Source of the DNA: Peptococcaceae bacterium
GTDB taxonomy: Bacteria > Bacillota > Peptococcia > Peptococcales > BICA1-8
Direction of reading: 5' to 3'
NCBI GenBank assembly: GCA_049366715.1
Contig: JBMNCQ010000055.1
Location: 168,542-232,541 of the forward strand
DNA length: 64,000 nucleotides
The first letter of the stretch is position 1, and the number at the start of each line of letters is the position of its first letter. Position numbers and translations under genes: made by a program. This document shows positions 1-64,000 of the stretch, in pieces. The notes beneath the pieces were generated by a model. That model made no database searches. It was given only the letters and a program-made list of their open reading frames with translations, and was not told the origin of the DNA.

Positions 1-1569
1 TGACTCGAGGAAAAAGCCGTCGCCGCTTCTGGAAATCCCCAGGGTCTGGGCAACTTTTTCCGCATCCGTCCTTGGTTCTAAAGCGGTATTTAAAATCACC
101 ATATCGACAGGAATTTCCCGGTATTGACCCAGCAGGGTGTCTTCGGCCTTGACGACCAGCTGCCCGTCTTTTGGGGCGACTTCCGCACCTTTACCCCGGA
201 TAAAATGTACGCCTTCCTCCTGCACCCGGTTGTAAAATTCTTCATAGCCTTTACCAAAAGTACGCATATCTATATAAAATTCATATACCTCGGCATCCGC
301 CGTATGATCCTTAACCATATGGGAGAACTTCACCGAACTCATACAGCACACCCTGGAACAGTATTTATTATAGTTTTCATCTCTGCTGCCGACACAGTGG
401 ATAATCGCGACACTCTTAGGATCCGTCCCGTCGGCTAAAACAATATGACCGGAAGTAGGTCCGGAAGCATTGGTCATCCGTTCAAACTGTAAACCGTTGA
501 TCACATTGGGTAAACGTCCGTAACCATATTGAGGGGCCCGCTTGGCATCGAATAAATCAAAACCGGTAGCCAGGATAATCGAGCCAACCTGTAATTCATG
601 AATTGTTTCCTGCTGGTTGAAATTAATGGCCTTGCGCCCGCAGGCTTTAACACAGGCTAAAGTACATTTCTTACGGGTTAAGAACAGACAGTTTTGGTCA
701 TCGATAACAGCTTTTAAAGGCACTGCCTGGGGAAAAGGAATATAGGCGGCACTCCGTTTACTCAACCCTTCATCAAATTCATGATCAATGCGGTTTTTCA
801 TGATACAGGCATTTTGACAGTCTCCGCAGCCGGTACATTTCTCATGGTTAATATAACGCGGTTTTTCTTTGACCGTTACGGTAAAGTTCCCTACGTAGCC
901 GTCAACCTTGATGACTTCCGAGCTGGTTAAGAGCTCTATATGGGGATTTTGACCGACGTCAACCATCTTAGGAGTCAGTATACAAGCAGCACAGTCTAAG
1001 GTAGGAAAGGTTTTGTCAAATTTAGCCATATTGCCGCCTATGTACTGTTTCTGTTCAACGAGATAGACTTTATGCCCGGCTTCCGCTACCTGCAATGCGG
1101 CCTGAATTCCGGCAATGCCTGCTCCGATGACCATTGTGGCATCATTTACCGGCACTTCCCTTTCCTCAATGGCTTCATGCAATTTCACCCTCTTTACGGC
1201 ACCTTTTATTAAGGACAGTGCTTTTTGAGTAGCTTCTTCCTTGTCCTTTGTCACCCAGGAAACATGTTCCCGGATATTGGCCATTTCCAGGAGATAACCA
1301 TTCAGACCGGCTCCTTCCAGAGCTTTACGGAACGTCGGCTCATGCATTCTGGGCGAACATGCCGCGACAACAACCCTGTCGAGCCCTTTTTCCTTAATAT
1401 CTGTCTTGATCATTTCCTGACCGGGGTCTGAACACATATACTTATAATCCTTGGCGACGACTACTTCATCCAGCTTTCCTATTTCCTCGGCAACCTTCGC
1501 ACAGTTTACCACTCCATTAATATTAGAGCCGCAGTGACAAACATATACCCCAATTTTTTGCCTGTCCAT
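1..1569 (-). CDS. hdrA: heterodisulfide reductase subunit A-like FAD/Fe-S oxidoreductase; C-terminus lies outside the window
   Basis: Absent from ORF track (no stop in window). Hand translation of minus strand from ATG at 1569 (GGGAGGGAG 7 nt upstream) stays open to nt 1: MDRQKIGVYVCHCGSNINGVV..., VIGAGIAGIQAAL (FAD fold), CTGCGDCQNAC (4Fe-4S). Directly downstream of hdrC-hdrB. Confidence 0.85.
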   Translation of the reverse strand, partial: MDRQKIGVYVCHCGSNINGVVNCAKVAEEIGKLDEVVVAKDYKYMCSDPGQEMIKTDIKEKGLDRVVVAACSPRMHEPTFRKALEGAGLNGYLLEMANIREHVSWVTKDKEEATQKALSLIKGAVKRVKLHEAIEEREVPVNDATMVIGAGIAGIQAALQVAEAGHKVYLVEQKQYIGGNMAKFDKTFPTLDCAACILTPKMVDVGQNPHIELLTSSEVIKVDGYVGNFTVTVKEKPRYINHEKCTGCGDCQNACIMKNRIDHEFDEGLSKRSAAYIPFPQAVPLKAVIDDQNCLFLTRKKCTLACVKACGRKAINFNQQETIHELQVGSIILATGFDLFDAKRAPQYGYGRLPNVINGLQFERMTNASGPTSGHIVLADGTDPKSVAIIHCVGSRDENYNKYCSRVCCMSSVKFSHMVKDHTADAEVYEFYIDMRTFGKGYEEFYNRVQEEGVHFIRGKGAEVAPKDGQLVVKAEDTLLGQYREIPVDMVILNTALEPRTDAEKVAQTLGISRSGDGFFLES

Positions 1570-1585
1570 TTTTTAGCTCCCTCCC

Positions 1586-2455
1586 TTAAACAATTTTTTC
1601 CAACACTTTTGAATTAGAGATGATGCCCTTTTTCAGGCCTAAGTGATTCTTATTAAGTCCCAGGGCTAAACCCATTAATTGGGTAAAATATGTTACCGGC
1701 AGAGCTTTACTGCGTTTATAGCGTTTATTAACCTGATCCTGGTAGGCATCAAGGTTTAACTGACACATGGGACAGGTAACAACTACCATATCTGCACCGG
1801 CCCCGCGGGCTTCTTCCAGAATTGAATCCACCATTTTAAAAGCCAGCTCCGGCTGGGTAGTTATTAAGCTTCCTCCACAACAGTGCGTCTTCTGACTAAA
1901 AGGTAATACCTTGGCTCCCAGTGCCTCCATTAAAAGATCGAGTCCCCGGGGATCTTCAGGGTCATCAAAGCCCAAAGGTCTGACAAGCTGGCAGCCGGAA
2001 TAACTAACGACCTTCAATTCTTGCAAGGGTTTCGTGACCATACTTTGTACCTGCTCTAACCCGATGTCCTCAAGAATAACTTCTAAAAGATGCCGTACTT
2101 TAGGCATTCCTGTCAGGCGCAGGCCGACTTCACCAAAGATTTCCGTTACTTTTTCCCGGATCTCCTTGTACTTAATCATATTACTCTGAACCTTTTTCAA
2201 ACTCATATAACAGGCATTACAAGGTACGATCAAATCTCCCCTGCCTTCGGCTGCTGCAATAGCTAAATTTCTGGCCGGCAATACTTGAGCCTGAAGCTGA
2301 TTTAAAGAAGGGGTGATTGTCGCCCCGCAGCAATTCCAATCGGGGACATCCTTAAGTTCCATCCCCAGATTGCCGGCAACCCCTTTTACGGATTCATCAT
2401 AATCCCTGGCTGAAGCATGCAGTGAGCAGCCGGGATAATATTGATACATCATCAA
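1586..2455 (-). CDS. hdrB: heterodisulfide reductase subunit B (two CCG-type Cys-rich domains)
   Basis: 289 aa; motifs PDWNCCGA, CNACY, KTHCCGG, CPMCQ; 4-nt overlap with hdrC stop. Confidence 0.85.
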   Translation of the reverse strand: MMMYQYYPGCSLHASARDYDESVKGVAGNLGMELKDVPDWNCCGATITPSLNQLQAQVLPARNLAIAAAEGRGDLIVPCNACYMSLKKVQSNMIKYKEIREKVTEIFGEVGLRLTGMPKVRHLLEVILEDIGLEQVQSMVTKPLQELKVVSYSGCQLVRPLGFDDPEDPRGLDLLMEALGAKVLPFSQKTHCCGGSLITTQPELAFKMVDSILEEARGAGADMVVVTCPMCQLNLDAYQDQVNKRYKRSKALPVTYFTQLMGLALGLNKNHLGLKKGIISNSKVLEKIV

Positions 2456-2991
2456 TTTCCACCCCTCTCCTTAGCCAGAGCCAGGATCTTCCTGACCTGG
2501 CCTGTATTCGATATTGACGGCGGTAAAATACCTACTCGGCCTTTCAGAAACATTTTTATACCCAGGGGGGCAAATTCAAGAAGCTTGACCGGGCTGGTCT
2601 TAAAACTAAATTTAAGAATGAGTTCAGACTCGTTCATTCTGCCTCTTTTGGTAATTAAATCCTGAAACGAAGCATAAAAACCTGTGATGTCCCGGGCCTC
2701 TTTCACTCGTTCCTGGGCAGCCAGGGTCTTCAAAATGTACATAATATCCGTAAATTTAATCCCCCGGGGACAGCGGGCCGTACATGAATAACATGAGGCA
2801 CATTTCCAAATATCCAGGCTTCCTAAAACCGTATCCCGCTGGTTGGCCCGGATAAGGGCAATCAACTTGCGGGGGGTATACTGCATGGCATGACTGGTAG
2901 GACACGACCCGGTACATGTGCCGCACTGCATACAGGCCATGATCTTTTCGCCGCCGGGATAACTCATTATTTCTCTTGTAAAATCTTGCAT
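2452..2991 (-). CDS. hdrC: heterodisulfide reductase subunit C (2x[4Fe-4S] ferredoxin-like)
   Basis: 179 aa; CMQCGTCTGSCP and CASCYSCTARCP cluster motifs; AAAGGAGG RBS upstream. Confidence 0.8.
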   Translation of the reverse strand: MQDFTREIMSYPGGEKIMACMQCGTCTGSCPTSHAMQYTPRKLIALIRANQRDTVLGSLDIWKCASCYSCTARCPRGIKFTDIMYILKTLAAQERVKEARDITGFYASFQDLITKRGRMNESELILKFSFKTSPVKLLEFAPLGIKMFLKGRVGILPPSISNTGQVRKILALAKERGGN

Positions 2992-3275
2992 ATCTCCGCC
3001 TCCTTTATTAAAATTTTCTTTATAATTCAGAAAATTCTTCCTGTTATTTAATCATACCAAAAATCACAGCAATGGTTTAATAAATATTTTTTATGATTTA
3101 CTGAGGGTTTTTCTTCTAGAAAGAAATAGTTCATATGCAGTAACAATTACAGGTTTTGCGAAAAAAAGCACAAGAATTTACTCAATTATAACAAAAATTT
3201 ATTTTCGTTATAATTAATATTTACCATTTTAAATTTATTACTGCACCAGCATCCGTTTTCTCTGTCCGGCATGAC

Positions 3276-3317
3276 AAAACTACCGGATCAGGGAGCCGTC
3301 CCTGATCCGGTAGTTTT
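3276..3317. terminator. bidirectional rho-independent terminator
   Basis: AAAACTACCGGATCAGGGA-GCCG-TCCCTGATCCGGTAGTTTT: 19-bp perfect stem with A/T runs on both sides; just downstream of minus-strand ORF ending at 3361. Confidence 0.8.
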
Positions 3318-3360
3318 AATTTGATCGTTAACCTCTGCCGATAACCGGCAAGGTTTTATA

Positions 3361-3777
3361 TTAAGCTTCTAATGATATTTCCGACTGATAATTCCAAAGC
3401 AATTCTGCCAGTTTCTCCCGGGAATTATATTTTTTGAATTTCACAAACTCTTCTCTCAGCCTATCCGTCATCTTTTCTCCTGCCTCTTTTTCACTTGTAC
3501 CTATCGAGATAATAAGAGCATTTTCTTTATTATTCAAGTAACTAACCAAACACTGAACAGAATGTTTATGATCTTGAATATTCATATCGGCATAGCTTTT
3601 TGGGTCAACCTCGATATTATATACCTCATCATGATAAAGCCGCAGTTCGAAAAATACCTGGTTATCCCTGGTAACTAATCTTCCTTCCACCGGTGATATT
3701 AAAAAATCCCGGGAATTCAGCATATAATATGCCAGCGCCTCATCTACCTGTTTTTTGTCTAAGCCAAAATAATTCAA
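3361..3777 (-). CDS. hypothetical protein (138 aa)
   Basis: Clean ORF followed by strong terminator; no motif recognised. Confidence 0.5.
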   Translation of the reverse strand: MNYFGLDKKQVDEALAYYMLNSRDFLISPVEGRLVTRDNQVFFELRLYHDEVYNIEVDPKSYADMNIQDHKHSVQCLVSYLNNKENALIISIGTSEKEAGEKMTDRLREEFVKFKKYNSREKLAELLWNYQSEISLEA

Positions 3778-3870
3778 AATAATTCTCCCCTTATTAATTT
3801 ACATATTATTCCAAATTATTCTTGGCCGCACCGGCGATATCCTGCCCTTTAAGGAAAATATTTCCGATAT

Positions 3871-4929
3871 TTATCCCTTCTGCCTGGCCAGCGCCAGGAG
3901 GAGATCTACCATTCTCCCGTAGCTGTATATTCCTTCTCTCTGTAAATTTGCTTTGAGGTAAGTATCATTTATTTTTGAGGAAATTTTTTCTACAGGTCCT
4001 TCATACCGGTCCCAGAAATCACTGATATATTTTAAATCATCCCGGACACCCCGGTTATATTCTTGGGATAAATCCCGGTAACCCACCGGATTATATCTGT
4101 ATAAAGCATTCATACTATGAATTAAGGCCAGTAAATTCCCTGAGTATTGAAAGTAAATGTCCGGATGCATCGTACAAGTTAAATAGGCAATAAAATTAGC
4201 CTCGTCCTCCCGGGCAAACCCCCTTTGATGAGCCATTTCATGACATGTGGTAGCAGGGAGCATCGGGTCAGGGGTCAAGGTATTGACGTTGGCCTCGGCG
4301 GTAAAAGGAAAATATACTCCTGAAATCCCCGTATAACACATCAGGTGGGAAAGAAACACCCCCTTGGGCCGGCCAAAATCCCCCCCGAGTTCCGGATAAA
4401 TTGCTGCCGCTGTGCGGTACCCCTCTCCGGCCCGCGCAAAAACATCCCGGTCACCTGCAGGGTTGGAGGTTATCCCCTGATCATTTTCAGTAACAAATGG
4501 CCGTAACCGATTAACTTCACCAATGAGCTTCGTACATAATTCCTCCAATTCTTCCACCGACGAAGGCCTTACTTCCAGCCCGGCAATCTCTGCAAAAGGC
4601 TGGCGGTGATAATTCAACCCCCATAACAGGATAAACAGAAAATAGACCAAACTAATTCCCATAGCTGCCCCGCCGAGCAAGCTTTTAACCGGAATTTTTT
4701 TAAAGAAAATGGTCCTGATTATCACGATTATGCTGAAAAAAACCAGGAAAATAATGATTAATTCAGCAAGGGAAAAGGGCAGCAAGCCGGTCAGACGGCT
4801 TAGACCCCTGGCCAGATATTGATAAACGACCCTGGCATAATAGTCTTCGATTAATTCGGGCCGATAAGACAGCGAAAAAGAAATCAAAAATCCCAGGGGC
4901 AGCAAGGCAATAATAAAATATCTTTTCAT
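3871..4929 (-). CDS. membrane-anchored putative Zn-metallopeptidase (DUF3810-like)
   Basis: 352 aa; three N-terminal hydrophobic helices; HEMAHQRGF (HExxH) followed by EDEANF. Confidence 0.6.
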   Translation of the reverse strand: MKRYFIIALLPLGFLISFSLSYRPELIEDYYARVVYQYLARGLSRLTGLLPFSLAELIIIFLVFFSIIVIIRTIFFKKIPVKSLLGGAAMGISLVYFLFILLWGLNYHRQPFAEIAGLEVRPSSVEELEELCTKLIGEVNRLRPFVTENDQGITSNPAGDRDVFARAGEGYRTAAAIYPELGGDFGRPKGVFLSHLMCYTGISGVYFPFTAEANVNTLTPDPMLPATTCHEMAHQRGFAREDEANFIAYLTCTMHPDIYFQYSGNLLALIHSMNALYRYNPVGYRDLSQEYNRGVRDDLKYISDFWDRYEGPVEKISSKINDTYLKANLQREGIYSYGRMVDLLLALARQKG

Positions 4930-5130
4930 TCTGTTTTAACCAACTCTCGTGATCGTTTTTACTGCTATTATAACAAAGTATAAAAGGCTACAATTGAACA
5001 TTTTAACGATAAAACAAACATTTTTGAAAGTCATTTCCGAAAAGCGGAACACTAAGGAAATCGATCCTTTCCTAATTTATTATAATAAAAGAACACCATG
5101 GGTAATATTATTTCCCATAGTGTCCCTGAA

Positions 5131-7236
5131 TTAAATTCCTTTTTCATCCAAAAGCTGCAGATCGTAGCGTTTAATAATATCAATGAGCTTAAGGGGGTAT
5201 TTAGAATCGGTGGCATAACCGGCTCTCTTTAAAGCCCAGGCCCCCATTGTACTGTTATGCATAACCTCGCGGTAAGGCTCATAGCGGGCAGCGGTGAGCA
5301 GGAGCTGTTTATGATCATTCCAGCTTTCTTCCGGGTTATGATAGGCACGGAACTGGGCATCAACCCGGAAGGAATTGCCGTTGTATTCTTCCCAGGTATT
5401 GGATGTAATAGAGCCCGCCGATCCGGTGCCTTTAATGCCGAAAAGGTTATAAGACAACTGTCCTGTATACTTGTCTACAGGAGTTTGCTGACCCCAGCCT
5501 GTCTCCAAAATGGCCTGTGCGGTTTGCAAGGCGGCAGACATTCCTGTATTATTCTGGGATTTCACCGCTAATTGGGAAGCAAATCCCAGAAAATCATTTT
5601 TCGCTGTAACCGGCACGGGAGAATAAATTTTAGCCAGATATATTTTTACCGGTACCGCTTCACTGGTAATCTTTTCTCCTGCCGCAGTAGTACCTACAGC
5701 TTGAATTTTCCATTGACCGCTCTCCCCTGCGCCGGGTGTCCAGGTATATTCAGCCGCAGCATCATCTCCCCGGGCAATCACCTTAATCGTTTTATTATCG
5801 GTCGAAAGCAGCCTGTATTCAATAGCAGTAAGGGGTACATTTGCCACAGATTTTAATTTCACTGCTGCCGTGAGGATCTGATTAGGCCCTACACTCTCCA
5901 GAAGCAATTTCGCAGTCCCTTTTAACTGAACAGGAACAGCTTCCGTAACATGAGAATTACCTGCGGTATCCTTTACTCTGGCCAGGACTTCCCAACTGCC
6001 TGCTAATTCAGGGCCGGGGAACCAGGTATATCCTTCATAACCACGCTGGGCGAGGATTGTTTCCTGACCTGTGCCGCGATTTCTTAATATGTATTCCACC
6101 TGGGTAATGGGGAAGTTTCGGGATACCCACAAAGTAACAGGTTTCTCAATAACTGTCCCCTGTGCTACCCCACGCATGACAAGGCTTCGCTCAACAGCAG
6201 TATTTACTGTGATAACCGGACTTGCATAAACCTGCCCTAAAGAGTCATAGGCAGATACCTTGAAAGCAGTAGGTCCGTTATCCGTTACCTGGGGAGTCCA
6301 GGTAAAAGTACCCTGGGGATCCGCTTCTTCCGTCACCGTTATTTTTCCGGTATTGACATTGGTGACTTCATATTTTACATATTCGGCTAAAAAATTAAGA
6401 TTGGCACCCAGGTCAACATGATCCTGGACAGTCTGCCCCGGTGTTACCCCTGTCAGGCTTACCTGAGGCGCAACAGCCAGCTCGATAGGAACAGCATTCC
6501 CGGCCAGGAACCCCCCGGACTGATCATATACCGCTGCCGTTAAAACCCGCCGCCCGTTATAGGCAGGATCGGGCAGCCAGCCGTACATACCTTGCAGATT
6601 ATTGCCCCGGGCCACTACCGGACCCTTGCCCGTCTGCGGGTCCAGAAGCTGATAGCGGACCTCTGCAGCTCCCGCAGGCAGAATACTGTTCGTAGTCAAC
6701 TGCAAATAGGTTAATCCGTTAACATTCTGCCCTGCTTTAACCATCGGTAAGCTAATATCAAAAAAAGGCGTAAACGAAACAGACGTGGCCGAATCAATAT
6801 TAACCGTCCTGCTGCTATCGTCCCACTCTACCCGGACACCTAAAGCGTTACTGACCAGTCTTAAAGGTACAAAAGTCCGTCCGTCACTGAGTTTAGGAGG
6901 AACATCAATTAAACTGTAATTTGCCGTGCCTTCATTAAACTCTACCAGGCGGTTGTCAATTCTCAATAGAACCGACCGCTCTCCTTTAATGATCTGTACT
7001 GTGTTGGTTTCGGCGTTCCAATTGACAACTGCCCCCAGCCTTTCGGAAACAAAGCGGACCGGAACCAGAGTCCGTCCGTTTTCAATAAGAGGAAGAGGGG
7101 AGACATCAACCGGGTTCCGGTCAATCACCAGTTTAATATTTTCTGCCGCCCCAATAGGGCTAGAAGCCCCCAGCCCAATCATTACTGCCGTCAAAAATAC
7201 GAGACTTTGCACACACCTCTTTAATTTTCCCATCAA
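5131..7236 (-). CDS. secreted cell-wall hydrolase: signal peptide, 2x copper-amine-oxidase-N-like stalk domains, Ig-like repeats, C-terminal N-acetylglucosaminidase domain
   Basis: 701 aa; repeated ...ENGRTLVPVRFVSERLGAVVNWN... / ...DGRTFVPLRLVSNALGVRVEWD...; C-terminal AILETGWGQ...YNLFGIKG glucosaminidase signature. Confidence 0.75.
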   Translation of the reverse strand: MMGKLKRCVQSLVFLTAVMIGLGASSPIGAAENIKLVIDRNPVDVSPLPLIENGRTLVPVRFVSERLGAVVNWNAETNTVQIIKGERSVLLRIDNRLVEFNEGTANYSLIDVPPKLSDGRTFVPLRLVSNALGVRVEWDDSSRTVNIDSATSVSFTPFFDISLPMVKAGQNVNGLTYLQLTTNSILPAGAAEVRYQLLDPQTGKGPVVARGNNLQGMYGWLPDPAYNGRRVLTAAVYDQSGGFLAGNAVPIELAVAPQVSLTGVTPGQTVQDHVDLGANLNFLAEYVKYEVTNVNTGKITVTEEADPQGTFTWTPQVTDNGPTAFKVSAYDSLGQVYASPVITVNTAVERSLVMRGVAQGTVIEKPVTLWVSRNFPITQVEYILRNRGTGQETILAQRGYEGYTWFPGPELAGSWEVLARVKDTAGNSHVTEAVPVQLKGTAKLLLESVGPNQILTAAVKLKSVANVPLTAIEYRLLSTDNKTIKVIARGDDAAAEYTWTPGAGESGQWKIQAVGTTAAGEKITSEAVPVKIYLAKIYSPVPVTAKNDFLGFASQLAVKSQNNTGMSAALQTAQAILETGWGQQTPVDKYTGQLSYNLFGIKGTGSAGSITSNTWEEYNGNSFRVDAQFRAYHNPEESWNDHKQLLLTAARYEPYREVMHNSTMGAWALKRAGYATDSKYPLKLIDIIKRYDLQLLDEKGI

Positions 7237-7320
7237 AATATCTCCTCTTTTTTTCCTTTATTATATAATATTCGACGTTCTTTAGAATATAGTGACGTTT
7301 AATAAAGAAAAAAGTTCCCA

Positions 7321-7366
7321 TAAAAATTAAAGCTAAAGGCATAATATCATCATTACCGCCTTTAGC
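7321..7366 (-). terminator. rho-independent terminator after cyclophilin gene
   Basis: Minus strand: GCTAAAGGC...GCCTTTAGC hairpin followed by TTTAATTTTTA. Confidence 0.6.
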
Positions 7367-7406
7367 CTTAATCTCTAAATAGCGTGCTTATCCCTGTTCC
7401 GTCTCC

Positions 7407-7928
7407 CTAGAGTCTTTCCGGCTCAGGAAATTCGGCACCAAAAGTATCCACACTAACCTTTTTCATTCTTTGATCCTCCAGCGGCTTGTCATTGGCTCCT
7501 GTTTTTACGCCGGCAATGGCATCAACTGTTTCCATACCCTCGATGACCCTGCCGAAAGCTGCATACTCCCCATCCAAATGAGATGAATTCTTGTGCATGA
7601 TAAAAAACTGGGAACCGGCAGAATTAGGCATCATTGACCTGGCCATGGAAATAACGCCCCGTTCGTGTTTTAGATTATTCGGGACTCCGTTCATTTTAAA
7701 CTCACCTTTAATGGCATATCCCGGTCCGCCTGTCCCCATGCCCAGAGGACACCCCCCCTGAATCATAAAGCCGGGAATTACTCTATGGAAAATAAGTCCG
7801 TCATAAAAACCCTGACCGGCCAGAGAAACAAAATTCTGTACGGTATTCGGAGCGATTTCCGGGAAAAGCTCCGCTTTGATTGTACTGCCATCCTCCATTT
7901 CAATTGTTACAACGGGATTTTGACTCAT
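7407..7928 (-). CDS. ppiB: peptidyl-prolyl cis-trans isomerase, cyclophilin type
   Basis: 173 aa; FHRVIPGFMIQGG, SMARS..PNSAGSQFFI cyclophilin signatures. Confidence 0.9.
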   Translation of the reverse strand: MSQNPVVTIEMEDGSTIKAELFPEIAPNTVQNFVSLAGQGFYDGLIFHRVIPGFMIQGGCPLGMGTGGPGYAIKGEFKMNGVPNNLKHERGVISMARSMMPNSAGSQFFIMHKNSSHLDGEYAAFGRVIEGMETVDAIAGVKTGANDKPLEDQRMKKVSVDTFGAEFPEPERL

Positions 7929-7947
7929 TTTATAACATTCCTTTCTT

Positions 7948-8059
7948 TAGTTTAGTTCATAGGTTATAGTTTATTAGTTTATAGTTTATGGGTTATGGGT
8001 TATGGGTTTGAGAACTGAGAACTGAGAACCGAGAACCGATAACTGAGAACCGAAAACTG
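7948..8059. repeat. heptanucleotide repeat block A: 16 phased 7-mers, (RGTTTAT-like)x9 then (AGAACYG)x7
   Basis: Read directly: TAGTTTA GTTCATA GGTTATA GTTTATT AGTTTAT AGTTTAT GGGTTAT GGGTTAT GGGTTTG AGAACTG AGAACTG AGAACCG AGAACCG ATAACTG AGAACCG AAAACTG. Confidence 0.9.
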
Positions 8060-8060
8060 C

Positions 8061-8681
8061 CTATTCGATTACCGTCATTATTTCACTCAGCTCTTTCCTG
8101 GGAGTGGGTTTAGGACTGACTGCCGGCTTACCCAGAGGGATCAAAGCTTTAAGCTGCCACTTTTCTTCTACACCCAGTATTTTTTCTATCTCCGGAGCAG
8201 CTATATTTGGTGCACACATCCAGCATGTACCGTATCCTTTGGCATGGGCAGTCAATAATATGTTTTGAATGGCTGCCCCGATACTCTGAATTCCTACATT
8301 GCCCCGCAGTCTTTGCACTTGTTCTTCCCGGTATCCTAAGGCTTTGAAAGCATCCTCCGAGAGATTCGTCCCGTAAGGCTCCATAAAAACTGCAATTGTA
8401 ACAGGGGCCTGATTAAAAAAAGTAGAATAATGCTTGGCCCCTTTTAGCCGGGCGTGACCGGACTCTTTGATAATCTGATCAATCTTGGCAGACACGGCTT
8501 GAGCCATTTCATCCAGAACTTCTTTATTTTTCACAACAACAAACTTCCACATCTGCCTGTTGGATGCACTGGGAGCCCAGCGGGCAGACTCTATGATCTC
8601 AATGATATCTGCCGGGGGGATTGGTTCGTCCAAAAATTTTCTGATGCTTCTTCTATCCTTAACCGCCTCGCTAATATTCAT
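8061..8681 (-). CDS. nitroreductase family protein
   Basis: 206 aa; RRSIRKF...ARWAPSASNRQ N-terminal nitroreductase signature. Confidence 0.8.
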   Translation of the reverse strand: MNISEAVKDRRSIRKFLDEPIPPADIIEIIESARWAPSASNRQMWKFVVVKNKEVLDEMAQAVSAKIDQIIKESGHARLKGAKHYSTFFNQAPVTIAVFMEPYGTNLSEDAFKALGYREEQVQRLRGNVGIQSIGAAIQNILLTAHAKGYGTCWMCAPNIAAPEIEKILGVEEKWQLKALIPLGKPAVSPKPTPRKELSEIMTVIE

Positions 8682-8756
8682 GTTCTTCCCTCCTTCATGG
8701 TAATATATCCATAATCCTACTAATGAAATCTCACCTGATTATGCTATAATAAAACT

Positions 8757-9129
8757 TGTCTCCGCGGAAGGCAAGAAGCCTGCAGTATCTAGTTTAACCA
8801 ATCAGTTTTTAACCAACACCGGACATAAGGGAGTTTGGGTCTTAGGACCTATGTCAGGCCATATTTAAATAGTGGAAGGCAAAATTTCTAAGCAGAGCAC
8901 CCACCTGCGAGAGCAGGTTAAAAACAAATGGTTGACTTATACCGCGGGCCAAATAGAACTTCAACTTCTAACCTCCAATATGCGGGTTCACAGTTGACCG
9001 GCAGTGCACCTCATTGCCGGGGCACGGTGCAACTCCTGCAACCCGCTCCATACATATGTTTCTGCCCGGGCTATGCTGCTCTATTGCTACATTACGAACC
9101 TGCTTTCTAATCGGAAAAGCAGGTTTTTT
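8757..9129 (+). ncRNA. candidate orphan structured RNA (class unknown)
   Basis: 454-nt non-coding gap. Extended -10 TGCTATAAT at 8742-8750. GNRA hairpin CACCTGC-GAGA-GCAGGT (8900-8916). Helix GCGGGTT (8981-8987)/AACCCGC (9041-9047). Plus-strand terminator at 9098-9129. The only ORF (8928..9110) has no RBS. Confidence 0.3.
9098..9129 (+). terminator. rho-independent terminator (plus-strand oriented)
   Basis: AACCTGCTTTC-TAATCG-GAAAAGCAGGTT followed by TTTTTT. Confidence 0.75.
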
Positions 9130-9135
9130 CTAATT

Positions 9136-9843
9136 TTACTTATTAAGTAATTCCTTCTCAACATTAGTCAGATGATTCAACATTTTTTCCTGAACCAGGG
9201 CTTGGTCCCGCTTAATAAGGGCATCCACTATTTCCTTATGTTCACTCAGCGACTTTTGCGGCCGGGCAGGAATACTCAACGCTTGACAGCGGCTGTCGTT
9301 CAATAAATCTAATAAATCATGCATAACGCGCACAATTACTCTATTTCCCGAGGCCTCGGCAAGTTTCGTATGAAAATCACTATCCTGCTTAGCCAGGATG
9401 ACCAGATCATCTTTGTTCTGCTGTAATGCATCCAGGGTTTCGATCACCAGCTTATTTAGGGAATAGATGTCCTCTTCGCTGCCCCTTTGACAAGTCCAAA
9501 TTGCATTCTGGGTTTCCAGCAGTTTTCTCAGCTCAAATAAGTCCCTTAACGTATTATTTTCGATAAGATTTTTGCCGGCAAAATCTTTCAAAAGATTAGC
9601 CGACGATTCCTTTTCCGTTATAAAAACACCTTGCCCATGCTTAATTACGACCATTCCGGACGCTTCCAGCATCTTTAAAGCCTCTCTTAATGAGGTCCTG
9701 CTAACTCCCATCATCTCGGCTAAAGTGCGTTCCGCCGGCAGCTTATCTCCTGGTTTCAATTCTCCATGCATAATCGCAGTTGTGAGTTGCTTAATTATTC
9801 TTTCATACACATTGGACGGATCTTTTTTAATTGGTCCAAACAA
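9136..9843 (-). CDS. GntR-family transcriptional regulator (FadR/FCD subfamily)
   Basis: 235 aa; N-terminal winged HTH ...LPAERTLAEMMGVSRTSLREALKMLE...; helical C-terminal domain. Confidence 0.85.
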   Translation of the reverse strand: MFGPIKKDPSNVYERIIKQLTTAIMHGELKPGDKLPAERTLAEMMGVSRTSLREALKMLEASGMVVIKHGQGVFITEKESSANLLKDFAGKNLIENNTLRDLFELRKLLETQNAIWTCQRGSEEDIYSLNKLVIETLDALQQNKDDLVILAKQDSDFHTKLAEASGNRVIVRVMHDLLDLLNDSRCQALSIPARPQKSLSEHKEIVDALIKRDQALVQEKMLNHLTNVEKELLNK

Positions 9844-9987
9844 AGCTGCCCCTCCTTTATTATTTTCCTCAAACTCTCCTTGTAAGTATAACCAAGATTT
9901 TCCCCTTATAAAATTCTTTCCAGCCTGCCTGTTCTCCTGCTAATCAGGTGCTAACTTTTTATTTAATATTTCCTATATTTATCTTAA

Positions 9988-10015
9988 ACACTATTAACCC
10001 TTTCTTCATACCATA
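9988..10015 (+). promoter_or_regulatory. mother-cell sigma (sigmaK/E-type) promoter candidate for cotS-like gene
   Basis: AC-N17-CATACCATA, 37 nt upstream of ATG at 10052. Confidence 0.45.
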
Positions 10016-10051
10016 GAGTAAGGAGTCTTAGTAAGGGGGGAAACAATTTTT

Positions 10052-11086
10052 ATGGACCAAAGTATCATCAAAGACTATGTAGCTGATGCCTCCACCGTTT
10101 TGAAACAATATCCGATTCAAGCGCTTTTTATTAAAAAATATCAATATAAAAGCAAAAAAGCAGTTTGGTTTGTCAAAACAAACCAAGCTAATTATGCGTT
10201 AAAAAGATATTGGCTTGATGATAAGCAGTGGAATACGATAATTTCCGCTTATAATTATTTAAGTAAAGAAGTAAATAACGTGGCTCCTTTGTTATCTACT
10301 AAAGACGCTAACCTTTGGACTAAGTATAAAGATAATTATTATATTTTAACAAATTGGGTGAAAGGAAGTACTCCCGATTACACCAATAATGAGGATCTTA
10401 CTAAACTTACCCGGGGAATCGCCGAGCTCCATACGGCAGCTAGAAACTATCCGGCTGCAGATATGGAAAATGCCGATAAATACTTAGGGCGCTGGCCTTT
10501 AGATACCAGAAGAAAACAAGGATTACTGCTGGAATATAAATATGAAGCTGAAAATATCGGTACCCACAGCTTTGCTAAGTTATATCTGAAGCATTATCAA
10601 AGTTTCTTTGAAATTTATGAAGAGGTAGCGGAAGTTTTTGAACATCAGATCTATCAACAATGGGTAAAAAAAACAAAAGAGTACCCCTGTCTTTGTGTAA
10701 ACGGTTTCTCTCCCCATAATTTTTCGTTAGGAGAGAAAAATATCTTATGGCTTTTGCATTTAGATAATATTTGCTTAGACTTACCGGCCAGAGACATTAG
10801 AAAATTAATACTTAAGACCATGTATATCAAGGAAAAATGGTGCCCGGAAACTTTTGCCCTGATCATGAAAAACTATTTAAATATTTTTCCTCTGGCCAAG
10901 GATGAACTCAAAGTACTCCTGGCAGAATTGAAATCACCCCATCTCTTTTTTAATGTCACCACGAATTTTTTCCTGAATCAGAAAGCAAACAGGGAAGCGG
11001 ATTATTATAAAACACATCTCATTAAGACTTTAAAATTTGAACAGGGCAAATTAGACATATTATCTCGTTTCTGGCAACTCCTTTGA
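10052..11086 (+). CDS. cotS: CotS-family spore coat protein (kinase-like fold)
   Basis: 344 aa; phosphotransferase-like layout with LLHLDNICLDLPARDIRKL region; GGGGGG RBS; neighbours are coat-type glycosyltransferases, as in Bacillus cotSA-cotS. Confidence 0.7.
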   Translation: MDQSIIKDYVADASTVLKQYPIQALFIKKYQYKSKKAVWFVKTNQANYALKRYWLDDKQWNTIISAYNYLSKEVNNVAPLLSTKDANLWTKYKDNYYILTNWVKGSTPDYTNNEDLTKLTRGIAELHTAARNYPAADMENADKYLGRWPLDTRRKQGLLLEYKYEAENIGTHSFAKLYLKHYQSFFEIYEEVAEVFEHQIYQQWVKKTKEYPCLCVNGFSPHNFSLGEKNILWLLHLDNICLDLPARDIRKLILKTMYIKEKWCPETFALIMKNYLNIFPLAKDELKVLLAELKSPHLFFNVTTNFFLNQKANREADYYKTHLIKTLKFEQGKLDILSRFWQLL

Positions 11087-11133
11087 GCTTTTCCGCCTCG
11101 TATTCCGGATTTAAGGATTTTAAGAATCTAAGA

Positions 11134-11168
11134 AAAGGCATCTAACTTTTTAAGAGTTAGATGCCTTT
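11134..11168. terminator. bidirectional terminator between convergent cotS-like and P/Y-rich genes
   Basis: AAAGGCATCTAACT-TTTTAAG-AGTTAGATGCCTTT. Confidence 0.75.
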
Positions 11169-11178
11169 GGTTTAGCTG

Positions 11179-11436
11179 TCAACCCGGACACTGTGCTGCA
11201 TAAATTTCTTGCATCATTCTATACATATCCCTGACCATTCTTTGCACTTCCTGAGGCGGATAACCTGTTACAGGGCCCGGCGTGGGAGGCATAGGACCCG
11301 GGCAAGGATAATACGGATATTGCATGGGATACTGCATTTCCATCCCCGGATAATATGGGTATTCCATCCCCATATATGGATATTGCATTTCCGGGCCTTG
11401 GTATGGCATAGGATACTGAGGACACCCTCTATACAT
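11179..11436 (-). CDS. Pro/Tyr/Met-rich small protein, probable spore coat component
   Basis: 85 aa; YPMPYQGPEMQYPYMGMEYPYYPGMEMQYP...; C-terminal helix EVQRMVRDMYRMMQEIY shared with next gene; GGAGGG RBS. Confidence 0.6.
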   Translation of the reverse strand: MYRGCPQYPMPYQGPEMQYPYMGMEYPYYPGMEMQYPMQYPYYPCPGPMPPTPGPVTGYPPQEVQRMVRDMYRMMQEIYAAQCPG

Positions 11437-11492
11437 TCATCATCCCTCCTAAACTAATAATATTTATGATATTAGAATTCTTTTTCATCTCG

Positions 11493-11678
11493 CTATGCTT
11501 GCTCCTGCTCATAGATACACCTGATCATTTCATACATTTCCCCCAGAATTCTGTACATTTCTTCAAAAGTCATTTGCTGCGTAGGCATAGGCGTTGGCAT
11601 GGGCCCCTGATATGGCGGATTCCACGTATCACCCGGCAGGGGTTGAAACCCGGGCTGCATGAACTGTCTATAAAACAT
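11493..11678 (-). CDS. Pro-rich small protein, paralogous C-terminal helix
   Basis: 61 aa; ...PPYQGPMPTPMPTQQMTFEEMYRILGEMYEMIRCIYEQ; AAAGGAGGG RBS. Confidence 0.6.
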   Translation of the reverse strand: MFYRQFMQPGFQPLPGDTWNPPYQGPMPTPMPTQQMTFEEMYRILGEMYEMIRCIYEQEQA

Positions 11679-11709
11679 TAAGAAATCCCTCCTTTCTATT
11701 ACCTATTAA

Positions 11710-11737
11710 CATCATATGCATTTAAGGAATAATAAGT
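11710..11737 (-). promoter_or_regulatory. sigmaK/E-type promoter candidate
   Basis: Minus strand AC-N17-CATATGATG, 32 nt upstream of ATG at 11678. Confidence 0.35.
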
Positions 11738-11752
11738 TTTCAAAAACATTGA

Positions 11753-11917
11753 TTAATATGGAAAACCGCCGTATGGATAATATGGATACGGTGGATATGG
11801 ATAATAAAAGTACGGTGGTCCAGGTGTCAGCAATGAGAAAAAAAGCAGTGGAAACAATACGGTCCCCGGTCCTAGCTGTCTACTCATAGGATAACTTTCC
11901 AAATTATTCCTATACAC
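11753..11917 (-). CDS. Pro/Tyr-rich mini-protein (54 aa, GTG start), below ORF-track cutoff
   Basis: Hand translation: VYRNNLESYPMSRQLGPGTVLFPLLFFSLLTPGPPYFYYPYPPYPYYPYGGFPY*; AAAGGAGGG RBS about 8 nt upstream of GTG. Confidence 0.45.
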   Translation of the reverse strand: MYRNNLESYPMSRQLGPGTVLFPLLFFSLLTPGPPYFYYPYPPYPYYPYGGFPY

Positions 11918-12112
11918 AAGGAATCCCTCCTTTCTCCTGCTGCTAACATAATATGTTTCAGCAAATCAGAAAGAAGAAGACCATATCTTTTAAGATTATT
12001 TACTGATTATCTACGAAGGCTTCTTCTGAAAAATTCAGCCCTGCCCATTAATTAGCCGGACTTTCCTTATTTCTCCGACAAACCCGGTCTATCTAAGATT
12101 AGCGCCGGTTAC

Positions 12113-14059
12113 TCAATGCCCTTCCTTTTTTTGTACAAGGAGATAAGCTAATTGGTTCTTCTTCTTAAAAACGGCATAATAATACTTTTCTGCTAAAATC
12201 GTGAAATGCTCCTTATCCTTCCAGGAATTATCAGGGCCAAAATATTCCTCCCCCCCTTGCTTATATTTAGCAAAATTCAAACCATAATGAACCAAATCAT
12301 CATCGGGGAAATACTCCAGGGCAGATTCAAATAGCTCCAGTGCTTCGGTATATTTCCCCATTTTCAGCATCAGATCTCCTTTAACAAGATTTAAAGTAGG
12401 CGTTGAAGTACTAATCTGGGCTAAATATTGATGTACCAGAGGATTGTCGGTTTTCCAAAAAAAGATCACAGCAGCGCCTAAAGTTTCTAATTTGTTAATA
12501 CATAAACTAAAATCAATGATTTTTTCCGCCCAATCCAGTAAACCTATTTCAATAAATTCCTTTAGCAACGTCCAGCATTGATTTAAATACAGGGAAATAT
12601 CCTCGGCGCCCTTGAAATATCCATTAAGCAAATCCTGATAAACTTGGGCTGCAGATGACTCCAAAAATAATTTCAGGCTTTCTACGGACCTTACTAAAAG
12701 TAAGCTGTCATCTAATCCACAGGCGCAGAGAAAGATATTATTTAAAATCAGGCGGGGATTATTGATTAGATTGATATTCAATAACTCTTCCAGAGCCAGT
12801 GAAAAATAGCTATGATGTATGAAACAATAAGATTTAAAAAATTTCACAAAATCATGAGGTTCAAAATAGTTTAAGATCTCCAGACAGGCTGAATAATTAC
12901 TCCAGAAAGCATAAGTATCCGCAAGTCTGAAATAGTCCTGGACCGTAAAATCATATGTTAAGATGCCGGTAAATACGCTGCTTTTTTTAAAGGTAGCCAG
13001 GGGAACAATTGCCTCTATGGCCTGGTCTCTTATTTCCCGATAACCCAGGGCTTTGCCGTATATCGTTAACGACTCCTCAAATCTGCCCATTTTCTCAAAA
13101 GACTTTCCCATGCTTAATAAGGAATAATAGCTTCCTATCCCCAGTACAGAGGGAAATTTACCGGTTTCCCCCAGCTCCAGGCTTTTTTCATAATAGTTGC
13201 AGGCTTTCTCATATTTGCCCGTTGCGTCCGCTAAGTTACCATATAAATAATAAAGATCCGTATATTCCTTAAACCTTTCCAAACCGCGTTTAATAATCAG
13301 TTCACTTTTTTCATAATCATGTTCCTGCAAATAACTCAAAGCTAGATTGCGATAAACAACGGGCACGTAAGATTCGTCACCTGTAAGGTTAATTAAAGCT
13401 TCCTGGTAATAATTTATGGCTCTTTGATAGTCTCGGAGCAAATAAGATACATTTCCTGAATTGGCAAGTAAATAAGGATTTACAGGATCCTGCGCCAATT
13501 CTTTCCTTAAAATTCTTATCTTTCTGGAAAGTTTTTCAGTAATGTATTCCTCATGATAGCCAAAATGATTGATTACCTGATCGGAATTATAGATGCTGTC
13601 TGCCCTGGTTCTCCTGATACTTGGCAGGACTTGTTCGCAGACTTTACCGCTAAACCGATAATTTTTCCGATTTCTAAATAACCGCACAGCGCTTTCTTTT
13701 AACACATACCCATTCTCTAAAATATTGTTAATCTGCACATAATAACCTTCAGCCTGAGCATTATTCATAAGTTCCCGTATTTCATCCGCACTATTTTTCG
13801 TGAGTTCCTCATCGGCATCGATAACTAGAATCCAGTCACCTTGGGCTGCGTCCAGTGCAATGTTTCTCGCAAAACTAAAATCGTCACACCATAAAAGCTC
13901 AATAATTTTACACTTAAAGTTTTGGGCGATTTCCAGAGTGTTATCAAGGGAACCGCTATCAACCAGTACGATTTCATCAGCTATCTTTTTAATGCTTTTT
14001 AAACAGCGGAAAATATTATTTTCCTCATCTTTAGTGATCATACAGACACTTAGTTTCAC
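12113..14059 (-). CDS. family-2 glycosyltransferase fused to TPR repeats
   Basis: 648 aa; N-terminal MKLSVCMITKDEENNI...DSGSLDNT...DADE (GT2 DxD); long TPR-like C-terminal region. Confidence 0.8.
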   Translation of the reverse strand: MKLSVCMITKDEENNIFRCLKSIKKIADEIVLVDSGSLDNTLEIAQNFKCKIIELLWCDDFSFARNIALDAAQGDWILVIDADEELTKNSADEIRELMNNAQAEGYYVQINNILENGYVLKESAVRLFRNRKNYRFSGKVCEQVLPSIRRTRADSIYNSDQVINHFGYHEEYITEKLSRKIRILRKELAQDPVNPYLLANSGNVSYLLRDYQRAINYYQEALINLTGDESYVPVVYRNLALSYLQEHDYEKSELIIKRGLERFKEYTDLYYLYGNLADATGKYEKACNYYEKSLELGETGKFPSVLGIGSYYSLLSMGKSFEKMGRFEESLTIYGKALGYREIRDQAIEAIVPLATFKKSSVFTGILTYDFTVQDYFRLADTYAFWSNYSACLEILNYFEPHDFVKFFKSYCFIHHSYFSLALEELLNINLINNPRLILNNIFLCACGLDDSLLLVRSVESLKLFLESSAAQVYQDLLNGYFKGAEDISLYLNQCWTLLKEFIEIGLLDWAEKIIDFSLCINKLETLGAAVIFFWKTDNPLVHQYLAQISTSTPTLNLVKGDLMLKMGKYTEALELFESALEYFPDDDLVHYGLNFAKYKQGGEEYFGPDNSWKDKEHFTILAEKYYYAVFKKKNQLAYLLVQKKEGH

Positions 14060-14202
14060 TTAGTCCACATCCTAATATTCCTTTACATACTTTTTATGTT
14101 ATTTCTGCTGACTCTGTGCAAAGAAACCCCCGAATCCTGCAAAATTTTGCCAGGGAAGCGAGGTTTGAAATAATTCGTATGAACTACTGCTTTACCTTTA
14201 CT

Positions 14203-14430
14203 TTAGATCTGCTCATGCTGCTTGCCGAGCAATTCTTCCAATCTTCCTACTCTCTCATTTAATTTTTTAACTTCGGCTAATATCTGCACTAAGACATCAT
14301 TTTTGATATTTTCCTTATATCGAGAGAAGGGCCAGCTTTCCTGCTGTTTATGTACCTTGGCTTTAACGTTGGCAGAGTTCTGCCGATCATATTTTTTTGT
14401 ATTCCAGACATTAGAAGTCATCTTCATCAC
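14203..14430 (-). CDS. hypothetical small protein (start probably 14421)
   Basis: 75-aa ORF upstream of the GT2-TPR gene; GAGGTG RBS favours third ATG (MTSNVW...). Confidence 0.4.
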   Translation of the reverse strand: MMKMTSNVWNTKKYDRQNSANVKAKVHKQQESWPFSRYKENIKNDVLVQILAEVKKLNERVGRLEELLGKQHEQI

Positions 14431-14603
14431 CTCATAATTATTATATGAACATTTCAGAAATTGGTTTAAATCTTCTTCCTCTCCGGCCCCGCAACTTCTC
14501 CGGATATAGGGCTGTCATAATAGCAGCGGGGCCTTATTGTCAAAACTGCGTTTTTGCAAAGCAGCAAAATTTCATTTTTTTAAGAAAATTTCTTACAGTA
14601 TTC

Positions 14604-14631
14604 ACGCTTAAGGCCTGTTTTTCATATCATG
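14604..14631 (+). promoter_or_regulatory. sigmaK/E-type promoter candidate
   Basis: AC-N17-CATATCATG, 54 nt upstream of ATG at 14685. Confidence 0.35.
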
Positions 14632-14684
14632 TAGTAAGTTTGGATCATATTTTTTACCAATAACCGAGAAGGAGGTAGCTACAT

Positions 14685-15380
14685 ATGGAAGACCAATACC
14701 GGCAAGAAGATCAAATCCAGCCCGGTCCCTGCCCTGTTGACTCTCAAACAGGCATACCAATATGTCCCCCGCCGACAGAAATAGATATAATCAAGGTCAA
14801 AAAAATATTTAATGAATGTATGCATACCCAGGTCGAGGAAATTACCATCGACTTCCCTGCCTCTACCCTGGAGCCTGTGACAGAAATGGCCCAGGAAGCC
14901 GAATGTATCTCAGTAGAAGTATTAAATTCTAATTGTATTATTCTGAACGGGGACGATATTGTAAGATTAACCTTTACCTTAGAGGTGACCAGCAGGGTTC
15001 CTCTGGATAGCGGAGGCTTTCAGCAAGAATCTGCGACCCTCACTGTCCAAAAAACTTTCTCCCTGGACAGAGCCAGTGATGACGGGATTGACGTCCAGTG
15101 CCATGTTTTTCCGTCCTGCCTGTTCTGCTTTATTTCCAGCAGAAATGAATTAGGAAACGTCTCTGAAGTGACCTGCTGTGTGGGCGTGCTGATTCTTCTC
15201 AAAGCAGAGGCTGAAGTGCAATTGTTAATTCCAACTTACGGATATCCGGCTCAACCGCCGGAGTGCGGAGAATTTCTCGGTGAATGCCCCACAGATTTTT
15301 CACCGGACTGGCCCCCTTATCCGCCGCAGTTACTTTTCAGTCAATCTACGGCCACAAGAGCCAGAAGAACAAAAAAATAA
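14685..15380 (+). CDS. Cys-rich conserved hypothetical protein, paralog of 21810..22526
   Basis: 231 aa; about 60% identical by eye to the 21810 product (QPGPCP...GIPxCPPPTEIDIIKV.K.FNECMHTQV ... CCVGVLILLK..AEVQLLIPTYGYP..PPEC.EFLGECPTDF.PDWPPYPPQLLF); GAAGGAGG RBS. Confidence 0.75.
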   Translation: MEDQYRQEDQIQPGPCPVDSQTGIPICPPPTEIDIIKVKKIFNECMHTQVEEITIDFPASTLEPVTEMAQEAECISVEVLNSNCIILNGDDIVRLTFTLEVTSRVPLDSGGFQQESATLTVQKTFSLDRASDDGIDVQCHVFPSCLFCFISSRNELGNVSEVTCCVGVLILLKAEAEVQLLIPTYGYPAQPPECGEFLGECPTDFSPDWPPYPPQLLFSQSTATRARRTKK

Positions 15381-15387
15381 GAAATTA

Positions 15388-15416
15388 AAAAGATCAGGTT
15401 TGATCCTGATCTTTTT
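15388..15416 (+). terminator. rho-independent terminator
   Basis: AAAAAGATCAGG-TTTG-ATCCTGATCTTTTT. Confidence 0.75.
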
Positions 15417-15660
15417 AATGCTTCATTGCAAGAAATCCGGGAATTGGACTTAAATCAAAAAAGCCTGCCTATTTTCATCTGCAGTAACTTCATGACCGGA
15501 TCATTCCTTCCTAAAGAAATCCTGTCCGGATCCTGCTCCTAATAATAACCTTTTAGATTGTTAATTCTTAAAACTGCCGAACACTAATTAAGCTCAAATC
15601 ATATGATAGTACTGCATATACCAAAATTAACGCGGGACTTATCATAAGGGGGAATAAAGC

Positions 15661-16269
15661 ATGGACGCAAAAGATATCAGGGATATTTGGCAAAAAGAAG
15701 TAAAAAAACAGACTAATTTTTTTATCAACTATATTAAAGAAGAAATCTTAAAAAGAACCTTTCAAGAAGGGATCTGGATTTTCTCCTTTGATTATAAATT
15801 TAATAATCTTGAAGATTGTTCCCAAGAGCTAATCTCTGAAGTCTTAGCAAACACGAAAAGATATTTTGAGAGCCTTGGATTTATTACCAAGGAAAAAGAA
15901 AATGGTATTTTATTAACTTATGATCCGGATAGTTTACAGGAAAATGCCTTTACCAGAAATTTAATGTTCATCCAAAAAACCAGGATCATGTATAGCAGGT
16001 CCGGGAAAAAGAGTGTTCTTAACGATTTGCTGGCCTTAATTAAAGATAATGCCTTAAGAGAAAAAGAAGTCAGATATCAGCTTACTTTAAATACGCCCAA
16101 TGAAAATTGTCTTAGCATTCATGATGTAAAGGACATTCTTAAAGTTTTAACGGAAAGAGGATTTGAGGTCCGGTTAGAAAAGAAATATGACGTGGAGGAT
16201 TTGGTTATCAATCTCAATAAACCTTTATTTCCTGAACCGGCACAGGTAACTTTGCATATCAACTGGTAA
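15661..16269 (+). CDS. hypothetical protein (202 aa)
   Basis: Clean ORF with GGGGGA RBS; no motif recognised. Confidence 0.5.
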   Translation: MDAKDIRDIWQKEVKKQTNFFINYIKEEILKRTFQEGIWIFSFDYKFNNLEDCSQELISEVLANTKRYFESLGFITKEKENGILLTYDPDSLQENAFTRNLMFIQKTRIMYSRSGKKSVLNDLLALIKDNALREKEVRYQLTLNTPNENCLSIHDVKDILKVLTERGFEVRLEKKYDVEDLVINLNKPLFPEPAQVTLHINW

Positions 16270-16278
16270 AAACTAATC

Positions 16279-17412
16279 TCACGTATTATTTGCTTCAATA
16301 ATATCTTGAAAATAGCGTTTTAACTCCAGAGCTACTCTTTTCCAGGTAAAATGCTGAGTTGACAGCCGGCGGGAATTAGCGGCTAAGCTTTTTAGGAGGC
16401 TTTCATTGCGCAAAAGATTGATGATGGTATTTGCAAATTCTTGCGGGTCCTGATAGTCATTTACGATAACACCATTATAACCGTCTTTGATGACCTCCGC
16501 ATTGCCCCCTTTAGGTGTTGTAATGATCGGCAGGCCGGCCGCCATTGCTTCATAGTGGACCCGTCCTAAAGGTTCTTCCCATTGGCAGGGATTAGCAAAA
16601 ATATCGGCGATAGCATAAAAACGATGAATTTCGTTAGGGGAAATGTTTTTAAAAAGCAGTAATTTCTCCCGGGGAAAGTTCACTGCTTTATCCAGCACCT
16701 TTAGATAACCGGCTTCATCGATGAACCTGCTGTTTCCGACCAAAACCAGACTGCTTTTCGGAAAAAACTTAAGCACTTCCGGTAAAGCCTGCACCAAAAG
16801 ATGCAGTCCCTTCTCCTTTGTCAATCTTCCGACCCCAAGTATGATCTTCTCATCCTTCAAATTCAGACTTGCTCTTATTTCCGCAGCTTTTTCATTCCGG
16901 GGATAAAATTGCTCGGTGTCAACTCCTTCATAAATATGCCTGACCTTATTGATACCTGCCGGAAATATGTTAATTATTTTATCGGTGAGATATTTACTGA
17001 CCGTTACGATCCCGTCATATAATGGAAATAACTCTTTTAACTCTTCTTTTGTCCAGCCCTCTTCAAGAAAATCACTATGCACACTTAAGGTCACTGCCGT
17101 ATTCTTGCAATGCTTGCGCAGCTCTGTTGCCGCACCGGGTCTGTTAAAAATATGAATTAAGTCATAATCTTTTTCCTGCAGCCGATTTAAGACATTTTCA
17201 TAATAAGTGCCCCAAGACTCTCCGGGTATTCTATAAATCTCCCAGTTTTCACCGGCGGTTTTAAAAGGCAGCGTCCTCTCAGCGGAAGAAAAAATACTCA
17301 GACGGACCAGTTTCGGCAAATGTCCCAATATACCTGTTAAATAGGTCTGAATTGCTCCTCCTTTGATGTTGGGCACCGGGAGCTTTTCAGTACTGATCAT
17401 TGCGATCCGCAT
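16279..17412 (-). CDS. GT4-family glycosyltransferase (CotSA-like)
   Basis: Start moved to MRIAMISTEKL (AAGGAG 9 nt upstream); C-terminal EPLGRVHYEAMAAGLPIITT (E-x7-E GT4 motif). Confidence 0.8.
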   Translation of the reverse strand: MRIAMISTEKLPVPNIKGGAIQTYLTGILGHLPKLVRLSIFSSAERTLPFKTAGENWEIYRIPGESWGTYYENVLNRLQEKDYDLIHIFNRPGAATELRKHCKNTAVTLSVHSDFLEEGWTKEELKELFPLYDGIVTVSKYLTDKIINIFPAGINKVRHIYEGVDTEQFYPRNEKAAEIRASLNLKDEKIILGVGRLTKEKGLHLLVQALPEVLKFFPKSSLVLVGNSRFIDEAGYLKVLDKAVNFPREKLLLFKNISPNEIHRFYAIADIFANPCQWEEPLGRVHYEAMAAGLPIITTPKGGNAEVIKDGYNGVIVNDYQDPQEFANTIINLLRNESLLKSLAANSRRLSTQHFTWKRVALELKRYFQDIIEANNT

Positions 17413-17490
17413 TGCTCTCGTCTCCTTATTGCATAACATTCCCGCTTAATGCTTATTTGACATTAACTGTTTCATTATTCTCAAGCGGCG

Positions 17491-17733
17491 CTAAGCACCG
17501 CTGATTTTTATTAAATCCCTTAACACCTTGGCCTCTTCCTCAATATCTAATAGAATCAGTTCTTCCCTGTCATAACTCCTAATATCCACTAATAATGAAT
17601 TATAAATTTCAATATAAATTGTATAGCAATCTTCATTAATTACGGCCGGGAAAACAAAAATTTCCGGAATATCAAGAATTTCTTCTACCAGATAAGCAAG
17701 TTCTCTAATCTTAGTTATTAGTGTTTCATACAT
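17491..17733 (-). CDS. hypothetical acidic small protein (80 aa)
   Basis: ORF with GGGGAG RBS, upstream of the GT4 gene in the same direction. Confidence 0.45.
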   Translation of the reverse strand: MYETLITKIRELAYLVEEILDIPEIFVFPAVINEDCYTIYIEIYNSLLVDIRSYDREELILLDIEEEAKVLRDLIKISGA

Positions 17734-17801
17734 TTAAGCATCTCCCCTTTTCTTAGTGTCTGCCCAAGACTAACCCAGAAAAGTTTTTGTATTATCACTA
17801 A

Positions 17802-17829
17802 TAACATATGACCCGTCAGTATTTAATGT
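17802..17829 (-). promoter_or_regulatory. sigmaK/E-type promoter candidate
   Basis: Minus strand AC-N17-CATATGTTA, 69 nt upstream of ATG at 17733. Confidence 0.4.
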
Positions 17830-17863
17830 GTGTAAATATCCTTTTACGACAAAATTTAGCATC

Positions 17864-18658
17864 TTACTTCCAGGGACATAACTTTTTTTCCAGCTTGTCC
17901 AGTAAATAATATAAGATAAAGCCCAGCAAACCCATAGCCATGATACCGGCAAACATTTCTTCATAAGCCATTCGTGAAAATGCATCCATAATAAAGTAAC
18001 CGATTCCCTTTTGGGTAGCATAGGTCTCGGTCAAAAATAAAACCGCCAGTGCGGTTCCTAGTCCAATTCGCAGAGAAGTCAAAATTTCAGGCAGACAGGC
18101 CGGGAAAAAAACATGCTTATAAAGTTCCCAAAATCCTGAGCCTAGTGATTTCACCGATAATAAATAGCTTAAATCAATATTCTTAGCAGCATCCCGGGTA
18201 GTAACAAGTATTTGAAAGAATACAATCAGAGTAATCAAAAGGATTTTAGAAATGTCCCCGATACCTAAAACAACGAATAAAACAGGCATAAAGACTACTT
18301 TGGGAATAGGATAGGTTATATAAACATAGGGCGCGATTTTCCGGTCCCATTCTTTGTTTTTCCCTAAAAAAAGTCCTAATGGTACACCGGTAAGGGTTGC
18401 GATAAGCATACTAACAACGACTCTGAATAAACTGATGCCGATATGCCGGAGAAGTCCGCCTTGCAATGCAGCCAGAAATGCGGCAAAAGCCTGGGCCGGG
18501 ACAGGAAGGATAGGTTTATTAATAACTCCCGCCAGGATCCACCAGAAAATGATCAGGACCAGTACGGCCGTTAAATGAGTTTTTTTCAAAAAATCAGCGA
18601 TCTTCAGCAGTTTGGTCACCTCCCCGTAAAAGAGACCGCAGGCGGCTGCATAGTTCAT
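17864..18658 (-). CDS. ABC transporter permease (NitT/TauT family); true start uncertain
   Basis: 264 aa, 6 hydrophobic helices. The longest ORF overlaps the ATPase gene by 65 nt and has no RBS, so the real start is probably internal. Confidence 0.8.
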   Translation of the reverse strand: MNYAAACGLFYGEVTKLLKIADFLKKTHLTAVLVLIIFWWILAGVINKPILPVPAQAFAAFLAALQGGLLRHIGISLFRVVVSMLIATLTGVPLGLFLGKNKEWDRKIAPYVYITYPIPKVVFMPVLFVVLGIGDISKILLITLIVFFQILVTTRDAAKNIDLSYLLSVKSLGSGFWELYKHVFFPACLPEILTSLRIGLGTALAVLFLTETYATQKGIGYFIMDAFSRMAYEEMFAGIMAMGLLGFILYYLLDKLEKKLCPWK

Positions 18659-19376
18659 AATATTCTTGCTTGCCTCTGGAGTTAATATCTCCTGCCAGCT
18701 TATTATCCACCGTTTTAATGATTCTCCCCGGTGCGGAAGACATCACAAATATTTTCTGTCCCAGAAAAACAGCTTCTTCAATGCCATGGGTGACCAAAAG
18801 AATGGTCATGCGGGTCTCCTGCCAGATTTGCAGCAGAAGATCCTGCAGTTCTTCCCTGGTTAAAGCATCTAAAGAAGAAAAAGGTTCATCCATGAGTAAA
18901 AGCTCCGGCTCAAGAGCCAGAGCACGGGCAATAGCCACCCGCTGGCGCTGCCCTCCGCTTAACTGAACCGGATATCTCCCGGCCAGGGCCAGAATTCCCA
19001 ACTTATTTAAGATCTTCTCAACATGATTACGAATATCCCCGCTGTTAAACTTACGTATTTCCAAACCCAATGCCGTATTATGCCATACGGTTTTCCACGG
19101 TAATAGACCATAGTCCTGCAGAATAAGGGCAGTTCCTTTATTCGTAACAGAAGCAGGTCCTCCTTTGACTAAAACCTGCCCCCCGAATTCATTTTTCAAC
19201 CCTGCTAAAACATGCAGCAAAGTACTTTTACCACTGCCGGAAGGACCAATCAATACCCCGATTTTACCCTTTTCCAAAGTCAAATCAGCCGACTGCAAAG
19301 CGATAAAAGAATTATCCTGTTGTAAATATTCAACTTGCAGTGATTTAACCTCAAGATAATTTTCAAAATGACCCAC
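18594..19376 (-). CDS. ABC transporter ATP-binding protein
   Basis: Walker A GPSGSGKST, signature LSGGQRQR, Walker B LLLMDEP. Confidence 0.9.
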   Translation of the reverse strand: MGHFENYLEVKSLQVEYLQQDNSFIALQSADLTLEKGKIGVLIGPSGSGKSTLLHVLAGLKNEFGGQVLVKGGPASVTNKGTALILQDYGLLPWKTVWHNTALGLEIRKFNSGDIRNHVEKILNKLGILALAGRYPVQLSGGQRQRVAIARALALEPELLLMDEPFSSLDALTREELQDLLLQIWQETRMTILLVTHGIEEAVFLGQKIFVMSSAPGRIIKTVDNKLAGDINSRGKQEYYELCSRLRSLLRGGDQTAEDR

Positions 19377-19390
19377 TTTGGTACGCTCCT

Positions 19391-19652
19391 ATAGTTTATA
19401 GTTTATTGTTTATAGTTTATGGTTTTTCGTTCTCAGTTCTCAGTTCCCGGCGGGGGTGTGTCAGGGGACGGTTCTTTGACACATTTCTGTCTTGGCCTTA
19501 CATTCCGTTAGTGACCGGCGAAATTCAGATCATAGATTACCGTTCAAAGAGCATGGAGTTCTCGGTTCCCAGATACCGGTTCTCAGTTTTTTTGAGAACT
19601 AAGCACAGCTCTCCTCTGCTTGTTATAAATTCTCCATTCTCCATTCTCCATT
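19391..19652. repeat. heptanucleotide repeat block B inside the ABC transporter operon
   Basis: ATAGTTT ATAGTTT ATTGTTT ATAGTTT ATGGTTT TTCGTTC TCAGTTC TCAGTTC (19391-19446). GAGTTCT CGGTTCC CAGATAC CGGTTCT CAGTTTT (19556-19590). (ATTCTCC)x3 at 19629-19649. Hairpin GTGTCA...TGACAC at 19458-19478. Confidence 0.9.
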
Positions 19653-19655
19653 ATC

Positions 19656-20624
19656 TCAATACAGTCCTTCTGCAATCAGGTCGGGATACGTTATGTTATT
19701 CTTAAGCAGGTCTTTTTCCTGCAGCCAGGTTAAAACATCATTAACTTCCTTTTCTTGCGGAAGCCGGGGTAAGGGAAATAGGGGCAATTTATATTCAGCC
19801 TGAATAGGCTCAGGAACCTTGGCCTGTTCGACCAAGAGACTGCGGTAGGCCTCCGGATCTCTATTATATTCCTCCACTGCCTTACTATAAGCACTGAAGA
19901 AATTTTTAAGAGCAGTTGATTTTTCCCGGATGCTTTCATTAAGCATTACTAAAACCACCTGGGATAAATTGGCCCGGGCAGTATTATCGCCAAAAACTTT
20001 CGCTCCCTGAAATTCTGCGAAAGCAGCCAGCGGATCGGGCAGGGTAGCGGCATCAACCTGTCCGTTCAGAAGCATTTCCAGCCGGACGGGTAATTTAGGC
20101 ACAACCACTTTTTCTACTTGCCGGGGGCTTATCCCCGCTTCCTGTAAAAGTCCGTCTGTCACGTACTCAATAATGGTATTATTGGTTATCCCTATTTTCT
20201 TGCCCTGTAGCTCTTGTAAACTGTCAACTTCCTTCCCGGGGGCCGTTAAAATGGCAAACCGCCCTTCTGCCGGTGTTACACCTGATGTTAAGGTGGTGAT
20301 TTTAATGTCTAAGCCGGAAGCTTTTAAAAGTGCTGCGACAATCAAATCGGTAATTACGCCGTCCAGCTGGCCGGATTGCAAAGCACTCTCTTTTTCCACG
20401 GCACTTTGGAAAGGAACGAGCTCCACCTTAATTTTTTGTTCTGCAAAGAACCCCTTTTGGTCGCCTACAAGAAACGGCATGGTATCTTCAACAGGTAGAA
20501 TCCCTATTTTTAAAATTGTAACCGGCTCTGCCTGCTCCTCTTGTTTTTTAGAACACCCCGGCGTCAGAGCCAGAATGAAGATAAGCACAATGATGAGGGC
20601 AATAATCTTGCTGTTTTTTTGCAT
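19656..20624 (-). CDS. ABC transporter substrate-binding lipoprotein (NMT1/sulfonate-nitrate type)
   Basis: 322 aa; signal peptide plus lipobox LTPGC; periplasmic-binding fold typical of NitT/TauT systems. Confidence 0.8.
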   Translation of the reverse strand: MQKNSKIIALIIVLIFILALTPGCSKKQEEQAEPVTILKIGILPVEDTMPFLVGDQKGFFAEQKIKVELVPFQSAVEKESALQSGQLDGVITDLIVAALLKASGLDIKITTLTSGVTPAEGRFAILTAPGKEVDSLQELQGKKIGITNNTIIEYVTDGLLQEAGISPRQVEKVVVPKLPVRLEMLLNGQVDAATLPDPLAAFAEFQGAKVFGDNTARANLSQVVLVMLNESIREKSTALKNFFSAYSKAVEEYNRDPEAYRSLLVEQAKVPEPIQAEYKLPLFPLPRLPQEKEVNDVLTWLQEKDLLKNNITYPDLIAEGLY

Positions 20625-20641
20625 TGTTATCCTCCATTTAA

Positions 20642-21565
20642 CTAAAATAAGCTGATGATCAACCCTATTGCTACCATAAATCCAAAAAGTGTATTTAATT
20701 TGGCCGTTTTGGCCATAGCCAACATCATTTCAGCAGGTAAACTTTTGCTTCTGAAACCCCGGACAGCGCCGCCGGCATGGGGCAGAGTCAAAAAAACTAA
20801 TAAAAGCCAGGGGCTAAAAACCCCGCTTATCACAAGGCCGGCTATCCAGAGATAAGAGATCGTAAACATTCCTGCCAGAAATCCCACCGCCCGGGATTTG
20901 CCCAGGAGAATAGCCAAAGTTTTGCGTCCGCTTTCTTTATCCCCATCCAGGTCACGAATATTATTGGACATTAATATTGCCCCGATCAGGATCCCCGGAG
21001 GAACCGACAATAAAAATAAGTGCCAATTAAGCAAGCCTGTTTGAATATAAAAAGATATTAAAATGATTACCGGACCCATAAAAAATCCGGCAAATAACTC
21101 CCCGAAGGGTGTATAGGCAATTGGATAAGGCCCTCCGGTATACAGATACCCGACAGCCATACATAATACACCCACCAGAGCAATAACAAAGCTTGTCCGT
21201 AAACAAATGTACAGTCCCAAAAGCAGGGCCGACGCATAAAATGCTAAAGCAATGCCTAACACGGTCCGGGGGCTTATTCCGTAGCGGACAATCGTTCCTC
21301 CGATTCCCACCGACTCAGCCGTATCCAGCCCCCGCTTAAAGTCATAATACTCATTAAACATATTGGTAGCGGTCTGGATAAGAAGACTGGCCGTCAGCAT
21401 GGCTCCGAAGAGCAGAAAATCGATACCCCTTTCCTTTAAAGCAAAAACCGTCCCGATTAATACCGGTACAAAAGCCGCAGTAAGTGTATGGGGGCGTAAA
21501 AGCAGCCACCAGACTTGCCAGCTTGCTTGTTTAACAGTTTGTTCTTTTGGCGCATTAACAGGCAT
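20642..21565 (-). CDS. menA: 1,4-dihydroxy-2-naphthoate polyprenyltransferase (UbiA superfamily)
   Basis: 307 aa, about 8 TM helices; Asp-rich motifs NEYYDFKRGLD and NNIRDLDGD. Confidence 0.8.
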   Translation of the reverse strand: MPVNAPKEQTVKQASWQVWWLLLRPHTLTAAFVPVLIGTVFALKERGIDFLLFGAMLTASLLIQTATNMFNEYYDFKRGLDTAESVGIGGTIVRYGISPRTVLGIALAFYASALLLGLYICLRTSFVIALVGVLCMAVGYLYTGGPYPIAYTPFGELFAGFFMGPVIILISFYIQTGLLNWHLFLLSVPPGILIGAILMSNNIRDLDGDKESGRKTLAILLGKSRAVGFLAGMFTISYLWIAGLVISGVFSPWLLLVFLTLPHAGGAVRGFRSKSLPAEMMLAMAKTAKLNTLFGFMVAIGLIISLF

Positions 21566-21723
21566 TTTTTTCCTCCAAATAATTAAAAATATTCTTCACC
21601 TTTACTTAGTTTGGCAATATATTATTATTAATCCTGACAATTTAATTAAAATCTTTCTCCATCATTTTCAAATTTAACATAATTTTTTTTGAAAGGCTAG
21701 TTAAAAAAAATTTTTACCCTTTA

Positions 21724-21751
21724 ACCATTTTACACTTCTTTTCATAGGATA
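21724..21751 (+). promoter_or_regulatory. sigmaK/E-type promoter candidate
   Basis: AC-N17-CATAGGATA, 59 nt upstream of ATG at 21810. Confidence 0.45.
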
Positions 21752-21809
21752 TATTGAACAAATATATAGGATAAAAATCCTTTTATCAAACTATTAAGGA
21801 GGTTAAAAT

Positions 21810-22526
21810 ATGACTGATAACTTAAGGCAAGAACAGCAGGTTCAACCCGGGCCTTGTCCCCTTGACCCGGAAACCGGTATCCCGGTCTGCCCCCCACCTA
21901 CGGAAATAGACATTATTAAAGTCAATAAAGTTTTTAATGAATGTATGCACACGCAAGTAGTTGAAGGTGTCATTACCGGCTGGACTACTGCCAATACTAC
22001 AGATGCTACTGAAGCGTCCTGTGATTCTGTCTCAGTAAGTAATGTTACCTGTACTGTTTTAAACGGTAACGATATTGTAAGGGTAACCTTTGAGCTTCAG
22101 GTATGTGCAACTGTACCTTTAGACACCGGCGGCGTTCAGAGATTATGTGCAACTGAAACGGTGACCCGGACCTTAGCTATTGAGAGAGCAAGTGAAGAAG
22201 GCTTAAACGTCCAGTGCCATATCTTCCCGGAATGTTTGTTCTGCTATATCTCGGAAAGGGACAGCGCAACCGGCGGGGTAGAAGCCGTAACTTGTTGTGT
22301 AGGTGTGCTGATTTTATTAAAAGTTGATGCTGAAGTACAATTATTAATTCCTACTTATGGGTATCCCGGACCACCGCCCGAATGTGAAGAATTCTTAGGT
22401 GAGTGCCCGACAGACTTTAATCCGGATTGGCCCCCCTATCCCCCTCAGCTGCTGTTTGGTACTTCCGCAGCGAAAAAAGGCAACGGCACATATGTAAGAG
22501 CTCAGAAAAAAGGATGTAAAAAATAA
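21810..22526 (+). CDS. Cys-rich conserved hypothetical protein, paralog of 14685..15380
   Basis: 238 aa; same conserved blocks as the 14685 product; TAAGGAGG RBS. Confidence 0.75.
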   Translation: MTDNLRQEQQVQPGPCPLDPETGIPVCPPPTEIDIIKVNKVFNECMHTQVVEGVITGWTTANTTDATEASCDSVSVSNVTCTVLNGNDIVRVTFELQVCATVPLDTGGVQRLCATETVTRTLAIERASEEGLNVQCHIFPECLFCYISERDSATGGVEAVTCCVGVLILLKVDAEVQLLIPTYGYPGPPPECEEFLGECPTDFNPDWPPYPPQLLFGTSAAKKGNGTYVRAQKKGCKK

Positions 22527-22533
22527 TTATCTT

Positions 22534-22555
22534 CCCCGCGGCAGCGGGGTTTTTT
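22534..22555 (+). terminator. rho-independent terminator
   Basis: CCCCGC-GGCA-GCGGGG-TTTTTT. Confidence 0.85.
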
Positions 22556-22813
22556 GTTATTTATCAGATACCTCTCCGGAAAATAATTACTTTAAGACAC
22601 CCGCCGGGATATTCCTCAGACCGATAAGATACTTTTATGGAGGTGCAGCCCGTTTTTTATTTTTGTGCTTACCCGTCTATTATGTGCAGCTGCAGATAAT
22701 CCGGAGATATTATTCCTTGTTTTACCTCCTGAAAAAAATGGTCTCTCCGGAAATTCCTGCTCTTTATTCAACTATTAACAAATTAATCATAAATTATAAG
22801 TAGAGGTGATAAT

Positions 22814-23218
22814 ATGACAACAAAAAAACCACAGCATCATAAGCAATGTGGTTGGCCATACTACGCAATACAGCAAGCCTCTACAACAAATCAGCCTGCT
22901 CTTACAAATGATCTGGTTATTATCGCAGACTGCGTAGCTAATGCTTATGAGAAACTTAATGACGACTTTCTGAAAGAAAAAAACATCGATTTATTGTGCC
23001 CTAAGATTGATAATAACAACCACTGCATCCAAAAACTCAGTAACTTGATCAAACAATACAACATCACAAAAATCATTACCGTAGAAATGGAATTGAAATG
23101 CTGTGGCATCTTAACAAAGCTGGTCAAGCAAGCTGTCGAAAATACCAATCGGAACATTATCATAAAAGAAAAAATTGTGACCAAAAATGGCCAATTAAAA
23201 GAAAAAGGAACGAAATGA
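22814..23218 (+). CDS. hypothetical protein (134 aa, several Cys)
   Basis: ORF with AGAGGTGA RBS; no family recognised. Confidence 0.45.
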   Translation: MTTKKPQHHKQCGWPYYAIQQASTTNQPALTNDLVIIADCVANAYEKLNDDFLKEKNIDLLCPKIDNNNHCIQKLSNLIKQYNITKIITVEMELKCCGILTKLVKQAVENTNRNIIIKEKIVTKNGQLKEKGTK

Positions 23219-23349
23219 CGATTCAGGTAATTTCATTAATCACCTGCTTACCTGTCACTAGTCCCTGATTACTATAATCTATATTTTATATAACGCAAAG
23301 TATCAGATGGGAACCAAAAAACCGCTAACCACCAGTATGTATACCACCT

Positions 23350-23386
23350 AAAAGCTTGTTGACGGAATACCTGTCAACAAGCTTTT
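23350..23386. terminator. bidirectional terminator
   Basis: AAAAGCTTGTTGAC-GGAATACCT-GTCAACAAGCTTTT. Confidence 0.8.
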
Positions 23387-23401
23387 AAGGTTAGCTCTTG
23401 C

Positions 23402-24184
23402 CTATTTTGCTGTAAATATTTCCGTTACATACAAGGTTGAACCGTTTTTATAATCGACACCAATTCCTACATAAGTGTACCCTTCATTTAAAATAGCTGC
23501 CCGGTGTACGGAACTATTCATAAACCCTTGATGAGCTTTCGTAACACTTGAAGTTTTACCTAAATTTTCACCTGCATAGCGAAAATCTACTCCACCATTT
23601 TTCAGCATTGTAGATACTTTTCCGTAAGTTGGTGATTCATGAGCAAAATAGTTATTCTCGATCATATCGTTTGTTTTAACATCTGCCCATTCCGCAAGCT
23701 CTGCATCATAAATAAGCGGGTCTAAACCTTGAGCGGCTCTTTCTTGATTAATCAGTTCAAACAATTGCTGCTCTTCTGCCGATGTTGCACCGGAATCCTG
23801 TGAAGGCTCCGTTGGATCAGGTTCAGCAGGTGTAGGGTCCGGCTGAGGTTCCGGAGTAGGTGTAGAATGATTACCGTTATAATACTTATTATAATAGTAA
23901 TAGGGATTGGACCAATAATTCGGAGCTGCTGTTGTTGCCGCAGGTTCCTGGGTCTCGGGCTCCGCAGATTCTGTTTCCTCTTCTGTTGCCGGAGCTTGTG
24001 TATCCGTATCGGTATCGGTTCCTGTTCCATAATATTTTGCATACCATTCAGGACTTAACCACTGGTTGGTTGCAGCTTCCACCGGGCTTGTCCCCAAACC
24101 GATAAAAACAAATGCAGATAAAAATAAAACAACTAAGCCGGTTTTAACTAGGCTTCTCAATAAAATCCCCTCCATTTTGATCAT
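23402..24184 (-). CDS. secreted CAP/SCP-domain protein (YkwD-like) with TD-repeat and Pro/Glu-rich linker
   Basis: 260 aa; signal peptide; GTDTDTDTQ and PEPQPDPTPAEPDPTEP linker; C-terminal ...LINQERAAQGL..L......A......M......F.H.S..G... CAP-like domain. Confidence 0.7.
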   Translation of the reverse strand: MIKMEGILLRSLVKTGLVVLFLSAFVFIGLGTSPVEAATNQWLSPEWYAKYYGTGTDTDTDTQAPATEEETESAEPETQEPAATTAAPNYWSNPYYYYNKYYNGNHSTPTPEPQPDPTPAEPDPTEPSQDSGATSAEEQQLFELINQERAAQGLDPLIYDAELAEWADVKTNDMIENNYFAHESPTYGKVSTMLKNGGVDFRYAGENLGKTSSVTKAHQGFMNSSVHRAAILNEGYTYVGIGVDYKNGSTLYVTEIFTAK

Positions 24185-24396
24185 AAATATTACCGTCTTT
24201 CATAATTTTAGCCCCTGAAAATAAAGATAGTGCCGGGGACAACTTAACCTTTGCAGCACGTTGTTTCATTCTAAAGCATTAAAAGTTTCTTGACAACGTT
24301 TATATCGGCTCCCTATATGTATTATATCTCTAGTATCGGGGGCATACTTCTAAAATCCCCCCGCCTTTTAAAGTATCGCCTCCCATCCTATTATTG

Positions 24397-25926
24397 CTAG
24401 ATCCTTCTTCGAAAAGGAAATTGAGGATATGGTTTCCGGCTTTTCATTTCTAATTCTTTAAGGTTTTTCACAAGTGCTTTGTTTTCATCTTCTTTTTCCA
24501 TAAATTTATTTCTCAGCTGATTATTTGTGGCTTTTACTACCTCCAGGCTCTGCCTCAGCTTCAGAACTTCTTCCGTTAAATTTTGCAGTTTCTCAACTTC
24601 CTGTTGCAGCTGTTTTTTTTGGTCCTGCTCCTTTTGCAGAGCCTGCTGCAAATTGTCAATTTCCAGAGCCTGTAAAGCTTCCTTTTCTTGCAGAACATTA
24701 ACCTGGTGCGTTTTTTTACTATTTTCCTCTTCCAGCCTGCTTATTAAGCTATTTAGCCCGGCAATTTTTTCTTCCCGGGACCTGTCATTAACCCTATTCC
24801 TTGCAGAAGATTGCCCGAAATTTTTATAATATTTGATCACTTTCCGCCTTTCCCGGCTTAATGGCGGGTTGACTTCCTCCCCGGACTGCTGACCGGCAGC
24901 ATCCTTCAGCAATAAGAATACCGCCGTACTATCCGGCTCTAGCGCCGCTAAATCAATCCCCGGATATTGATCAATATCCAAAGCTAACCGTTTAGCAAAA
25001 TATTTTACCGGCATGAATTGTGTTGTTAACTGCCGGGCGGCCGCGTACTTGTGGATATACTCATTCTCCTGCCAGAAAATTTCTATTTCCGCACCGTTCA
25101 GATAAATAAGAGGTGATAAAGAGACACCTTCTTTAGATGATATGCACTGTTCTTTGAGCCAGCCGGAATTAAGCCAGACTCCTTTCGTTTTGAACTTCCG
25201 GGTATACATGACTCTGGCATTCATATGCTCCAGCCGCAGCCAGGTGATATGCAGATTACCCTCTTGGTCAAAGAGGGCCGCAGGATTAATATTGATACCT
25301 TGTGAAGATGTTATGACACTTTTTAAGCCCCACTGGCTCTCTTTACCCATCCGGTAAACTAACTGGTACTTTCCTTTCTGATAAATCTGGTAGATGAGAT
25401 AAAGGACATCTCCCTGCGTAACGGCAGCACACCCTCCCGGTCCGTTTCCCCAGCCTTTATCAATAACAAAAGAGTCCTGCCACAGCCCATCTCTTTTAAA
25501 ACAGCACCGGATCTTCCACTCTTTCGTCTGGAAATTTTCCGTAATAATGATTACATACATCTTGTCCCCACTAAAACCTATTTTTTGAAAAGTAATCTTA
25601 TCCCTTTTTTCCAGCCCGATATTAATTATTTCAGGAGAATCTTCGCCCAAAGAATGACATATGATCTGCTCCAGATGATTTTTATAACTAATATAGAAAT
25701 GATTAGCAGGACTTACCCCCATCGTAAATAAACCTGAAAAATCTTTTCTTAGCTCCCGGAAACGGCTTTCTCCAGGATAATAAATATAAAAAGAACCGTC
25801 CTCCACCTTTAGTGTCCATTCTTGCCCGAGTCCTATAATCTCCAGTTGATTAGAGCCAAAAAGACCGTAATTTTCCTCCATTTCAGCACCACCTAAATAA
25901 TTAAACTCCCATTGTATCTTATTCAA
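24397..25926 (-). CDS. hypothetical 509-aa protein: beta-rich N-terminal region plus about 130-aa C-terminal coiled coil
   Basis: C-terminus LQEKEALQALEIDNLQQALQKEQDQKKQLQQEVEKLQNLTEEVLKLRQSLE...; no enzymatic motif. Confidence 0.6.
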   Translation of the reverse strand: MNKIQWEFNYLGGAEMEENYGLFGSNQLEIIGLGQEWTLKVEDGSFYIYYPGESRFRELRKDFSGLFTMGVSPANHFYISYKNHLEQIICHSLGEDSPEIINIGLEKRDKITFQKIGFSGDKMYVIIITENFQTKEWKIRCCFKRDGLWQDSFVIDKGWGNGPGGCAAVTQGDVLYLIYQIYQKGKYQLVYRMGKESQWGLKSVITSSQGININPAALFDQEGNLHITWLRLEHMNARVMYTRKFKTKGVWLNSGWLKEQCISSKEGVSLSPLIYLNGAEIEIFWQENEYIHKYAAARQLTTQFMPVKYFAKRLALDIDQYPGIDLAALEPDSTAVFLLLKDAAGQQSGEEVNPPLSRERRKVIKYYKNFGQSSARNRVNDRSREEKIAGLNSLISRLEEENSKKTHQVNVLQEKEALQALEIDNLQQALQKEQDQKKQLQQEVEKLQNLTEEVLKLRQSLEVVKATNNQLRNKFMEKEDENKALVKNLKELEMKSRKPYPQFPFRRRI

Positions 25927-25976
25927 GCCAAACGGCCGCTATGAAAAAAATTCACTTTAATTTTCAATATAGGATA

Positions 25977-26003
25977 ACAAAAAAAAGCGATTCCCATAAG
26001 ATA
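25977..26003 (+). promoter_or_regulatory. sigmaK/E-type promoter candidate
   Basis: AC-N16-CATAAGATA, 42 nt upstream of ATG at 26045. Confidence 0.45.
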
Positions 26004-26044
26004 TAATGAGTAACCTTAATTACAGTGGAAAGGAGGAACCTCGC

Positions 26045-26194
26045 ATGGCAGAAGCTGTAGGTCAATATGGATATGGATATGGATGTAATGCATTTTGTAA
26101 TGAATTTTTCTTTGAAACATTATTAATGATTATCATTATTATGTGGTTGTTAAAATGGCTCTTTGGATTTGGTTTTGACGGAGCTTACTGTTAG
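26045..26194 (+). CDS. tiny membrane protein, family A (49 aa)
   Basis: MAEAVGQYGYGYGCNAFCNEFFFETLLMIIIIMWLLKWLFGFGFDGAYC; AAAGGAGG RBS; the track ORF 26006..26194 is an N-terminal over-extension. Confidence 0.75.
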   Translation: MAEAVGQYGYGYGCNAFCNEFFFETLLMIIIIMWLLKWLFGFGFDGAYC

Positions 26195-26373
26195 ATTTTA
26201 AAAAATCCCTCTCCTGACCATGGGGACATATCCCAACCTGTAAAATCAGGGATACTCCCTGGCCCGATGTTATCCCTGTAAGAATAGATATTCCCTGTTC
26301 TCTTGAGGAGATATGTCCCTTTTCCATGCTAAGCATTTATGCCAATTTTTTTTCGAAAGGAGGGCCAGTATTT

Positions 26374-26847
26374 ATGCCGCAAGATAGAAATAAAGATCCT
26401 AAAAACATGAGAGGCTTTGACCCCAATACAATTTACTCCCTGTTTGATTCCTTCAACAACTTGAGTAATGCCTTTAAACAACTAAACTTACCCAATATGA
26501 CTAAATTCCTTTATTTTAACCCCCCTAATCCTGCTCATAAGCCTAAAGGAGGTAAAAAATATTTTAAGCCTGCTAAGCCCACTAAACCTGCAAAACCCGG
26601 CAAACCACAAAAACCTCTGAACTTTAACGGTTTTTTGAAAGCCTTTTCCGATGGTTTAAATGCCTTAAATTTTTCGAATCCTTTTAGGCTAAAGAGACAA
26701 CCAGGTTCTTTTCCCCGTTCATCCAGAAGAATCATTGTCAAAAGGACCTTTCTGTCTAATCAATTAATTGTTGTAAAACCGCCGGGGTATACAGAAAAAG
26801 ACACTCCGGAGGAAATCATAACGGAGGAAACCATAACCGAGGAATAA
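26374..26847 (+). CDS. Lys/Pro-rich low-complexity protein (157 aa)
   Basis: Start set at MPQDRNK (AAAGGAGGG 9 nt upstream); HKPKGGKKYFKPAKPTKPAKPGKPQKP tract. Confidence 0.55.
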   Translation: MPQDRNKDPKNMRGFDPNTIYSLFDSFNNLSNAFKQLNLPNMTKFLYFNPPNPAHKPKGGKKYFKPAKPTKPAKPGKPQKPLNFNGFLKAFSDGLNALNFSNPFRLKRQPGSFPRSSRRIIVKRTFLSNQLIVVKPPGYTEKDTPEEIITEETITEE

Positions 26848-26984
26848 ACTCTGTTGAGTGTCTCCTCCAGGCCCTTTATGAACCGAATCTTGCTATTATC
26901 TTCCCTGGTCACTGTACAACACTACCGATCAGGATTAGATCCGTTTCAAAAAATAGAAGAAAGGCACCCAAATGGATGCCTTTT

Positions 26985-27335
26985 TTATTCTTCCTCCACT
27001 TTTGCCATTTCTGCTTCCGCTATTTCTTCAACTACCTCGGCTATCTCTTCTGCTGCCTCATCCATAGGTTCTACCTGTGCTTCCGGCTGATACCCCTTTT
27101 TACTTTTTTCTGCCGGTCTTACCGGTTTTCTAGGTGCAAAAATACCTGCTATTTTACTGCTTCCTTTGGCGACTATTTCTATCTGAGGTGCGAAATTTTC
27201 TATAGAGCTTAAAAGTTGATCAAAGTTATCAGCGAACATCCTTAAATTATTTGTTACTCCCTTTAGATTAGAGACAGTCCTAAGCAAGGGCTTTGTTCTA
27301 CTGAGATTTTCATAACCTTTGCCATACTGTGACAT
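26985..27335 (-). CDS. hypothetical protein with FAD-x2-D-x-LL-x-S-x-E motif and acidic tail (116 aa)
   Basis: AAAGGAGG RBS; motif region SNLKGVTNNLRMFADNFDQLLSSIENFAPQIEIV aligns with the 28125 product; 28 nt downstream of 27364..27777. Confidence 0.6.
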   Translation of the reverse strand: MSQYGKGYENLSRTKPLLRTVSNLKGVTNNLRMFADNFDQLLSSIENFAPQIEIVAKGSSKIAGIFAPRKPVRPAEKSKKGYQPEAQVEPMDEAAEEIAEVVEEIAEAEMAKVEEE

Positions 27336-27363
27336 CTTCTTCCTCCTTTCAATTCAGCAAACA

Positions 27364-27777
27364 TCAATCATAACTGAATAACCATTTTAAAAGCCAAAAA
27401 ATAATAATTTGCATGAAAAGCGCTTCAAAAAAGCAATTATTGTTACATACCCTTTCCGGAAATGCTTCATAACCTACAGCTTCATCTTCTTCCTCCAGGG
27501 TTACCGGATGATTAACTTCAACATTTTCAGCCGGTGGTAAATGAGCTCCTAAACCATAGGCTTTCACCGGTTTTTGAGGCGGAAATACATTTTTCAGAAT
27601 TCCCTTTGTTACTCCTGTAAGAAGACTTTGCCCGGACCTGGGAGTTTTGGGGAATTCTTTGCTGCTATTAACAGGATTCTTCTGCATTTCTTGCTTTGCT
27701 ATGTTTATTTTTTCCCGGGGCTTTTTATCTTGTAAACTGTTGTGCTTTTGATTCCCATAAGTATCTAACTCAGCCAT
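27364..27777 (-). CDS. 137-aa protein whose C-terminus is a family-A tiny-TM module (fusion form)
   Basis: C-terminal CNNNCFFEALFMQIIIFWLLKWLFSYD* matches stand-alone family A peptides; TAGGAGGGG RBS. Confidence 0.7.
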   Translation of the reverse strand: MAELDTYGNQKHNSLQDKKPREKINIAKQEMQKNPVNSSKEFPKTPRSGQSLLTGVTKGILKNVFPPQKPVKAYGLGAHLPPAENVEVNHPVTLEEEDEAVGYEAFPERVCNNNCFFEALFMQIIIFWLLKWLFSYD

Positions 27778-27813
27778 CCTCTGCTACCCCTCCTAAAAAA
27801 ACATTTACACTAA

Positions 27814-27841
27814 TATAATATGTAGAACATTAAGTACTTGT
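27814..27841 (-). promoter_or_regulatory. sigmaK/E-type promoter candidate
   Basis: Minus strand AC-N17-CATATTATA, 37 nt upstream of ATG at 27777. Confidence 0.45.
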
Positions 27842-28066
27842 TTGCAGAATATAGCAATTAACTCAGGGCCACTTACTTTTTTCCCGGTACTTATGAATGA
27901 TAAAAAATCTGAATTGTTACTATTTTTTTACCACTGCATGAGAAAGTAATTTTTTTAACCGGCATCTGTCTCACTTAAATATTGAGAAAACAGTACTGAT
28001 CTAAAATTTGCACTTCTTTAAAATTGCTTCCAATAAAAAATCCACTTTTATATTTTTATATTTGTC

Positions 28067-28094
28067 ACATTTTATGAATTAATTCCATAAAATA
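28067..28094 (+). promoter_or_regulatory. sigmaK/E-type promoter candidate
   Basis: AC-N17-CATAAAATA, 31 nt upstream of ATG at 28125. Confidence 0.45.
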
Positions 28095-28124
28095 AGGTAA
28101 ATCTTAAGCGAAGGAGTGTGACAG

Positions 28125-28712
28125 ATGCCCCGCTACAGAAAAATAACACCTGTAAATATTAATGAGCAAGAACGAATTCTAAGTGAAAAGTTCAATCAGA
28201 ATAGACCTAAGTACAAAAAAACAGTAAGGAGAACCCAGAGACCTAATGAAAATCCTTTATTACCTTTATACCAATTAAAAACCAAACTACAACGTTCTTT
28301 TGAAAATAGAAGCACCCAGGAAGTCGTCTTTGATACTTGTAAAAGTTTAAGAGGGATCTGCGGTCAAGTCCGGTCTTTTGCCGATGAAGTTGATAACCTC
28401 CTAGGTTCGGTAGAATCCATTGTTCCGGTTATGGAAACAGTAGTATCCAGCTATGCCCGTTCTTTAAAAAATAAAGAGCAGCCCATTTTAGAGAAAGATA
28501 AAATCCCTGCGGAGGAAACAAACAAGGCCAAAGAAGACCAAAGTACTGATAACGAAAATCCAATCCGGGAAAATACAGCTGATAAAACTTCCAAAATGCC
28601 TGCCAAAATGCCGTCGGAAATGGAAATCAAAGAGTTCCTGAACAATCCCCTGGTGGCAAGTTTACTACAAAATTTAACGCAAAAGATGATGACAAATAAA
28701 CAGCAGCAGTGA
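28125..28712 (+). CDS. hypothetical 195-aa protein sharing the FAD-x2-D-x-LL-x-S-x-E motif
   Basis: KSLRGICGQVRSFADEVDNLLGSVESIVPVMETV (14/34 identical to the 26985 product by eye); GAAGGAG RBS. Confidence 0.6.
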   Translation: MPRYRKITPVNINEQERILSEKFNQNRPKYKKTVRRTQRPNENPLLPLYQLKTKLQRSFENRSTQEVVFDTCKSLRGICGQVRSFADEVDNLLGSVESIVPVMETVVSSYARSLKNKEQPILEKDKIPAEETNKAKEDQSTDNENPIRENTADKTSKMPAKMPSEMEIKEFLNNPLVASLLQNLTQKMMTNKQQQ

Positions 28713-28833
28713 ACCGGTTCCGTCCGGTTAATCGTCTATAGCTAAGAGCAGGTAGCTCATACAACAGTCAGCCGGTGACACCAGATATTCCTTCACTGAG
28801 CGGCTGTTTTTTTTACCCTTTTTATTTTTCCAC

Positions 28834-28864
28834 AAAAAATACCCCTCGGTAAGGGGTATTTTTA
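28834..28864. terminator. bidirectional terminator
   Basis: AAAAAATACCCCT-CGGT-AAGGGGTATTTTT between convergent genes. Confidence 0.75.
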
Positions 28865-28866
28865 AG

Positions 28867-29067
28867 TTAAAAGGGTAATCCTAATTTGCTTATTAATTTT
28901 TGTGTTAATTCTTCCATTTGCTCCTTGCTTTTTATTCCACCGGCAGCTTCGATTTCTGCGATCACCTCATTTATCACCTTTCTTTTGTCTTCAGGTAAAA
29001 ACATTTCGAATTGAGCAACAATTGCTTTTAACTCCTCAATGCTTTGCGGCATTTGAAATTGATTCAT
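28867..29067 (-). CDS. hypothetical helical small protein (66 aa)
   Basis: ORF 16 nt downstream of 29084..29503; GGGAGG RBS. Confidence 0.5.
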   Translation of the reverse strand: MNQFQMPQSIEELKAIVAQFEMFLPEDKRKVINEVIAEIEAAGGIKSKEQMEELTQKLISKLGLPF

Positions 29068-29083
29068 AATTAACCTCCCGCTT

Positions 29084-29503
29084 TTATTTTATTGTCCTGC
29101 TGTATATAGGAGTATAGGTCTTTTCCTCCCGTAAAGAATTATCTACTCTTCTGGAATACAATACCGTATGCTTTGTTTCAGGTTGAGGGGCTTTTGCCTT
29201 TTTGGTTCTTTTCGGTTCCATAACCCGGGAATATAATACACTATGATTCTCTTTAGGGTCTTCGGCAATTGCTTCAATAACTTTCCTTTCCGGCAGATCT
29301 TCTTCCTTCCCAATCGTTCTGTTAAATAATACTTTTATTTCGTCAGATGTGATCGTATCTTTAACCTCTTCCTCCTCTTTGGATCTTACCGTTCCCCACG
29401 GCCTTAAAAATCCGCTGCCCTGGCTAAAGAATGCCAAAAATACAACAGCTATTAACAGAAAAATACTAAAAGATTTGTTTTCATTATCATAAAGACCAAA
29501 CAT
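29084..29503 (-). CDS. N-terminally anchored protein with three (V/I)(L/P)YSR repeats (139 aa)
   Basis: TM helix FSIFLLIAVVFLAFF; HSVLYSRVMEP..., HTVLYSRRVDN..., YTPIYSRTIK*; AAAGGAGGGAG RBS. Confidence 0.55.
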   Translation of the reverse strand: MFGLYDNENKSFSIFLLIAVVFLAFFSQGSGFLRPWGTVRSKEEEEVKDTITSDEIKVLFNRTIGKEEDLPERKVIEAIAEDPKENHSVLYSRVMEPKRTKKAKAPQPETKHTVLYSRRVDNSLREEKTYTPIYSRTIK

Positions 29504-29564
29504 TTTACTACTCCCTCCTTTTGTCCCAAAGTTTAAAAATTAATGAAAAGCTTTAATTCTGATT

Positions 29565-29591
29565 CATTTTATGCGCAAAAAAATTAAGTGT
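29565..29591 (-). promoter_or_regulatory. sigmaK/E-type promoter candidate
   Basis: Minus strand AC-N16-CATAAAATG, 62 nt upstream of ATG at 29503. Confidence 0.35.
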
Positions 29592-29706
29592 TCCTAGATC
29601 ACATGATTTTTGAATTCCAATTAATTACAATTTGCCCCTTCCTGCTTAGCACGGGAAAATAAAGTTTTACTATATTTTTTAATGCTGAGCGGTAAATTTA
29701 TTTATC

Positions 29707-29734
29707 ACCTTTATGATTTGCCCCTCATAAAATA
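29707..29734 (+). promoter_or_regulatory. sigmaK/E-type promoter candidate
   Basis: AC-N17-CATAAAATA, 32 nt upstream of ATG at 29766. Confidence 0.45.
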
Positions 29735-29765
29735 TAAGCAACGAACAGGCAAGGAGGTCTGGGAA

Positions 29766-29876
29766 ATGAATACCAACTGGCATAATCTCAACATGTATTT
29801 TTTTGAAACGATCCTGATGGTCATAATTATCTTTTGGCTTTTACGCTGGTTATTCAGCAGCAATTACACAGCCTGA
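29766..29876 (+). CDS. tiny membrane protein, family A (36 aa)
   Basis: MNTNWHNLNMYFFETILMVIIIFWLLRWLFSSNYTA; CAAGGAGG RBS; the track ORF 29682..29876 is over-extended. Confidence 0.7.
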   Translation: MNTNWHNLNMYFFETILMVIIIFWLLRWLFSSNYTA

Positions 29877-29889
29877 TCCATTCCAGTGC

Positions 29890-29919
29890 AGAGTAAGTTT
29901 TTAACTTACTCTTTTTTTT
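29890..29919 (+). terminator. rho-independent terminator
   Basis: AGAGTAAGTT-TTT-AACTTACTCT-TTTTTTT. Confidence 0.85.
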
Positions 29920-30009
29920 GGTCAATCCACCGCCAGACATTGATTCTCTTAAAGTATTATATGTATTCGGCTGTAAAAAGTTTATGACTTTTCTTGTAAA
30001 CTTAAATGC

Positions 30010-30036
30010 ACAGTTTAGAGAGTACTTCATAAGATA
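30010..30036 (+). promoter_or_regulatory. sigmaK/E-type promoter candidate
   Basis: AC-N16-CATAAGATA, 47 nt upstream of ATG at 30083. Confidence 0.45.
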
Positions 30037-30082
30037 TTACTGTAAACGATAACTATTACGCTCATGAAAGGAGGATTTTTAC

Positions 30083-30229
30083 ATGGCTGATAAAACTGCT
30101 AGCCAATTTGGTTTCTTTGGTGGGGAGTGTTTCTTTAACGAATGCTTCTTCGAAACTCTTTTAATGATAATCATAATTTACTGGCTTTTAAGGTGGTTAT
30201 TTGGTTTTAACTACTATGGTGCTGTTTAA
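30083..30229 (+). CDS. tiny membrane protein, family A (48 aa); not in ORF track
   Basis: MADKTASQFGFFGGECFFNECFFETLLMIIIIYWLLRWLFGFNYYGAV; AAAGGAGG RBS. Confidence 0.8.
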   Translation: MADKTASQFGFFGGECFFNECFFETLLMIIIIYWLLRWLFGFNYYGAV

Positions 30230-30286
30230 AAATTAAGCCGAGCACAAATGTCCCGGGAAAATATGTTCTTGAAAGGGGGCCTTTAC

Positions 30287-30406
30287 ATGGCAGACGGGTA
30301 CGGAAGTTGCTTTTTTAACGAATGTTTCTTTGAAACATTATTAATGATTATTATTATCTACTGGCTCTTAAGGTGGTTATTCGGCTTTAACGGCTTTGGT
30401 GTTTAA
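30287..30406 (+). CDS. tiny membrane protein, family A (39 aa); not in ORF track
   Basis: MADGYGSCFFNECFFETLLMIIIIYWLLRWLFGFNGFGV; AAAGGGGG RBS. Over the 26 shared codons it differs from the 30083 copy at 11 codons, all synonymous. Confidence 0.8.
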   Translation: MADGYGSCFFNECFFETLLMIIIIYWLLRWLFGFNGFGV

Positions 30407-30419
30407 GGCTTCTCAGATA

Positions 30420-30455
30420 AAGGGTAAAGATGGATTCCACCTTTACCCTTTTATT
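30420..30455 (+). terminator. rho-independent terminator
   Basis: AAGGGTAAAG-ATGGATTCCAC-CTTTACCCTT-TTATT. Confidence 0.7.
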
Positions 30456-30516
30456 AACTGGCAAATTCAAATTTTTAGGAAGTGAAATTTTACATAAGAG
30501 GGGGTTTTGATTAATA

Positions 30517-30645
30517 ATGACTGAAGAAAGCAGACAATACGGATATGGCGGCTTTCCTTTCGGGGGCTACTGGTGGATTTGGATAATAATAGGTGTATTA
30601 TTTTTCTTATTCTTCTTTGGCGGATGCGGCTTTGGTCCCTGCTAA
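30517..30645 (+). CDS. tiny membrane protein, family B-like / YjcZ-like (42 aa); not in ORF track
   Basis: MTEESRQYGYGGFPFGGYWWIWIIIGVLFFLFFFGGCGFGPC; AGAGGGGG RBS. Confidence 0.65.
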   Translation: MTEESRQYGYGGFPFGGYWWIWIIIGVLFFLFFFGGCGFGPC

Positions 30646-30685
30646 AATTTTTTTATCTAATATTAAAAATGAGAGGAGAATCATC

Positions 30686-30802
30686 ATGGCTGATAATGTT
30701 GCCGGTCAATTTGGTTTTGGCTACGGTTACCAATGGCTGGTTTGGGTGGCTATAATCGCCTTGGTCATTTACTTATTCGCATTTCCTTGCTGTGGAATAT
30801 AA
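30686..30802 (+). CDS. tiny membrane protein, family B / YjcZ-like (38 aa)
   Basis: MADNVAGQFGFGYGYQWLVWVAIIALVIYLFAFPCCGI; GAGAGGAG RBS; the track ORF 30593..30802 is over-extended. Confidence 0.75.
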   Translation: MADNVAGQFGFGYGYQWLVWVAIIALVIYLFAFPCCGI

Positions 30803-30834
30803 AAAAAAGGGCAGATAATACTGCCCTTTTTTTA
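30803..30834 (+). terminator. rho-independent terminator
   Basis: AAAAGGGCAG-ATAATA-CTGCCCTTTT-TTT. Confidence 0.85.
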
Positions 30835-30841
30835 TACATTA

Positions 30842-30869
30842 ACCGTTTATTAAAAAATATCATAGTATA
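30842..30869 (+). promoter_or_regulatory. sigmaK/E-type promoter candidate
   Basis: AC-N17-CATAGTATA, 44 nt upstream of ATG at 30913. Confidence 0.45.
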
Positions 30870-30912
30870 TATTGTAAACAAAATATAGCCACTCTGGAGA
30901 GGGGGTTAGCAT

Positions 30913-31035
30913 ATGGCTGATAATGTTGCCGGTCAATTCGGTTACGGTTTTGGCAACCAATGGCTGGTTTGGGTAGCTTTAATCGCTTTGATCATCTATG
31001 TGATCTGCTTCCCATACGGCGGGGGATACTGTTAG
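30913..31035 (+). CDS. tiny membrane protein, family B / YjcZ-like (40 aa); not in ORF track
   Basis: MADNVAGQFGYGFGNQWLVWVALIALIIYVICFPYGGGYC; GAGAGGGGG RBS. Confidence 0.8.
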   Translation: MADNVAGQFGYGFGNQWLVWVALIALIIYVICFPYGGGYC

Positions 31036-31121
31036 CCTTAATGAGAAGGGGTAGCGGTTCCAAACATGAACAACTAATACTAAGTCTTTATGAATTATCT
31101 ATCCTGAAAGGAGGTCACTAT

Positions 31122-31250
31122 ATGGCTGATAATGTTGCCGGTCAATTCGGTTACGGTTACGATTACGGTTCCCAATGGCTGGTCTGGGTAGCTTTAATCG
31201 CTTTGATCATCTATATTTTCTGCACCCCATACGGGGGCGGCTGGTGTTAA
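31122..31250 (+). CDS. tiny membrane protein, family B / YjcZ-like (42 aa)
   Basis: MADNVAGQFGYGYDYGSQWLVWVALIALIIYIFCTPYGGGWC; AAAGGAGG RBS; the track ORF 30960..31250 is over-extended. Confidence 0.8.
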   Translation: MADNVAGQFGYGYDYGSQWLVWVALIALIIYIFCTPYGGGWC

Positions 31251-31354
31251 TCTCGAGCCCAAGGGAGCATTAAATCCCTTCGGCTTAACCTTAAAAAGTT
31301 ACTACGTAATATCGGATACTGATTTATGATCTTTGGAAAGGAGGTTAATCACAT

Positions 31355-31477
31355 ATGACGGATAATGTTGCCGGTCAATTCGGTTTTGGTTATGGCAGTC
31401 AGTGGCTGATCTGGGTAGCTTTAATCGCTTTGATCATCTATATTTTCTGCACCCCATACGGCGGAGGATGCTGCTAA
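31355..31477 (+). CDS. tiny membrane protein, family B / YjcZ-like (40 aa); not in ORF track
   Basis: MTDNVAGQFGFGYGSQWLIWVALIALIIYIFCTPYGGGCC; AAAGGAGG RBS; shares a 52-nt identical run with the 31122 copy. Confidence 0.8.
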   Translation: MTDNVAGQFGFGYGSQWLIWVALIALIIYIFCTPYGGGCC

Positions 31478-31517
31478 TCTAATAAAAAGGGATTCTTAAC
31501 GCCCTTTCCGGAATGTC

Positions 31518-31557
31518 AAAAAAAACCATGTTTCAAAATTTTGAAACATGGTTTTTT
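31518..31557. terminator. bidirectional terminator
   Basis: AAAAAAAACCATGTTTCAAA-AT-TTTGAAACATGGTTTTTT between convergent genes. Confidence 0.85.
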
Positions 31558-31579
31558 GATATTCCCTATCCTTTAATAG

Positions 31580-31921
31580 TCAGACAATCTGAACCAGTGC
31601 TTTATCCACATCATCGGCAATCGTAAAAATTTTATCAAGTTTTGCAAATCCGATTATCTTTTTCACATACTCCGTCATACCTGCATACACAATTTGGCCC
31701 TGCCCCTGATTCATATATTTAAATAAAGAAATGAGCATTCCCAACCCCGAAGAATCAAGCATAGGCACCTGAGACAAATCCAATACCAACTTATTAGCCT
31801 GAGAATTCTTTAATTCCTCTTTAATCTTCTCCTTTAAATCATTTGAGTACAATAAGGTTACTTCACCTTTAATGCTGGCCACTAAAATATCTTTCTCCTG
31901 GTTTAATACTAATTCAGCCAT
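31580..31921 (-). CDS. STAS-domain anti-sigma-factor antagonist (SpoIIAA/RsbV-like), orphan
   Basis: 113 aa; ...LVLDLSQVPMLDSSGLGMLISLFK... (conserved phosphorylatable Ser context DSSGLG). Confidence 0.8.
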   Translation of the reverse strand: MAELVLNQEKDILVASIKGEVTLLYSNDLKEKIKEELKNSQANKLVLDLSQVPMLDSSGLGMLISLFKYMNQGQGQIVYAGMTEYVKKIIGFAKLDKIFTIADDVDKALVQIV

Positions 31922-32125
31922 TCTTTACACCTTCCTTTATTCTCCTTCTTACTGACTTTCTTTTTTATACGCAGGGAACGAATAAGAATATATAGTTTTT
32001 ATTTTTCGCCAAAAAACAGAAAAACCCTTTAATTCTACATATTCTTACCTTTTTTAGTAATAATAATTTGTGATAGTCATAATAAGTCGGAATCTTGATC
32101 AACATATACCAAAGCGGGGATTTGC

Positions 32126-33751
32126 ATGAAGATAAAAAAGTTAAAGTTTTTGCAGTTTTTAATCAGTCAAAAACCCCTTAAACCCTTCTGGGACAATGAA
32201 AACACCAGAAGCCGCAGCAACGGAGATCAGAATAATGAGAAACTGACCGCCAGCTTGGAAAAAAATATAAAAATGCTGAAAAGTACCTTGGGAGAAAGCA
32301 GCGATATCGTATATCACAGATTTACCATGGGTACGGAAGGAAGACCGGAAGCTGTCCTGATTATGGTTGACGGTATAGTAGATAAAAATACGGTTAATAA
32401 TTTTGTGATCAAAACACTGATGATTGATAGTCAAGTTACGAACAATAAAAGCGGGCTCTACCCCAACTATACCATCGACACGATTAAAAATACCCTGGTG
32501 TCCGTCGGAGGCATACAAGAGGCTGTCTTCCTCAGGGATATTATAGACAATATTCTGGCCGGGGATACTGTCTTAGTAATAAACGGTTTTAATATCGGAC
32601 TCATCATCAGTACCAGGGGCTGGAAAAGCCGGGGCATTGAGCAGCCTGAAACAGAGTCAGGGGTTCGCGGCCCTCATGACGGCTTCACCGAAACACTGCG
32701 CATAAATACGGCCTTAATCCGCCGCCGGATCAGAAATCCCGCTCTTACTTTTGAATCTTTTATCATTGGGAAACGGACCAAAACCGATATCGCTGTCGTT
32801 TACTTAAAAGGCATCGTTAAGCCCGGCTTAGTGGAAGAAATAAAAAAGCGCTTACAAAGGATAGATAATGATGCCATCCTGGAATCTGGATATATCGAAC
32901 AGTTCATTGAGGATGCTCCCCTTTCTCCTTTCAGTACCATAGGTAATACCGAAAGGCCGGACATCGTAGCAGCAAAACTTTTGGAAGGACGGGCAGCAAT
33001 TATCACCGATGGAACACCGGTAATTCTTACCATGCCGATGATTTTTTTGGAAAGCTTTCAAGCCGCGGAAGACTATTACTCCCGCCCCTATTATGTAAGT
33101 ATCGTAAGAGCCCTGAGGTTCCTTTCTTTTTTTATAAGTGTCTTTGGCCCGGCTTCTTTTGTAGCCTTAACAAGCTTTCACCAGGAATTGATACCCACAC
33201 CGTTATTGCTAACCATGGCTGCGGCCCGGGAAGGTACTCCTTTCCCCTCCGTCATTGAAGCAACTCTCATGGGGATAGCTTTTGAAATCCTGAGGGAAGC
33301 CGGTATCCGCCTGCCCCGGCCTGTTGGTACGGCCATCAGCATCGTAGGGGCATTGGTAATTGGGGATGCGGTAGTATCGGCAGGATTAATCGGCGCTCCC
33401 ATGGTTATTGTCGTAGCCATCACAGCCATTGCTTCCTTCGTCGTCCCCCCTCAGGCCGACGTCGGGGGAATAGCCAGAATCATCCTGGTGTTTATGGCCG
33501 GTTTTTTAGGGGCCTTCGGTATCATGATCGGCCTTTTAGGAGGACTGATCCATATTTGTGCCTTAAGATCTTTTGGTACACCTTACTTTTCTCCTTTTGC
33601 CCCGCTTAAAATTTCCGATCTCAAAGATACTATTGTCCGGTTTCCTTTGTGGGCCATGCTCACCAGACCTTCCAGCATGGGCTGGAATAACCCTGTTAGA
33701 GAAGACTTGGGGAATATGCCGGCCCCACCCCAGAAAAAGAAACAGCCTTAG
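32126..33751 (+). CDS. spore germination protein, GerA-family A subunit
   Basis: 541 aa; soluble N-terminal domain plus C-terminal TM bundle; typical blocks RRRIRNP, ESGYIEQFIED, FPSVIEA. Confidence 0.85.
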   Translation: MKIKKLKFLQFLISQKPLKPFWDNENTRSRSNGDQNNEKLTASLEKNIKMLKSTLGESSDIVYHRFTMGTEGRPEAVLIMVDGIVDKNTVNNFVIKTLMIDSQVTNNKSGLYPNYTIDTIKNTLVSVGGIQEAVFLRDIIDNILAGDTVLVINGFNIGLIISTRGWKSRGIEQPETESGVRGPHDGFTETLRINTALIRRRIRNPALTFESFIIGKRTKTDIAVVYLKGIVKPGLVEEIKKRLQRIDNDAILESGYIEQFIEDAPLSPFSTIGNTERPDIVAAKLLEGRAAIITDGTPVILTMPMIFLESFQAAEDYYSRPYYVSIVRALRFLSFFISVFGPASFVALTSFHQELIPTPLLLTMAAAREGTPFPSVIEATLMGIAFEILREAGIRLPRPVGTAISIVGALVIGDAVVSAGLIGAPMVIVVAITAIASFVVPPQADVGGIARIILVFMAGFLGAFGIMIGLLGGLIHICALRSFGTPYFSPFAPLKISDLKDTIVRFPLWAMLTRPSSMGWNNPVREDLGNMPAPPQKKKQP

Positions 33752-33777
33752 AACAGGAGAAAGGTAAGGTATGCAGT

Positions 33778-34947
33778 ATGAACAGCCTGATCAAAATATT
33801 ATCCGTCCTGATGCTCTCCCTTGCCCTGCCTGTTTCAGGCTGCTGGGACCGTAAAGAACTGGACCAACTGGCTATCGTATCCAGTATAGCCTACGATACC
33901 GCTGCGGAACCCGAAGGGATTACCGTAACTGCCCAATTAATCCTTTCCGGCAAAGTTTCTGCCCCGGGAACGGGCGGCGGCGGCGGGGAAAAAACTCCGG
34001 TCCGGGTAATCCAAGCCACAGCGACAACACCCTTTGCCGCTGTCAGAAACATGTCTTTACAGTCTGAAGAAAAACCCTATTTTTCCCATAATCCCATCCT
34101 CGTCATGGGCCGGGGAATTGCTGAAAAAGGGGTTTCACCAATATTGGATTTCCACTTCCGGGATCCCGAACATAGAAGAACCGGCTATTTCCTGGTAGCA
34201 GAAGGAAAAGGACAGGATATTATTGCCATTGGAACTGAGCAAGAGGAGATTCCGGGAATGTTCATCAAAAACATGCTGGAAACGGCTAATTTCAATACTT
34301 CAAAGATAGCACTGATCACCGAACAAGAATTTATGGAAAGACTGATGAGTAAAACCACCTCGCCCTATGCCACTTTGATTAAAACTTCCGAAGATGGGAA
34401 AGAAAAGACTTTGCGTCTGACAGGTACGGCGGTCTTTAAAAGGGATAAGCTGGCAGGTAAATTCGATTACCGGGAAAGCCGCGGTCTTTTATGGATATTG
34501 GGAAAAGTCAAAAGCGGTATTATCGTAGTCCCCTGCTCAGAACACAACGGTGAAATCGGCCTGGAGATCATCCGCGCCAAAAGCAAAATTATTCCGGAAA
34601 TTACGGAAAACTCCATCAAGATAACCATCAAGGTCAGTGAAGAAGGAAATCTGGGAGATCAAAGCTGTTCGGAGGATTTAACAACACCTGCCGCCTGGCA
34701 GGAATTAGAAAAAAAACAGGCTGCGGCTATTAAGGAAGAAATGATGGCCGCCGTTGCCAAGTCCCGGGAACTTAACAGCGATGTATTTGGCTTTGGGGAT
34801 GCCGTTCACCGCAAATATCCCCAGCTGTGGCGCGATGAACTGGAAGAAAACTGGGACGATTATTATCCTGAACTGGAAATTGAAATCATAGTGGAGGCCA
34901 GGCTGCGCCGGCCCGGGATGATTACCAAGCCCGCCGTACCGCAGTAA
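33778..34947 (+). CDS. Ger(x)C-family germination lipoprotein
   Basis: 389 aa; signal peptide with lipobox VSGCWDRKELD, the hallmark start of GerAC-type proteins. Confidence 0.85.
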   Translation: MNSLIKILSVLMLSLALPVSGCWDRKELDQLAIVSSIAYDTAAEPEGITVTAQLILSGKVSAPGTGGGGGEKTPVRVIQATATTPFAAVRNMSLQSEEKPYFSHNPILVMGRGIAEKGVSPILDFHFRDPEHRRTGYFLVAEGKGQDIIAIGTEQEEIPGMFIKNMLETANFNTSKIALITEQEFMERLMSKTTSPYATLIKTSEDGKEKTLRLTGTAVFKRDKLAGKFDYRESRGLLWILGKVKSGIIVVPCSEHNGEIGLEIIRAKSKIIPEITENSIKITIKVSEEGNLGDQSCSEDLTTPAAWQELEKKQAAAIKEEMMAAVAKSRELNSDVFGFGDAVHRKYPQLWRDELEENWDDYYPELEIEIIVEARLRRPGMITKPAVPQ

Positions 34948-35110
34948 ATGACTTGGCAGCCATGGAGAATAGAGAGTTGAGATCGGAGTATTACAGCCAA
35001 GCAGCGGCACCGCACCAGGAGCCGCTAAGAGAAAACTATGGAAACAACAATAAGCCGGAAATTTTTTAACTGGTTTCTGTAACTAGTCACGGACCGGGGG
35101 GGATAAGTCT

Positions 35111-36214
35111 ATGCAGTTGGAAGGAGGTAAAATTGATAATTTCAGCTTATTTTTCCTCATCATCGGCTTTACTATTGGTTCTACGACCATAATCAGTCCT
35201 ACACCCGGAGCAGGACATGACTCATGGCTGGCGGTACTGGCCGGGATGCTGGAAGGAGTTTGCTATGCCGCGGTTTTTTTATCTTTAGCCCGGAAATTCC
35301 CCGGTAAGAATCTCATTGAGATCATTAACCTGGTTTTCGGCAGATTTTGGGGCAAAATTATTTCCCTCGGCTACTTATGGTATTTTCTCCACCTGGGTTC
35401 TTTGGTCTTAAGAAACTTTGGGGACTTTTTTAATTTGATGGTCTTTCCCAAAACCCCTATGGTGATTATCATCGGTCTGACGATACTGGTTACTGCCTCT
35501 GCGGTCAGGAACGGTGTCGAAGTTATCACAAGATGCAGTGTGGTTTTAGTTCCCTTGATCTTAGCGGCTTATATTTTTGATACACTGTTTATTATTCCTA
35601 AAATGGACCTGAGCAAGCTTTTACCAGTCTTCGACCTGCCTGTAAAAGACTTTATCAAGGCCAGCCATGCTGCAGCCACTTTCCCTTTTGGCGAAACGAT
35701 ACTCCTCTTAATGACGACGGCCTATGTTACCGATTACAAAAAAACCAGAAGTTATTTTATCAGCGCCCTGATTTTCATCAGCTGCTTTTTTTCTCTGGCA
35801 GCCGCCCGAAACACTGCAGTGCTCGGCACGTCGGCAGACATTCACCTCTATCCTTCTTATGAAGCAATACGTCTCATAGAAGTAGGCAGTATTTTAACCC
35901 GGTTGGAAGTGATTATAGACTTTACTATTTTTTTTATGGGCTTTGTTAAAATAGCCGTATGCTATTACGGAACGGCACTAGGTACTGCTCAGCTCTTAAA
36001 TTTACGTTCTTACCTGCCCCTTGTTATACCAATCGGCATAATTATGACTATTTTAAGCCTTACGCAATTTGAATCAGCCAGCGCAAATATTGAATGGGCA
36101 GCCAATTTTTATCCCTACTACAGCCTGCCCTTTCAAATCGGCCTTCCTCTCCTGGCCCTGATTATCACCTTTTTTAACAAAAAAACCCCTCAGAAGGCAG
36201 GTGAAAGCAGATGA
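35111..36214 (+). CDS. GerA-family B subunit (APC-type spore germination permease), copy 1
   Basis: 367 aa, 10 TM; N-terminal ...ISPTPGAGHDSWLAVL... Confidence 0.8.
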   Translation: MQLEGGKIDNFSLFFLIIGFTIGSTTIISPTPGAGHDSWLAVLAGMLEGVCYAAVFLSLARKFPGKNLIEIINLVFGRFWGKIISLGYLWYFLHLGSLVLRNFGDFFNLMVFPKTPMVIIIGLTILVTASAVRNGVEVITRCSVVLVPLILAAYIFDTLFIIPKMDLSKLLPVFDLPVKDFIKASHAAATFPFGETILLLMTTAYVTDYKKTRSYFISALIFISCFFSLAAARNTAVLGTSADIHLYPSYEAIRLIEVGSILTRLEVIIDFTIFFMGFVKIAVCYYGTALGTAQLLNLRSYLPLVIPIGIIMTILSLTQFESASANIEWAANFYPYYSLPFQIGLPLLALIITFFNKKTPQKAGESR

Positions 36215-37317
36215 AGCTGGAAGGAGGCAGAATATCATCCGGTCAGCTGGTTTTCCTCGTCATTTCTTTTAATCTTGGTACGGCCTTGTTAGCCAGTCCT
36301 TCCTCCCAGGCAGGGCACGATGCCTGGTTAACAATACTTGGCGGAATGGCGGAGGGAATTTTCTGCGCCTATGTTTTCACCAGCCTGGCTAGAAAATTTC
36401 CCGGGAAGACCTTAGTCCGGTACAATGATTTAATTTTCGGCCCTGTGATCGGTAAACTGATTTCCCTGGCTTATCTCAGCTACTTTTTTATCATAGCAAC
36501 ATTAACTTTGCGATTATTCGGTGATTTTTTCAGCGGACTGATTTTTCCCCAAACACCGATTATTGTGACAATCGGCCTCCTTGTCTTGATCTGCGCCTCG
36601 GGAGTACGAAACGGCATCGAGGTCCTGGCCCGCTGCAGCCAGGTTTTACTGCCCTTCGTCTTTCTAAATATCTTTATCACTACAATAGCAAGCATTAAAG
36701 ACATCGATATAAACAATTTCCTACCCCTTATGGATATACCTTTAAGGGATTTCCTCAGCGTCTGCTGTTTCTCCAGAGCTTTACCCTTTGGAGCAACCGC
36801 TACTTTTCTAATGATATTCGCTGCTGTAAATAATCAAAAAAAAATGCCGCCTTTTTTTCTCCTGGGCCTATTTATTTCCGGGCTGATATTAATTATCACA
36901 GCCATACGGAATACCGGCTTATTAGGCCCGACCACTACAATATCTACCTACTCTTCTTACCAGGCTACCCGGTTAGTCACTATCGGTGAGGTATTCACCC
37001 GGCTGGAAATATTAGTGGCCATAAATTTTTTAGCTATGGGATTTATTGCAATTTCTTTAGGCTATTATGCAGTTACCCTCGGCGTGGCCCAAATATTCGG
37101 GCTGAAAACTTATCTGCCCTTAGTGATCCCCCTGGGAGTTCTCCTGGTGGTGTTCAGTATTACCCAGTTTGCCAACTATTTTGAATACTTCCGCTTCAGC
37201 AGCAGAATATTACCTTATGCAGGCCTGCCTTTGGAATTAGGCATACCTTTACTTTCTTTACTTATTGTTAAACTTAGAAATATTGCCCCGCAAGAAACTA
37301 AGAAAAAAAAGGAATAA
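36211..37317 (+). CDS. GerA-family B subunit, copy 2 (tandem paralog)
   Basis: 368 aa; ATGA start/stop overlap with copy 1; roughly 45% identical by eye (SLARKFPGK, FGDFF, ASGVRNGIEV). Confidence 0.8.
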   Translation: MKLEGGRISSGQLVFLVISFNLGTALLASPSSQAGHDAWLTILGGMAEGIFCAYVFTSLARKFPGKTLVRYNDLIFGPVIGKLISLAYLSYFFIIATLTLRLFGDFFSGLIFPQTPIIVTIGLLVLICASGVRNGIEVLARCSQVLLPFVFLNIFITTIASIKDIDINNFLPLMDIPLRDFLSVCCFSRALPFGATATFLMIFAAVNNQKKMPPFFLLGLFISGLILIITAIRNTGLLGPTTTISTYSSYQATRLVTIGEVFTRLEILVAINFLAMGFIAISLGYYAVTLGVAQIFGLKTYLPLVIPLGVLLVVFSITQFANYFEYFRFSSRILPYAGLPLELGIPLLSLLIVKLRNIAPQETKKKKE

Positions 37318-37334
37318 AAGGATGGAGACCGAAA

Positions 37335-37568
37335 ATGGATATAATACTTTTAGTGCTCCTATTTGGAGGAATATGTATCTTTGAAATCCCGGGACTGGTT
37401 TATCGTAAATACTGGAAAGAATTGCTGAGTTTTCTGCTTTTATTAGGACTGGCCTTTATAATGAGTACCTTATCCGTACTGGACATCACCATTCCCAGCC
37501 CCGCCAAAGGGATTGAAATCGCCGTAACCTTCTTTTTCGATATGTTTAAACATCTGACCGGCTCTTAA
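37335..37568 (+). CDS. small two-TM membrane protein (77 aa) trailing the ger operon
   Basis: AAGGATGGAG RBS; hydrophobic ORF 17 nt after the second B subunit. Confidence 0.5.
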   Translation: MDIILLVLLFGGICIFEIPGLVYRKYWKELLSFLLLLGLAFIMSTLSVLDITIPSPAKGIEIAVTFFFDMFKHLTGS

Positions 37569-37595
37569 AGGAACCGGGATGAAAAATATAGCTCC

Positions 37596-38009
37596 CTAAT
37601 CTACTTGTTTGACTAACTTTATGGCTTCTTTAATCAGCTCATTTAACGGCCGGCTCACAAAACCTACCAATTCTACATGGGGCTGATTTACCGGCAAAAG
37701 AATTTTGCGGCATTTAAGTACTGCTACTATTTCTGCAATCTGAGGTGTTATTTCACCCATCAGAGCATTGGGCACAATAATTCCCAAAGGCCCCATAACG
37801 ATGTCTGCTTCCGGAGCACTTACCCGGATCGCGTTTACCCCGGTAGCACCCCGGTTCGCTCCTGCTTTTACCATGGCAGCAGTAGCTATGGCGTTGGTGC
37901 CTAAAGCCCAGATTTCCAAATTAGCATTCATTTCTTTAACTAAGCCTTGTATTAACTGGGCTCCCATACCCCCGCCCATTCCATCTATGACAGCAATCCG
38001 CATAATCAT
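37596..38009 (-). CDS. DUF3842-like protein
   Basis: 137 aa; MRIAVIDGMGGGMGAQLI N-terminus typical of this family as I recall it. Confidence 0.55.
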   Translation of the reverse strand: MIMRIAVIDGMGGGMGAQLIQGLVKEMNANLEIWALGTNAIATAAMVKAGANRGATGVNAIRVSAPEADIVMGPLGIIVPNALMGEITPQIAEIVAVLKCRKILLPVNQPHVELVGFVSRPLNELIKEAIKLVKQVD

Positions 38010-38021
38010 TCGCTCCTTTTC

Positions 38022-38283
38022 GTGACAGGTGACTGGTAAGGTTCAGTTTATAGAGCATTGTTTATGAGTTTATAGTTTATAGACTATAGTTCTCAGTTCT
38101 CAGATATCGGTTCTCAGTTAATCTTAAAAACCGAGTATAGCTTATTGGCTATCTGTTCCAGGTACTGTCACAAAGTAGAACTATAGCTTACTGCCGCTGC
38201 CCGATCTCTACTTTGTACCGGTGATTAGTTACTATGAACTACATTCTATGTTCTATAAACTATTATGTTCTATATTCTTACTA
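38022..38283. repeat. heptanucleotide repeat block C: forward array, about 100-bp core with hairpin, inverted array
   Basis: 38022-38119: GTGACAG GTGACTG GTAAGGT TCAGTTT ATAGAGC ATTGTTT ATGAGTT TATAGTT TATAGAC TATAGTT CTCAGTT CTCAGAT ATCGGTT CTCAGTT. 38221-38283: GTGATTA GTTACTA TGAACTA CATTCTA TGTTCTA TAAACTA... (nnnnCTA, the inverse of TAGnnnn). Core hairpin ACAAAGTAGA/TCTACTTTGT. Confidence 0.85.
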
Positions 38284-38748
38284 CTAGTTATTATGTGGTA
38301 AATATCTTAAAATGGCTGCGGCAATAAGACCCCCGATGATTGCTGTTACTAACTGGGGAAAACTCAGAGCCTGGGCAACTTTGGGAGGAACCTGGATAAT
38401 AAATTTTACCGCCCCTGCCAATAGGCAGAATTTTAAAATAGCACCTACTGCAATCCCGACTAAATCGTTTGTCTTACGGGCCCAGTAAAACCCATAACAA
38501 TAAACGATATTGCCCAGCATAATAAAGGGAACAGCGATAGCCAGCGGCATAATTCCCTGAGTAAAGGCCAAAACCGGTGTCAATAGACCGATAATAACCC
38601 CGCTGCTTACACCTGCATAACCTACGGCTAAAATTAAAATCGCGTTAATGGCAGGTCCTGTTAACCACTGTAATTTTATTTGCTGAACAGCCAGTGCTAC
38701 CGCCAATAAAATAGCAGTCCTTGTTAAAATTTTTGTACTAATATTCAT
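38284..38748 (-). CDS. small polytopic membrane protein (ECF S-component-like vitamin/precursor transporter?)
   Basis: Start set at MNISTKIL (GAGGTGG RBS); 5 TM helices, about 154 aa; the family call is a weak guess. Confidence 0.6.
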   Translation of the reverse strand: MNISTKILTRTAILLAVALAVQQIKLQWLTGPAINAILILAVGYAGVSSGVIIGLLTPVLAFTQGIMPLAIAVPFIMLGNIVYCYGFYWARKTNDLVGIAVGAILKFCLLAGAVKFIIQVPPKVAQALSFPQLVTAIIGGLIAAAILRYLPHNN

Positions 38749-38922
38749 AATATCCACCTCATAAACCATTTTAAGGTAAATAGGAGGCGGTGTCTAGAGG
38801 GTAGATGCAGAGTCCGTCTTTGTTCGCCGGAAAATTAAACGACAAGTGAACACTTACCGGCTAATAAAATTGGGTTCCGGAAGAAGGATTCGGTCAGACA
38901 GAGCAATATCTTATGCTGCCGC

Positions 38923-40392
38923 TCACTTAGCAGCTTTATCTGTTCCGCTGTCTTCCCCGCTTTGTCCTGCGAATTCCCCTGCTGAAGTTTCTTCTGTACT
39001 GCCTGCGTATTCAGCCTTGACCTGTTCCTGCTTAGTTCCGGGTTCTTCAGGCTTCTTCATTTTAAAAGCAGGCTTAACAAAAATCCTGCCCATAGTATTA
39101 CGTAAGGTTAGAGTATTAAAGACAAATTCTTGCCACGCCGGATGACCCGCCTGAGAATCATTTCCCTTCCCTTCGCCTTGGGCCTGGGATTTGACAAATT
39201 CCTGCTTAATGGCAAACAGAGCAAAAGCGGCCGCCACTAAAGCCAATCCTGCCGTAGTTCCAAAAGTGAGTAAATTGCTTTTTTCCATTAAAATGCCAAA
39301 AACGGGCGGGCCGACGGCTACGCCAAAAAACCTTACTGCTCCGTAGAGAGCGGTAATCATCCCCCGTTCCTCCATCACTACGGTACTGGTTATGATGGTA
39401 TTCAAACAGGTTAGAACCAAGCCTCCCCCTATGCCGCCGATAGCCAGGGCACCTATAAAAAAATACAAATTTTCAATAAAAAAAGGAACTGCCATATTTG
39501 ATGCTCCTAAAAATACTAAACCCATTACCACAAATAATTTATAGTTATGGTTATTGCGCTGGGTAATAATTCCCGTTAGCAGCGATGTTGTAGAAATAGC
39601 CAGAACAGGTATCGCCAGAACTAAACCTTTTGTTACACCTTCCAACCCATACCTTTTCTCTAAATAATCGGATAGATAAAAAAGTGTTCCAAAAAGAACA
39701 TACAAAGCAACTGCTCCGGCAAAAAAAGCACCGATCAAATGAATGCCTTTCCCTTGAAAGATTCCTTTTAAAGCAGCTAAGTATTGTTTGACGGTTTGTC
39801 CCTTTTTGTCGGTGGTCGGGTCTTTCACTAAAAACCATACTGCCAGGGCAGTAGGAATACATAAAACAGGAAATACAAAAAATGTTGCATACCAGGCAAT
39901 CAGACCGACAAGAGATCCTAATATGGGGCTGACTACTTTTCCCAGACCGTTGGAAGCTTCCAGAATCCCTAAAGCTTTACTTCTCTCCCCTGTTACAAAG
40001 ATATCGCTGGACAAAGCCATGGCAATAGGGGCTGTCCCGGCCGCACCTATACCTTGCAGAATCCGGCCTGCCATGATGATTAAGTAGGACTTATTGAAGA
40101 TCAGTACGCCCAGCAGAGCAACTACTCCTCCTAAGCCATATAAAATCAAAGAAGGAACGATAATCATCTTTCTACTTATTCTATCTGATAAAAAACCTGC
40201 AATGGGTATCACTAAACCTGCAGGTACGGAAAACAATGTTATAACCAGGCTGACCTTAAACTGGGATATATTTAAGGCCTCCTTCATCTGCGGCAAAACC
40301 GGTATGAGCATCGAATTACCAAGTACCATGATCAAAGGTACTCCAGCCAGGGCTGCCAAGGTAATACGGCTTTTCGCTTTCAAAAAAATCAC
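38923..40392 (-). CDS. MFS transporter with about 90-aa hydrophilic C-terminal tail
   Basis: 489 aa; 12 TM; GFLSDRISRK (MFS loop 2-3 motif). Confidence 0.85.
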   Translation of the reverse strand: MIFLKAKSRITLAALAGVPLIMVLGNSMLIPVLPQMKEALNISQFKVSLVITLFSVPAGLVIPIAGFLSDRISRKMIIVPSLILYGLGGVVALLGVLIFNKSYLIIMAGRILQGIGAAGTAPIAMALSSDIFVTGERSKALGILEASNGLGKVVSPILGSLVGLIAWYATFFVFPVLCIPTALAVWFLVKDPTTDKKGQTVKQYLAALKGIFQGKGIHLIGAFFAGAVALYVLFGTLFYLSDYLEKRYGLEGVTKGLVLAIPVLAISTTSLLTGIITQRNNHNYKLFVVMGLVFLGASNMAVPFFIENLYFFIGALAIGGIGGGLVLTCLNTIITSTVVMEERGMITALYGAVRFFGVAVGPPVFGILMEKSNLLTFGTTAGLALVAAAFALFAIKQEFVKSQAQGEGKGNDSQAGHPAWQEFVFNTLTLRNTMGRIFVKPAFKMKKPEEPGTKQEQVKAEYAGSTEETSAGEFAGQSGEDSGTDKAAK

Positions 40393-40515
40393 TCCTTATC
40401 GGCAAGAAATTTAGTCTAAACAAAAATATTTTGCCCGAAAAAAACAAAAAAAATCATCTCATTGATGATGATTTTTACTTCACTTTCTGAGCGCAGAGTT
40501 TTTCTGAAGAAATTT

Positions 40516-40971
40516 TCACTTTATAAATAACTCAATGATTTTTATGAAGATCGCTGCCAGACCTGCTGCCATCAATGGTCCTACCGGAATTCCTTTGAAA
40601 ATTATTATTCCGATAATCGCGCCAACTACTAAGCCTGACATAAGCTCCGGCTGCAGTTTTAACATATCTAAGCCTTCACCGTTCATATAAGTGGCTAAAG
40701 CGCCGCCTACTGCACAAAGAATACCCTGCCAGCTAAAAATCCCTTTCATTAAATCCTTGAAAGTCATTTGTTCACTGGCAAAAGGCACCAAAACTGATAA
40801 AAGTAAAAAAAGCAGCCCTATTTCCAGGCCTCTGCGCTCAATTAAAGGAAAGTAGTGCTGCAGGCGGGTAAGTTTTAATACCAATAATATACACGCTGAA
40901 GTAGCCAGTAAACTGGACTGGCCTAAAATCCCGATTAAAATCAAAACGAGCAGTAAACCTTCACCCCACAT
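40516..40971 (-). CDS. DUF441 / UPF0756 family membrane protein
   Basis: Start set at MWGEGLLLV (GGAGG 5 nt upstream); pattern GILGQSSL...LKL..L..YFP.IE..GL.IG...L resembles Bacillus YtwI-type proteins. Confidence 0.7.
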   Translation of the reverse strand: MWGEGLLLVLILIGILGQSSLLATSACILLVLKLTRLQHYFPLIERRGLEIGLLFLLLSVLVPFASEQMTFKDLMKGIFSWQGILCAVGGALATYMNGEGLDMLKLQPELMSGLVVGAIIGIIIFKGIPVGPLMAAGLAAIFIKIIELFIK

Positions 40972-40990
40972 AAAAACCTCCGAAACAAGC

Positions 40991-41199
40991 ACTAGTGATC
41001 AGCGAAGTGACTAACGAGAAAAACTAATCACTATTACACTAATCACTAGGAATCTAATCTAATATTATTCAGAAAAAATTCATCTATGACAATGGAATAA
41101 TTTAGAACATAGATTACCGGCCCTAGCGCATAGTTCATCGAACATAAATTAGAGCGGATATGATATCGGCCGGAGCTCAGAGAACCGGGAACTGAGTAC
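40991..41199. repeat. heptanucleotide repeat block D in a divergent promoter region
   Basis: ACTAGTG ATCAGCG AAGTGAC TAACGAG AAAAACT AATCACT ATTACAC TAATCAC TAGGAAT CTAATCT. CATAGATTACCG (41108-41119) is identical to 19531-19542. GCTCAGAGAACCGGGAACTGAG lies at 41175-41196. Confidence 0.7.
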
Positions 41200-41290
41200 A
41201 ATTATTTTAAAATTAGAAAAATCATCCATTTCTAAAAATTTTTTTGGTGAATAATAATAACTATAACTTTGGAATTAAGGTGGAAACAAG

Positions 41291-41554
41291 ATGCTGAAAA
41301 TAGTTTTAGGAATGGGAATTTTAAGAATAATATCTGCTTTAATAGAATTATCTGCCGCTTTATTAATGCTGTATTTTAACCGGGTTGAAACTGCATTTAA
41401 AATAAATGCCTGCTTAGCATTAATCGGTCCTTTAATTATGATCAGCGTAACATCTTTAGGATTAATCGGTCTGGCCGGCAAAATATCCGTAAGGCAAATA
41501 TTTTTTATTTTTTCAGGTGTAGGTCTAATATTTTACGGTTTAAACAAGATCTGA
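41291..41554 (+). CDS. YqhV-like (DUF2619) small membrane protein
   Basis: 87 aa; GMGILRIISALIELSAALLMLYFNRVE..A..IN..LALIGP pattern as in B. subtilis YqhV. Confidence 0.7.
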   Translation: MLKIVLGMGILRIISALIELSAALLMLYFNRVETAFKINACLALIGPLIMISVTSLGLIGLAGKISVRQIFFIFSGVGLIFYGLNKI

Positions 41555-41649
41555 TCAATTTATCTAAAATTACAAATCATAAAAATCCTTCAAAAGAACA
41601 AACTATGATTGTAAGAAAATTTAAGTTTTTGAAGGAGGCCCTTTATATT

Positions 41650-41886
41650 ATGACTATTGGGACTAAAATGCATACGACTTTAGCCAGCTTGGAGAGTGCT
41701 AAAGCAAGTATGAAAACTTTTGCTTTAGAAACAGAAGATAAAACCGCAAAGCAGATGTTTGCTCAGTATGCTCAACAATTGGAGAGTATCTGTCAAGGCA
41801 TGTCGTCCCGTTGTAACTATATTGAGCAGCAAGAACCTCAATATAAGGTTTATCAAAATATGATGCAGCCTCAGCAACAAAAATAA
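41650..41886 (+). CDS. DUF1657-family protein (spore associated)
   Basis: Start set at MTIGTKMHTTLASLESAKASMKTFALETEDK.AKQMF (GAAGGAGG RBS); ends ...EQQEPQYKVY, typical of the family. Confidence 0.7.
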   Translation: MTIGTKMHTTLASLESAKASMKTFALETEDKTAKQMFAQYAQQLESICQGMSSRCNYIEQQEPQYKVYQNMMQPQQQK

Positions 41887-41956
41887 CACAAAATAGCTGT
41901 CTTCTTTCCCTCCCCAAAAAGGGAACGTCTCCCGAAAGACGTTCCCTTTTTTATGA

Positions 41957-42211
41957 TTACTTTTTTAATTTATCCATTAAAATCTTTTCATCATAATCGG
42001 TAATATCATATTCATCTATGGCATCTTTCAGATATTGCGGCGACCATATCAGCTTTAAATCTTCCAGGTATTCAAAACTGAGGCTTTTTGAGCATTCACA
42101 TAATTCTTCTAAAATAGCTATTTTATTGCCTTCTTTATTATTAATAATTCCTTTAATCATATACAATTTATCTTTTTCTTTTCCTGTCATCACTATTGCT
42201 CCACTCTTCAT
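41957..42211 (-). CDS. hypothetical small protein (84 aa)
   Basis: ORF downstream of and co-directional with 42316..43290; no motif recognised. Confidence 0.4.
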   Translation of the reverse strand: MKSGAIVMTGKEKDKLYMIKGIINNKEGNKIAILEELCECSKSLSFEYLEDLKLIWSPQYLKDAIDEYDITDYDEKILMDKLKK

Positions 42212-42315
42212 CTACTATTACCCCCTGCATAATTTTTTTTACTATAATTTATGATAAGTTTTAAATTTGTGTTCAAAAAACTATCTGTGAATAAATTATA
42301 CTAACCGGTGCCGGC

Positions 42316-43290
42316 TTATTTATTCAGGTCGAAAATGCCTCTAGACCTAAGAGAGGTTATTAGGCCCAGCGTTCCTAAAGCAAATAAGACAGCGGCGCCT
42401 CCATAATAAATATATTTGAGGCCGGTATGAATAAAATTGCTGGCCCCAACAAGAACTGCAGCATAAATGAAATAGGGCGTAATCCGTGTTTTGCCAAGAA
42501 TTCTTCGTTGTGCATCCTGCCAGTTCCTTTCCTGATGCTCCATACGTTTGAGGATTAAATCTTTGATATCGGCATCTTGAGGATATTTCCCGGCTTCCCT
42601 GGAAATTCTAATTAATTCTTTGCAGTCCCAAAGGATAATGTTTCTCTTGTCTTTTATCAGGTCGCAAAATATCCTGGCATCATCCCGAAAGTCTGTCGTA
42701 GATATAATAAGACCCCGAATATATTTCCGCTTACTCATGGCCCGGGAAAGCTCGCGGACATACCTGGACCCAACCGTATCCTCTCCGTCTAATAAATGAC
42801 ATTGTACTAAAGTCAGTTCACCTTGATACTTACAAATAAAATTTATCCCTTCACTTTCCAGGTAATCAGTTTTTGTTAATTCCGTAAAATCTCCCAGCTT
42901 AGCTAACACTGCAAATATAAAACTCACAAAGCTTTCTTTATCCATAGCTTTTAAACTCTTCACAAACTCCTCATTGGCCAGTTTGGCATTTTCCTTTTGT
43001 ATTACCTGAGCCAGTCGTATTTTCTCCACTCTTTTCGCCAGGAAATGATAGCATCCCAAAACCGAAATACCGGCGAATAAAGAAATTAAAACTTTATTTC
43101 CTCCGGTAAACACAAGAAAAGTAAAGAAAGATCCCCCTAACACAAGAATCCTGTAAATAAAGAAATTAAACCAACGGGTATACGCTGCCTGGCCTTTGTA
43201 CAATTGTTTTAAATAATAATCCTCTACCCTGCTTTTTTTGATACTTCTGTAAATATTAAAAACAGACTTTTTCACTTTTAATACCTCCAA
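42316..43290 (-). CDS. membrane protein with central restriction-endonuclease-like (Mrr_cat-type) domain
   Basis: 324 aa; 2 N-terminal and 2 C-terminal TM helices; ...GINFICKYQGELTLVQCHLLDGEDTVGSRYVRELSRAM......GLIISTTDFRDDA resembles the D-(E/Q)xK core of Mrr-like nucleases. Confidence 0.55.
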   Translation of the reverse strand: MEVLKVKKSVFNIYRSIKKSRVEDYYLKQLYKGQAAYTRWFNFFIYRILVLGGSFFTFLVFTGGNKVLISLFAGISVLGCYHFLAKRVEKIRLAQVIQKENAKLANEEFVKSLKAMDKESFVSFIFAVLAKLGDFTELTKTDYLESEGINFICKYQGELTLVQCHLLDGEDTVGSRYVRELSRAMSKRKYIRGLIISTTDFRDDARIFCDLIKDKRNIILWDCKELIRISREAGKYPQDADIKDLILKRMEHQERNWQDAQRRILGKTRITPYFIYAAVLVGASNFIHTGLKYIYYGGAAVLFALGTLGLITSLRSRGIFDLNK

Positions 43291-43565
43291 TTATTCATCT
43301 AGTAAAAAGGATGACCAAAAAAAGAGCGGCTTAAACACCGGTATGTATCCATTCCGTACCCTTTGGCAGTACTAAGAATAACATCATCTGTCCCGCATAC
43401 AGATGTCAATTTCTGCTGAGACAACGGTTCAGTTCCGGGGTACAGAATCCGGCCCGCAGTTTTACCACCGGTCAGCCGGTCTTCCCCAAAATATGTATCC
43501 CGTTATGTATAAAAACTTTTTCTCAATTATAAACTAAAAAAAAAACTAAAAACGGGAGGATAGAT

Positions 43566-43754
43566 ATGAATCAGCATAAAGAAGATCTGCAAAAAACTTT
43601 ATGGAACCACCAGGATAAAATGATCGCCTATCAAATGTATACGCAAGGCTATGATGACCCTGTTACTGCTTATCAAATACTGACCGGCCAAGAAGGCCCG
43701 ACTGCTCTGCAAGAAGCAGAACAAAAGGACTTCGCAGATTTTGCGGAAGAATAG
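43566..43754 (+). CDS. hypothetical acidic small protein (62 aa)
   Basis: GGGAGGA RBS; no motif recognised. Confidence 0.45.
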   Translation: MNQHKEDLQKTLWNHQDKMIAYQMYTQGYDDPVTAYQILTGQEGPTALQEAEQKDFADFAEE

Positions 43755-43869
43755 CTACCGTCAATTAAGAGCAGATATTATTGCCAAAACCATGCTGACA
43801 AAGTACTCACGTATATTTCCCGGCAAATTGGTGCAAAATGATGATAACGAAAAATAGGAGGTGCTGATC

Positions 43870-44034
43870 ATGAGCAACAGCCGTATTAAATGTAAGGTAG
43901 AGGAATGTGTTTATAATTCTCAAGGACTTTGTGACGCCGATAATATCGAAGTTATGTCATCCGCGGGAAGCATGAAAGTAGGAACAAACGCCGAAACAAT
44001 GTGTTCAACTTTTCGCTACCAAAATCTCACGTAA
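43870..44034 (+). CDS. DUF1540-family small Cys protein (54 aa); not in ORF track
   Basis: MSNSRIKCKVEECVYNSQGLCDADNIEVMSSAGSMKVGTNAETMCSTFRYQNLT; TAGGAGGTG RBS. Confidence 0.7.
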   Translation: MSNSRIKCKVEECVYNSQGLCDADNIEVMSSAGSMKVGTNAETMCSTFRYQNLT

Positions 44035-44267
44035 AGGACGGTTCTCACCCGCCCCATTTGGATAATAACTCACGATAAGAAACCTAGGCCTTAAGTACTG
44101 CAGATACTCCCCGGCCTGGGTTTTAAATTTTTTGTCGAAAAAAGAGGGGATTTTTGGGAAGGAAAATACCTGTTTAAAAAGAAAATATATTATTAACTTA
44201 TTTTTGTAAACGATTTAAACAGGAAAATCTCAACGGACTCTCAGGGATAAGTAAAAAGGTAACTAAA

Positions 44268-45473
44268 ATGGAAGAAGTGATATTGAAAATGGGGAAAAAC
44301 TTATTGGACAATTTTTTTGCGACTCTGACTCAAGGCGGTTTTAGCGTTAGATATTGGGACGGAGAAGAAATAGCGTACGGCAGTTCCCCGCCCCGGGTAA
44401 AAATTATTTTTAATGAACCTCTACCGCTAAGTTTTAACCTAACTGACCCGATGGTTACTTTGGGTGAAGCCTATATGGATGAAATTATTGATTTTGAAGG
44501 CAGCATGGATGAAATTATGAAACTCATTGATCTAAATAAGGATAATTTCTCCGTAAAGACAAAAGGCATCCTCGGTAATGCTGTTAAAACCGCTAATACT
44601 CTCGCCCTAAAATTAACGCAAAAGAGCAACATCCATCATCACTATGATTTAGGAAATGATTTTTTTGCTTTGTGGCTGGATGAATCTATGAGTTACTCCT
44701 GTGGTTATTTTAAAAATCCTGCCGACACTCTGTATCAGGCTCAGATGCAAAAAATAGATCATACTTTGAAAAAATTACAGTTAAAACCGGGTGAAAAATT
44801 ACTGGATATCGGCAGCGGCTGGGGACAATTAATTATTAGAGCTGCGCAGGCCTATGATGTTCAAGCTGTAGGAATAACCTTAAGCGAGGAACAATACCAG
44901 GCAACATTGGAGCAAATAAAAAGTAAACACCTGGAGGATAAAGTAGCAGTGAAGCTTCAGGATTATTTAGATTTGCAGGAAGAAATATATCAATTTGATA
45001 AAATTGTAAGCGTGGGCATGTTTGAACATGTAGGCCGGGAAAATTTGCCTAAATACATGGAAAAAGTAAGCAATCTTTTGAAACCGGGAGGCTTGTCTCT
45101 TCTGCATTCTATCATGGGAACCAATGAAAAAGGTGTGAATTCCTGGATAACCAAGTATATTTTCCCCGGTGGTTATATACCTTCCTTACGGGAAACCATC
45201 TGGCTTTTACCCCAGTACGATTTTCATCTTCTGCATGCCGAAAGCTTACGGATGCATTACGCTATGACTCTGGACCGCTGGCATAAGAACTATCTTAAAA
45301 ATTGGGATACTGTGCAAGAAAAATTCGGTCGTAAATTTGCCCGGATGTGGAGTTTATACTTACAAGGATGTGCGGCAAATTTTCGGGTTTCCGGACTGAA
45401 CATTTATCAACTGCTATTTTCCAAAGGATTAAATAACAACTTAAATTTAAATATGGAGTATATCTATAGCTGA
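44268..45473 (+). CDS. cfa: cyclopropane-fatty-acyl-phospholipid synthase
   Basis: 401 aa; HYDLGNDFF, SCGYF, SAM motif LLDIGSGWG, FEHVG. Confidence 0.9.
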   Translation: MEEVILKMGKNLLDNFFATLTQGGFSVRYWDGEEIAYGSSPPRVKIIFNEPLPLSFNLTDPMVTLGEAYMDEIIDFEGSMDEIMKLIDLNKDNFSVKTKGILGNAVKTANTLALKLTQKSNIHHHYDLGNDFFALWLDESMSYSCGYFKNPADTLYQAQMQKIDHTLKKLQLKPGEKLLDIGSGWGQLIIRAAQAYDVQAVGITLSEEQYQATLEQIKSKHLEDKVAVKLQDYLDLQEEIYQFDKIVSVGMFEHVGRENLPKYMEKVSNLLKPGGLSLLHSIMGTNEKGVNSWITKYIFPGGYIPSLRETIWLLPQYDFHLLHAESLRMHYAMTLDRWHKNYLKNWDTVQEKFGRKFARMWSLYLQGCAANFRVSGLNIYQLLFSKGLNNNLNLNMEYIYS

Positions 45474-45557
45474 AAATACGAATAACCGGAGAGGACCAGG
45501 AGGCCGCCTGATCCTCCCTATTTCCTGCTCCGTTTCTTTTTTCGCTTGCCTCTTCAT

Positions 45558-46298
45558 TCATTCTTCCCCCGGCTTAGTACCCACATGAACCGTGACAGCA
45601 CCCCCGCCCAAACCAAAATAGGCAACCTGTTCTAAGCCTGCCGCCCAGAAAATCGCTTTCAGTTTTTCCTGATCGGGGAATTTTTTTAATGATTCCGGCA
45701 GCCAGGTATAGGCGGGATATTTATCATCAATCGCTCTGCCTTTATCTACAATTCTGCCGATAAGGGGAACGAGATTAAAAAAATACAGATTGAAACCCAT
45801 TCTTAAAAAGGGGTTTAAGGGCCTGGATACTTCCAGACAAACTACTTTACCGCCGGGTTTTACAACCCGCGCCATTTCTTCAATGGCCCGGGAGATATTG
45901 ATCACATTCCGTAAAGCAAAACCATTTGTCGCAGCGTTAAAAGTATCATCGGCAAAAGGCAGTTCCAGAGCATCACCTTGGACAAAAGTAACATTTTGCA
46001 AACCACCGGCACCGGCTTTTTTATTTGCGATCTCCAGCATTTTCTCGGAAAAGTCCAGACCGTACACTTTTCCGTACGGACCTACGGTATCCCTTAACTT
46101 AAGCGTTAATTCACCTGTTCCGCAGCAAATGTCCAACGCAGAACCCCCGGTTTTTAAGCCTGTTTTCTTCAGCATAAATTTTTGCCACCGTGGCAGCATG
46201 CCCCAAGTCATAATTAAATTCATCACATCATAATTTTTGGCGATGGAATTAAAAAGGTTTTTTACATATTTATCCTTATCAGAAAATTGATTCACCAT
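45558..46298 (-). CDS. ubiE: demethylmenaquinone / ubiquinone-menaquinone methyltransferase
   Basis: Start set at MVNQFSDKDKYV (GAGGAGAG RBS); YDVMN, LDICCGTG SAM motif, NGFALRNV. Confidence 0.85.
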   Translation of the reverse strand: MVNQFSDKDKYVKNLFNSIAKNYDVMNLIMTWGMLPRWQKFMLKKTGLKTGGSALDICCGTGELTLKLRDTVGPYGKVYGLDFSEKMLEIANKKAGAGGLQNVTFVQGDALELPFADDTFNAATNGFALRNVINISRAIEEMARVVKPGGKVVCLEVSRPLNPFLRMGFNLYFFNLVPLIGRIVDKGRAIDDKYPAYTWLPESLKKFPDQEKLKAIFWAAGLEQVAYFGLGGGAVTVHVGTKPGEE

Positions 46299-46424
46299 AT
46301 CTTCTCTCCTCAAACATATCTTAAATGTCCTCTCCGAAAATATACTCATTAAAATAGTTTAACATTATTAAAATAAGCAGTCTACGGGAATTATATAATT
46401 ACTACTTTCAGGTGGTGAATAAAA

Positions 46425-46589
46425 TTGCTTACCTTACTACTAGGCGGCATTACCTTAATAATCGCAGGTATAGCTTACATCTTACCCCACAAATTCACCT
46501 TAATAGCAAATAAATCCCTATCAAAATCAACAGGGATTATCATGATCATCATCGGATTCTGTCTGATTTTTCGCGCCCTTACACTCTAA
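46425..46589 (+). CDS. possible 54-aa two-TM mini-protein (TTG start)
   Basis: Hand translation LLTLLLGGITLIIAGIAYILPHKFTLIANKSLSKSTGIIMIIIGFCLIFRALTL*; AGGTGGTG RBS 7 nt upstream; weak evidence only. Confidence 0.3.
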   Translation: MLTLLLGGITLIIAGIAYILPHKFTLIANKSLSKSTGIIMIIIGFCLIFRALTL

Positions 46590-46600
46590 AAACAGGTATC

Positions 46601-48196
46601 CTAATCTCCCAATTCCTTGGGGAACACAACCGTTACCGTAGTACCGCCGGATTTATTACCGGTAATATTCAACTTGGCTCCATGACCTTCAACTATCCTG
46701 TAACATACCGATAAGCCCAGTCCCGTACCATTCTGCTTCGTCGTGATAAAGGGCGTACCGATCTTATCCATGATTTCTTTCGGAATACCTTTCCCATTAT
46801 CTTTGATCTCCAACAAGACATCATCCTGTTGATTTTCTAAAGTGATATAAAGGTTTCCCCCCGAGGGCATGGCTTCAATAGCATTATGGGTTAAGTTCAG
46901 GAACAATTGCTTTATTTCATTTTCATCAACTAAAAGTCTGACATCATCCATTTTAACACGTAGATTGACCTTAGCTAAAGTCGCATCCCTCTCGATCAAT
47001 ATTAACTGTCTTTCCAGAACTTGTTTTAAATCACATTTCGTTTTCGCCCGGCTTGATTTTTTGGATATGGAAAGGAAATCGGCAATGATTGAATTACAGC
47101 GGTCAATTTCCGAGATTAATAAATCCAGCTGACCGCTTGTCAGCTTTTCATCAGATTTTTGAGCAAGCTGCAGAAAGCCACGGATTGTGGTCAGGGGATT
47201 TTTTATCTCATGGGCAATACTTGCCCCCATCTGCCCCACAAGATTCAGTCTTTCCAAATTTCTAATTTTTTCATTGATGAATTCTTCGGAAGTAACATCA
47301 TAAAAAATTGCCATGGCATAAATGATGTGACTGCCTTCCAGATCATAAATAGGATGGGCAATAACCTCCAATAGTTTGCTATCCCTGATTATCTTTTCTT
47401 TAAAATAAGCTTTGCCCGTATGTAAAGAATCCAGGATCAACAGCTCCTGATAATTATAATTATTGAATACTTTATCCATAAACTCCTCATACGGCCGTCC
47501 TACGTAGTCTTCGGGGAAATCATTTTTAAGCCTGGCATAATCAAGGGCAGCCTGATTAATATGAACAATCCGCTCTTCTTTATTGATAACCGCTATGCAA
47601 AGAGGCATTTCGTTAATCAGCTTTCCTAAAAGGGAACTCTGCTCTATGAGTTTTTCCTGGGTCCGATATAAGTTAATCCTGATATTACTTTCGATTTTAA
47701 CGAAATTACCGATTAACCAGCCAATTAAAATATAAATAACTAAAAACATTAAATCCGTTTCTATGCTATAACCCAGGGGCAGCTTATTGATATAGATTAA
47801 GTCAATAAGCAGATTGGCTAAACCTGCTATTGCCGAAACCGTTAAACTTGTTCGTAAATTAAATTTTATAGCGGAGATAATGATCGGGATCAGATATAAA
47901 AATCTTAATTCAAAGTAACCCGTATTGAGAAATAAAAAGGTAATCATTAAAAAATCTAAAATAATAATGGCAAAGTCCAGCCGGTAATTCTGCCTGCCTA
48001 AATGAACACTAAAGTAGCCGATGCTTAATAAGAAAACAATTATTAAAAAAGTTACTACAAAAGCCTGCACCATGTTATAGCTTTCAAAACCAAAGTATTT
48101 GAAAATTATAATTAATGTCATTAAGCTAAAGATCACCTGAACCGTAAATATATAATTGTTAATTGTTTCTTCCCTCATGCGGTCCATTAAAAGCAC
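46601..48196 (-). CDS. membrane sensor histidine kinase (multi-TM, PAS, HisKA, HATPase), orphan
   Basis: 531 aa; H-box SIAHEIKNPLTTI; N box NLTHNAIEA; G boxes DNGKGIP, GTGLGLS; no adjacent response regulator. Confidence 0.9.
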   Translation of the reverse strand: MLLMDRMREETINNYIFTVQVIFSLMTLIIIFKYFGFESYNMVQAFVVTFLIIVFLLSIGYFSVHLGRQNYRLDFAIIILDFLMITFLFLNTGYFELRFLYLIPIIISAIKFNLRTSLTVSAIAGLANLLIDLIYINKLPLGYSIETDLMFLVIYILIGWLIGNFVKIESNIRINLYRTQEKLIEQSSLLGKLINEMPLCIAVINKEERIVHINQAALDYARLKNDFPEDYVGRPYEEFMDKVFNNYNYQELLILDSLHTGKAYFKEKIIRDSKLLEVIAHPIYDLEGSHIIYAMAIFYDVTSEEFINEKIRNLERLNLVGQMGASIAHEIKNPLTTIRGFLQLAQKSDEKLTSGQLDLLISEIDRCNSIIADFLSISKKSSRAKTKCDLKQVLERQLILIERDATLAKVNLRVKMDDVRLLVDENEIKQLFLNLTHNAIEAMPSGGNLYITLENQQDDVLLEIKDNGKGIPKEIMDKIGTPFITTKQNGTGLGLSVCYRIVEGHGAKLNITGNKSGGTTVTVVFPKELGD

Positions 48197-48464
48197 TTCC
48201 TTTAATTAAATACCACGATCAAAAAAGTACTTGCCGGCTATAACAAACAATTATTATTTCGACATATATAAATTATTTCCTTTTTTATGATTTAAAGGAG
48301 GCAATTTCCCCTTGATCCTAGAATAATTATTCCTACCCCAAAAATATTGATTTTATGCATAAAAATGCTGATTTTTGGCTAAAGTAAACAAAAATATTTT
48401 ATGGAAGAGGCTTGGCCTTTCCATAAAAAAAGCAGGTCTCCCGGACCTGCTCTTTCCTGCATGA

Positions 48465-48623
48465 TTACTTACTTCCGTCGAAAGTATGACATTGGGTCAG
48501 TTCAGAGTTTTGCGCTGCTCTTCCGCCGCCATCAACATTAACTTCAATCGCTGTTGCATGACAGTTTTCATTCTTCCAATATTTACAGTTCGAAACAGTA
48601 CATCTAACATTCTGCAGTGCCAT
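48465..48623 (-). CDS. DUF1540-family small Cys protein (52 aa)
   Basis: Start set at MALQNVRCTVSNCKYWKNENCHATAIEVNVDG... (GGAAGGAGGTGG RBS); the track ORF is 8 codons longer. Confidence 0.7.
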   Translation of the reverse strand: MALQNVRCTVSNCKYWKNENCHATAIEVNVDGGGRAAQNSELTQCHTFDGSK

Positions 48624-48793
48624 AGTATCCACCTCCTTCCCACACATATAGTATGGTTAGAGGCTGCCGTTACTATTCTGTAAATTAAAACCTCTTAACT
48701 CTTCGCTCTTTCAAAAAACACCGGAATCCCGACGCTTAGTACGTATTCACATCTTTATCTGCAGCATGCAGGACCTGCCGGCCGGCAAGTCTC

Positions 48794-49750
48794 TTATGAT
48801 TTGATCTCAATATTATTATTTAAGGTATATGGCTGAAATACTGCCTTCTCTACCTGATGATCATCAGGATTTAGAATTACAGTAGCATGATGAAGAAACC
48901 TGTCCCTTACAAAATAGCGCAAATCAGTAAATCTCCCGATTAATCTATTATTTTCTACTTTATAACCGATATGGCAGAAAGGTGTAAATTCTTTAAATAT
49001 TTTTCCCATCTTGGTTTTTTCTAATTCTTCCTTTATTTCTTCGGCAACCAGCTTAAGCTTTTTATGAATCTTTATTTTACAAGTTAACAGGTTGATCTGC
49101 CCGACAATATTTTTATGATTTAAACTGACAATAAAATCCCATTTAACTAAACCGATAAAAGCAGGCATAACGACTAATCTCTCCAGATAACCGGAATAAT
49201 ATCCTTTTATTAAGGCTTCTGCCCTGCGGCGCATTAAAAATCTCAAAAATAAATAGCTGATATTTATGCCCAGCGCCGGATAAATCAGGAACGTTGCCCC
49301 CCGATAGCCGCCATAAATAGTTAAGACACTGGCAGCTATTAAGACAGGGTCAGAAATCATTAAAAGATTCAGGGTATACTTCTTTTTACTGAAAGGATAA
49401 AAGAGCATGACTCCATAAGAGTTGAGCAAATCCAAAAAAGTATGGCTCAGAGCACCTAATAAAGCCCATAAACCTAGGAGAATTATACCATATTGCGGAA
49501 AAACAAAATGCAGAGTTCCCCCGATTAATGCTGCAAAACAAAGTAAGCCCGGCAGTGAATGGGAAATACCACGGTGATGTTTTAAATATATATAATCTCC
49601 CCAGTATTGAAAGATAATATCTAAGTCAGGAGAAACCGCTCCCAGTATTGCGGCCACCAAAAACGGGCTGCTCACAGAAACATCGGCTCCTGCTGCTACC
49701 GCTACTGCTGCACCTGCAATGCCATGAGTAACCGGATCCATTCCTCCCAC
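48794..49750 (-). CDS. membrane-bound metal-dependent hydrolase (YdjM/DUF457-like)
   Basis: 318 aa; MDPVTHG...SPDLD....HRGISHS signature at the N-terminus. Confidence 0.7.
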   Translation of the reverse strand: MGGMDPVTHGIAGAAVAVAAGADVSVSSPFLVAAILGAVSPDLDIIFQYWGDYIYLKHHRGISHSLPGLLCFAALIGGTLHFVFPQYGIILLGLWALLGALSHTFLDLLNSYGVMLFYPFSKKKYTLNLLMISDPVLIAASVLTIYGGYRGATFLIYPALGINISYLFLRFLMRRRAEALIKGYYSGYLERLVVMPAFIGLVKWDFIVSLNHKNIVGQINLLTCKIKIHKKLKLVAEEIKEELEKTKMGKIFKEFTPFCHIGYKVENNRLIGRFTDLRYFVRDRFLHHATVILNPDDHQVEKAVFQPYTLNNNIEIKS

Positions 49751-50050
49751 CTCCTGTTAGACGATCGTTCATAATACCTGGTTGACAGGTTGATTTCGTC
49801 CTCTATTTTTACAAATTTCGACAAATACCAGTATAACATAAAAAACAACCGGCAGGCCTATGTAATATTTGTTAAAAAGAGCTGTAACCACAACTCCGGC
49901 TCATTTCTACAGTTGGTCAATTCATAAAATCATCATGATTATAATTTAAAAATACGAACAGACGATGAAGATTAAGTAAAAAAATGCACAGGCTAAAGAA
50001 GCCTTGTGCTTAAATAATTGACCCAAGGTGTTTTTAAATTCATTTCTGCG

Positions 50051-50076
50051 AAAAAAAAACACGGCCGCAGCCGTTT
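50051..50076 (-). terminator. rho-independent terminator after pyrD
   Basis: Minus strand AACGGC-TGCG-GCCGTG followed by TTTTTTTTT; a second hairpin plus T-run lies at about 49978-50009. Confidence 0.7.
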
Positions 50077-50087
50077 GCGTTTTCTTC

Positions 50088-50996
50088 TTAATTAAGTGCC
50101 CCGATTAAGCTGGTCATATCTGCTATTTTTTCTTTCTCCAGCCATTCTTCCAGGTCCCTGATAATCTCCAGGGGTGTAAAGGGATTAATAAAATTACCGG
50201 CTCCCACCGCCACTGCCGAAGCACCGGCCAGGATAAACTCCAGGGCATCCCGGAAATTTGTGATTCCTCCCATGCCGATCAGGGGAATTTTTACCGCTTG
50301 ATAAACCTGGTAAACCATTCTAACTGCTATCGGTTTAACCGCCGGGCCCGATAATCCTCCCATTATATTGGCTAAGACCGGCTTGCGTTTTTCAATATCT
50401 ATCGCCATTCCTAAGACGGTATTGATCAAAGAAATCACGTCGGCGCCTGCGTTTTCCACAGCTCTGGCGATTTCCGTAATATCGGTAACATTAGGTGACA
50501 ATTTTACGATTAAAGGTAAGCTGGTTTGCTTTCTTACCCTTTTGACAACCTCGGCGGCCAAATGAGGATCGGTGCCAAAGGCCATTCCTCCTCCTTTGAT
50601 ATTGGGGCAGGATATGTTTATTTCCAGACCGTGGACTCCCTCTACTCCGTCCAGGCGGGCTGCAAGATCGGCGAACTCCTGCAAGGAATAACCCGATATA
50701 TTGACAAATACCTTAGTAGCAAATTTATTCAGCCAGGGAATCTCTTCAGAAATGACTTTGGCTACTCCCGGGTTTTGCAGACCAATGCTGTTTAACATCC
50801 CGGCCGGTGTTTCTGCCAGACGGGGAGCCGGATTGCCGGGTTTGGGCTCCAGAGTGGTGCCTTTCGTCATAATACCGCCTAATAAACCGAGATCATAAAA
50901 TTCATTGTATTCCCTGCCGAATCCGAAACAACCTGAAGCAGTTAATACCGGGTTTTTCAACTCCAGACCTGCAAGGTTTACTTTAAGACTGCTCAT
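50088..50996 (-). CDS. pyrD: dihydroorotate dehydrogenase B, catalytic subunit
   Basis: 302 aa; class-1B DHODH blocks [32 protein letters not shown]. Confidence 0.95.
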
Positions 50997-51792
50997 TAAA
51001 AATCACCTCACTACCTGCAAAAACCGGACCGTCCTGACAAACCCTTTGATAGCTGCTGCTTCCATTTTTAGCCTTTGTCGTACAAACACATCCTAAACAG
51101 GCCCCGATACCGCAGGCCATCCGCTCCTCCAGGGAAACCTGGCAGGGAACGGAATGCTCCTGAGAAACAGCAACTACCTTTTTCAGCAGAGGCTCCGGAC
51201 CGCAGCCAAAAACATGTTCAAGCTCAGATTGCTGAAGAAGCTCCTCCAGCAAAGAAGATACAAAGCCCCGGTGTCCGGCAGAACCGTCGTCGGTAGCAAC
51301 CTTCAGTAAAACTCCTGATTTTTGATATTCTCTGCTATTTAAAAGCAGTTCTTTCGTCCGGGCACCTAAAAGAACATGTACCTGCCGGGATTTCGGCAGC
51401 AGTTCTTCCACCAGAGCCAGCAAAGGGGCTATTCCGCACCCGCCGCCGACAACTGCAACCTCATCATATTGCGCTTTGAGGACAAAGCCCCGGCCCAGCG
51501 GCCCCATGACCTCAATGCCTCCTCCGGAAATCATGCTGAGAAGCTTAGTCCCTTTACCGATCACTTGATAGATTAAGGTAACGGTACCTTCGCCGGTGTT
51601 TATCCTGTTGATGCTGACAGGTCTTTTTAAAAGCGGGTCTACCGTCGGAGATACTTTAAGCATGATAAACTGCCCCGGTTTAGCAGCCTGAGCCACCTCA
51701 GGACAGGCCAGGGTTATCTGGTAGAAATCCGGTACTATTTTTTTGTTTTCGAGAATCTCAGCCTCTATGCAGTGAATCATCCTATTGCCCAC
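50983..51792 (-). CDS. pyrK: dihydroorotate dehydrogenase B, electron-transfer (FAD/2Fe-2S) subunit
   Basis: 269 aa; C-terminal C-x5-CGIGACLGC...C cluster motif; overlaps the pyrD start. Confidence 0.9.
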
Positions 51793-51830
51793 CCTCCTTC
51801 GTTATACTACACACTCTCACCGGCCCACAG

Positions 51831-52406
51831 CTATTGTCTGCTGCCGGGTTTTGTTATCTCTATCCCCTGCCGGCATAGAGGACAATCTTCAGGTTGAAAT
51901 GTATCGATTTCTAATTTAATCAGGGATTGATAAGGAACTGTAAGCTTAACAGCTGTACTGCTTCTATCAATAATCGAACCTACTCCGATTACTTCCGCCC
52001 CTAAATTCTGCAAGAGCTCCACAACCTCCTGGGAGGAACCGCCGGTGGTAATCACATCCTCTATAACCAGAGCCTTTTGTCCCTTATGAACACGAAATCC
52101 TCTTCTTAAAGTCATTTTTCCATTTTCCCGTTCTGCAAATATTCCCGGTACTCCCAGGCTCCCGGCAACTTCATAAGCTGCAATTACCCCGCCGAGAGCA
52201 GGTCCTACAACGATTTGCGGCTCAGCTTTTCTAAACTTTTCCGCCAGGTCTTTACAAACCGTTGCTGCCACAAGAGGCTCCTGTAAAAGCAGAGCACACT
52301 GGACATACCCGTTACTATGAAGCCCTGAAGATAATTTAAAATGTCCTGTTTTTAAGGCCTGGGTCTTATGCAAAAGATCCAGTATTTCATCCCTCTTTAA
52401 CGTCAC
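51831..52406 (-). CDS. pyrE: orotate phosphoribosyltransferase
   Basis: 191 aa; PRPP-binding VIEDVITTGGS. Confidence 0.9.
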   Translation of the reverse strand: MTLKRDEILDLLHKTQALKTGHFKLSSGLHSNGYVQCALLLQEPLVAATVCKDLAEKFRKAEPQIVVGPALGGVIAAYEVAGSLGVPGIFAERENGKMTLRRGFRVHKGQKALVIEDVITTGGSSQEVVELLQNLGAEVIGVGSIIDRSSTAVKLTVPYQSLIKLEIDTFQPEDCPLCRQGIEITKPGSRQ

Positions 52407-53116
52407 TTGATCTCCTCCATTTCCATCATTACTTTTTGCGCTGCCAAATCCGGGTCGGCATGTTGCGTGATCGGCCGTCCCACCACGATATAATCAGCCC
52501 CCCCGGCTATTGCTTCCTGAGGGGTTGTGATCCGCTTTTGGTCCTGAGCAGGAGCCCATAAAGGTCTGATACCGGGACACACCGTTAAAAAATCGTCCCC
52601 GCAGGCTTTTTTAAGAAACGCAGCTTCCCGGGCAGAACAGACAACACCGTCTAACCCGGATTTCCGGCAAAGTCTGCCCCAGTTTACTACAGTATCATTT
52701 ACGGAATACTTAAACCCCATTTGCGCAAATTTTTCCTCACTGAAGCTGGTCAAAACCGTTACCCCGATAACCTTCGGCCGGGGTAAGCCTTTTTGAGCCG
52801 TAATATCCTTTACCGCTTCCACTGTCTTACAGAGCATATCCGCCCCCCCTGCAGCATGGACATTAAAAATATCCACCCCCAAGCCCGCCGCCCATTTAGC
52901 AGCCTGGGCAACAGTATTGGGTATATCATGAAACTTTAAATCCAAAAAAATTTTCCTGTTCTGCTGTTTTAAATAATCAATGACGGCTCCTCTGCTGTTT
53001 AAAAATAATTCCAGCCCGACTTTATAAAAAACCACCGTATCACCCAACCGGTCGATTAGCTTCTGCGCCGCGGCAAAATCGGGTTTATCCAGGGCTACAA
53101 TTAATTTTTCCTTCAT
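52403..53116 (-). CDS. pyrF: orotidine-5'-phosphate decarboxylase
   Basis: 237 aa; LDLKFHDIPNT, VVGRPI. Confidence 0.95.
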   Translation of the reverse strand: MKEKLIVALDKPDFAAAQKLIDRLGDTVVFYKVGLELFLNSRGAVIDYLKQQNRKIFLDLKFHDIPNTVAQAAKWAAGLGVDIFNVHAAGGADMLCKTVEAVKDITAQKGLPRPKVIGVTVLTSFSEEKFAQMGFKYSVNDTVVNWGRLCRKSGLDGVVCSAREAAFLKKACGDDFLTVCPGIRPLWAPAQDQKRITTPQEAIAGGADYIVVGRPITQHADPDLAAQKVMMEMEEIK

Positions 53117-53140
53117 AGCTTAACCCTCCAGTTCCTTGCG

Positions 53141-53252
53141 TAGTTAGTTTATAGAACATAGTTTATAGGGCATGGTTTATGGTTTATAAGTTGCGGTTCA
53201 CCGAATATAGCGTGTAGTTTATAAATCATTAATTTGCAATTCTCCATTATAA
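53141..53252. repeat. heptanucleotide repeat block E between carB and pyrF
   Basis: 16 phased 7-mers: TAGTTAG TTTATAG AACATAG TTTATAG GGCATGG TTTATGG TTTATAA GTTGCGG TTCACCG AATATAG CGTGTAG TTTATAA ATCATTA ATTTGCA ATTCTCC ATTATAA. Confidence 0.85.
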
Positions 53253-53269
53253 ACGCACCGCCCGTTTTT

Positions 53270-56200
53270 TTACTCTTTCCCTATTGCGCTGTTATATTTC
53301 TGTAAAGGCTTAACCCTGATCATCGACTCCAACACTTGTACAACTGCCAGAACCAGGTCCAGGGAAGTTAAGCACGGCACATTAAATTCTACCGCTGCCC
53401 TGCGGATTCTAAACCCGTCCCGGGCCGGCACCTTGCCTTTTGTTAAGGTATTGATTACCAGGTCAATTTCCCCGCTCTTGATCACATCTACTACATGGGG
53501 GCTGCCTTCTTTAATTTTATTTACCCCTTGAACCTTTAAGCCTTCTCGCTGCAGAAAATCCGCCGTACCTTGGGTGGCAACTATGGAAAAACCCAAATCC
53601 TGCAGTCTTTTCAACAAGGGCAAGGCTTCCGGCTTATCCTTATCGGCAATAGTCGCTAAAACCCTTCCTCTTCTGGGAATGATATACCCGGCAGCCAGTA
53701 AAGCTTTATACAATGCTTTGGTATAATCCTTATCCAGACCTAAAACTTCCCCGGTAGATTTCATTTCCGGCCCTAAAGAAGTTTCCACATCAATCAGTTT
53801 ATTAAAGGAGAATACCGGCATTTTTACCGCAACTAAGTCTTTAGGCGGTACCAGACCCGGCTGATAGCCCAGTTCCCGCAAAGACTTACCTAAAATGACC
53901 TGCGTAGCAAGATGGACCATAGGGATCCCGGTTACTTTGCTCAGATAAGGGATCGTTCTGCTGGAACGGGGATTAACCTCGATCACATAAACTTCATCCT
54001 CGTGAATAACATACTGGATATTAACAAGACCCACTATTCTCAATTCCTTGGCAAGCTTCTGCGTATGCCCGACAAGCTTATTTATTTCCTGCTCCTTTAA
54101 CGACAGGGCAGGATACATAGCCGTACTGTCGCCCGAATGAACACCGGCCCTTTCAACATGTTCCATGATTCCCGGAATAAGAACTTCAGAGCCGTCACTA
54201 ATTGCATCTACCTCTACCTCTTTGCCGGTCAGGTACCTGTCCACAAGAACCGGATGGTCCGGTGATATTTTTACCGCATTTTCCAGGTATTCTTCCAACT
54301 CCGCCAAATTGTAAACAATCTCCATTGCTCTGCCTCCCAAAACATAGGAAGGCCGCACCAGAACAGGGAATCCTAAATCTGCCGCTATTTTTTTGGCCTC
54401 ACCGGCATTACGGGCTGTCTTTCCTAAAGGACGGGCAATCTTTAATTTTTCCAATACCCTGTCAAATTTTTCCCTGTCTTCGGCAATATCGATATCTTCA
54501 ACCTGAGTTCCTAAAATCTTTATTCCCGCATCGCAAAGAGGCCTGGCTAAATTAACCGCAGTCTGTCCGCCGAATTGCACGATGACCCCGGCAGGCTCTT
54601 CCCTGGCAATAACATTAAGGACATCTTCCCTGGTCAAAGGCTCAAAATACAGCCTGTCCGAGGTATCAAAGTCGGTACTGACCGTTTCGGGATTATTGTT
54701 TATGACAATAGATTCATAACCGATATCTTTAAGGGCCCTGGCACAGTGAACCGAACAGTAATCAAATTCAATCCCCTGCCCGATTCTGATGGGGCCGCTT
54801 CCCAGTACCAGTATCTTCTCCCGGCCGGAACCGCCCCCGGCTTCGTCCCGCTCATTATAAGATGAATAATAGTAAGGTGTCAGCGCCTCAAATTCCCCCG
54901 CACATGTATCGACCATTTTAAAAGCAGCCTTAAGATCAAATTGATCTCTTAAGTCCCTGATTTCATCTTCCGTCAGCTGCCAGCAGCGGGCAATCTGCTT
55001 ATCACTAAATCCCAATTCCTTGGCTTCCCCGAGGATATCGGCAGACAGCTTATTTTGCGGAAGTATTTCCTTCTCCCACTTGACCATTCTAACCAGTTTG
55101 GCTAAAAAAAAGTGATCGATCTCTGTTAGTTCCCGGAGCTTTTCCGGGGAATAATTTCTCCGTAAGGCTTCACCCAGCAAAAACAATCTTTCGTCATCGG
55201 GATTCTTCAGCCTATTTTCCAGCTCTCCCGGTTCTATCTCATGATATTTGTCATTTAAAAGCCCGGTTACATCTAATTCCAAAGACCGGATACCTTTTAA
55301 TAAAGCCGCCTCAAAACTGCGCCCGATTGCCATAACCTCACCGGTGGCTTTCATCTGGGAGCCTAAGCTTCTGTTGCCGGCCTGAAACTTATCAAAAGGC
55401 CAGCGGGGTATTTTCACGACGATATAATCCAGAGCCGGTTCAAAGGCCGCCAAAGTTTTACCTGTTACCGCATTGGCAATTTCATCAAGATGATATCCCA
55501 GGGCAATTTTAGCTGCGATCTTGGCGATGGGATATCCTGTAGCCTTGGAAGCCAAGGCACTGGACCTGCTTACTCTGGGGTTAACCTCAATGACGATATA
55601 TTCCAGACTGGCGGGGCTTAAAGCAAACTGAATATTACAACCCCCTTCAATGCCTAAAGCGCGGATGATCTTCAGAGATGCCGTCCGCAGCATTTGGTAC
55701 TCCGGATCTGTTAAGGTCTGACTTGGAGCAACGACAATGCTGTCACCGGTATGGACACCCACAGGATCAAAATTTTCCATATTACAGATCGTTATACAGG
55801 TATCATTAGCATCCCGCATTACTTCATATTCAATTTCCTTCCAGCCTTTAACACTTTTTTCAATTAATACTTGATTAATGGCACTATATTTGAGACCTTT
55901 GGCCACGATTTCTTTTAATTCATCATCATTATTGGCAAAACCGCCGCCGGAGCCGCCCAGGGTATAAGCCGGCCTTACTATGACCGGATACCCGATTTTG
56001 CCGGCAAGCTCCAGAGCCTCACTGAAATTTTCCGCTATGCCGCTATCCGGTACCGGTTCATTGATCTCCCCTAACAGCTCCTTAAATAGCTCTCTGTCTT
56101 CAGCCTTCTGAATGGCCTCTAAAGGTGTACCTAATAATTCTACCCCTGCTTTGGCCAGTATTCCGCTTTCGGCTAATTCTTTGGCCAGATTTAAGCCAAC

Positions 56201-56479
56201 CTGCCCTCCTAAAGTAGCCAGTAATCCCTGGGGCTGTTCCGTATAAATGATTTCTTCTAAAAACTCAATCGTTAAAGGCTCAAAATATACCCGGTCCGCC
56301 ATATGTTCATCCGTCATAATCGTGGCAGGATTACTATTGACCAGCACGACCTCCAGACCTTCCTCTTTTAAGGCCCGGCAGGCCTGCGTTCCGGCGTAAT
56401 CAAATTCTGCCGCCTGACCGATAATGATCGGTCCCGAACCGATTACTAAAACCTTTTTAATATCCTGACGTTTCGGCAT
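53270..56479 (-). CDS. carB: carbamoyl-phosphate synthase large subunit
   Basis: 1069 aa; duplicated ATP-grasp halves, MGS-like C-terminus. Confidence 0.97.
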
Positions 56480-56555
56480 GGATACACCTCCTGTTATTAT
56501 TATGAATCAGCTTGATAACTTATCTCCTAGGCTAACTATATTCACCCCAAAGTAA

Positions 56556-57632
56556 CTATTTACTCATAAGTTTTGCCAGAAATTCTTCAAAAAGATACGC
56601 AGAATCCTGGGGTCCCGGCGCAGCTTCCGGGTGATATTGGACACTTGCCAGGGGAAGGCTTTTATGCCGTAAACCTTCCACCGTATTATCATTTAAATTC
56701 ATATGGGTGATTTCTACGTCCTGATTCAGACTGGCAGGATTAACTGCAAAACCATGATTTTGCGAGGTAATATACACTTTACCGGTACGAAGGTCCTTTA
56801 CCGGGTGATTGCCGCCCCGGTGTCCGAACTTAAGCTTATAGGTTTCTCCTCCTAAAGCCAGGCCAAGGAGCTGATGCCCCATACAGATACCGAAAATGGG
56901 AAGCTTCCTGGTGATTAATTCTTTGATCGTTTCAACTGCCCAGGGTACATCCTGGGGGTCCCCGGGTCCGTTGGAAAGCAGGATTCCGTCAGGTTTATGC
57001 TTTAATATTTCCGGGGCCGTCATATCGGCAGGGACAACAATAACCGTACAGCCCCTCCGCTGAAGTTTGCGGAGAGAATTATTCTTGACCCCGAAATCCA
57101 TAACGACTACCCGCTGCGGCCCGCCGGGAAGAATATAGGGAAAAGGGGTACTCACCTCTTTGATCAGCTTTTGCCCGGAAAGAGCCGGAACCTGCTTAAC
57201 CAATTTTAATAATTCCTCTACATCTGTCCCGTCATTACAAATAATTCCGGCCATTGTTCCCCGGGTTCGCAGATGCTTGGTTACAGCTCTGGTGTCAATG
57301 CCCGCTAAGCCGATTAATTCGTTCTCCGTCAGAAATTTTTGCAGATCCTGGTCAGCCCGCCAGCTGCTCGGGTCGGCACATCCTTCCTTTACAATAATGC
57401 CCCGGGCAAAAACCTTTTTACTTTCCCAATCGGTATTATTTGTTCCGTAATTACCGAGCAAAGGATAGGTGAAATTGATGATTTCCCCTGCATAGGAAGG
57501 ATCGGTGAGTATTTCCTGATAACCCACCATGCTGGTATTAAACACAATTTCACCTTGAGCTTTTCCCAAAGAGCCTAAGGCCCTGCCGGAAAATACCGTA
57601 CCATCTTCTAATACCAGATTTGCTTTACTCAT
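56556..57632 (-). CDS. carA: carbamoyl-phosphate synthase small (glutaminase) subunit
   Basis: Start set at [11 protein letters not shown] (AAAGGTGA RBS); catalytic GICMGHQ, HGF. Confidence 0.95.
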   Translation of the reverse strand: MSKANLVLEDGTVFSGRALGSLGKAQGEIVFNTSMVGYQEILTDPSYAGEIINFTYPLLGNYGTNNTDWESKKVFARGIIVKEGCADPSSWRADQDLQKFLTENELIGLAGIDTRAVTKHLRTRGTMAGIICNDGTDVEELLKLVKQVPALSGQKLIKEVSTPFPYILPGGPQRVVVMDFGVKNNSLRKLQRRGCTVIVVPADMTAPEILKHKPDGILLSNGPGDPQDVPWAVETIKELITRKLPIFGICMGHQLLGLALGGETYKLKFGHRGGNHPVKDLRTGKVYITSQNHGFAVNPASLNQDVEITHMNLNDNTVEGLRHKSLPLASVQYHPEAAPGPQDSAYLFEEFLAKLMSK

Positions 57633-58914
57633 ATATTTCACCTTTTTCCATGATTATTTTTCCTGCTTTAATGGTCATTACCGGCCACCCTTTTAGTTCC
57701 CACCCGTCATAGGGATTATTTTTCCCCAGGGAGAAAAACTCTTTCGTATTCACTTTTTGCGTGAGACCGGGATCAATAATCGTGATATCTGCCGTTTTGC
57801 CTTTTTTTAAAGTGCCTCGGTCCAAGCCTAAGATCTGAGCCGGTAGTGTACTCATTGCTTTTACCAGCTGCAGGAGACTAAGGTGTCCCTGCAGATACAG
57901 CTTATCCCACACCAGCGGTACGGCAGTTTCCAAACCACTAATGCCGAAAGGTGCATATTCATATTCAACCTCTTTCTCTTCTGCCGCATGGGGTGCATGA
58001 TCCGTAACGATACAGTCTATTGTTCCGTCCCGGAGGGCTTCAATTAATGCCTGGACATCATCCTGAGTTCTTAAAGGGGGATTTACTTTCGTACTGGTGT
58101 TATACCCGATTACCGCTTCATGATTCAGGGTTAGATGATGGGGGGTAGCCTCTGCCGTAACCTTCACGCCTCTGGCTTTAGCCCGGCGGATGATTTCCAC
58201 ACCGCCGCGGGTCGTGACATGGGCAATATGAATTCTGCTTTTGGTCAATTCAGCTAAACGAACGTCCCGGTCAATAATGATCTCTTCTGCTTCTTTCGGG
58301 ATCCCTGCTAAACCCAGTCCGGTACTGACCAGTCCTTCATTCATCACACCTGCGCCTACCAGATCATCATCCTCACAGTGGCTTATCACTAATAAATTCA
58401 GCATTTTAGCATAATCTAACGCCCGGCGCAGGACACCGGAGTTTTTTACTGTTTTTCCGTCATCAGATAAAGCGGCCGCCCCATGTTCCTGCAAAATTGC
58501 AAATTCGGCAATTTCTTTACCTTCCTGGCCTTTCGTGATACTTGCGATGGGATATACATTAACCAGATCATAGCTTTTCGCCCTGGCCCGGATCAATTCC
58601 AGAACTCCTTCGGTATCTGCCACGGGCTGGGTATTAGGCATACAGGCAATTCCGGTAAATCCTCCCCGGGCAGCCGCCCTGCAGCCGGTAAGAATCGTTT
58701 CTTTATGCTCCTGCCCGGGCTCTCTTAGATGAACATGGATATCGATCAACCCGGGAACAACTACTTTATTAACCCCGTCAATCATTTTCGCCTCTGCAGA
58801 AAGAGGTAAATCTTTGGCAATCTCCTTAATCACTCCATCTTCTACCCTAATATCCAATTGCTCGCAAATATTCTGACTGGGATCAACAACCAGACCATTC
58901 TTAATCAGTAACAT
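57625..58914 (-). CDS. pyrC: dihydroorotase
   Basis: Start set at [12 protein letters not shown] (GGGGGGAGG 8 nt upstream); [10 protein letters not shown] metal-binding motif; overlaps the pyrB stop. Confidence 0.95.
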
Positions 58915-59836
58915 TAACTCTGCCTCCCCCCATGGCATAAAGTAGTGCCATTCTCACTGCCACACCATTTGTGACCTGTTCTTCAATTACCGATTGACAG
59001 CTTTCGGCCACTTCACCCGTTATTTCAATTCCTCTATTCATTGGTCCGGGATGCATGACTAAAGCATCCTCCCGGGCCAGCCTTAATTTAGATTTATTTA
59101 ATCCATACAGCTTGGCATACTCCCTTACCGAAGGAAAGAGACCTTTCTTTTGCCGTTCTAATTGTATCCTGAGCATTATAACAACGTCTGCATCCTGCAG
59201 AGCCTTCTCCATATCCCAGGTAACGGTAACACCAAGTTGTTCCACTTGTGAAGGCAGCAGCGTCGGCGGACCGCAAACCCAGACATCCCCCCCGAGGAGG
59301 TTCAAGCCGATAATATTGGAACGGGCTACTCTACTGTGCAGCACATCGCCGATAATGGCAATTTTTCTACCTTCAATACTGCCTTTACGTTCAAGAATCG
59401 TATACATATCCAGAAGCCCTTGGGTAGGATGTTCATGGGTTCCGTCCCCGGCATTAATTACCCGGGCTTTAACAGCTTTGGCCAAAATATGATGGGCCCC
59501 GCTGGACGGATGACGCATTACAACAACATCAGCGCCCATGCTGTCAATGGTTTTAGCCGTATCCCGCAAGCTCTCTCCTTTCGCCACACTACTTGAGCCG
59601 GCCGCGATATTAATCACATCCGCACCCATATATTTTCCTGCCAGTTCAAAAGAAGTCCGGGTCCGGGTACTGTTTTCATAAAACAGGTTAATTACGGCTC
59701 TCCCCCTCAAAGTAGGTACTTTTTTTATTTCCCTGCCGATAATTTCTTTCATAGACTTGGTATTGATAAATATTTCCTTAATTTCTTGCACGGTTAAATC
59801 GGACAGGCTAAGCAAATTCTTACTGGCAATACCCAC
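58901..59836 (-). CDS. pyrB: aspartate carbamoyltransferase catalytic subunit (GTG start)
   Basis: 311 aa; [23 protein letters not shown]. Confidence 0.95.
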
Positions 59837-59873
59837 GAAATATACCCCCTTTGGATAAGTTAATGTATAAAAA

Positions 59874-60048
59874 TAGTTTATAGTTTGGTGATTAGTAATT
59901 AGTGACTGGTGACTGGTAACTAATCATAGTATCAGTAAAGTTCATAGAGCATAGTTTATCGTTTAGTGACTAGTGATTAGTAACTGGCATAGTTAAGTTT
60001 ATAGTTTATAGTTCTCAGTTCTCAGTTCTCAATTAGTTAGTTAGTGAC
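59874..60048. repeat. heptanucleotide repeat block F in the pyrB leader: 25 phased 7-mers (175 nt)
   Basis: TAGTTTA TAGTTTG GTGATTA GTAATTA GTGACTG GTGACTG GTAACTA ATCATAG TATCAGT AAAGTTC ATAGAGC ATAGTTT ATCGTTT AGTGACT AGTGATT AGTAACT GGCATAG TTAAGTT TATAGTT TATAGTT CTCAGTT CTCAGTT CTCAATT AGTTAGT TAGTGAC. Confidence 0.9.
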
Positions 60049-60170
60049 CGGCAAGTTTTTTGAGCAGATGTATCACTCAAAGTATTCCCTAAGAAACAGA
60101 TCCTAATAGTTTCACATTGCGCTGCTTCCGGATAAGCAATTGGTTTATTGCCCTATTTAAGTCTGATCTA

Positions 60171-60297
60171 TAAAAAGCCGGGTCTGTTCGACCCGGCAAG
60201 TTTCCTAAAAATAAGCTGCAGGTGACAGCAGAACTTACTACTCTACGATCAGTCACCAACACTGTCCTTGCCGGCCTCTCCGGACCGATTTAAAGGC
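60171..60297 (-). promoter_or_regulatory. PyrR-type transcription attenuator 1 (binding loop, antiterminator, terminator)
   Basis: Minus-strand RNA: CCUUUAAAUCGGUCCGGAGAGGCCGGCAAGGACAG (60263-60297) resembles the PyrR binding-loop consensus (UCCAGAGAGGCU...CAAGG). CCGGCAAG can pair with CUUGCCGG of the terminator GCCGGGUC-GAACA-GACCCGGC-UUUUUA (60171-60197). Confidence 0.7.
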
Positions 60298-60380
60298 TCC
60301 TTTATTTATTTGTCTACATCTCTAAGCTCTCGTTTATTTATTGCTCTACAGCTCCAAGCTGTTATTCTGTAGTATTTATA

Positions 60381-60530
60381 TAAAAAACCGGGTCTTTTCG
60401 ACCCGGCAAGTATATTAAGCAATACGAATGATAGCAGAATGAACTTATCCTTATGCTGGCAGCCACTGATTAACAAGTCGTAACCGTCACTGCTGTCCTT
60501 GCCGGCCTCTCCGGACCGATTTAAAGGCTT
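60381..60530 (-). promoter_or_regulatory. PyrR-type transcription attenuator 2 (distal tandem copy)
   Basis: Same architecture: GCCUUUAAAUCGGUCCGGAGAGGCCGGCAAGGACAG (60494-60530) and terminator CUUGCCGGGUC-GAAAA-GACCCGG-UUUUUUA (60381-60410). The 35-nt binding-loop segment is identical to attenuator 1. Confidence 0.7.
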
Positions 60531-60739
60531 ATTATTTATTTATTTCATTATATCCTTAGCAAAAGATAAAGACAAGCTATTTTACTAAAAATCATATTAT
60601 TGCTATAATATTTCTCTGAGGTTACTTTTTTGGTCAGGAGTTCTCTTTCTGGCTACTTTGCCGGTCAGTTTGTCTGCCCGGTAAGCTTCGCCACTGGCTA
60701 ACCTGACCAACCCATGAGAAAAGAATAGAGGAGATTATT

Positions 60740-61372
60740 ATGATAATAAAAGGCATATTATTTGACTTAGACGGAACATTATTAAACACGAACGAATTAA
60801 TTATCGAAACTTTTCAATATACATATAAAAATGTCTTGGGCCTGGACGTACCTCGGGAAGAGATTGTCCGGTATTTCGGGGAGCCGTTAATTGATACTCT
60901 GGCTAAGTACGGTCCGGATAAAGTTGAGCTTTTAGTTAAAACCTACCGGGACTACAACTTTAAAAGACATGATGAAATTACTACTATTTTTCCCGGTGTC
61001 AAAGAAACAGTCATCCGGTTAAAAGAAAAAGGCTATCTCCTGGCGGTAGTAACCTCCAAAAAGAATACCGGGGCCAAAAAAGGTCTGGACCTTTTCGGTC
61101 TTACAGCCTATATGGATTTTCTGGTAGGGTATGACGACACCAAGAAGCATAAACCTGACCCCGACCCTATTCATAAAGCTTTACAAGGTCTTGATTTACA
61201 GCCGGCAGAAGCTCTTATGGTAGGGGACAGCCATTATGATATATTATGCGGTAAAAACGCGGGGACGCAAACGGCAGTAGTTAAATATACTGAACACGCC
61301 TTGGAAAAATTACTGGAATTAAAGCCCGATTATATTTTGCATGAACTCAAGGATCTCCTCAATATTCTTTAA
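60740..61372 (+). CDS. HAD-superfamily phosphatase (PpaX / phosphoglycolate phosphatase-like)
   Basis: 210 aa; motif I FDLDGTL, motif II VTSK, motif IV GDSHYD. Confidence 0.8.
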   Translation: MIIKGILFDLDGTLLNTNELIIETFQYTYKNVLGLDVPREEIVRYFGEPLIDTLAKYGPDKVELLVKTYRDYNFKRHDEITTIFPGVKETVIRLKEKGYLLAVVTSKKNTGAKKGLDLFGLTAYMDFLVGYDDTKKHKPDPDPIHKALQGLDLQPAEALMVGDSHYDILCGKNAGTQTAVVKYTEHALEKLLELKPDYILHELKDLLNIL

Positions 61373-61474
61373 AACCGGCTATTCCCCACAGAAAATCCTG
61401 ACCCACCGGCTATTCTCCACAGAAAACTTACTTACAAGCTTCAACTTGCAAATAATCTTCTCCCTGAGAATCAT

Positions 61475-62869
61475 TCAAATTCCGTATTTTTTTTTCTTGC
61501 GGACGAGTGTCGAAACATCTATCCCTAGCTGAGCAGCCGTATTCCTCAAGGGTCCGCAAACGGTCAAGGCCTTTTTTATCACTTCATATTCTACCTGTTC
61601 CAGGATTTTTTTCAGCTCAAAGGATTCATAATAATCAGGAGTAGAAATATACTGGGTATGATCAGCAGACTGTTTAATGAAATGGGGAACACATACTTCA
61701 TCAATCATATTACCTTCTGCCAGCACGACCATTCTTTCTAAGACATTTTTGAGCTCCCGCACATTTCCGGGCCAGTTATAATTCACTAAAAGCTCCACAA
61801 CCTGGGGACTTATTTTTTTATTAAATCCAAATTTGTCATTTTTCATTTTAATAAAATGAACGATCAGAGGAACGATATCCTCTTTTCGTTCCCTGAGAGG
61901 GGGAATAAAAATAGGAATGACATTTAAACGGTAATATAAATCCTGTCTGAATTTGTTATCTTTAATGAGTTTTTCCAAATCGTTGTTGGTAGCGGCAATA
62001 ATTCTGGTATTAATCGTAACTGTTTTTGTACCCCCGACCCTATACATCTTGTTATACTGCAAAACATCCAGGAGCTTAACCTGGGTTTCTTTAGTTATTT
62101 CACCAATTTCATCTAAAAACAGAGTTCCTCCGTTTGCCAATTCGAACATACCCCGCTTACCACTTTTGGAGGCCCCGGTAAATGCCCCCGGTTCATAGCC
62201 GAATAGTTCAGACTCCAGTAATGATTCCGGAATAGCGCTGCAGTTAATATGGATAAAGGGCCGCTGACGGGAAGAACCTCCGGCATCATGGATATACCTG
62301 GCGATCAGATCCTTACCGACACCCGATTCCCCCTGAATAAGCACAGGTGAACTCACATGAGATATCCGCACAGCAAGACGCAGAATATTTTGTACGACCG
62401 GACTATTGGCTACGATAATATTTTCCCGGTAATCCCGCTTCATCTTCCACAGCAGCTGCCTGTATTCATTATTGAGAGCATTTGTGCTTTTCAGCTTTTC
62501 TTGCAGATTAAGCAGTTCCGTAATATCCCGGACATTGGAAAAAATCCTGACTAAACATCCTTCATCATCAAATATCGGAATACTGGTGACAAGGGCCGAT
62601 ACCCCATTATAATAGTCAATTACCTTCGTAACAGGCTTCCGGGTCTTGGCCACTTCCGGAGAACAGGCATCAGGAATTTCCCTGTTTCTAATCAGACTTC
62701 GCATATCATAGCCGATAACTTTGTCTTTACATAACCCTGAGATGCGCAAATATGCCTCATTACAATAGATTGCCTTTCCCTGACAATCAGTAATAAAAAT
62801 CCCGTCATATGAGGCATCAATTATCTTTTGCAGCAACTCATTTTCGACTTTTAACTGCTTGCAATTCAT
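61475..62869 (-). CDS. sigma54-dependent transcriptional activator (PAS, AAA+, Fis-type HTH)
   Basis: 464 aa; Walker A GESGVGKD, sigma54-contact loop EPGAFTGA, Walker B LFLDEIGE, C-terminal HTH NTAAQLGIDVSTLVRK. Confidence 0.9.
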   Translation of the reverse strand: MNCKQLKVENELLQKIIDASYDGIFITDCQGKAIYCNEAYLRISGLCKDKVIGYDMRSLIRNREIPDACSPEVAKTRKPVTKVIDYYNGVSALVTSIPIFDDEGCLVRIFSNVRDITELLNLQEKLKSTNALNNEYRQLLWKMKRDYRENIIVANSPVVQNILRLAVRISHVSSPVLIQGESGVGKDLIARYIHDAGGSSRQRPFIHINCSAIPESLLESELFGYEPGAFTGASKSGKRGMFELANGGTLFLDEIGEITKETQVKLLDVLQYNKMYRVGGTKTVTINTRIIAATNNDLEKLIKDNKFRQDLYYRLNVIPIFIPPLRERKEDIVPLIVHFIKMKNDKFGFNKKISPQVVELLVNYNWPGNVRELKNVLERMVVLAEGNMIDEVCVPHFIKQSADHTQYISTPDYYESFELKKILEQVEYEVIKKALTVCGPLRNTAAQLGIDVSTLVRKKKKYGI

Positions 62870-62883
62870 ATATATACCCCCAC

Positions 62884-62927
62884 ATATGCACTAATGCATA
62901 CAATTATATGCATTAGTGCATACAATT
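62884..62927. promoter_or_regulatory. tandem 22-bp repeat with palindromic cores: candidate enhancer (UAS) / operator for the sigma54 activator
   Basis: ATATGCACTAATGCATACAATT | ATATGCATTAGTGCATACAATT. The cores ATGCACTAATGCAT and ATGCATTAGTGCAT are reverse complements. They sit 15 nt upstream of the activator ATG and about 110-150 nt upstream of the -24/-12 promoter. Confidence 0.5.
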
Positions 62928-63034
62928 CCTCCAGCAGCAACGGAAAATAAATAATTATTACAAAAATTTTTCCCTTTTTTTTCACTACTAACCCCGCTCC
63001 GGACTATACTAATATCCCTTGTGAAAGCTATAGC

Positions 63035-63050
63035 CGGCATGCATCTTGCA
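63035..63050 (+). promoter_or_regulatory. sigma54 (-24/-12) promoter candidate
   Basis: CGGCATGCATCTTGCA versus consensus TGGCACG-N4-TTGCW: GG and GC are exactly 12 nt apart and the TTGCA is complete. Confidence 0.6.
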
Positions 63051-63201
63051 TTAACTATATGTGTATTCACTAAATTCTGTGCAGTCCTGTCGGATAATCG
63101 GTAAACTAAATTCCTGTTCAATCCTAAAAGACCTTTTATGTCTCTTTAGCTGACAGGTTGAGTTTACCGAGCCTGCGCAGAAGAATAGGAGGTGAAGCTT
63201 G

Positions 63202-63321
63202 ATGCTAAACATCCAAGCAGCGCATGACCTGGTAAGGACAACGAAATTCAGATACCTGCAAAATCTTTACCGGATGTTATCGAAAAAAGCGACAAAAGCT
63301 GCGGATTATAAGCAAAGCTGA
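63202..63321 (+). CDS. 39-codon ORF downstream of the sigma54 promoter (micro-protein or part of an sRNA)
   Basis: MLNIQAAHDLVRTTKFRYLQNLYRMLSKKATKAADYKQS; TAGGAGGTGA RBS 7 nt upstream; followed by the 20-bp hairpin terminator. Confidence 0.4.
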   Translation: MLNIQAAHDLVRTTKFRYLQNLYRMLSKKATKAADYKQS

Positions 63322-63334
63322 CCATACCCATGAT

Positions 63335-63377
63335 CCAACCTAAGAAAGACCTGCTGCGCAGGTCTTTTTTAGGTTGG
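63335..63377. terminator. bidirectional terminator (20-bp stem)
   Basis: CCAACCTAAGAAAGACCTGC-TGC-GCAGGTCTTTTTTAGGTTGG between convergent transcription units. Confidence 0.85.
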
Positions 63378-63418
63378 ATGCTAAAAGTTCCTGAATACAC
63401 GAAATAACCCCGCACCGG

Positions 63419-63946
63419 TTAACGATATCCTCCGACATTAGGACCAAAAGGATAACCATAGCCCTCTTGTGATCCTGCAAGTATCCAGTATACAGCAATT
63501 GCTGCACCCTCACCGATCAAATCCTGACAGAATTTACCCTGTTCCCTGCTATGCCATTGAAAATCCTTTACCAGCTGACCACAATTTACTTCACCGAATT
63601 TTTCCTGAAAAGTTTTTGGTATTTGATTAAACAACCTGTATACACCCTGTTCGCCGTTAAGCTGTTCAATTCTATCTGCAATTTTTTCCCCGGCCAGTGG
63701 ATTGGTGCGCCCATGAACGCTGCTTACCGCTAAAATCGCCCCGCTTAAAGCACCGCAGTTGTTTCCGGACAGCCCGATCCCTCCGCCAAACCCGGTTGCT
63801 AAAGCAATTACTGAAGGCGGTAAATCTGACAAGCCTAAATCCAACACTGCTTTCAATACACATTCCGCACAATTCATCCCTGTTTTAAAATAATCCCGGG
63901 CCTTCTCCCTGGCCGCCTTAATCAGTTCTTCATTATTTCTCTTCAT
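63419..63946 (-). CDS. C_GCAxxG_C_C-family redox-active protein
   Basis: 175 aa; GMNCAECV..., GNNCGALSGA, CGQLV, FCQDL Cys pattern of this family. Confidence 0.75.
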   Translation of the reverse strand: MKRNNEELIKAAREKARDYFKTGMNCAECVLKAVLDLGLSDLPPSVIALATGFGGGIGLSGNNCGALSGAILAVSSVHGRTNPLAGEKIADRIEQLNGEQGVYRLFNQIPKTFQEKFGEVNCGQLVKDFQWHSREQGKFCQDLIGEGAAIAVYWILAGSQEGYGYPFGPNVGGYR

Positions 63947-64000
63947 TCTTAAACACCCCCTGTATCTTTTCTAGCTCTCTTTTAAAAGTCCTTTCTTCCT

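What the first reader, a model, noticed from the sequence alone, without database searches (positions are those of the whole stretch)
27364..27777. Family-A tiny-TM module is also the C-terminal anchor of a 137-aa protein
The last 27 residues (CNNNCFFEALFMQIIIFWLLKWLFSYD) are a complete family-A module. It is attached to a 110-aa hydrophilic, Lys/Pro/Glu-rich N-terminal region. This suggests the module works as an autonomous membrane anchor or oligomerisation unit. The stand-alone peptides could then co-assemble with, or compete against, the anchored protein. The gene forms a two-gene unit with 26985..27335, with a 28-nt gap.
Basis: seen in the sequence. Interest (0 to 1): 0.6.

Follow-up and report, generated by a model that had tools for sequence, protein, structure and literature searches.

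The report
Tail-anchored long form of sporulation micropeptide
The 137-residue gene is a real, conserved protein of a few uncultured spore-forming bacteria: a long floppy arm ending in the same very conserved membrane helix as a family of tiny neighbouring peptides, apparently made late in spore formation with a conserved partner gene, but nothing about its function has been tested.

Summary
ORF 27364..27777 (-) encodes 137 aa. Its last 27 residues are a full copy of the family-A helix found in four stand-alone peptides nearby; these are the only five copies in the genome.

The fusion is not a frameshift artefact. The same architecture occurs in 5 other genomes of the same family and in further metagenome proteins of 95-187 aa: an acidic then basic/Pro-rich arm with NPLxxLxKxLKG and YGLGAxxPP motifs, then the C-terminal helix. 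dN/dS is 0.3-0.4 in the arm and 0.15-0.23 in the helix.

A sigma-K-type promoter (AC-N17-CATAnnnTA) lies 34-38 nt upstream of the start codon in four genera. The downstream "FAD-motif" gene is a conserved partner. Across the order, module genes and partner genes co-occur in 23 of 23 genomes and are usually adjacent.

No Pfam or NCBIfam family matches, YjcZ included. Only one kind of N-terminal arm is ever fused to the module.

Best reading: a late mother-cell, tail-anchored membrane protein whose helix packs with the stand-alone peptides and whose arm links them to the partner or the coat. That mechanism is inferred.

The parts
27814..27843 (-). Sigma-K-type promoter: AAACAA (-35, AC at 27841-27840), 17-nt spacer, CATATTATA (-10, 27822-27814). 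It ends 36 nt before the ATG.
   Evidence: The same AC-N17-CATAnnnTA lies 34-38 nt upstream of the orthologous start codon in G008, G004 and G006. The motif occurs once per 32.5 kb per strand genome-wide. The genome encodes sigma-K above the TIGR02846 cut-off. Transcription itself was not tested.
27787..27794 (-). Ribosome-binding site AGGAGGGG of the long-form gene
   Evidence: The orthologs carry AGGAGG, AGGAG or GGGGG at comparable spacing.
27364..27777 (-). CDS of the 137-aa tail-anchored long form of family A (stop codon 27364-27366)
   Evidence: Orthologs of 131-149 aa are 29-35% identical. Profile hits are listed. dN/dS is 0.29-0.35 among three close relatives.
27448..27777 (-). Residues 1-110: hydrophilic, mostly disordered arm
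   Evidence: AlphaFold2 pLDDT is 44-61 with no fold apart from one short helix. Composition and charge are given. dN/dS of the arm is 0.32-0.38 in relatives.
27586..27615 (-). Residues 55-64 (GVTKGILKNV): short predicted helix matching the conserved NPLxxLxKxLKG(I) motif of the family
   Evidence: The helix is predicted with low confidence (pLDDT about 55).
27532..27558 (-). Residues 74-82, YGLGAHLPP: the conserved YGLGAxxPP motif. The two Pro are invariant in 14 family members.
27367..27447 (-). Residues 111-137: the family-A module, with the predicted transmembrane helix at residues 114-134 (27376-27438) and a 3-residue tail SYD
   Evidence: Alignment. AlphaFold2 predicts helix 114-134 with pLDDT up to 95. 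Kyte-Doolittle 19-residue mean is 1.77, and 2.1-2.7 in orthologs. Variability is confined to one helix face.
27336..27363 (-). 28-nt intergenic spacer with the AAAGGAGG ribosome-binding site of the partner gene
   Evidence: Spacers are 21-34 nt in G008, G004 and G006 and 23-24 nt in L028 and L030.
26985..27335 (-). Partner gene, 116 aa: conserved R-T-K-P-L-x-R-T-V-S-N-L-K-x-V-T-N-N-x-R-x-F-A-[DN]-x3-Q-L-L-x-S-x-E-N-F-x-P protein. Predicted as one long helix (5-61), a disordered linker and an acidic C-terminal helix.
   Evidence: The orthologs are 51-56% identical (in the mixed alignment the same rows read 52-57%) and always sit directly downstream of a module-bearing gene. AlphaFold2 result. 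No Pfam, NCBIfam or PDB match.
26960..26983 (-). Intrinsic terminator hairpin followed by a T-run, closing the two-gene operon
26045..26194 (+). Stand-alone family-A peptide, 49 aa, with a sigma-K-type motif ending at 26003
29766..29876 (+). Stand-alone family-A peptide, 36 aa, with a sigma-K-type motif ending at 29734
30083..30229 (+). Stand-alone family-A peptide, 48 aa, with a sigma-K-type motif ending at 30036
30287..30406 (+). Stand-alone family-A peptide, 39 aa. It probably shares the transcript of 30083-30229, since it has no motif of its own.

Best explanation
Gene 27364..27777 is the long, tail-anchored member of an unnamed family of sporulation-type one-helix membrane peptides (family A) in an uncultured family of Peptococcales.

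Shown:
- It is a real, conserved, selected gene.
- Its C-terminal helix is homologous to the stand-alone peptides.
- All long forms share one homologous N-terminal arm.
- It is followed by a conserved partner gene and a terminator.
- A sigma-K-type promoter motif is conserved in front of it.

Inferred:
- The two-gene operon is transcribed late in the mother cell.
- The helix inserts post-translationally as a tail anchor, probably into the outer forespore membrane or the mother-cell membrane. About 110 disordered residues stay on the mother-cell cytoplasmic side.
- The helix packs side by side with the stand-alone family-A peptides made at the same time. The strictly conserved faces, including the buried Glu and Lys/Arg, would form the contact.
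- The arm, through its NPLxxLxKxLKG and YGLGAxxPP motifs, ties that peptide assembly to soluble spore-envelope components. The first candidate is the long-helix partner protein encoded 28 nt downstream.

My confidence is about 0.9 for the descriptive part and about 0.3-0.4 for the co-assembly and tether mechanism.
For: - Homology of the tail to the peptides.
- The same full-length architecture, open and without stops, occurs in G003, G004, G006, G007 and G008. Four are named MAGs: Clostridiaceae bacterium BRH_c20a, Peptococcales SBF912SR1HQ0049, Clostridia AS01afH2WH_13 and Bacillota Betzabe_MAG005. It also occurs in metagenome proteins P0007, P0010-P0013, P0019 and P0024-P0027.
- Purifying selection acts on both parts: dN/dS 0.32-0.38 in the arm and 0.15-0.23 in the helix.
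- Tail-anchor features: a single hydrophobic segment at the extreme C-terminus (KD19 1.8-2.7) with a 3-10-residue tail. The membrane-proximal half of the arm is basic in most orthologs, +6 to +15. AlphaFold2 gives a confident helix 114-134 and a disordered arm.
- Helix variability is restricted to positions 1, 4, 5, 8, 12 and 16, which form one face (permutation p = 0.016). F2, W17 and F19 are invariant, and E3, I9 and L18 nearly so, across 27 fused and free sequences.
- The promoter AC-N17-CATAnnnTA is conserved 34-38 nt upstream of the start codon in 4 genera. The same motif precedes three stand-alone copies and gene 28125.
- The motif is enriched: 9 sites in the 5-kb island and 18 in the window, against a genome rate of 1 per 32.5 kb per strand.
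- sigK is present in the genome, and a GerA/GerAC/spore-permease operon lies 5 kb away.
- B. subtilis yjcZ, the closest known kind of gene, belongs to the sigma-K regulon (PMC517825).
- Partner linkage: the partner lies directly downstream in G008, G004, G006, L028 and L030. In the sister family f3, the order is family-A peptide, then partner, then a second family-A peptide. Module and partner are found in the same 23 genomes of the 54 in the order.
Against: - No expression, localisation or interaction data exist. All carriers are uncultured MAGs.
- The promoter assignment rests on a motif taken from Bacillus.
- The window's own copy is atypical. Its juxtamembrane segment is acidic (net -4) rather than basic. 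The helix carries A4, F6 and Q8, and the tail lacks the usual Gly-Phe.
- The single Lys/Arg sits at the C-terminal end of the helix. By the positive-inside rule alone this would favour the opposite orientation for the free peptides.
- The helix-face test uses related, non-independent sequences.
- In G007 the long form is not next to the partner, which instead sits beside a free peptide on another contig. The long form is therefore not the partner's obligatory neighbour.
- Reads for this assembly could not be checked.
Confidence: 0.5

Rival explanations
1. Artefact: a sequencing or assembly frameshift joined an upstream ~100-aa gene to an ordinary stand-alone family-A peptide gene.
For: Just before the module the - strand reads ctGGAGGAagaagATGaAGCTGTAGGT. 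This is a GGAGG-N6-ATG one base out of frame, followed by 12 nt identical to the 5' end of the stand-alone gene 26045. The assembly is an 85%-complete, 108-contig draft. Reads could not be inspected.
Against: - The same uninterrupted architecture is present in at least 10 independent assemblies, with a homologous arm.
- The closest relative, P0012 (40% identity), reads through the same junction.
- The GGAGGAAGAAGATGAA stretch encodes LEEEDE, so acidic GAA/GAG codons mimic a ribosome-binding site.
- Apart from that 12-nt run, the aligned DNA shows no conversion tract.
- There is no in-frame start codon between residue 31 and the module.
Confidence: 0.02
2. Passive anchor: the helix only fixes the arm to a membrane. 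Its likeness to the free peptides reflects common descent, not a present-day interaction.
For: A C-terminal transmembrane helix is enough to anchor a protein. No interaction data exist. In G007 the long form and the partner are unlinked.
Against: - Anchors normally keep hydrophobicity, not sequence. Here 13 of 19 helix positions are invariant or nearly invariant across two bacterial families, in both fused and free forms, including a membrane-embedded Glu and Lys/Arg. Variation is limited to one face.
- dN/dS of the helix is half that of the arm.
- All 6 genomes with a long form also keep free copies.
Confidence: 0.2
3. Not a lipid-embedded helix: the module is a hydrophobic self-assembly core buried in a proteinaceous spore layer (coat or exosporium). 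The flanks are cross-linked through Cys and Tyr.
For: The free peptides have Gly/Tyr/Cys-rich flanks: GQYGYGYGC in the window, and CGCGCGCNNGC-type tails in the sister family. These resemble cross-linkable coat proteins. The island has no recognisable membrane-insertion or enzymatic genes. Glycosyltransferase genes flank the operon in L028 and L030.
Against: The hydropathy (KD19 about 2) and the 19-21-residue length fit a membrane span. The one-face variability pattern is typical of helix bundles with a lipid-exposed stripe. The long form itself has no Gly/Tyr-rich flanks, and a Cys pair only in this genome.
Confidence: 0.15
4. Holin/antiholin-like timing device: the free peptides oligomerise into membrane lesions that help late mother-cell lysis or export. 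The long form is a dominant-negative or delaying paralog.
For: Sigma-K-type timing coincides with mother-cell lysis. The peptides are small one-helix proteins with conserved charged residues inside the helix. There is a longer paralog with an N-terminal extension, as in phage holin/antiholin pairs (my own knowledge).
Against: The tail after the helix is 3-10 mostly aromatic, uncharged residues, not the charged C-terminal tail typical of holins. No cell-wall hydrolase was seen among the adjacent genes scanned. The conserved pairing is with a long-helix soluble protein. No toxicity data exist.
Confidence: 0.05

Closest known systems
YjcZ-family tiny sporulation proteins of Bacillaceae (NCBIfam TIGR01732, Pfam PF09680)
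   Same: These are multi-copy genes for peptides under 60 aa with one very hydrophobic helix and Gly-rich flanks. B. subtilis yjcZ is assigned to the sigma-K regulon (PMC517825). The stand-alone family-A peptides are the same kind of gene.
   Different: There is no sequence relationship. No HMM hit appears even at E up to 5. No long, tail-anchored YjcZ paralog and no conserved partner gene are known to me. The family-A helix carries an invariant Glu and a Lys/Arg plus two Trp.
Tail-anchored membrane proteins (an operational class: a single transmembrane helix at the extreme C-terminus, with the N-terminal domain in the cytoplasm)
   Same: The protein has one hydrophobic segment, ending 3-10 residues before the C-terminus. 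It has no signal peptide or second hydrophobic segment, and the whole hydrophilic part lies N-terminal to the helix.
   Different: This is a topological class, not a homologous family. Insertion route and orientation are untested. The anchor here is itself a conserved, multi-copy peptide family.
SpoVM-type small anchoring peptides of the spore coat basement layer (my own knowledge)
   Same: A very small mother-cell peptide marks the forespore surface and recruits a soluble morphogenetic protein. This is analogous to the proposed helix-plus-partner relationship.
   Different: SpoVM is a 26-aa amphipathic, sigma-E-dependent helix lying in the membrane surface. Family A is a fully hydrophobic span with sigma-K-type promoters. 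No similarity was detected or claimed.
Pfam DUF6954 (PF22268) and DUF997 (PF06196)
   Same: These are the only library models that touched a family-A peptide, over an 18-24-residue hydrophobic stretch.
   Different: Scores are 15.5 and 16.1 bits against cut-offs of 27 and 26.3. The hits are hydrophobic-helix noise, not membership.

Membership tests
YjcZ family sporulation protein (TIGR01732 / PF09680) | Match to the family HMM at or above the curated cut-off | tested here: not met
   hmmscan of the long form, its four orthologs and six family-A peptides against Pfam-A and NCBIfam at E up to 1-5 returned no YjcZ model.
YjcZ family sporulation protein (TIGR01732 / PF09680) | Peptide under about 60 aa consisting of one hydrophobic helix with short Gly-rich flanks | tested here: not met
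   The stand-alone copies (36-49 aa) fit this description, but the gene under study is 137 aa with a 110-residue hydrophilic arm.
Tail-anchored membrane protein (topological class) | A single hydrophobic span of about 19-21 residues within about 30 residues of the C-terminus, and no other hydrophobic segment or signal peptide | tested here: met
   KD19 maximum is 1.77 at residues 116-134, with the 3-residue tail SYD. The best window elsewhere scores 0.34. Orthologs score 2.1-2.7 with 6-10-residue tails. AlphaFold2 predicts helix 114-134.
Tail-anchored membrane protein (topological class) | Post-translational insertion with the N-terminus in the cytoplasm | not testable with these tools
   Only indirect support is available. 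The juxtamembrane half of the arm is basic in most orthologs but acidic in the window copy.
Sigma-K (late mother-cell) regulon | Promoter matching AC, 16-17 nt, CATAnnnTA at a suitable distance from the start codon | tested here: met
   AAACAA-N-CATATTATA ends 36 nt before the ATG. It is conserved in G008, G004 and G006 at 34-38 nt. The genome background is 1 site per 32.5 kb per strand. sigK is present.
Sigma-K (late mother-cell) regulon | Transcription dependent on sigma-K during sporulation | not testable with these tools
Family A (unnamed; defined here by the FFETLLMxIIIxWLL[KR]WLF helix) | Alignment of the helix with conservation of F2, E3, M7, I9-I11, W13, L14, L15, W17, L18 and F19 | tested here: met
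   The window long form keeps all of these (FFEALFMQIIIFWLLKWLF). The profile search recovers free and fused members together.
Phage-type holins | Hydrophilic, highly charged C-terminal tail after the last transmembrane helix, and a neighbouring cell-wall hydrolase gene | tested here: not met
   The tails are 3-10 residues, mostly aromatic or Gly. The neighbouring genes scanned have no hydrolase domain. Lytic activity itself was not tested.

The most novel reading that the evidence does not exclude
The family-A helix, the free micropeptides, the tail-anchored long form and the long-helix partner together form a previously unseen membrane-embedded scaffold of the spore envelope in Peptococcales. 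Micropeptides would oligomerise in the outer forespore membrane through Glu and Lys/Arg-bearing helices. One paralog, which has grown a 100-residue disordered arm, would act as the stoichiometric adaptor, or as an inhibitory cap, coupling that oligomer to coat assembly or to mother-cell lysis timing. This would be a bacterial case of a micropeptide family regulated by an anchored paralog.
Probability: 0.12. Interest if true: 0.7.

Novelty: new variant of a known kind. Interest (0 to 1): 0.42.

Why it matters
Tiny sporulation membrane peptides such as YjcZ and its relatives are abundant, multi-copy and functionally unexplained.

This locus offers three handles that such peptides usually lack:
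- a long paralog with a taggable cytoplasmic arm carrying two conserved short motifs;
- a strictly co-occurring, adjacent soluble partner;
- a helix whose conserved and variable faces predict the contact surface.

Together these make a specific interaction model directly testable by two-hybrid assays, cross-linking or heterologous expression in a laboratory spore-former.

The result also shows that a module-on-a-bigger-protein pattern seen in raw sequence can be a true ancient gene rather than an assembly error. It further defines three unnamed protein families for annotation: the family-A peptides, the long form and the partner.

The impact is limited because all carriers are uncultured and the family is rare. 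The profile found only 19 representatives at E up to 0.001 among 1.84 billion.

Tried and rejected
- Frameshift or fossil-start idea. I noticed an out-of-frame GGAGG-N6-ATG and a 12-nt identity to the 5' end of stand-alone gene 26045 and considered a recent ORF fusion or gene conversion. I rejected it as the main reading because the fusion is ancient, the DNA alignment shows no conversion tract, and the stretch encodes an acidic run that mimics a ribosome-binding site.
- Different N-terminal domains on the module. An exhaustive profile search found none. P0018 (110 aa) is an over-extended call of a free peptide in G007.
- Library searches found nothing above cut-off: Pfam and NCBIfam for all island proteins, and PDB sequences for the partner.
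- Homology between the arm and the partner. hhalign aligns only the R-x-[NK]-P-L..L..LKG stretch, with E 0.028 and probability 1.8%, which is not significant.
- AlphaFold2 on both proteins gave only isolated helices, so I ran no fold searches, since single helices give meaningless matches.
- Literature searches ('YjcZ sporulation'; 'tail-anchored sporulation mother cell') found nothing on such a protein.
- A module phylogeny to test single versus repeated fusion was not attempted. With 19-27 informative columns, pairwise identities (14-16 of 19) do not discriminate. Single origin rests on the homology of the arm.

Full report
**Observation.** ORF 27364..27777 on the - strand is open for 137 codons from an ATG preceded by AGGAGGGG. 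Its last 27 residues, CNNNCFFEALFMQIIIFWLLKWLFSYD, align through the core without gaps with four small ORFs nearby: 26045-26194, 29766-29876, 30083-30229 and 30287-30406. The invariant residues are F,F,E,M,I,I,I,W,L,L,W,L,F. A six-frame scan of the whole 4.15-Mb, 108-contig assembly finds exactly these five copies, all within 4.4 kb. The remaining 110-115 residues are hydrophilic (15 K+R, 15 D+E, 11 P) and contain no second hydrophobic segment. The 28-nt spacer to 26985..27335 holds AAAGGAGG, and a hairpin with a T-run terminator follows that second gene.

**Is the fusion real?** The single protein finds only itself among 5.8 billion clustered proteins. Six-frame searches of related genomes reveal the same architecture, uninterrupted, in four other genera of the same family (G004, G006, G007, G008). 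A profile search adds a fifth, G003. Four of these are named MAGs: Clostridiaceae bacterium BRH_c20a, Peptococcales SBF912SR1HQ0049, Clostridia AS01afH2WH_13 and Bacillota Betzabe_MAG005.

The orthologs are 131-149 aa and 29-35% identical to the window protein. They share an N-terminal M-[AEPS]-E start, an NPLxxLxKxLKG(I) motif, a YGLGAxxPP motif with invariant Pro-Pro, and the C-terminal helix. An exhaustive HMMER scan of 1.84 billion cluster representatives returned 19 hits at E up to 0.001. Eleven are long forms of 95-187 aa, all with the same arm. One, P0018, is an over-extended call of a free peptide. The other seven are free peptides. The closest relative of the window protein, P0012, is 40% identical and shares the unusual Gln in the helix. 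It reads straight through the junction.

Among three close relatives, dN/dS is 0.32-0.38 in the arm and 0.15-0.23 in the helix. An artificial frameshift fusion is therefore excluded for the family and is very unlikely for this genome.

One curiosity remains. Just before the module the DNA reads GGAGGAagaagATGaAGCTGTAGGT. This is an out-of-frame RBS-plus-ATG look-alike, followed by 12 nt identical to the 5' end of stand-alone gene 26045. Because the stretch encodes LEEEDEAVG and the aligned DNA shows no conversion tract, I treat it as coincidence or a very old trace.

**Context and regulation.** None of the island's proteins matches Pfam or NCBIfam. The island lies beside a GerA/GerAC/spore-permease operon and a STAS gene, and the genome encodes sigma-K above the TIGR02846 cut-off. 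A sigma-K-type promoter, AAACAA-N-CATATTATA (that is, AC-N17-CATAnnnTA), ends 36 nt before the ATG. The equivalent motif sits 34-38 nt upstream of the orthologous start codon in G008, G004 and G006, in otherwise diverged spacers.

The motif occurs once per 32.5 kb per strand in the genome. It occurs 18 times in this window and 9 times in the 5-kb island, including in front of three free family-A genes and gene 28125. In B. subtilis the comparable tiny gene yjcZ belongs to the sigma-K regulon, and the authors argue that sigma recognition is conserved among endospore formers (PMC517825). Late mother-cell transcription is thus a well-supported inference, but it is not shown.

**The partner.** The downstream 116-aa protein is the best-conserved gene of the unit. 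Its orthologs are 51-56% identical, and its first 60 residues include long identical runs such as RTKPL-x-RTVSNL and VTNN. AlphaFold2 models one long helix (5-61, pLDDT 75-88), a disordered linker and an acidic C-terminal helix. It lies directly downstream of the long form in G008, G004, G006 and in two metagenome contigs.

In the sister family f3 there is no long form. Instead the order is a 66-73-aa Cys/Gly-rich family-A peptide, then a 69-76-aa partner homolog, then a 33-37-aa family-A peptide, then a Cys-rich family-B-like peptide. Of the 54 genomes in the order, the module is found in 23 and the partner in those same 23. One further genome has only weak hits to the 195-aa paralog type. 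These genomes are kin and the genes are adjacent, so the count is not a statistical test. Still, 'module-bearing gene then partner gene' is clearly the conserved unit. The f1 long form occupies the position of the f3 long peptide. In G007 the partner sits beside a free peptide on another contig, while the long form follows a free peptide and precedes a homolog of the Lys/Pro-rich gene 26326-26847.

**What the protein looks like.**
- AlphaFold2 with 9 sequences gives a confident helix at 114-134 (pLDDT up to 95), a weak short helix at 55-64 and disorder elsewhere.
- Hydropathy of the helix (KD19 1.8-2.7) and tails of 3-10 residues fit a tail anchor.
- In most orthologs the distal half of the arm is acidic and the membrane-proximal half is basic (+6 to +15), consistent with a cytoplasmic arm. 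The window copy is the exception, at -4.
- Across 27 fused and free helices, variability concentrates at positions 1, 4, 5, 8, 12 and 16, which form one face (moment ratio 0.37, permutation p = 0.016). F2, W17 and F19 are invariant, and E3, I9 and L18 nearly so. That pattern fits a helix packed against other helices with a narrow lipid-facing stripe, not a passive anchor. The sequences are related, however, so the p-value is only indicative.

**Mechanism proposed.** A late mother-cell operon would make a tail-anchored protein and a long-helix soluble protein. The anchor helix would join oligomers of the co-expressed free family-A peptides in a spore-associated membrane. The disordered arm and its two short motifs would link this assembly to the partner or to other envelope proteins. 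The gene's reality, homology, synteny and promoter motif are shown. Timing, membrane insertion, co-assembly and tethering are inferred.

The rivals are listed here with the confidence I give each:
- a purely passive anchor (0.2);
- a non-lipid hydrophobic core of a cross-linked coat layer (0.15);
- a holin/antiholin-like lysis timer (0.05);
- an assembly artefact (0.02).

**Comparison with known families.** In kind, the free peptides resemble the YjcZ tiny sporulation proteins, but no YjcZ model or any other model matches. The long form meets the operational definition of a tail-anchored protein. I found nothing in the literature on a sporulation micropeptide family with an anchored long paralog and a fixed partner gene. 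I class it as a new variant of a known kind, namely small late-sporulation membrane proteins. It belongs to unnamed families that are rare and so far confined to uncultured Peptococcales-type genomes.

**Earlier scan notes.** Notes on this same window had already flagged the island, family A, the family-B array and the FAD-motif pair. A sequence look-up found no look-alike on other DNA.

Noticed in passing
L008-L012 (e.g. L009:1408-2231; L012:1411-2321): The sister family f3 has a compact four-gene row: a 66-73-aa Cys/Gly-rich family-A peptide with the helix in the middle, a 69-76-aa FAD-motif partner, a 33-37-aa YYYFE(N/S)-type family-A peptide, and a 70-74-aa Cys-rich family-B-like peptide. 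L010 and L012 have a sigma-K-like motif upstream.
   Followed up: partly
window 27470-27500 (-): An out-of-frame GGAGGA-N5-ATG lies immediately before the module (ATG AAG CTG TAG), followed by 12 nt (GAAGCTGTAGGT) identical to the 5' end of stand-alone gene 26045. It is either chance, because an acidic codon run mimics a ribosome-binding site, or an old trace of conversion or fusion.
   Followed up: partly
window 25900-31000, both strands: The motif AC-N16-17-CATAnnnTA occurs 9 times in about 5 kb and 18 times in the 64-kb window. The genome holds 255 sites (1 per 32.5 kb per strand), so about 4 are expected in the window. The window appears to be a hot spot of late mother-cell promoters.
   Followed up: partly
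window 30083-30229 vs 30517-31477; L013:14708-16047: Family-A and family-B peptides share the same N-terminal leader type (MAD-x-[VL]-AGQYGG(G)) and a G-F/G-x-C tail, although their helices are unrelated. Small cross-family BLAST hits come from these flanks.
   Followed up: no
window 27586-27680 (-) and 27240-27300 (-): The conserved arm motif R-x-N-P-L-x2-L-x-K-x-L-K-G-I of the long form resembles S-R-T-K-P-L-x-R-T-V-S-N-L-K-G-V at the start of the partner's helix. hhalign picks exactly this stretch, but only at E 0.028 and probability 1.8%.
   Followed up: partly
L028:122-10444, L030:214-4835: In metagenome contigs carrying close relatives, the operon is flanked by a Peptidase_C11 (clostripain-type) gene, several family-2 glycosyltransferases and an NTP-transferase. 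This hints at a spore-surface glycan neighbourhood.
   Followed up: no
window 26006-26194 (+) and 29682-29876 (+): The mechanical ORFs are over-extended. Ribosome-binding sites and alignment place the true starts at 26045 and 29766.
   Followed up: yes
window 26326-26847 (+); L016:6708-7394: The Lys/Pro-rich 173-aa protein has a 228-aa homolog directly downstream of the long form in G007 (29% identity over 202 aa). It may be another component of the same module.
   Followed up: no
G001:C74:31958-32774: In one family-f1 genome without a full-length long form, two partner-like segments lie in a single 176-aa open frame between two free family-A peptides. This may be a duplicated or fused partner.
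   Followed up: no

Follow-up and report, generated by a model that had tools for sequence, protein, structure and literature searches.

Based on their sequences, five small head-to-tail genes at the centre of a 64,000-nt stretch of a Peptococcaceae genome (the window) form, together with four genes further upstream (B0-B3), one superfamily of tiny membrane peptides with three subfamilies, A, B and C. The superfamily is previously unnamed and confined to few Peptococcales/Clostridia spore-formers, not Bacillaceae, and it is rare, as only 15 clusters among 1.84 billion representatives were returned by a profile search. We propose that these are late mother-cell peptides of the spore envelope, transcribed by sigma-K and structural or anchoring in nature, a reading to which we give an even chance of being correct. 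The genes are as follows.

26045-26194, + strand: gene B0, 49 aa, B subfamily; open reading frame, ribosome-binding site and N-terminal motif MAEAVGQYG
27364-27777, - strand: gene of a 137-aa protein, a hydrophilic N-terminal region followed by a B module (CNNNCFFEALFMQIIIFWLLKWLFSYD) as the C-terminus
29766-29876, + strand: gene B1, 36 aa, MNTNWHNLNMYFFETILMVIIIFWLLRWLFSSNYTA; truncated B-subfamily member without the N-terminal motif
30083-30229, + strand: gene B2, 48 aa, MADKTASQFG...CFFNECFFETLLMIIIIYWLLRWLFGF...; annotated as ACOWWO_13600
30287-30406, + strand: gene B3, 39 aa; starts 57 nt past B2
30517-30645, + strand: gene C, 42 aa, MTEESRQYGYGGFPFGGYWWIWIIIGVLFFLFFFGGCGFGPC; annotated as ACOWWO_13605, hypothetical
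30686-30802, + strand: gene A1, 38 aa; 'first-A' type, helix WVAIIALVIY
30913-31035, + strand: gene A2, 40 aa; 'second-A' type, helix WVALIALIIY; annotated as ACOWWO_13610
31122-31250, + strand: gene A3, 42 aa; second-A type with a 2-codon insertion; annotated as ACOWWO_13615
31355-31477, + strand: gene A4, 40 aa; second-A type; annotated as ACOWWO_13620

All five array frames that the first-pass annotation had placed at 30517, 30686, 30913, 31122 and 31355 are present on the + strand, and the peptide motifs and tails quoted there (CCGI, GGGYC, GGGWC and GGGCC) agree with the sequence. Its remark that three of the five are invisible in a 60-aa open reading frame track is likewise accurate: C, A2 and A4 fall below 60 aa and have no longer frame around them, with A1 inside a 69-aa frame and A3 inside a 96-aa frame. 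The exact A1 product has no entry in a 15-billion-protein collection and A1 apparently lacks a public annotation; together with B0, B1 and B3 it is missing from the public protein set. A Shine-Dalgarno sequence of the GGAGG/GGGGG type is found before each of the five array genes, 6-10 nt 5' of the ATG, and all five are predicted to be strongly translated. B1 is preceded by AAGGAGG 8 nt 5' of its start, and the 36-aa form is its likely product, since the sigma-K-type promoter is located 3' of the alternative ATG at 29682.

Alignments reveal a common plan, in which an N-terminal MxDNVAGQ(F/Y)G motif (in its broader form across A, B and C, M-x-D-N/K-x-A-G-Q-F/Y-G) is followed by a Gly/aromatic linker, one hydrophobic helix and a Gly/Cys/Tyr tail. 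The first array gene, C, belongs to a subfamily distinct from that of A1-A4 and is its sole representative within the window, and the upstream 'second family', B, including the extra member B0 located 3.6 kb 5' of the array, is related to A and C via the common N-terminal motif. In hhalign, A matched C with 97% probability across 33 columns and B with 96.5% across 12 N-terminal columns. The previously suggested tiny one-helix layout, Gly/Tyr-rich towards the N-terminus and ending in a Gly/Cys tail, is borne out: the peptides are 36-49 aa long, congruent with a 'tiny TM' layout (below about 50 aa, one helix, Gly/Tyr/Cys-rich flanks), AF2 modelled one helix in A3, spanning residues 18-34, the Kyte-Doolittle 15-residue maxima are 2.3-3.1 and the net charge is 0 to -3. 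The helix flanks of subfamily A are without positive charge, making its topology unpredictable.

At least one Cys past the helix is present in 11 of the 12 A-family peptides of the window and loci L003-L006. It is the final residue of A2-A4 in the window and of A2 in L006, and in A2 of L004 (P0003, tail TPYYV) the sole Cys is at the helix end. P0004 terminates in CFPSFGIY, P0059 and P0061 have one Cys each, near the helix end, and none of the C-terminal lipidation signals known in bacteria is present in the A-family tails, for which the first-pass annotation had suggested lipidation or cross-linking. In longer relatives there are extensions rich in Cys, Asn and Gly, e.g. CNTCNTCNSCNSC and CGCGCGCNNGC. 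In the 137-aa protein the B helix would serve as a C-terminal anchor, and the same architecture, with the B module at the C-terminus, recurs in P0060 (187 aa) and P0057 (110 aa).

The array genes are genuine, coding and conserved. The same array (two to three B genes, C and two A genes) is found in four other Peptococcales/Clostridia genomes (L003, L004, L005 and L006), and the gene order B-(C)-A, continued by a STAS gene on the other strand and then gerA, is kept in these and in the window. A1 is orthologous to the first A gene of L003-L006 by position and by helix and tail similarity, and the orthologs of gene C in L003, L005 and L006 are 72-90% identical. Between genomes the pN/pS of the array genes is 0.14-0.29 (0.14 for gene C), with pN at 0.11-0.20 and pS at 0.69-0.82, the latter signifying that synonymous sites are saturated; among the A copies of the window dN/dS is 0.13-0.37. 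Chance reading frames were rejected on the basis of the cross-genome conservation and the pN/pS. An assembly artefact of a single gene was also dismissed, as the copies differ at 13-28% of their nucleotides and have unique flanks, no more similar than shuffled sequence. A metagenome scan yielded one further true locus, L019, with 83% best-segment identity, equal to that of L003, and apparently from the same organism as L003; otherwise it returned chance helix matches in Proteobacteria. No contigs encoding P0001 were found.

The repeats reported earlier for the A copies are exact, with a 52-nt run identical in A3 and A4 (starting at 31183 and 31410) and a 25-nt string, GATAATGTTGCCGGTCAATTCGGTT, identical at 30919, 31128 and 31361. 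The gene conversion that had been read from them is moderately supported, by the mosaic of informative sites, where A2 equals A3 in the 5' third and A3 equals A4 in the 3' two-thirds. The 5' 37 nt of A3 are those of A2, its 3' part holds the 52-nt run shared with A4, and a permutation test of this run gave P ~0.001. Copy similarity is limited to the coding sequences, ending at the stop codon and being lost in the flanks; as global alignment of the A2, A3 and A4 flanks was no better than that of shuffled controls, the duplication unit is not delimitable beyond the coding sequence. The pattern in A2-A4 is that of a lineage-specific triplication with a mosaic, gene-conversion-like structure.

A link to sporulation had also been suggested, and it is strengthened by sigma-K-type sequences before the B genes, before A2 of the window and before the second A genes of three relatives. 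The putative promoters and terminators are the following.

25977-26003, + strand: sigma-K-like site 5' of B0
27841-27814, - strand: sigma-K-like site 5' of the gene of the 137-aa protein
29705-29734, + strand: sigma-K-type full consensus for B1, TCACC-N16-CATAAAATA, ending 31 nt 5' of the B1 ATG
29890-29919, + strand: intrinsic terminator 3' of B1
30008-30036, + strand: sigma-K-type full consensus for B2, GCACA-N15-CATAAGATA, ending 46 nt 5' of the B2 ATG
30419-30458, + strand: hairpin and T-run 3' of B3, GGGTAAAG...CTTTACCC
30809-30833, + strand: intrinsic terminator 3' of A1, GGGCAG-ATAATA-CTGCCC-TTTTTTT, read directly from the sequence
30840-30869, + strand: sigma-K-type site for A2, TAACC-N16-CATAGTATA, ending 43 nt 5' of the A2 ATG
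31520-31557, no single strand: bidirectional terminator, a perfect palindrome of 19+19 nt flanked by A and T runs

With the B. subtilis consensus, KCACM / GCATANNNTA (PMC3416734; PMC9562818), applied to this uncultured Peptococcaceae genome, the window contains 18 matches to AC-N16/17-CATANNNTA, where 3.65 +/- 2.0 are expected. The stricter KCACM-N15/16-CATANNNTA occurs three times against 0.20 expected, each time within the island of 21.7-31.5 kb described below, two sites lying directly 5' of B1 and B2 and one 5' of an open reading frame at 28125. In the four related loci it is found 10 times against ~0.14 expected, with six of the ten 38-51 nt 5' of B or second-A genes. The orthologous B2-type site of L004 reads GCACA-N15-CATAAGATA, and those of L003, L005 and L006 read TCACA-N16-CATAGTATA, 45-47 nt 5' of the second A gene; the A2 site of the window matches the -35 at 4 of 5 positions, has a perfect -10 and probably serves as promoter for a transcript of A2-A3-A4. 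As sequence patterns, the promoter-consensus matches are enriched and conserved at equivalent positions; L015, a locus of distant relatives, contains no exact match. For the C-A1 unit no sigma-K-type promoter is recognisable in any locus, and A3 and A4 lack individual ones. Sites of the sigma-K, sigma-E and sigma-G/F types were sought for C-A1, A3 and A4 by eye and by pattern, with nothing convincing found.

On the termination side, each of the five loci has a GGTAAAG...TTACC-like hairpin 3' of its last B gene (CCTTACCC being the 3' arm in L004), and the palindromic terminator is common to A4 and the convergent gene downstream. A1, 40 nt past C, is probably co-transcribed with it, and so, across its 57-nt gap, is B3 with B2. 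Rfam searches over 25-33 kb gave only sub-threshold matches, located over terminators. Two features follow the array on its 3' side.

31580-31921, - strand: STAS-domain (SpoIIAA-like) gene, convergent with the array; a neighbour in 5/5 genomes
32126-37317, + strand: germinant-receptor operon with GerA, GerAC and two Spore_permease genes

The gerA operon adjoins the array-side STAS gene in the window, L003 and L004, and in L005 a SpoIIE-type response-regulator gene is placed between the two. This linkage is not a neat fit to a mother-cell role, the gerA operon being forespore-expressed in Bacillus. The 21.7-31.5 kb island consists of genes without Pfam or NCBIfam match, several with a sigma-K-type promoter, and has spore-type glycosyltransferases on its 5' side and the germinant-receptor operon on its 3' side. 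A Pfam scan of the neighbours in the window, L003, L004 and L005 identified only glycosyltransferase-TPR, STAS, SpoIIE-type phosphatase, GerA-operon and unmatched proteins. The distant relatives in L015 adjoin SpoIIM, an Amidase_3 gene and a large serine recombinase.

Could the peptides instead be genuine YjcZ-family members (TIGR01732/PF09680) that have diverged strongly, the array being the clostridial version of a Bacillus family? They share the size class, the Gly/Tyr/Cys-rich ends around one helix and, by prediction, the sigma-factor type, and Bacillus is also multi-copy, with six YjcZ-family genes listed in B. cereus AH187 (PMC8313275). Membership in YjcZ, as proposed in the first-pass annotation, is nevertheless rejected: Pfam and NCBIfam scans were empty although positive controls worked. 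A lack of similarity to YjcZ profiles is one half of what that annotation had named as refuting its reading. TIGR01732, an NCBIfam profile of 26 positions with a curated cut-off of 21.35 bits, gave no match at E<=10 for C, A1-A4, B1-B3 and the 137-aa protein, nor for the relatives P0005, P0009, P0027, P0028, P0032, P0041 and P0046. The same was found with PF09680 (YjcZ_2), a Pfam profile of 24 positions with a gathering threshold of 21 bits, for eight window peptides, P0027, P0041, P0058-P0061 and the long-C peptide of L015; together the two profiles cover nine window peptides and about 15 relatives. Two YjcZ-like control sequences, which are not database entries, scored 42 bits against TIGR01732 in the same run and 47.6 and 51.1 bits against PF09680. 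Moreover, the N-terminal MxDNVAGQ(F/Y)G is without counterpart, the YjcZ profiles spanning the helix only, and the YjcZ core GFALIVVLFILLIIVG is in none of the 15 clusters from the profile search. We regard this explanation as unlikely. The statement that five tandem copies are unusual is not supported either, as a multi-gene array is ancestral and conserved throughout this clade, alongside the six genes of AH187. A role in assisting the neighbouring GerA-type receptor, as its accessory subunits or its partners in the membrane, would account for the linkage of array, STAS gene and gerA operon in the window, L003, L004 and L005, and Bacillus germinant receptors do have small membrane 'D' subunits. 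However, array and operon are separate transcription units with the convergent STAS gene and the bidirectional terminator between them, sigma-K-like promoters imply the mother cell, whereas germinant receptors are forespore-made in model organisms, and the L015 relatives adjoin no ger genes, rendering this role quite improbable.

Size and hydrophobicity are also typical of type I toxins, tandem arrays of which exist (Ibs, Ldr), and membrane-permeabilising peptides, either antisense-controlled toxins or holin-like effectors of mother-cell lysis, would be compatible with a late mother-cell promoter and with the Amidase_3 gene near the L015 relatives. A simple scan even detected antisense sigma-70-like sites across the start codons of A1-A3, e.g. 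TTGACC-17-TATAGT at 31145-31117. Yet the '-35' TTGACC merely reads the conserved Gly-Gln codons GGTCAA in reverse, other genomes do not keep the '-10', and the 16 promoter-like matches are a mild excess over the 9.5 +/- 3.2 of shuffles. Furthermore, every gene has an exposed consensus ribosome-binding site, which is not so in most type I toxins, the peptides are neutral or acidic without charged tails, no Rfam family reaches threshold, and the PADLOC defence models do not match the peptides (two neighbours gave weak chance matches). The 8-9 co-oriented paralogs, under strong purifying selection and in conserved order, better fit structural genes, and we consider permeabilising peptides improbable. 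Highly improbable are secreted antimicrobial precursors, i.e. multi-peptide leaderless bacteriocins or Cys-containing RiPPs, despite the tandem related genes of 36-49 codons with hydrophobic, aromatic-rich, Cys-containing products and the comparable layout of the multi-peptide bacteriocin locus aureocin A70. Beside the array no radical-SAM, LanM/LanBC, YcaO, C39-peptidase ABC transporter or immunity gene is present in any of the five genomes, the peptides are not cationic at their net charge of 0 to -3, a double-glycine-type leader is absent and the B module also ends proteins of 110-187 aa. A tblastn search of plasmid records returned no match for A3, nor for a YjcZ-like control, low-complexity filtering probably being part of the cause.

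Returning to the spore envelope, the sigma-K-type promoters would most likely drive transcription of the genes in the mother cell at a late stage of sporulation, as four putative units: B1, B2-B3, C-A1 and A2-A3-A4. The peptides may subsequently enter the outer forespore membrane or that of the mother cell, where the paralogs would probably form mixed oligomers and act as structural or anchoring parts of the envelope, and their Tyr/Cys-rich ends could be cross-linked to coat material. We infer the sigma-K dependence, membrane location, oligomerisation and cross-linking, the last of these from peptide composition only, and the anchor role is suggested by the B helix forming the C-terminus of larger hydrophilic proteins. 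A more far-reaching possibility, which we find doubtful, is that A, B and C constitute a modular spore-envelope anchoring system of the Peptococcales lineage, with an N-terminal hook, interchangeable helices and a mixed proteolipid layer. Here the MxDNVAGQ[FY]G hook, with its invariant Gln and the Gly/Tyr linker, would be a site of docking or covalent cross-linking, e.g. Gln-Lys or di-Tyr, to Lys/Pro-rich neighbours. On the outer forespore membrane the helices would co-assemble as a layer, the B helix would double as tail anchor of larger coat proteins, and the within-genome co-variation of A1 and A2 linkers might stem from matched-partner selection or recurrent gene conversion.

Few products of the endospore programme are understood as poorly as tiny hydrophobic sporulation peptides, whose genes annotation often misses. 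The locus would represent a second, independent family of the YjcZ kind, in anaerobic Peptococcales, organisms that are dominant in subsurface and digester communities and lack a genetic model. Promoter signatures, multi-paralog order, the shared N-terminal motif and natural helix fusions offer testable handles on a spore-envelope role, and the surrounding 10-kb unannotated island with the same promoter type holds candidate lineage-specific spore coat genes. Should the sporulation reading be wrong, the array remains a rare conserved micro-protein family needing explanation.

Among known systems, YjcZ (TIGR01732 'tiny_TM_bacill'; PF09680) is similar in its peptides of 30-50 aa with Gly/Tyr/Cys-rich ends and one very hydrophobic helix, in its several copies per genome and in that B. 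subtilis yjcZ belongs to the sigma-K regulon (PMC517825), the genes here having sigma-K-type consensus promoters. In contrast, the helices here differ in sequence (WLVWVALIALIIY, WWIWIIIAVLFFLFFF and FFETLLMIIIIYWLLRWLF), the conserved MxDNVAGQ(F/Y)G is absent from the YjcZ profiles, the genes form a fixed multi-subfamily array of conserved order, and they occur in few Peptococcales/Clostridia genomes, whereas YjcZ is found in Bacillaceae. We found no literature on TIGR01732, tiny_TM_bacill or PF09680, and considering that YjcZ is itself without known function, a YjcZ-like mode of action would explain little. The Ibs/Sib and Ldr/Rdl toxin arrays and aureocin A70 are likewise tandem paralogous genes for hydrophobic peptides below 50 aa; the present locus differs by having no recognised conserved antisense RNA genes, no transport or immunity genes, non-cationic peptides, strong exposed ribosome-binding sites, sporulation-type promoters and a sporulation gene neighbourhood.

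The Cys/Tyr-rich coat and exosporium proteins (CotY/CotZ/ExsY and CotC/CotU of Bacillus, CdeC of C. difficile) resemble the peptides in late mother-cell (sigma-K) expression, which is predicted here and for which an exsY promoter has been described (PMC9562818). They have a cross-linkable Cys/Tyr/Gly-rich composition and clustered paralogs in common with them as well, but are soluble, far larger, devoid of a transmembrane helix and without sequence similarity. SpoVM of B. subtilis (26 aa) is made in the mother cell, binds the forespore outer membrane and anchors coat assembly. It matches the peptides in very small size and in the mother-cell origin that we propose for them. SpoVM is however a single-copy, widely conserved, sigma-E-dependent protein with an amphipathic surface helix, whereas the peptides described here combine a fully hydrophobic helix of ~17 residues with sigma-K-type promoters and many paralogs.

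Five small plus-strand ORFs between 30517 and 31477, located by the first-pass annotation, were confirmed as one C-type and four A-type genes, and all five have a ribosome-binding site of the GGAGG/GGGGG type at the canonical spacing upstream. Three B-type genes lie directly 5' of them, and the B-type module recurs further away:

26045-26194, + strand: B0, a fourth B gene
27364-27777, - strand: 137-aa protein ending in a B-type hydrophobic module
29766-29876, + strand: B1, B type
30083-30229, + strand: B2, B type
30287-30406, + strand: B3, B type
30517-30645, + strand: C, 42 aa
30686-30802, + strand: A1, 38 aa
30913-31035, + strand: A2, 40 aa
31122-31250, + strand: A3, 42 aa
31355-31477, + strand: A4, 40 aa

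The public record holds B2, C, A2, A3 and A4 as 'hypothetical protein' (ACOWWO_13600-13620). Exact products of A1, B0, B1 and B3 are absent from a collection of 15 billion proteins, and the public annotation of this MAG seems to have missed these four conserved micro-genes.

Alignment revealed a plan common to the three subfamilies. It begins at the N-terminus with the motif M-[ATPV]-D-[NKQ]-x-[AS]-[GR]-Q-[FY]-G, after which come a Gly/aromatic linker, a single hydrophobic segment and a short Gly/Cys/Tyr tail; the motifs and tails of the five genes are as first quoted. The hydrophobic segment reads WL(V/I)W(V/I)A(L/I)IAL(I/V)I(Y/F) in A, WWIWIII(A/G)VLFF(L/I)FFF in C and FFETLLM(I/V)III(Y/I/M)WLLRWLF in B. 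Profile-profile comparison related A to C at 97% probability over 33 columns, and A to B at 96.5% over 12 N-terminal columns. The motif codons differ at synonymous sites across genomes, so that it is the peptide that is constrained, not the RNA. For A3, AlphaFold2 predicts a single helix (residues 18-34) with unstructured ends (mean pLDDT 64, with 84 over the 21-30 block). Kyte-Doolittle 15-residue maxima of the peptides reach 2.3-3.1, and net charge is neutral to acidic (0 to -3). When 1.84 billion representatives at 50% identity were searched exhaustively with HMMER profiles, no more than 15 clusters passed E<=0.001, each of them within the A/B/C superfamily; no Pfam or NCBIfam model matched the family, and all members are labelled 'hypothetical' or carry no annotation.

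Among 5.8 billion protein clusters, word-indexed searching found just five A relatives and three C relatives. The A family was present in only four of 185,579 species-representative genomes scanned:

L003: Clostridiaceae bacterium BRH_c20a
L004: Bacillota MAG
L005: Clostridia MAG, digester
L006 (= L001): Peptococcales MAG

A JGI metagenome scan added a single true locus, L019, apparently from the same organism as L003 (best-segment identity 83%, as for L003). All four genomes share the gene order of two to three B genes, one C, two A and a convergent STAS gene, the C gene being missing in L004 only. A GerA-type operon follows the STAS gene in L003, L004 and L005, and upstream of the array L003 and L005 carry a GT2-TPR glycosyltransferase, L001 an incomplete Glycos_transf_2 gene. 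Between genomes, synonymous sites are saturated (pS 0.69-0.82) and pN is 0.11-0.20, and the resulting pN/pS of 0.14-0.29 thus indicates strong purifying selection on the peptide sequences. On such comparative evidence, the array peptide genes are real genes. An assembly artefact of one gene was ruled out, since the copies differ at 13-28% of positions and their flanks are unrelated.

The first A gene of the other genomes has its ortholog in A1 (helix AIIALV), and their second A gene (helix ALIALII), single in every one of them, is present in the window in three copies, A2-A4; the triplication is thus specific to the lineage of the window. dS is 0.30-0.54 among A2-A4 and about 1-2 between A1 and the others. 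The 52-nt identical run of A3 and A4 (31183/31410; permutation P about 0.001) and the 25-nt string common to A2, A3 and A4 (30919, 31128, 31361), both reported at first pass, were recovered. Seven informative sites at positions 4-61 unite A2 and A3 against A4 and eight at positions 63-129 unite A3 and A4 against A2, while the flanks of the copies are no more alike than shuffled sequence. Under the standard model, one recent unequal crossover would yield a middle gene of the opposite polarity, with its 5' part from the downstream copy; gene conversion limited to coding sequence is the better fit to the mosaic. Moreover, within each of the five genomes A1 and A2 resemble one another more closely in the linker joining motif to helix (0.74) than orthologs do (0.52-0.54), whereas helix and tail follow gene position (0.68 against 0.58); either partial conversion has recurred or interacting partners have co-evolved.

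The sigma-K consensus of B. subtilis comprises -35 KCACM and -10 GCATANNNTA (PMC3416734), with an alternative form MWCM-16-CATANNNTD (PMC9562818). By this Bacillus consensus, the Peptococcaceae window has 18 sites of the short form AC-N16/17-CATANNNTA where Markov shuffles give 3.65 +/- 2.0, and three of the full form KCACM-N15/16-CATANNNTA where 0.20 are expected, all three 5' of island genes (the 28125 ORF, B1 and B2). With the same Bacillus consensus, the four related loci hold ten full-form sites against about 0.14 expected, six upstream of B or second-A genes and the rest upstream of conserved neighbour genes. A CATA-NNN-TA element is conserved 38-51 nt before the ATG of B genes and the second A gene at every locus except the second A of L004, which follows the first A by 49 nt and lacks an element of this kind. 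The A2 site has a TCACA-N16-CATAGTATA ortholog in L003, L005 and L006. The elements concerned are:

30840-30869: A2 sigma-K-type site, TAACC-N16-CATAGTATA
29890-29919: terminator
30419-30458: terminator
30809-30833: terminator
31520-31557: terminator

Combining the sigma-K-type sites with the four terminators, we infer four transcription units: B1, B2-B3, C-A1 and A2-A3-A4. No promoter was recognisable for the C-A1 unit, nor did A3 or A4 show one of their own. The hairpin that follows the final B gene (30419-30451) has a similar stem, GGTAAAG...TTACC, in 5/5 genomes (window, L003-L006), the 3' arm in L004 being CCTTACCC, and the surrounding intergenic DNA cannot be aligned across the five; judged by this comparison, the stem is conserved beyond the need of a plain terminator. 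On the opposite strand, sigma-70-like matches (TTGACC-17/18-TATAGT/TATGCT/GATGAT) cross the start codons of A1, A2 and A3 (30680-30709, 30908-30936 and 31117-31145, all -). Their -35, TTGACC, is GGTCAA, the conserved Gly-Gln codon pair, read in reverse, and the matches are probably fortuitous, as the -10 parts lack conservation in other genomes.

The B module also ends longer proteins. In the window's 137-aa protein a hydrophilic N-terminal region precedes the module, which spans the last ~25 residues (CFFEALFMQIIIFWLLKWLFSYD), and two database proteins among the 15 clusters, P0057 (110 aa) and P0060 (187 aa, with a hydrophilic, Lys/Glu/Pro-rich preceding part), end likewise; the B helix thus looks like an anchor that can be carried at the C-terminus of different proteins. 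Further B relatives of 65-73 aa in other Peptococcaceae MAGs bear Cys/Asn/Gly-rich extensions (e.g. ...CGCGCGCNNGC). One such locus, the more distant L015, brings together two B peptides, one long and one short, and a long C-like peptide that carries CNTCNTCNSCNSC repeats, adjoining SpoIIM, an Amidase_3/SH3 gene and a large serine recombinase, and has homologs of two uncharacterised neighbour genes of the window.

The array lies in an island of about 10 kb (~21700-31500), in which a CAP-domain gene (23402-24184) was the sole tested ORF with a family match. No Pfam/NCBIfam match was found for 21810-22526, 22814-23218, 24397-25926(-), 26326-26847, 26985-27335(-), 27364-27777(-), 28125-28712, 28867-29067(-) or 29084-29503(-). 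Sigma-K-type consensus sites lie 30-60 nt 5' of several island ORFs (21724, 25977, 27841(-), 28065), and the island is a candidate lineage-specific spore-coat gene cluster. A 66-73-aa family with the motif QFEMFLPEDKRK / EQFAPFISQDK always adjoins the peptide genes (window 28867-29067(-); L001 3030-3239(-)), even in L015 (5664-5885(-)), and its N-terminus is fused to a long B peptide in P0037. Two paralogs, 26985-27335(-) and 28125-28712(+), share R-x-FAD-x-(F/V)D-x-LL-x-(S/A)(I/V)E, and a 70-aa relative sits directly 3' of the long B gene of L015 (6230-6442); by this recurrence they are another conserved companion family. The 139-aa protein at 29084-29503(-), likewise without family match, has an N-terminal hydrophobic segment and three (V/I)LYSR / IYSR repeats (HSVLYSRV, HTVLYSRR, TPIYSRT), with motif and repetition kept in its L001 ortholog (3344-3694(-); TILYSRV, VRFSRI, NILYSRT). 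The Lys/Pro-rich 173-aa protein at 26326-26847(+), with KPxKP-type repeats (KPKGGKKYFKPAKPTKPAKPGKPQKP), is reminiscent of coat proteins in composition and could be a Lys donor for cross-links.

Downstream, a germinant-receptor operon (32126-37317(+)) encodes GerA, GerAC and two tandem Spore_permease (GerAB-type) proteins, whose genes (35111-36214 and 36211-37317) overlap by 4 nt. L003 has four ORFs that match in size and order (545, 385, 371, 366 aa), the first alone being confirmed as GerA. In L005, a response-regulator/SpoIIE-type PP2C phosphatase gene (6583-7752(-)) lies between the STAS gene and gerA, which suggests a partner-switching module that includes the conserved STAS neighbour.

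Aggregated, the reading best supported, to which we give roughly an even chance, is that these would be tiny, abundantly translated membrane peptides, synthesised in the mother cell late in sporulation and belonging to the spore envelope. Four things point this way: the promoter evidence; the neighbourhood, with its island of unannotated genes that carry promoters of the same type; the cross-linkable Tyr/Cys/Gly composition; and the larger proteins in which the B helix naturally serves as anchor at the C-terminus. We are more confident that they may be sporulation-specific small membrane peptides than that they are structural and cross-linked.

B. subtilis yjcZ belongs to the sigma-K regulon (PMC517825), and the array had been read as YjcZ-like. 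Scans at E<=10 with Pfam PF09680 (YjcZ_2) and NCBIfam TIGR01732 ('YjcZ family sporulation protein') nevertheless matched none of the window peptides or relatives tested, while two YjcZ-like controls, sequences built on the family's GFALIVVLFILLIIVG core rather than database entries, reached 42 bits with TIGR01732 and 48-51 bits with PF09680 in those runs. The peptides thus fall outside the family-defining profiles, membership was not upheld, and divergent but true YjcZ members are unlikely. Toxin or holin-like membrane-permeabilising peptides are quite unlikely, the antisense sites deriving from conserved GGTCAA codons and not being conserved elsewhere. A role as accessory proteins of the germinant receptor we regard as very unlikely, and precursors of bacteriocins or RiPPs as highly improbable, given that maturation and export genes are absent and the peptides are not cationic.

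To our knowledge, neither the N-terminal motif shared across three helix types, nor the fixed order of the array, nor the fusion of the B helix to larger proteins has been described. The A/B/C family itself is new, and its kind, multi-copy tiny hydrophobic sporulation peptides, is already known: without detectable homology to YjcZ, the window peptides are like it in size, composition and possession of one helix.

Follow-up and report, generated by a model that had tools for sequence, protein, structure and literature searches.

Six intergenic blocks of tandem seven-nucleotide units fill operon junctions in an anaerobic Firmicute lineage, and their core unit is close to known repeats. The blocks, designated A to F, are located in 64 kb sampled from a metagenome-assembled genome (MAG) of an uncultured member of the Peptococcaceae; this whole stretch of 64,000 nucleotides is called the window in the following. 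They are best read as the same kind of element as the heptamer repeats of Cyanobacteria and Beggiatoaceae, now in a Peptococcaceae lineage. They seem to form a dispersed family of the STRR/TAACTGA type, whose members would grow by slippage, would be copied between loci and would be filtered by selection in untranslated regions (UTRs), a reading to which we give a probability of roughly 0.6.

Periodicity and vocabulary of the blocks

An earlier, sequence-only reading had claimed six loci with period-7 repeats, and this was borne out by TRF, which detected tandem arrays of that period at all six, as well as by self-comparison against shuffles. The best sliding self-match (W=42) was 0.857 and appeared at period 7 only, the other periods from 3 to 12 reaching 0.69 at most, and 30 dinucleotide-preserving shuffles gave a best self-match of 0.643 over periods 4–12. 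Period 7 is the sole period among 4–12 above the shuffled controls in the 64-kb window. The six blocks make up 1.77 % of the window, and their vocabulary is about 40-fold concentrated in them. A count of the vocabulary words, recommended together with the original claim, placed inside the blocks 14 of the 18 plus-strand copies of TAGTTTA in the window, all seven of CTCAGTT, 9 of 13 of TATAGTT and 7 of 10 of AGTTCTC. The six blocks and two additional small patches draw on few unit families; the AAACTAT class occurs at five loci of the window and the AACTGAG class at four to five. Every block is non-coding, the ORFs on either side having a family assignment or a clear start site, and each sits between two minus-strand genes, as had been stated.

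Other parts of the first description had to be narrowed. Runs are short, with two to seven copies, and combine into mosaic arrays. Period-7 Fourier power indicates phase coherence over the full block length for A and E only; for the whole block it is at shuffle level in B and C and weak in D, and blocks "almost entirely" made of units are not what is found in these three, each of which contains a non-periodic stretch of about 110–180 nt. The register said to be kept over 175 nt in block F does not hold either: at 1.62 (shuffles 0.71 ± 0.40) the power does not reach the shuffle maximum, and phase shifts are visible. The "25 units" of this block are merely 175/7, about 17 recognisable vocabulary units being present. 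As to longer recurring words, CATAGATTACCG was indeed found at 19531 and 41108, whereas CATAGAGCAT, said to be shared by C and F, is found in F only; the word common to these two blocks is the 9-mer ATAGAGCAT.

Arrangement of the individual blocks

Block A (7948–8059) fills the interval from a nitroreductase-like gene, whose stop is at 8061, to a peptidyl-prolyl isomerase (PPIase) gene that starts at 7928. According to TRF and the sequence it comprises (TAGTTTA)n at 7953–7989, (TTATGGG)3.3 at 7986–8008 and (TGAGAAC)7.3 at 8009–8059, and a GATAACT unit is present within it. Its lag-7 identity is 0.73 and its period-7 power 4.92 (shuffle maximum 2.69). In block B, arrays identified in the same way, (TATAGTT)5.1 and then (GTTCTCA)2.6 at 19390–19446, abut the GGAG Shine-Dalgarno (SD) site of an ABC-transporter ATPase gene (start 19376). 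The non-periodic core at 19447–19628 includes a small hairpin (GTTCTCA/TGAGAAC), and a distal array at 19629–19652, also from TRF and sequence, (ATTCTCC)3.4 with the sense strand (GGAGAAU)3, directly follows the stop of the substrate-binding-protein (SBP) gene (19656).

The arrays of block C (38022–38119; TRF and sequence) consist of GTGACAG/GTGACTG, (AGTTTAT)6.6 and (AGTTCTC)4.6 and adjoin the SD of a DUF3842 gene (start 38009). The right end of the block (38231–38283) is an inverted copy of TAGTTTA/TAGAACA-type arrays (inverted repeats I8, I11 and I15). Block D (40991–41199) is a weak member upstream of a DUF441 gene (start 40992), opposite in orientation to block F and with a lag-7 identity of 0.40; it contains (ACTAATC)3.6 at 41023–41048, a non-periodic middle and GAGAACC/GGGAACT at 41180–41200. 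Block E (53141–53252), in the carB–pyrF spacer of the pyr operon, is an array of the TAGTTTA/TAGAACA type that shows a superperiod of 14 nt, and its period-7 power of 2.89 lies above 500 of 500 shuffles. Block F (59874–60048), in the pyrB 5'UTR, is composed of TAGTTTA, GTGATTA/GTGACTG/GTAACTA, AGTGACT and (AGTTCTC)3.1.

One of the small patches is a plus-strand mini-array at 43531–43553, (AAACTAA)3.6 by TRF, immediately 5' of a GGGAGG SD and a 62-aa plus-strand ORF (43566–43754) which has no Pfam hit and is uncertain as a gene. The other, at about 23240–23285, is a short, degenerate vocabulary patch with GTCACTAGTC and GATTACTATAATC in a convergent spacer.

The pyrB leader and the same junctions in relatives

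Block F is located between the second PyrR-attenuator terminator and the SD/GTG start of pyrB (59836). Both attenuators are putative and were identified on the minus strand from matches to Rfam RF00515 and a terminator scan. Attenuator 2 (60170–60300) has the binding loop and an intrinsic terminator at 60197–60177, and attenuator 1 (60380–60531) a terminator at 60407–60387; they score 38.4 and 36.9 bits to RF00515, respectively, under the gathering score of 54. The 37-nt PyrR binding-loop sequence is exactly duplicated (repeat D14), and a promoter-like TTGTCT-17-TATAAT is present at 60575–60547, just upstream of attenuator 1. Because this promoter and both attenuators with their terminators lie upstream, block F, which is downstream of the attenuators and part of neither, is in transcribed leader RNA, and its assignment to the pyrB leader is confirmed. 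The expectation that the arrays are transcribed was likewise supported, with F downstream of the pyr promoter and B and E inside the ABC-transporter and pyr operons, respectively. Promoters made by the arrays themselves were rejected, as promoter-like sites are not clearly enriched and the best promoter, like the terminators, is part of the pyr leader itself. In the minimum free energy fold of the leader, the GGUGACUG segment of attenuator 2 is predicted to pair over a long range with the CAGUCACC array, but the z of the whole leader is only −1.41. Rfam gave no family in any block, and 6S RNA is its only above-threshold match in the window.

Relatives show the same attenuator architecture in the pyr leader. 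Comparison of their homologous spacers, a check that had been proposed, gave repeat-free junctions in the assemblies L002, L448 and L450 and arrays with other units elsewhere. The SBP–ATPase spacer, 279 nt long in the window, is shorter and repeat-free in L448 (14 nt) and L450 (58 nt), and the carB–pyrF spacer is 24 nt long and repeat-free in L002 versus 153 nt. From the terminator to the pyrB start there are about 40 nt in L002 versus about 330 nt in the window. BICA1-8 and SAHD carry arrays at corresponding junctions with differing units and orientations; in BICA1-8 (L125) four pyr junctions have arrays of other units, in both orientations within one operon. L001 and L127 possess arrays in the pyrB leader, and the vocabulary is also found in other genera.

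Four lineages have the CCAGTCACCAGT array in common, 5' of the pyrB SD; their PyrB proteins are only 79–85 % identical, and the leader sequence flanking the array is not alignable. As the array is kept while its flanks are unalignable, it looks like a sequence under constraint rather than drift.

Sequence look-ups found no near-identical strain of the window genome. A metagenome scan with a 21-mer of the PyrR loop gave 44 loci, none matching the window (BLAST) and none with heptamer arrays; these loci are mostly high in G+C. In both L001 and L125 the contig stops roughly two hundred bases upstream of pyrB, which is expected for repeat-rich DNA. In practice, such arrays cause breaks in short-read assemblies at operon leaders and inflate the "intergenic" length in MAGs.

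Occurrence in other phyla

Species-representative genomes of many phyla, including Acidobacteriota, Planctomycetota, Verrucomicrobiota, Chloroflexota and Bacteroidota, contain at least 120 stretches with (AGTTCTC)3 arrays. Granulicella sp. L46, Fulvivirga imtechensis AK7, Proteiniphilum sp. X52 and Salegentibacter holothuriorum are carriers in culture. The units switch in these arrays likewise (CAGTTCT, CAGTTAT, CAGTTTT, CAGTTGT). They are found in every type of spacer and in both orientations, including convergent spacers and positions directly after stop codons; in co-directional spacers GAGAACU is sense in 34 cases versus 19 reverse, by crude gene calls. A census of viral contigs covering seven heptamer units gave 13, 19, 107 and at least 120 stretches with triple tandems of vocabulary units, versus 2–6 for composition-matched controls.

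The presence of AGTTCTC arrays in many phyla means that the phenomenon is not specific to this genus. The searchable literature, queried for heptamer repeats in Firmicutes, Peptococcaceae or Clostridia and for the unit strings, yielded no description of them. Beyond the cyanobacteria, comparable repeats have been reported from Beggiatoaceae and Bacteroidetes (TAACTGA and mixed heptamers; PMC4679880). An identical unit across phyla, together with the Firmicute arrays, argues against an explanation specific to cyanobacteria, and the wide phyletic spread points to a general property of replication or repair or to a widely conserved binding factor.

Origin and possible role of the arrays

An imperfect 32-nt module is present at 19557–19588 in block B and at 38088–38119 in block C (91 % identical) and, inverted, at 8027–8058 in block A (88 % identical). 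Other matches connect block B with D, among them a 33-nt stretch of its core (19522–19554), and with E. To judge from these shared modules and stretches, the blocks were probably copied between loci rather than having arisen independently.

For the dispersed heptamer family favoured here, the following course may be envisaged. Arrays would arise and change in length via slipped-strand mispairing or unequal exchange of 7-nt units, and existing arrays, by supplying homology, would be copied to seed or homogenise other loci. They would persist only where they are harmless, that is, between a stop codon and the next SD or in 5'UTRs. Selection would filter the type and orientation of the units, the sense units adjacent to the SD following a putative pattern NNN-(A/C)AC-Y (AUAAACU, GAGAACU, CAGUCAC); most of these units have stop codons and none a start codon. 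Being transcribed, the arrays would lengthen and uncouple operon junctions, and the inverted array copy of block C would give rise to a long RNA hairpin. Transcribed arrays and hairpins could in turn have secondary effects on translation or on the processing of mRNA. That identical units recur across loci and phyla is not accounted for by slippage alone. Counted against slippage and copying are the lack of length differences between the paired assemblies, the conserved CCAGTCACCAGT array, the uniform sense orientation of AUAAACU (6/6), the 34 versus 19 bias of GAGAACU and the excess in viral contigs. A sequence-specific RNA role of the arrays is possible.

In one version, which we consider rather unlikely, the arrays would be periodic mRNA binding platforms for an abundant candidate protein that binds single-stranded nucleic acid with a footprint of about 7 nt. 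It would control translation initiation or mRNA stability of the gene downstream, in a post-transcriptional network with the pyr operon among its members. Cold-shock-domain, S1-like and ring-shaped proteins were named as candidate types of binder. Consistent with a platform, the arrays end 0–27 nt from the SD of the next gene in all six blocks, AUAAACU-type units are on the sense strand beside the SD in 6/6 cases, one of them on the plus strand, and four lineages retain a CCAGUCACCAGU array ahead of the pyrB SD. Vocabulary units also beat control heptamers in an independent collection, the viral contigs; TAACTGA, which is GAU-AAC-U, shows forward orientation near start codons in the BOGUAY genome and in Flexibacter (PMC4679880); and in Nostoc, deletion of heptamer repeats altered the expression of recF/recO reporters (bioRxiv 10.1101/2022.06.06.494920). 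However, both orientations occur in one BICA1-8 operon and within blocks A, C and D, the arrays of other phyla are also found in convergent spacers and immediately behind stop codons, and some close relatives are without arrays at the same junctions. Beside the SD, AACT-core units are on the sense strand in most blocks, with about 13 sense versus 5 antisense arrays by our own count, in which transcription and replication orientation are confounded, all host genes but one being on one strand. The array RNA of F and B is structured no more and no less than shuffles (sense-strand folds, z = +0.60 and −0.45, respectively), so that neither a structured element nor a structure-free spacer describes these two, and only C is structured. 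HutP/TRAP-type operators consist of at least three (Y/N)AG triplets on the sense strand, with a spacing of 7 nt for HutP, and have a cognate ring protein. The (YAG-N4)n pattern of a HutP-like operator is not enriched: runs of at least three number 8 in the window versus 3.5 expected, with a shuffle maximum of 9, and are mostly on the antisense strand. Another candidate, a stop-codon insulator closing three frames, was dropped as a main argument since about 5/8 of the sense units carry stops (own count), which is not clearly above expectation.

More speculative still is a version in which heptamers with an AACT/YAGT core (GAGAACU, GAUAACU = TAACTGA, AUAAACU, CAGUCAC) would be a cross-phylum cis code read by a conserved single-strand-binding factor with a 7-nt footprint; here it would define an SD-adjacent regulon at the post-transcriptional level, whose action on the pyr operon would follow PyrR attenuation.

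Expression rheostats, in which the heptamer copy number would tune the downstream gene via 5'UTR structure and RNase III as in hmw, appear improbable. The heptamers are in transcribed 5'UTR or intercistronic RNA, and in the predicted fold of the block C spacer RNA (38010–38283, minus strand) the left arrays and the inverted right end pair into a long hairpin (z = −4.06; none of 200 shuffles as stable), which has repeats in each of its arms and resembles the hmw hairpin (PMC12721329). The targets, however, are housekeeping functions (pyr operon, ABC importer, PPIase) instead of surface or virulence genes, the mosaics of 2–7 copies are no long pure tracts, blocks F and B have no special structure, and copy-number polymorphism was absent from the paired assemblies, L125 being equal to L126 and L127 to L128.

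Just as improbable are MITE-like non-autonomous elements, decayed or active, which happen to carry heptamer arrays. Next to the repeat-free junctions of relatives the blocks resemble insertions, longer modules are common to several of them, block C has inverted ends, and an inverted-repeat element (GGGGACGGTT ... AACCGTCCCC) in the carB–pyrF spacer of L001 has one arm in block B. Nevertheless, inverted ends are confined to C, unit composition and orientation differ among the blocks, and no transposase is associated with them. The role of a classical MITE, suggested by the sequence-only reading, finds no support, with neither common termini nor a common length or internal order and no target-site duplications noticed by eye at the junctions. 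A MITE with GGGGACGGTT termini was also rejected (6 matches in the window versus 3.0 expected, not enriched).

Independent neutral microsatellites, each array a product of local slippage at unrelated loci, are very improbable: the arrays are imperfect and differ from one relative to the next, and heptanucleotide tracts are the commonest long simple-sequence repeats in many prokaryotes, as far as the summary of Mrazek et al. (2007) in PMC4679880 goes, but it is the same few units, among some 1,170 heptamer classes that are possible, which recur at 4–5 loci each, the vocabulary is common to other genera, and the imperfect 32-nt modules, 88–91 % identical between loci, together with the shared vocabulary contradict purely neutral independent slippage.

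Comparison with known repeat systems

Like REP, BIME and MITE repeats, the blocks are dispersed, operon-internal and transcribed, and block C is capable of forming a hairpin. Unlike these, they have no fixed-length palindromic unit and no conserved termini, their hallmark being the tandem periodicity of 7 nt. Mrazek, Guo and Shah reportedly described in 2007 prokaryotic repeats of 5–11 nt, mostly intergenic and ascribed to polymerase slippage. The blocks share the heptanucleotide period and the mostly intergenic position with this class, which does not predict the common vocabulary or the imperfect modules seen across them.

In Haemophilus influenzae, the (ATCTTTC)n tract of hmw forms a 5'UTR hairpin that is cut by RNase III, and expression is inverse to the copy number (PMC12721329). 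Transcribed heptamers in a 5'UTR and a repeat hairpin, as in block C, are common to both systems. The hmw tract is, however, single and pure, has 11 or more copies and is found at two paralogous virulence loci, whereas the blocks are short mixed arrays in housekeeping operons.

To our knowledge, heptamer arrays have been known since 1990 from cyanobacteria and since 2015 from giant sulfur bacteria, and we know of no accepted mechanism or function. The STRR sequences of heterocystous cyanobacteria, which Mazel and co-workers are said to have reported in 1990, are tandem 7-nt units, dispersed and in both orientations. The canonical units of STRR1–3 are CCCCAGT, TTGGTCA and CAACAGT. STRR1 and STRR3 contain what we take to be the same YAGT core as TAGTTTA, CAGTTCT and CAGTCAC here. 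The likeness that the sequence-only reading had drawn to these repeats is justified: in both cases tandem heptamers of several adjacent unit families are dispersed in intergenic or intercistronic positions and occur in both orientations. They differ in the host, which is here a Firmicute of the Peptococcaceae, and in the short mosaics of 2–7 copies. Because none of the STRR1–3 units is tandem in the window and the host is a Peptococcaceae MAG, the blocks are of the STRR type but outside the named STRR1–3 families.

TAACTGA and mixed heptamer direct repeats were described in Beggiatoaceae, Cyanobacteria and Bacteroidetes (MacGregor 2015, PMC4679880), and genomes with heptamer repeats show 7-nt indels between strains, contig breaks in the repeats and repeat-free relatives (PMC4679880). 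The blocks share with the TAACTGA repeats the intergenic position, often upstream of start codons, the mixture with other heptamers, the short and repeat-free spacers of relatives and the breaking of contigs in the repeats. They differ in lineage and in the remaining vocabulary (TAAACTA, CAGTCAC, GGAGAAT), and their arrays stop before a canonical SD rather than taking its place. Tandem pairs of TAACTGA number zero in the window and those of the one-mismatch unit GAACTGA three; the main unit here, GAGAACT (= GAACTGA), is one mismatch from TAACTGA.

Period-7 arrays and their common modules

The six intergenic blocks A (7948-8059), B (19391-19652), C (38022-38283), D (40991-41199), E (53141-53252) and F (59874-60048) make up 1.77 % of the window, and all six carry period-7 arrays, found by Tandem Repeats Finder and also plain on reading the sequences. 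The sliding self-match, i.e. the share of bases in 42-nt windows that recur p positions further on, reached its top value of 0.857 at p = 7. All other periods from 3 to 12 gave at most 0.69, and 30 dinucleotide-preserving shuffles of the window as a whole did not exceed 0.643 over periods 4-12. Most window copies of the common heptamers lie within the blocks (TAGTTTA 14/18 on the plus strand, CTCAGTT 7/7, TATAGTT 9/13, AGTTCTC 7/10). Because of this concentration and the self-match relative to the shuffles, the arrays and their common vocabulary are far beyond chance, and the heptamer arrays proposed in the sequence-only reading are real at all six loci. Small extra patches lie at 43531-43553 (plus strand, AUAAACU-type unit) and around 23240-23285.

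Two parts of that description have to be narrowed. The blocks were said to consist almost entirely of units, which fails for B, C and D with about 110-180 nt of non-periodic sequence in each; a register kept through the block applies to A and E only, which are phase-coherent over their full length. At period 7 the Fourier power of entire blocks is not above shuffles in B, C and D and is marginal in F (1.62 vs 0.71 ± 0.40), where phase shifts are present. Block D is a weak family member.

Longer words recur between loci. CATAGATTACCG is common to B and D, as had been noted; CATAGAGCAT, ascribed to C and F, was found in F only, the word common to these two being ATAGAGCAT. B and C both contain a 32-nt imperfect module, AGTTCTC(A/G)GTTC(T/C)CAGATA(T/C)CGGTTCTCAGTT (91 % identity), and a stretch of A is 88 % complementary to it. 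Furthermore, B and D have 33 nt in common (79 % identity), the stop-codon-proximal ends of B and E are alike (78 % identity), and GCCGGTCACTAAC occurs on the minus strand of both B and F. Since independent local slippage cannot yield modules beyond the units, the arrays must, to judge from these likenesses, have been copied between loci.

Gene context, orientation and RNA folds

Each block occupies a spacer that is flanked by minus-strand genes on both sides and reaches from one stop codon to the Shine-Dalgarno (SD) site of the next gene, so that the location beside minus-strand genes holds for all six. Block A separates a nitroreductase-like gene from a peptidyl-prolyl isomerase gene, B the substrate-binding protein (SBP) and ATPase genes of a UbiA-SBP-ATPase-permease operon, C an unassigned gene from a DUF3842 gene, and E carB from pyrF; D lies upstream of a DUF441 gene and F in the pyrB leader. 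From gene order and the layout of the pyrB leader we infer, on good grounds, that the arrays of B, E and F are transcribed, as the earlier reading expected.

In sense (minus-strand) orientation the units read AUAAACU, GAGAACU, CAGUCAC/UAGUCAC/UAAUCAC, AUAACCC and GGAGAAU. Most of them match NNN-(A/C)AC-Y, corresponding to a YAGT-type core on the opposite strand (TAGTTTA, CAGTTCT, TAGTGAC). An AUAAACU-type run forms the SD-nearest part of A, B, C, E and F, and the plus-strand mini-array at 43531-43553 lies directly 5′ of a GGGAGG SD and a 62-aa plus-strand ORF, for which a family search gave no match. Orientation is not strict: the GAGAACT run of A is on the strand opposite to that of B, C and F, and D and F have opposite orientations. 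Block C repeats its left arrays in inverted form at its right end, and therefore a long hairpin is expected in the C spacer RNA; none of 200 shuffles was as stable as its fold (z = −4.06). The folds of the F leader and the B spacer were about as stable as shuffles (z = +0.60 and −0.45).

Some neighbouring features were recorded. A 6S/SsrS RNA gene (8774-8954, plus strand; RF00013, 54.2 bits, above the gathering score) lies about 700 nt from block A amid minus-strand genes. The gene of an Mrr-type restriction endonuclease domain protein (42316-43290, minus strand) adjoins the non-coding stretch of about 1.3 kb with block D. At 30082-31476 four repeats of about 125 nt, 69-86 % identical, follow in a row at a spacing of about 215-227 nt, and related repeats of 94 and 33 nt accompany them; a cluster of small paralogous genes may lie behind this pattern.

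The pyrB leader

In minus-strand order, the leader has a promoter-like site (TTGTCT-17-TATAAT, 60575-60547) and two tandem PyrR attenuators (60170-60531), whose RF00515 scores of 36.9 and 38.4 bits do not reach the gathering score of 54. Unique sequence of about 120 nt comes next, then block F, and after it the SD and, at 59836, the GTG start of pyrB. Both attenuators have the same 37-nt binding loop and clear intrinsic terminators (60407-60387 and 60197-60177) that are 88 % identical. The stretch between the attenuators carries a 32-nt tandem duplication (60297-60360). In the variable region of attenuator 2, GGUGACUGAUCGUAG (60250-60265, minus strand) is complementary, G-U pairs included, to CUAUGAUUAGUUACCAGUCACC of block F (59900-59925) about 340 nt downstream; the two are paired in the MFE fold of the leader, whose overall z is only −1.41.

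Relatives in the clade

Relatives gathered via PyrB and ATPase homologues are of two kinds, repeat-poor and repeat-rich. To the first belong L002, L003 and L129 (PyrB 83 % identical), which possess two PyrR attenuators, about 40 nt from the second terminator to the start codon and a carB-pyrF spacer of 24 nt. In L448 and L450 (ATPase 74 % identical) the UbiA-SBP-ATPase-permease operon is as in the window, with an SBP-ATPase spacer of 14 and 58 nt, respectively, vs 279 nt in the window; L450 has no period-7 segment and L448 one weak non-array match. Among the repeat-rich relatives, BICA1-8 (L125, PyrB 83 %) carries heptamer arrays in the pyrB leader and the carB-pyrF, pyrE-pyrK and pyrK-pyrD spacers, with units including TAGTCAC/CAGTCAC, TATAGTC/TATAGAC, TAGCCAC and CAATAGT; its carB-pyrF block is oriented opposite to the others, and octamer arrays are present too. 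L001 (PyrB 85 %) and L127 (79 %) have (Y)AGTCAC/TAGCCAC runs directly 5′ of the pyrB SD.

When the last ~110-127 nt of five leaders (window, L001, L125, L127, L002) were aligned, the CCAGTCAC(C/T)AGTCAC... array was common to all except L002, where it is absent; the remaining leader is not alignable. The arrays are therefore a property of the clade. This contradicts the case, raised earlier, of repeats confined to the window without conservation: relatives carry them, and the pyrB-leader array is common to four lineages. At orthologous junctions arrays are gained, lost and remodelled, and at least one has come through considerable divergence, whether it persisted or was maintained. In L001 and L125 the contig ends about 216 and 268 nt upstream of pyrB, respectively, which is to be expected if short-read assemblies break at the repeat-rich leader.

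Other repeats are found in these relatives. Octamer arrays comprise CTACAGTT/CTACAGTG and ACTATCAC/ACTCTCAA, and octamer or heptamer sites lie at L125 1-60 and 7201-7253, L002 9855-9903 and L127 9891-9941. Some arrays fall inside the variable (antiterminator) part of PyrR attenuators; in L127 both attenuators contain (TAGTGGC)n, with the complementary (TAGCCAC)n adjoining the pyrB SD. Further families occupy pyr-operon spacers (L125 3543-3875, carA-carB; L127 16498-16788), one built of units some tens of nt long that contain GTCGGCATGATGGC, with inverted partners, the other of repeated GGATGCATC palindromes. The carB-pyrF spacer of L001 (6900-7180) holds an inverted-repeat element of about 270 nt with GGGGACGGTT ... 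AACCGTCCCC as its bounds; one exact arm lies inside block B (19464-19473), and this 10-mer is not enriched in the window. The operon junctions of the clade are generally repeat-laden.

Heptamers in other phyla and viruses

When one genome per species (596 Gb) was searched for exact (AGTTCTC)3, at least 120 stretches were found, with about 0.3 expected by chance on our own estimate. Among the matches listed most are from Acidobacteriota, the others from Planctomycetota, Verrucomicrobiota, Chloroflexota, Bacteroidota (Fulvivirga, Salegentibacter, Proteiniphilum), Ruminococcaceae, Synergistota, a Streptomyces and an archaeon; as the scan order is not known, these proportions are not representative. 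Units switch as in the window, from CAGTTCT to CAGTTAT, CAGTTTT, CAGTTGT or CAGTTCC. By a crude self-trained codon model, 97 of 107 arrays at 103 loci are intergenic; both orientations and all three spacer types (co-directional, divergent, convergent) occur, with GAGAACT-sense vs reverse at 34 vs 19 in the co-directional ones. For upstream genes on the CAGTTCT strand, the stop lies 2-32 nt before the array in 30 of 32 cases among the loci listed (L005-L124, e.g. L051 7764-7917, L118, L064); start-codon distances were not relied on because ORF extension biases them. The upstream stop is sometimes within the first unit, and on the far side a gap of 100-200 nt usually separates the array from the gene that follows.

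To control for sequence specificity, exact triple tandems of eight heptamers were counted in 2.9 million viral contigs (IMG/VR). The vocabulary heptamers AGTTCTC and GTGACTG gave 13 and 19 stretches and the published TAACTGA, whose reverse complement is TCAGTTA, 107. The controls lacking an AGT/ACT core gave 3 (ATCGTCT), 4 (TTGCATC) and 2 (TCTTCGA), all three matching AGTTCTC in base composition, and 6 (ATACGAT, matching TAACTGA). TAGTTTA gave at least 120, without an exactly matched control. These eight counts suggest that AGTTCTC, GTGACTG, TAACTGA and TAGTTTA are favoured. The viral stretches are L174-L186 (AGTTCTC), L196 onward (TAACTGA), L303 onward (TAGTTTA) and L423-L441 (GTGACTG); several of the TAGTTTA matches listed are in giant-virus bins.

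Origin of the arrays

The blocks probably (about 0.6) represent a dispersed heptamer family of the STRR/TAACTGA type, with slippage growth, copying between arrays and retention in spacers and 5′UTRs. Tandem 7-nt arrays with a small vocabulary, common imperfect modules and a location at transcribed junctions are its observed basis; sequence comparison adds presence, absence and remodelling at the relatives' orthologous junctions and an AGTTCTC unit common to many phyla. Arrays would grow and shrink by slipped-strand mispairing, spread or be homogenised by recombination between arrays, and be retained only in stop-to-SD spacers and 5′UTRs in orientations without start codons; sense units mostly contain stops, and the reverse units GTGACTG, GTGATTA and TTATGGG contain GTG or ATG. 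One by-product would be the conversion of closely coupled junctions (14-58 nt) into untranslated stretches of 150-330 nt; another would be RNase III-type hairpins formed by inverted copies, as in block C.

A sequence-specific binding platform or regulon is the strongest alternative, though an unlikely one: the SD-proximal arrays, the AUAAACU runs in sense orientation at 6/6, the conserved pyrB-leader array and the excess over control heptamers fit it, but orientations are mixed within one operon, arrays occur in convergent spacers elsewhere, some relatives have none and there is no candidate protein. Even less probable is a heptamer code that a conserved factor would read in several phyla. For transcribed heptamer tracts, a mechanism is known to have been worked out only in Haemophilus influenzae, where (ATCTTTC)n upstream of hmw1A is transcribed and makes up one side of a long RNase III-cleaved hairpin, and expression is inverse to copy number (PMC12721329). 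Block C would fit such a rheostat, but the targets here are housekeeping genes and the runs short and mosaic, which leaves it very unlikely. A MITE is equally improbable, for the blocks behave like insertions but have no common ends or length, and no duplications were noticed. Independent neutral microsatellites are contradicted by the common vocabulary and modules and can practically be dismissed.

Comparison with known heptamer systems

STRR1-3 are repeats of heterocystous cyanobacteria, and the sequence-only reading recognised the likeness correctly. Heptanucleotides are reportedly the commonest long SSR in the survey of Mrazek et al. Intergenic direct repeats of TAACTGA, often mixed with other heptamers, are described from Beggiatoaceae, 15 cyanobacteria and 5 Bacteroidetes (PMC4679880). 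In Flexibacter and the BOGUAY genome most of them point forward and closely precede a start codon, and in Microcystis they occur in all orientations; Cyanothece strains differ by indels in 7-nt steps, relatives without repeats have shorter spacers, and contigs end inside repeats. Translational regulation via S1-, Csp- or CsrA-like proteins was proposed by the author (PMC4679880). In Nostoc, according to a preprint, deletion of heptamer repeats alters recF/recO reporter expression, and no partner was named (10.1101/2022.06.06.494920). For Peptococcaceae or other Firmicutes no description was found in the literature searched, whose coverage is incomplete; the arrays are thus, as far as can be told, new for Firmicutes, in line with the earlier remark that no equivalent is described there. 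However, repeats of the same kind are already described in three other phyla, and the spread found here is much wider.
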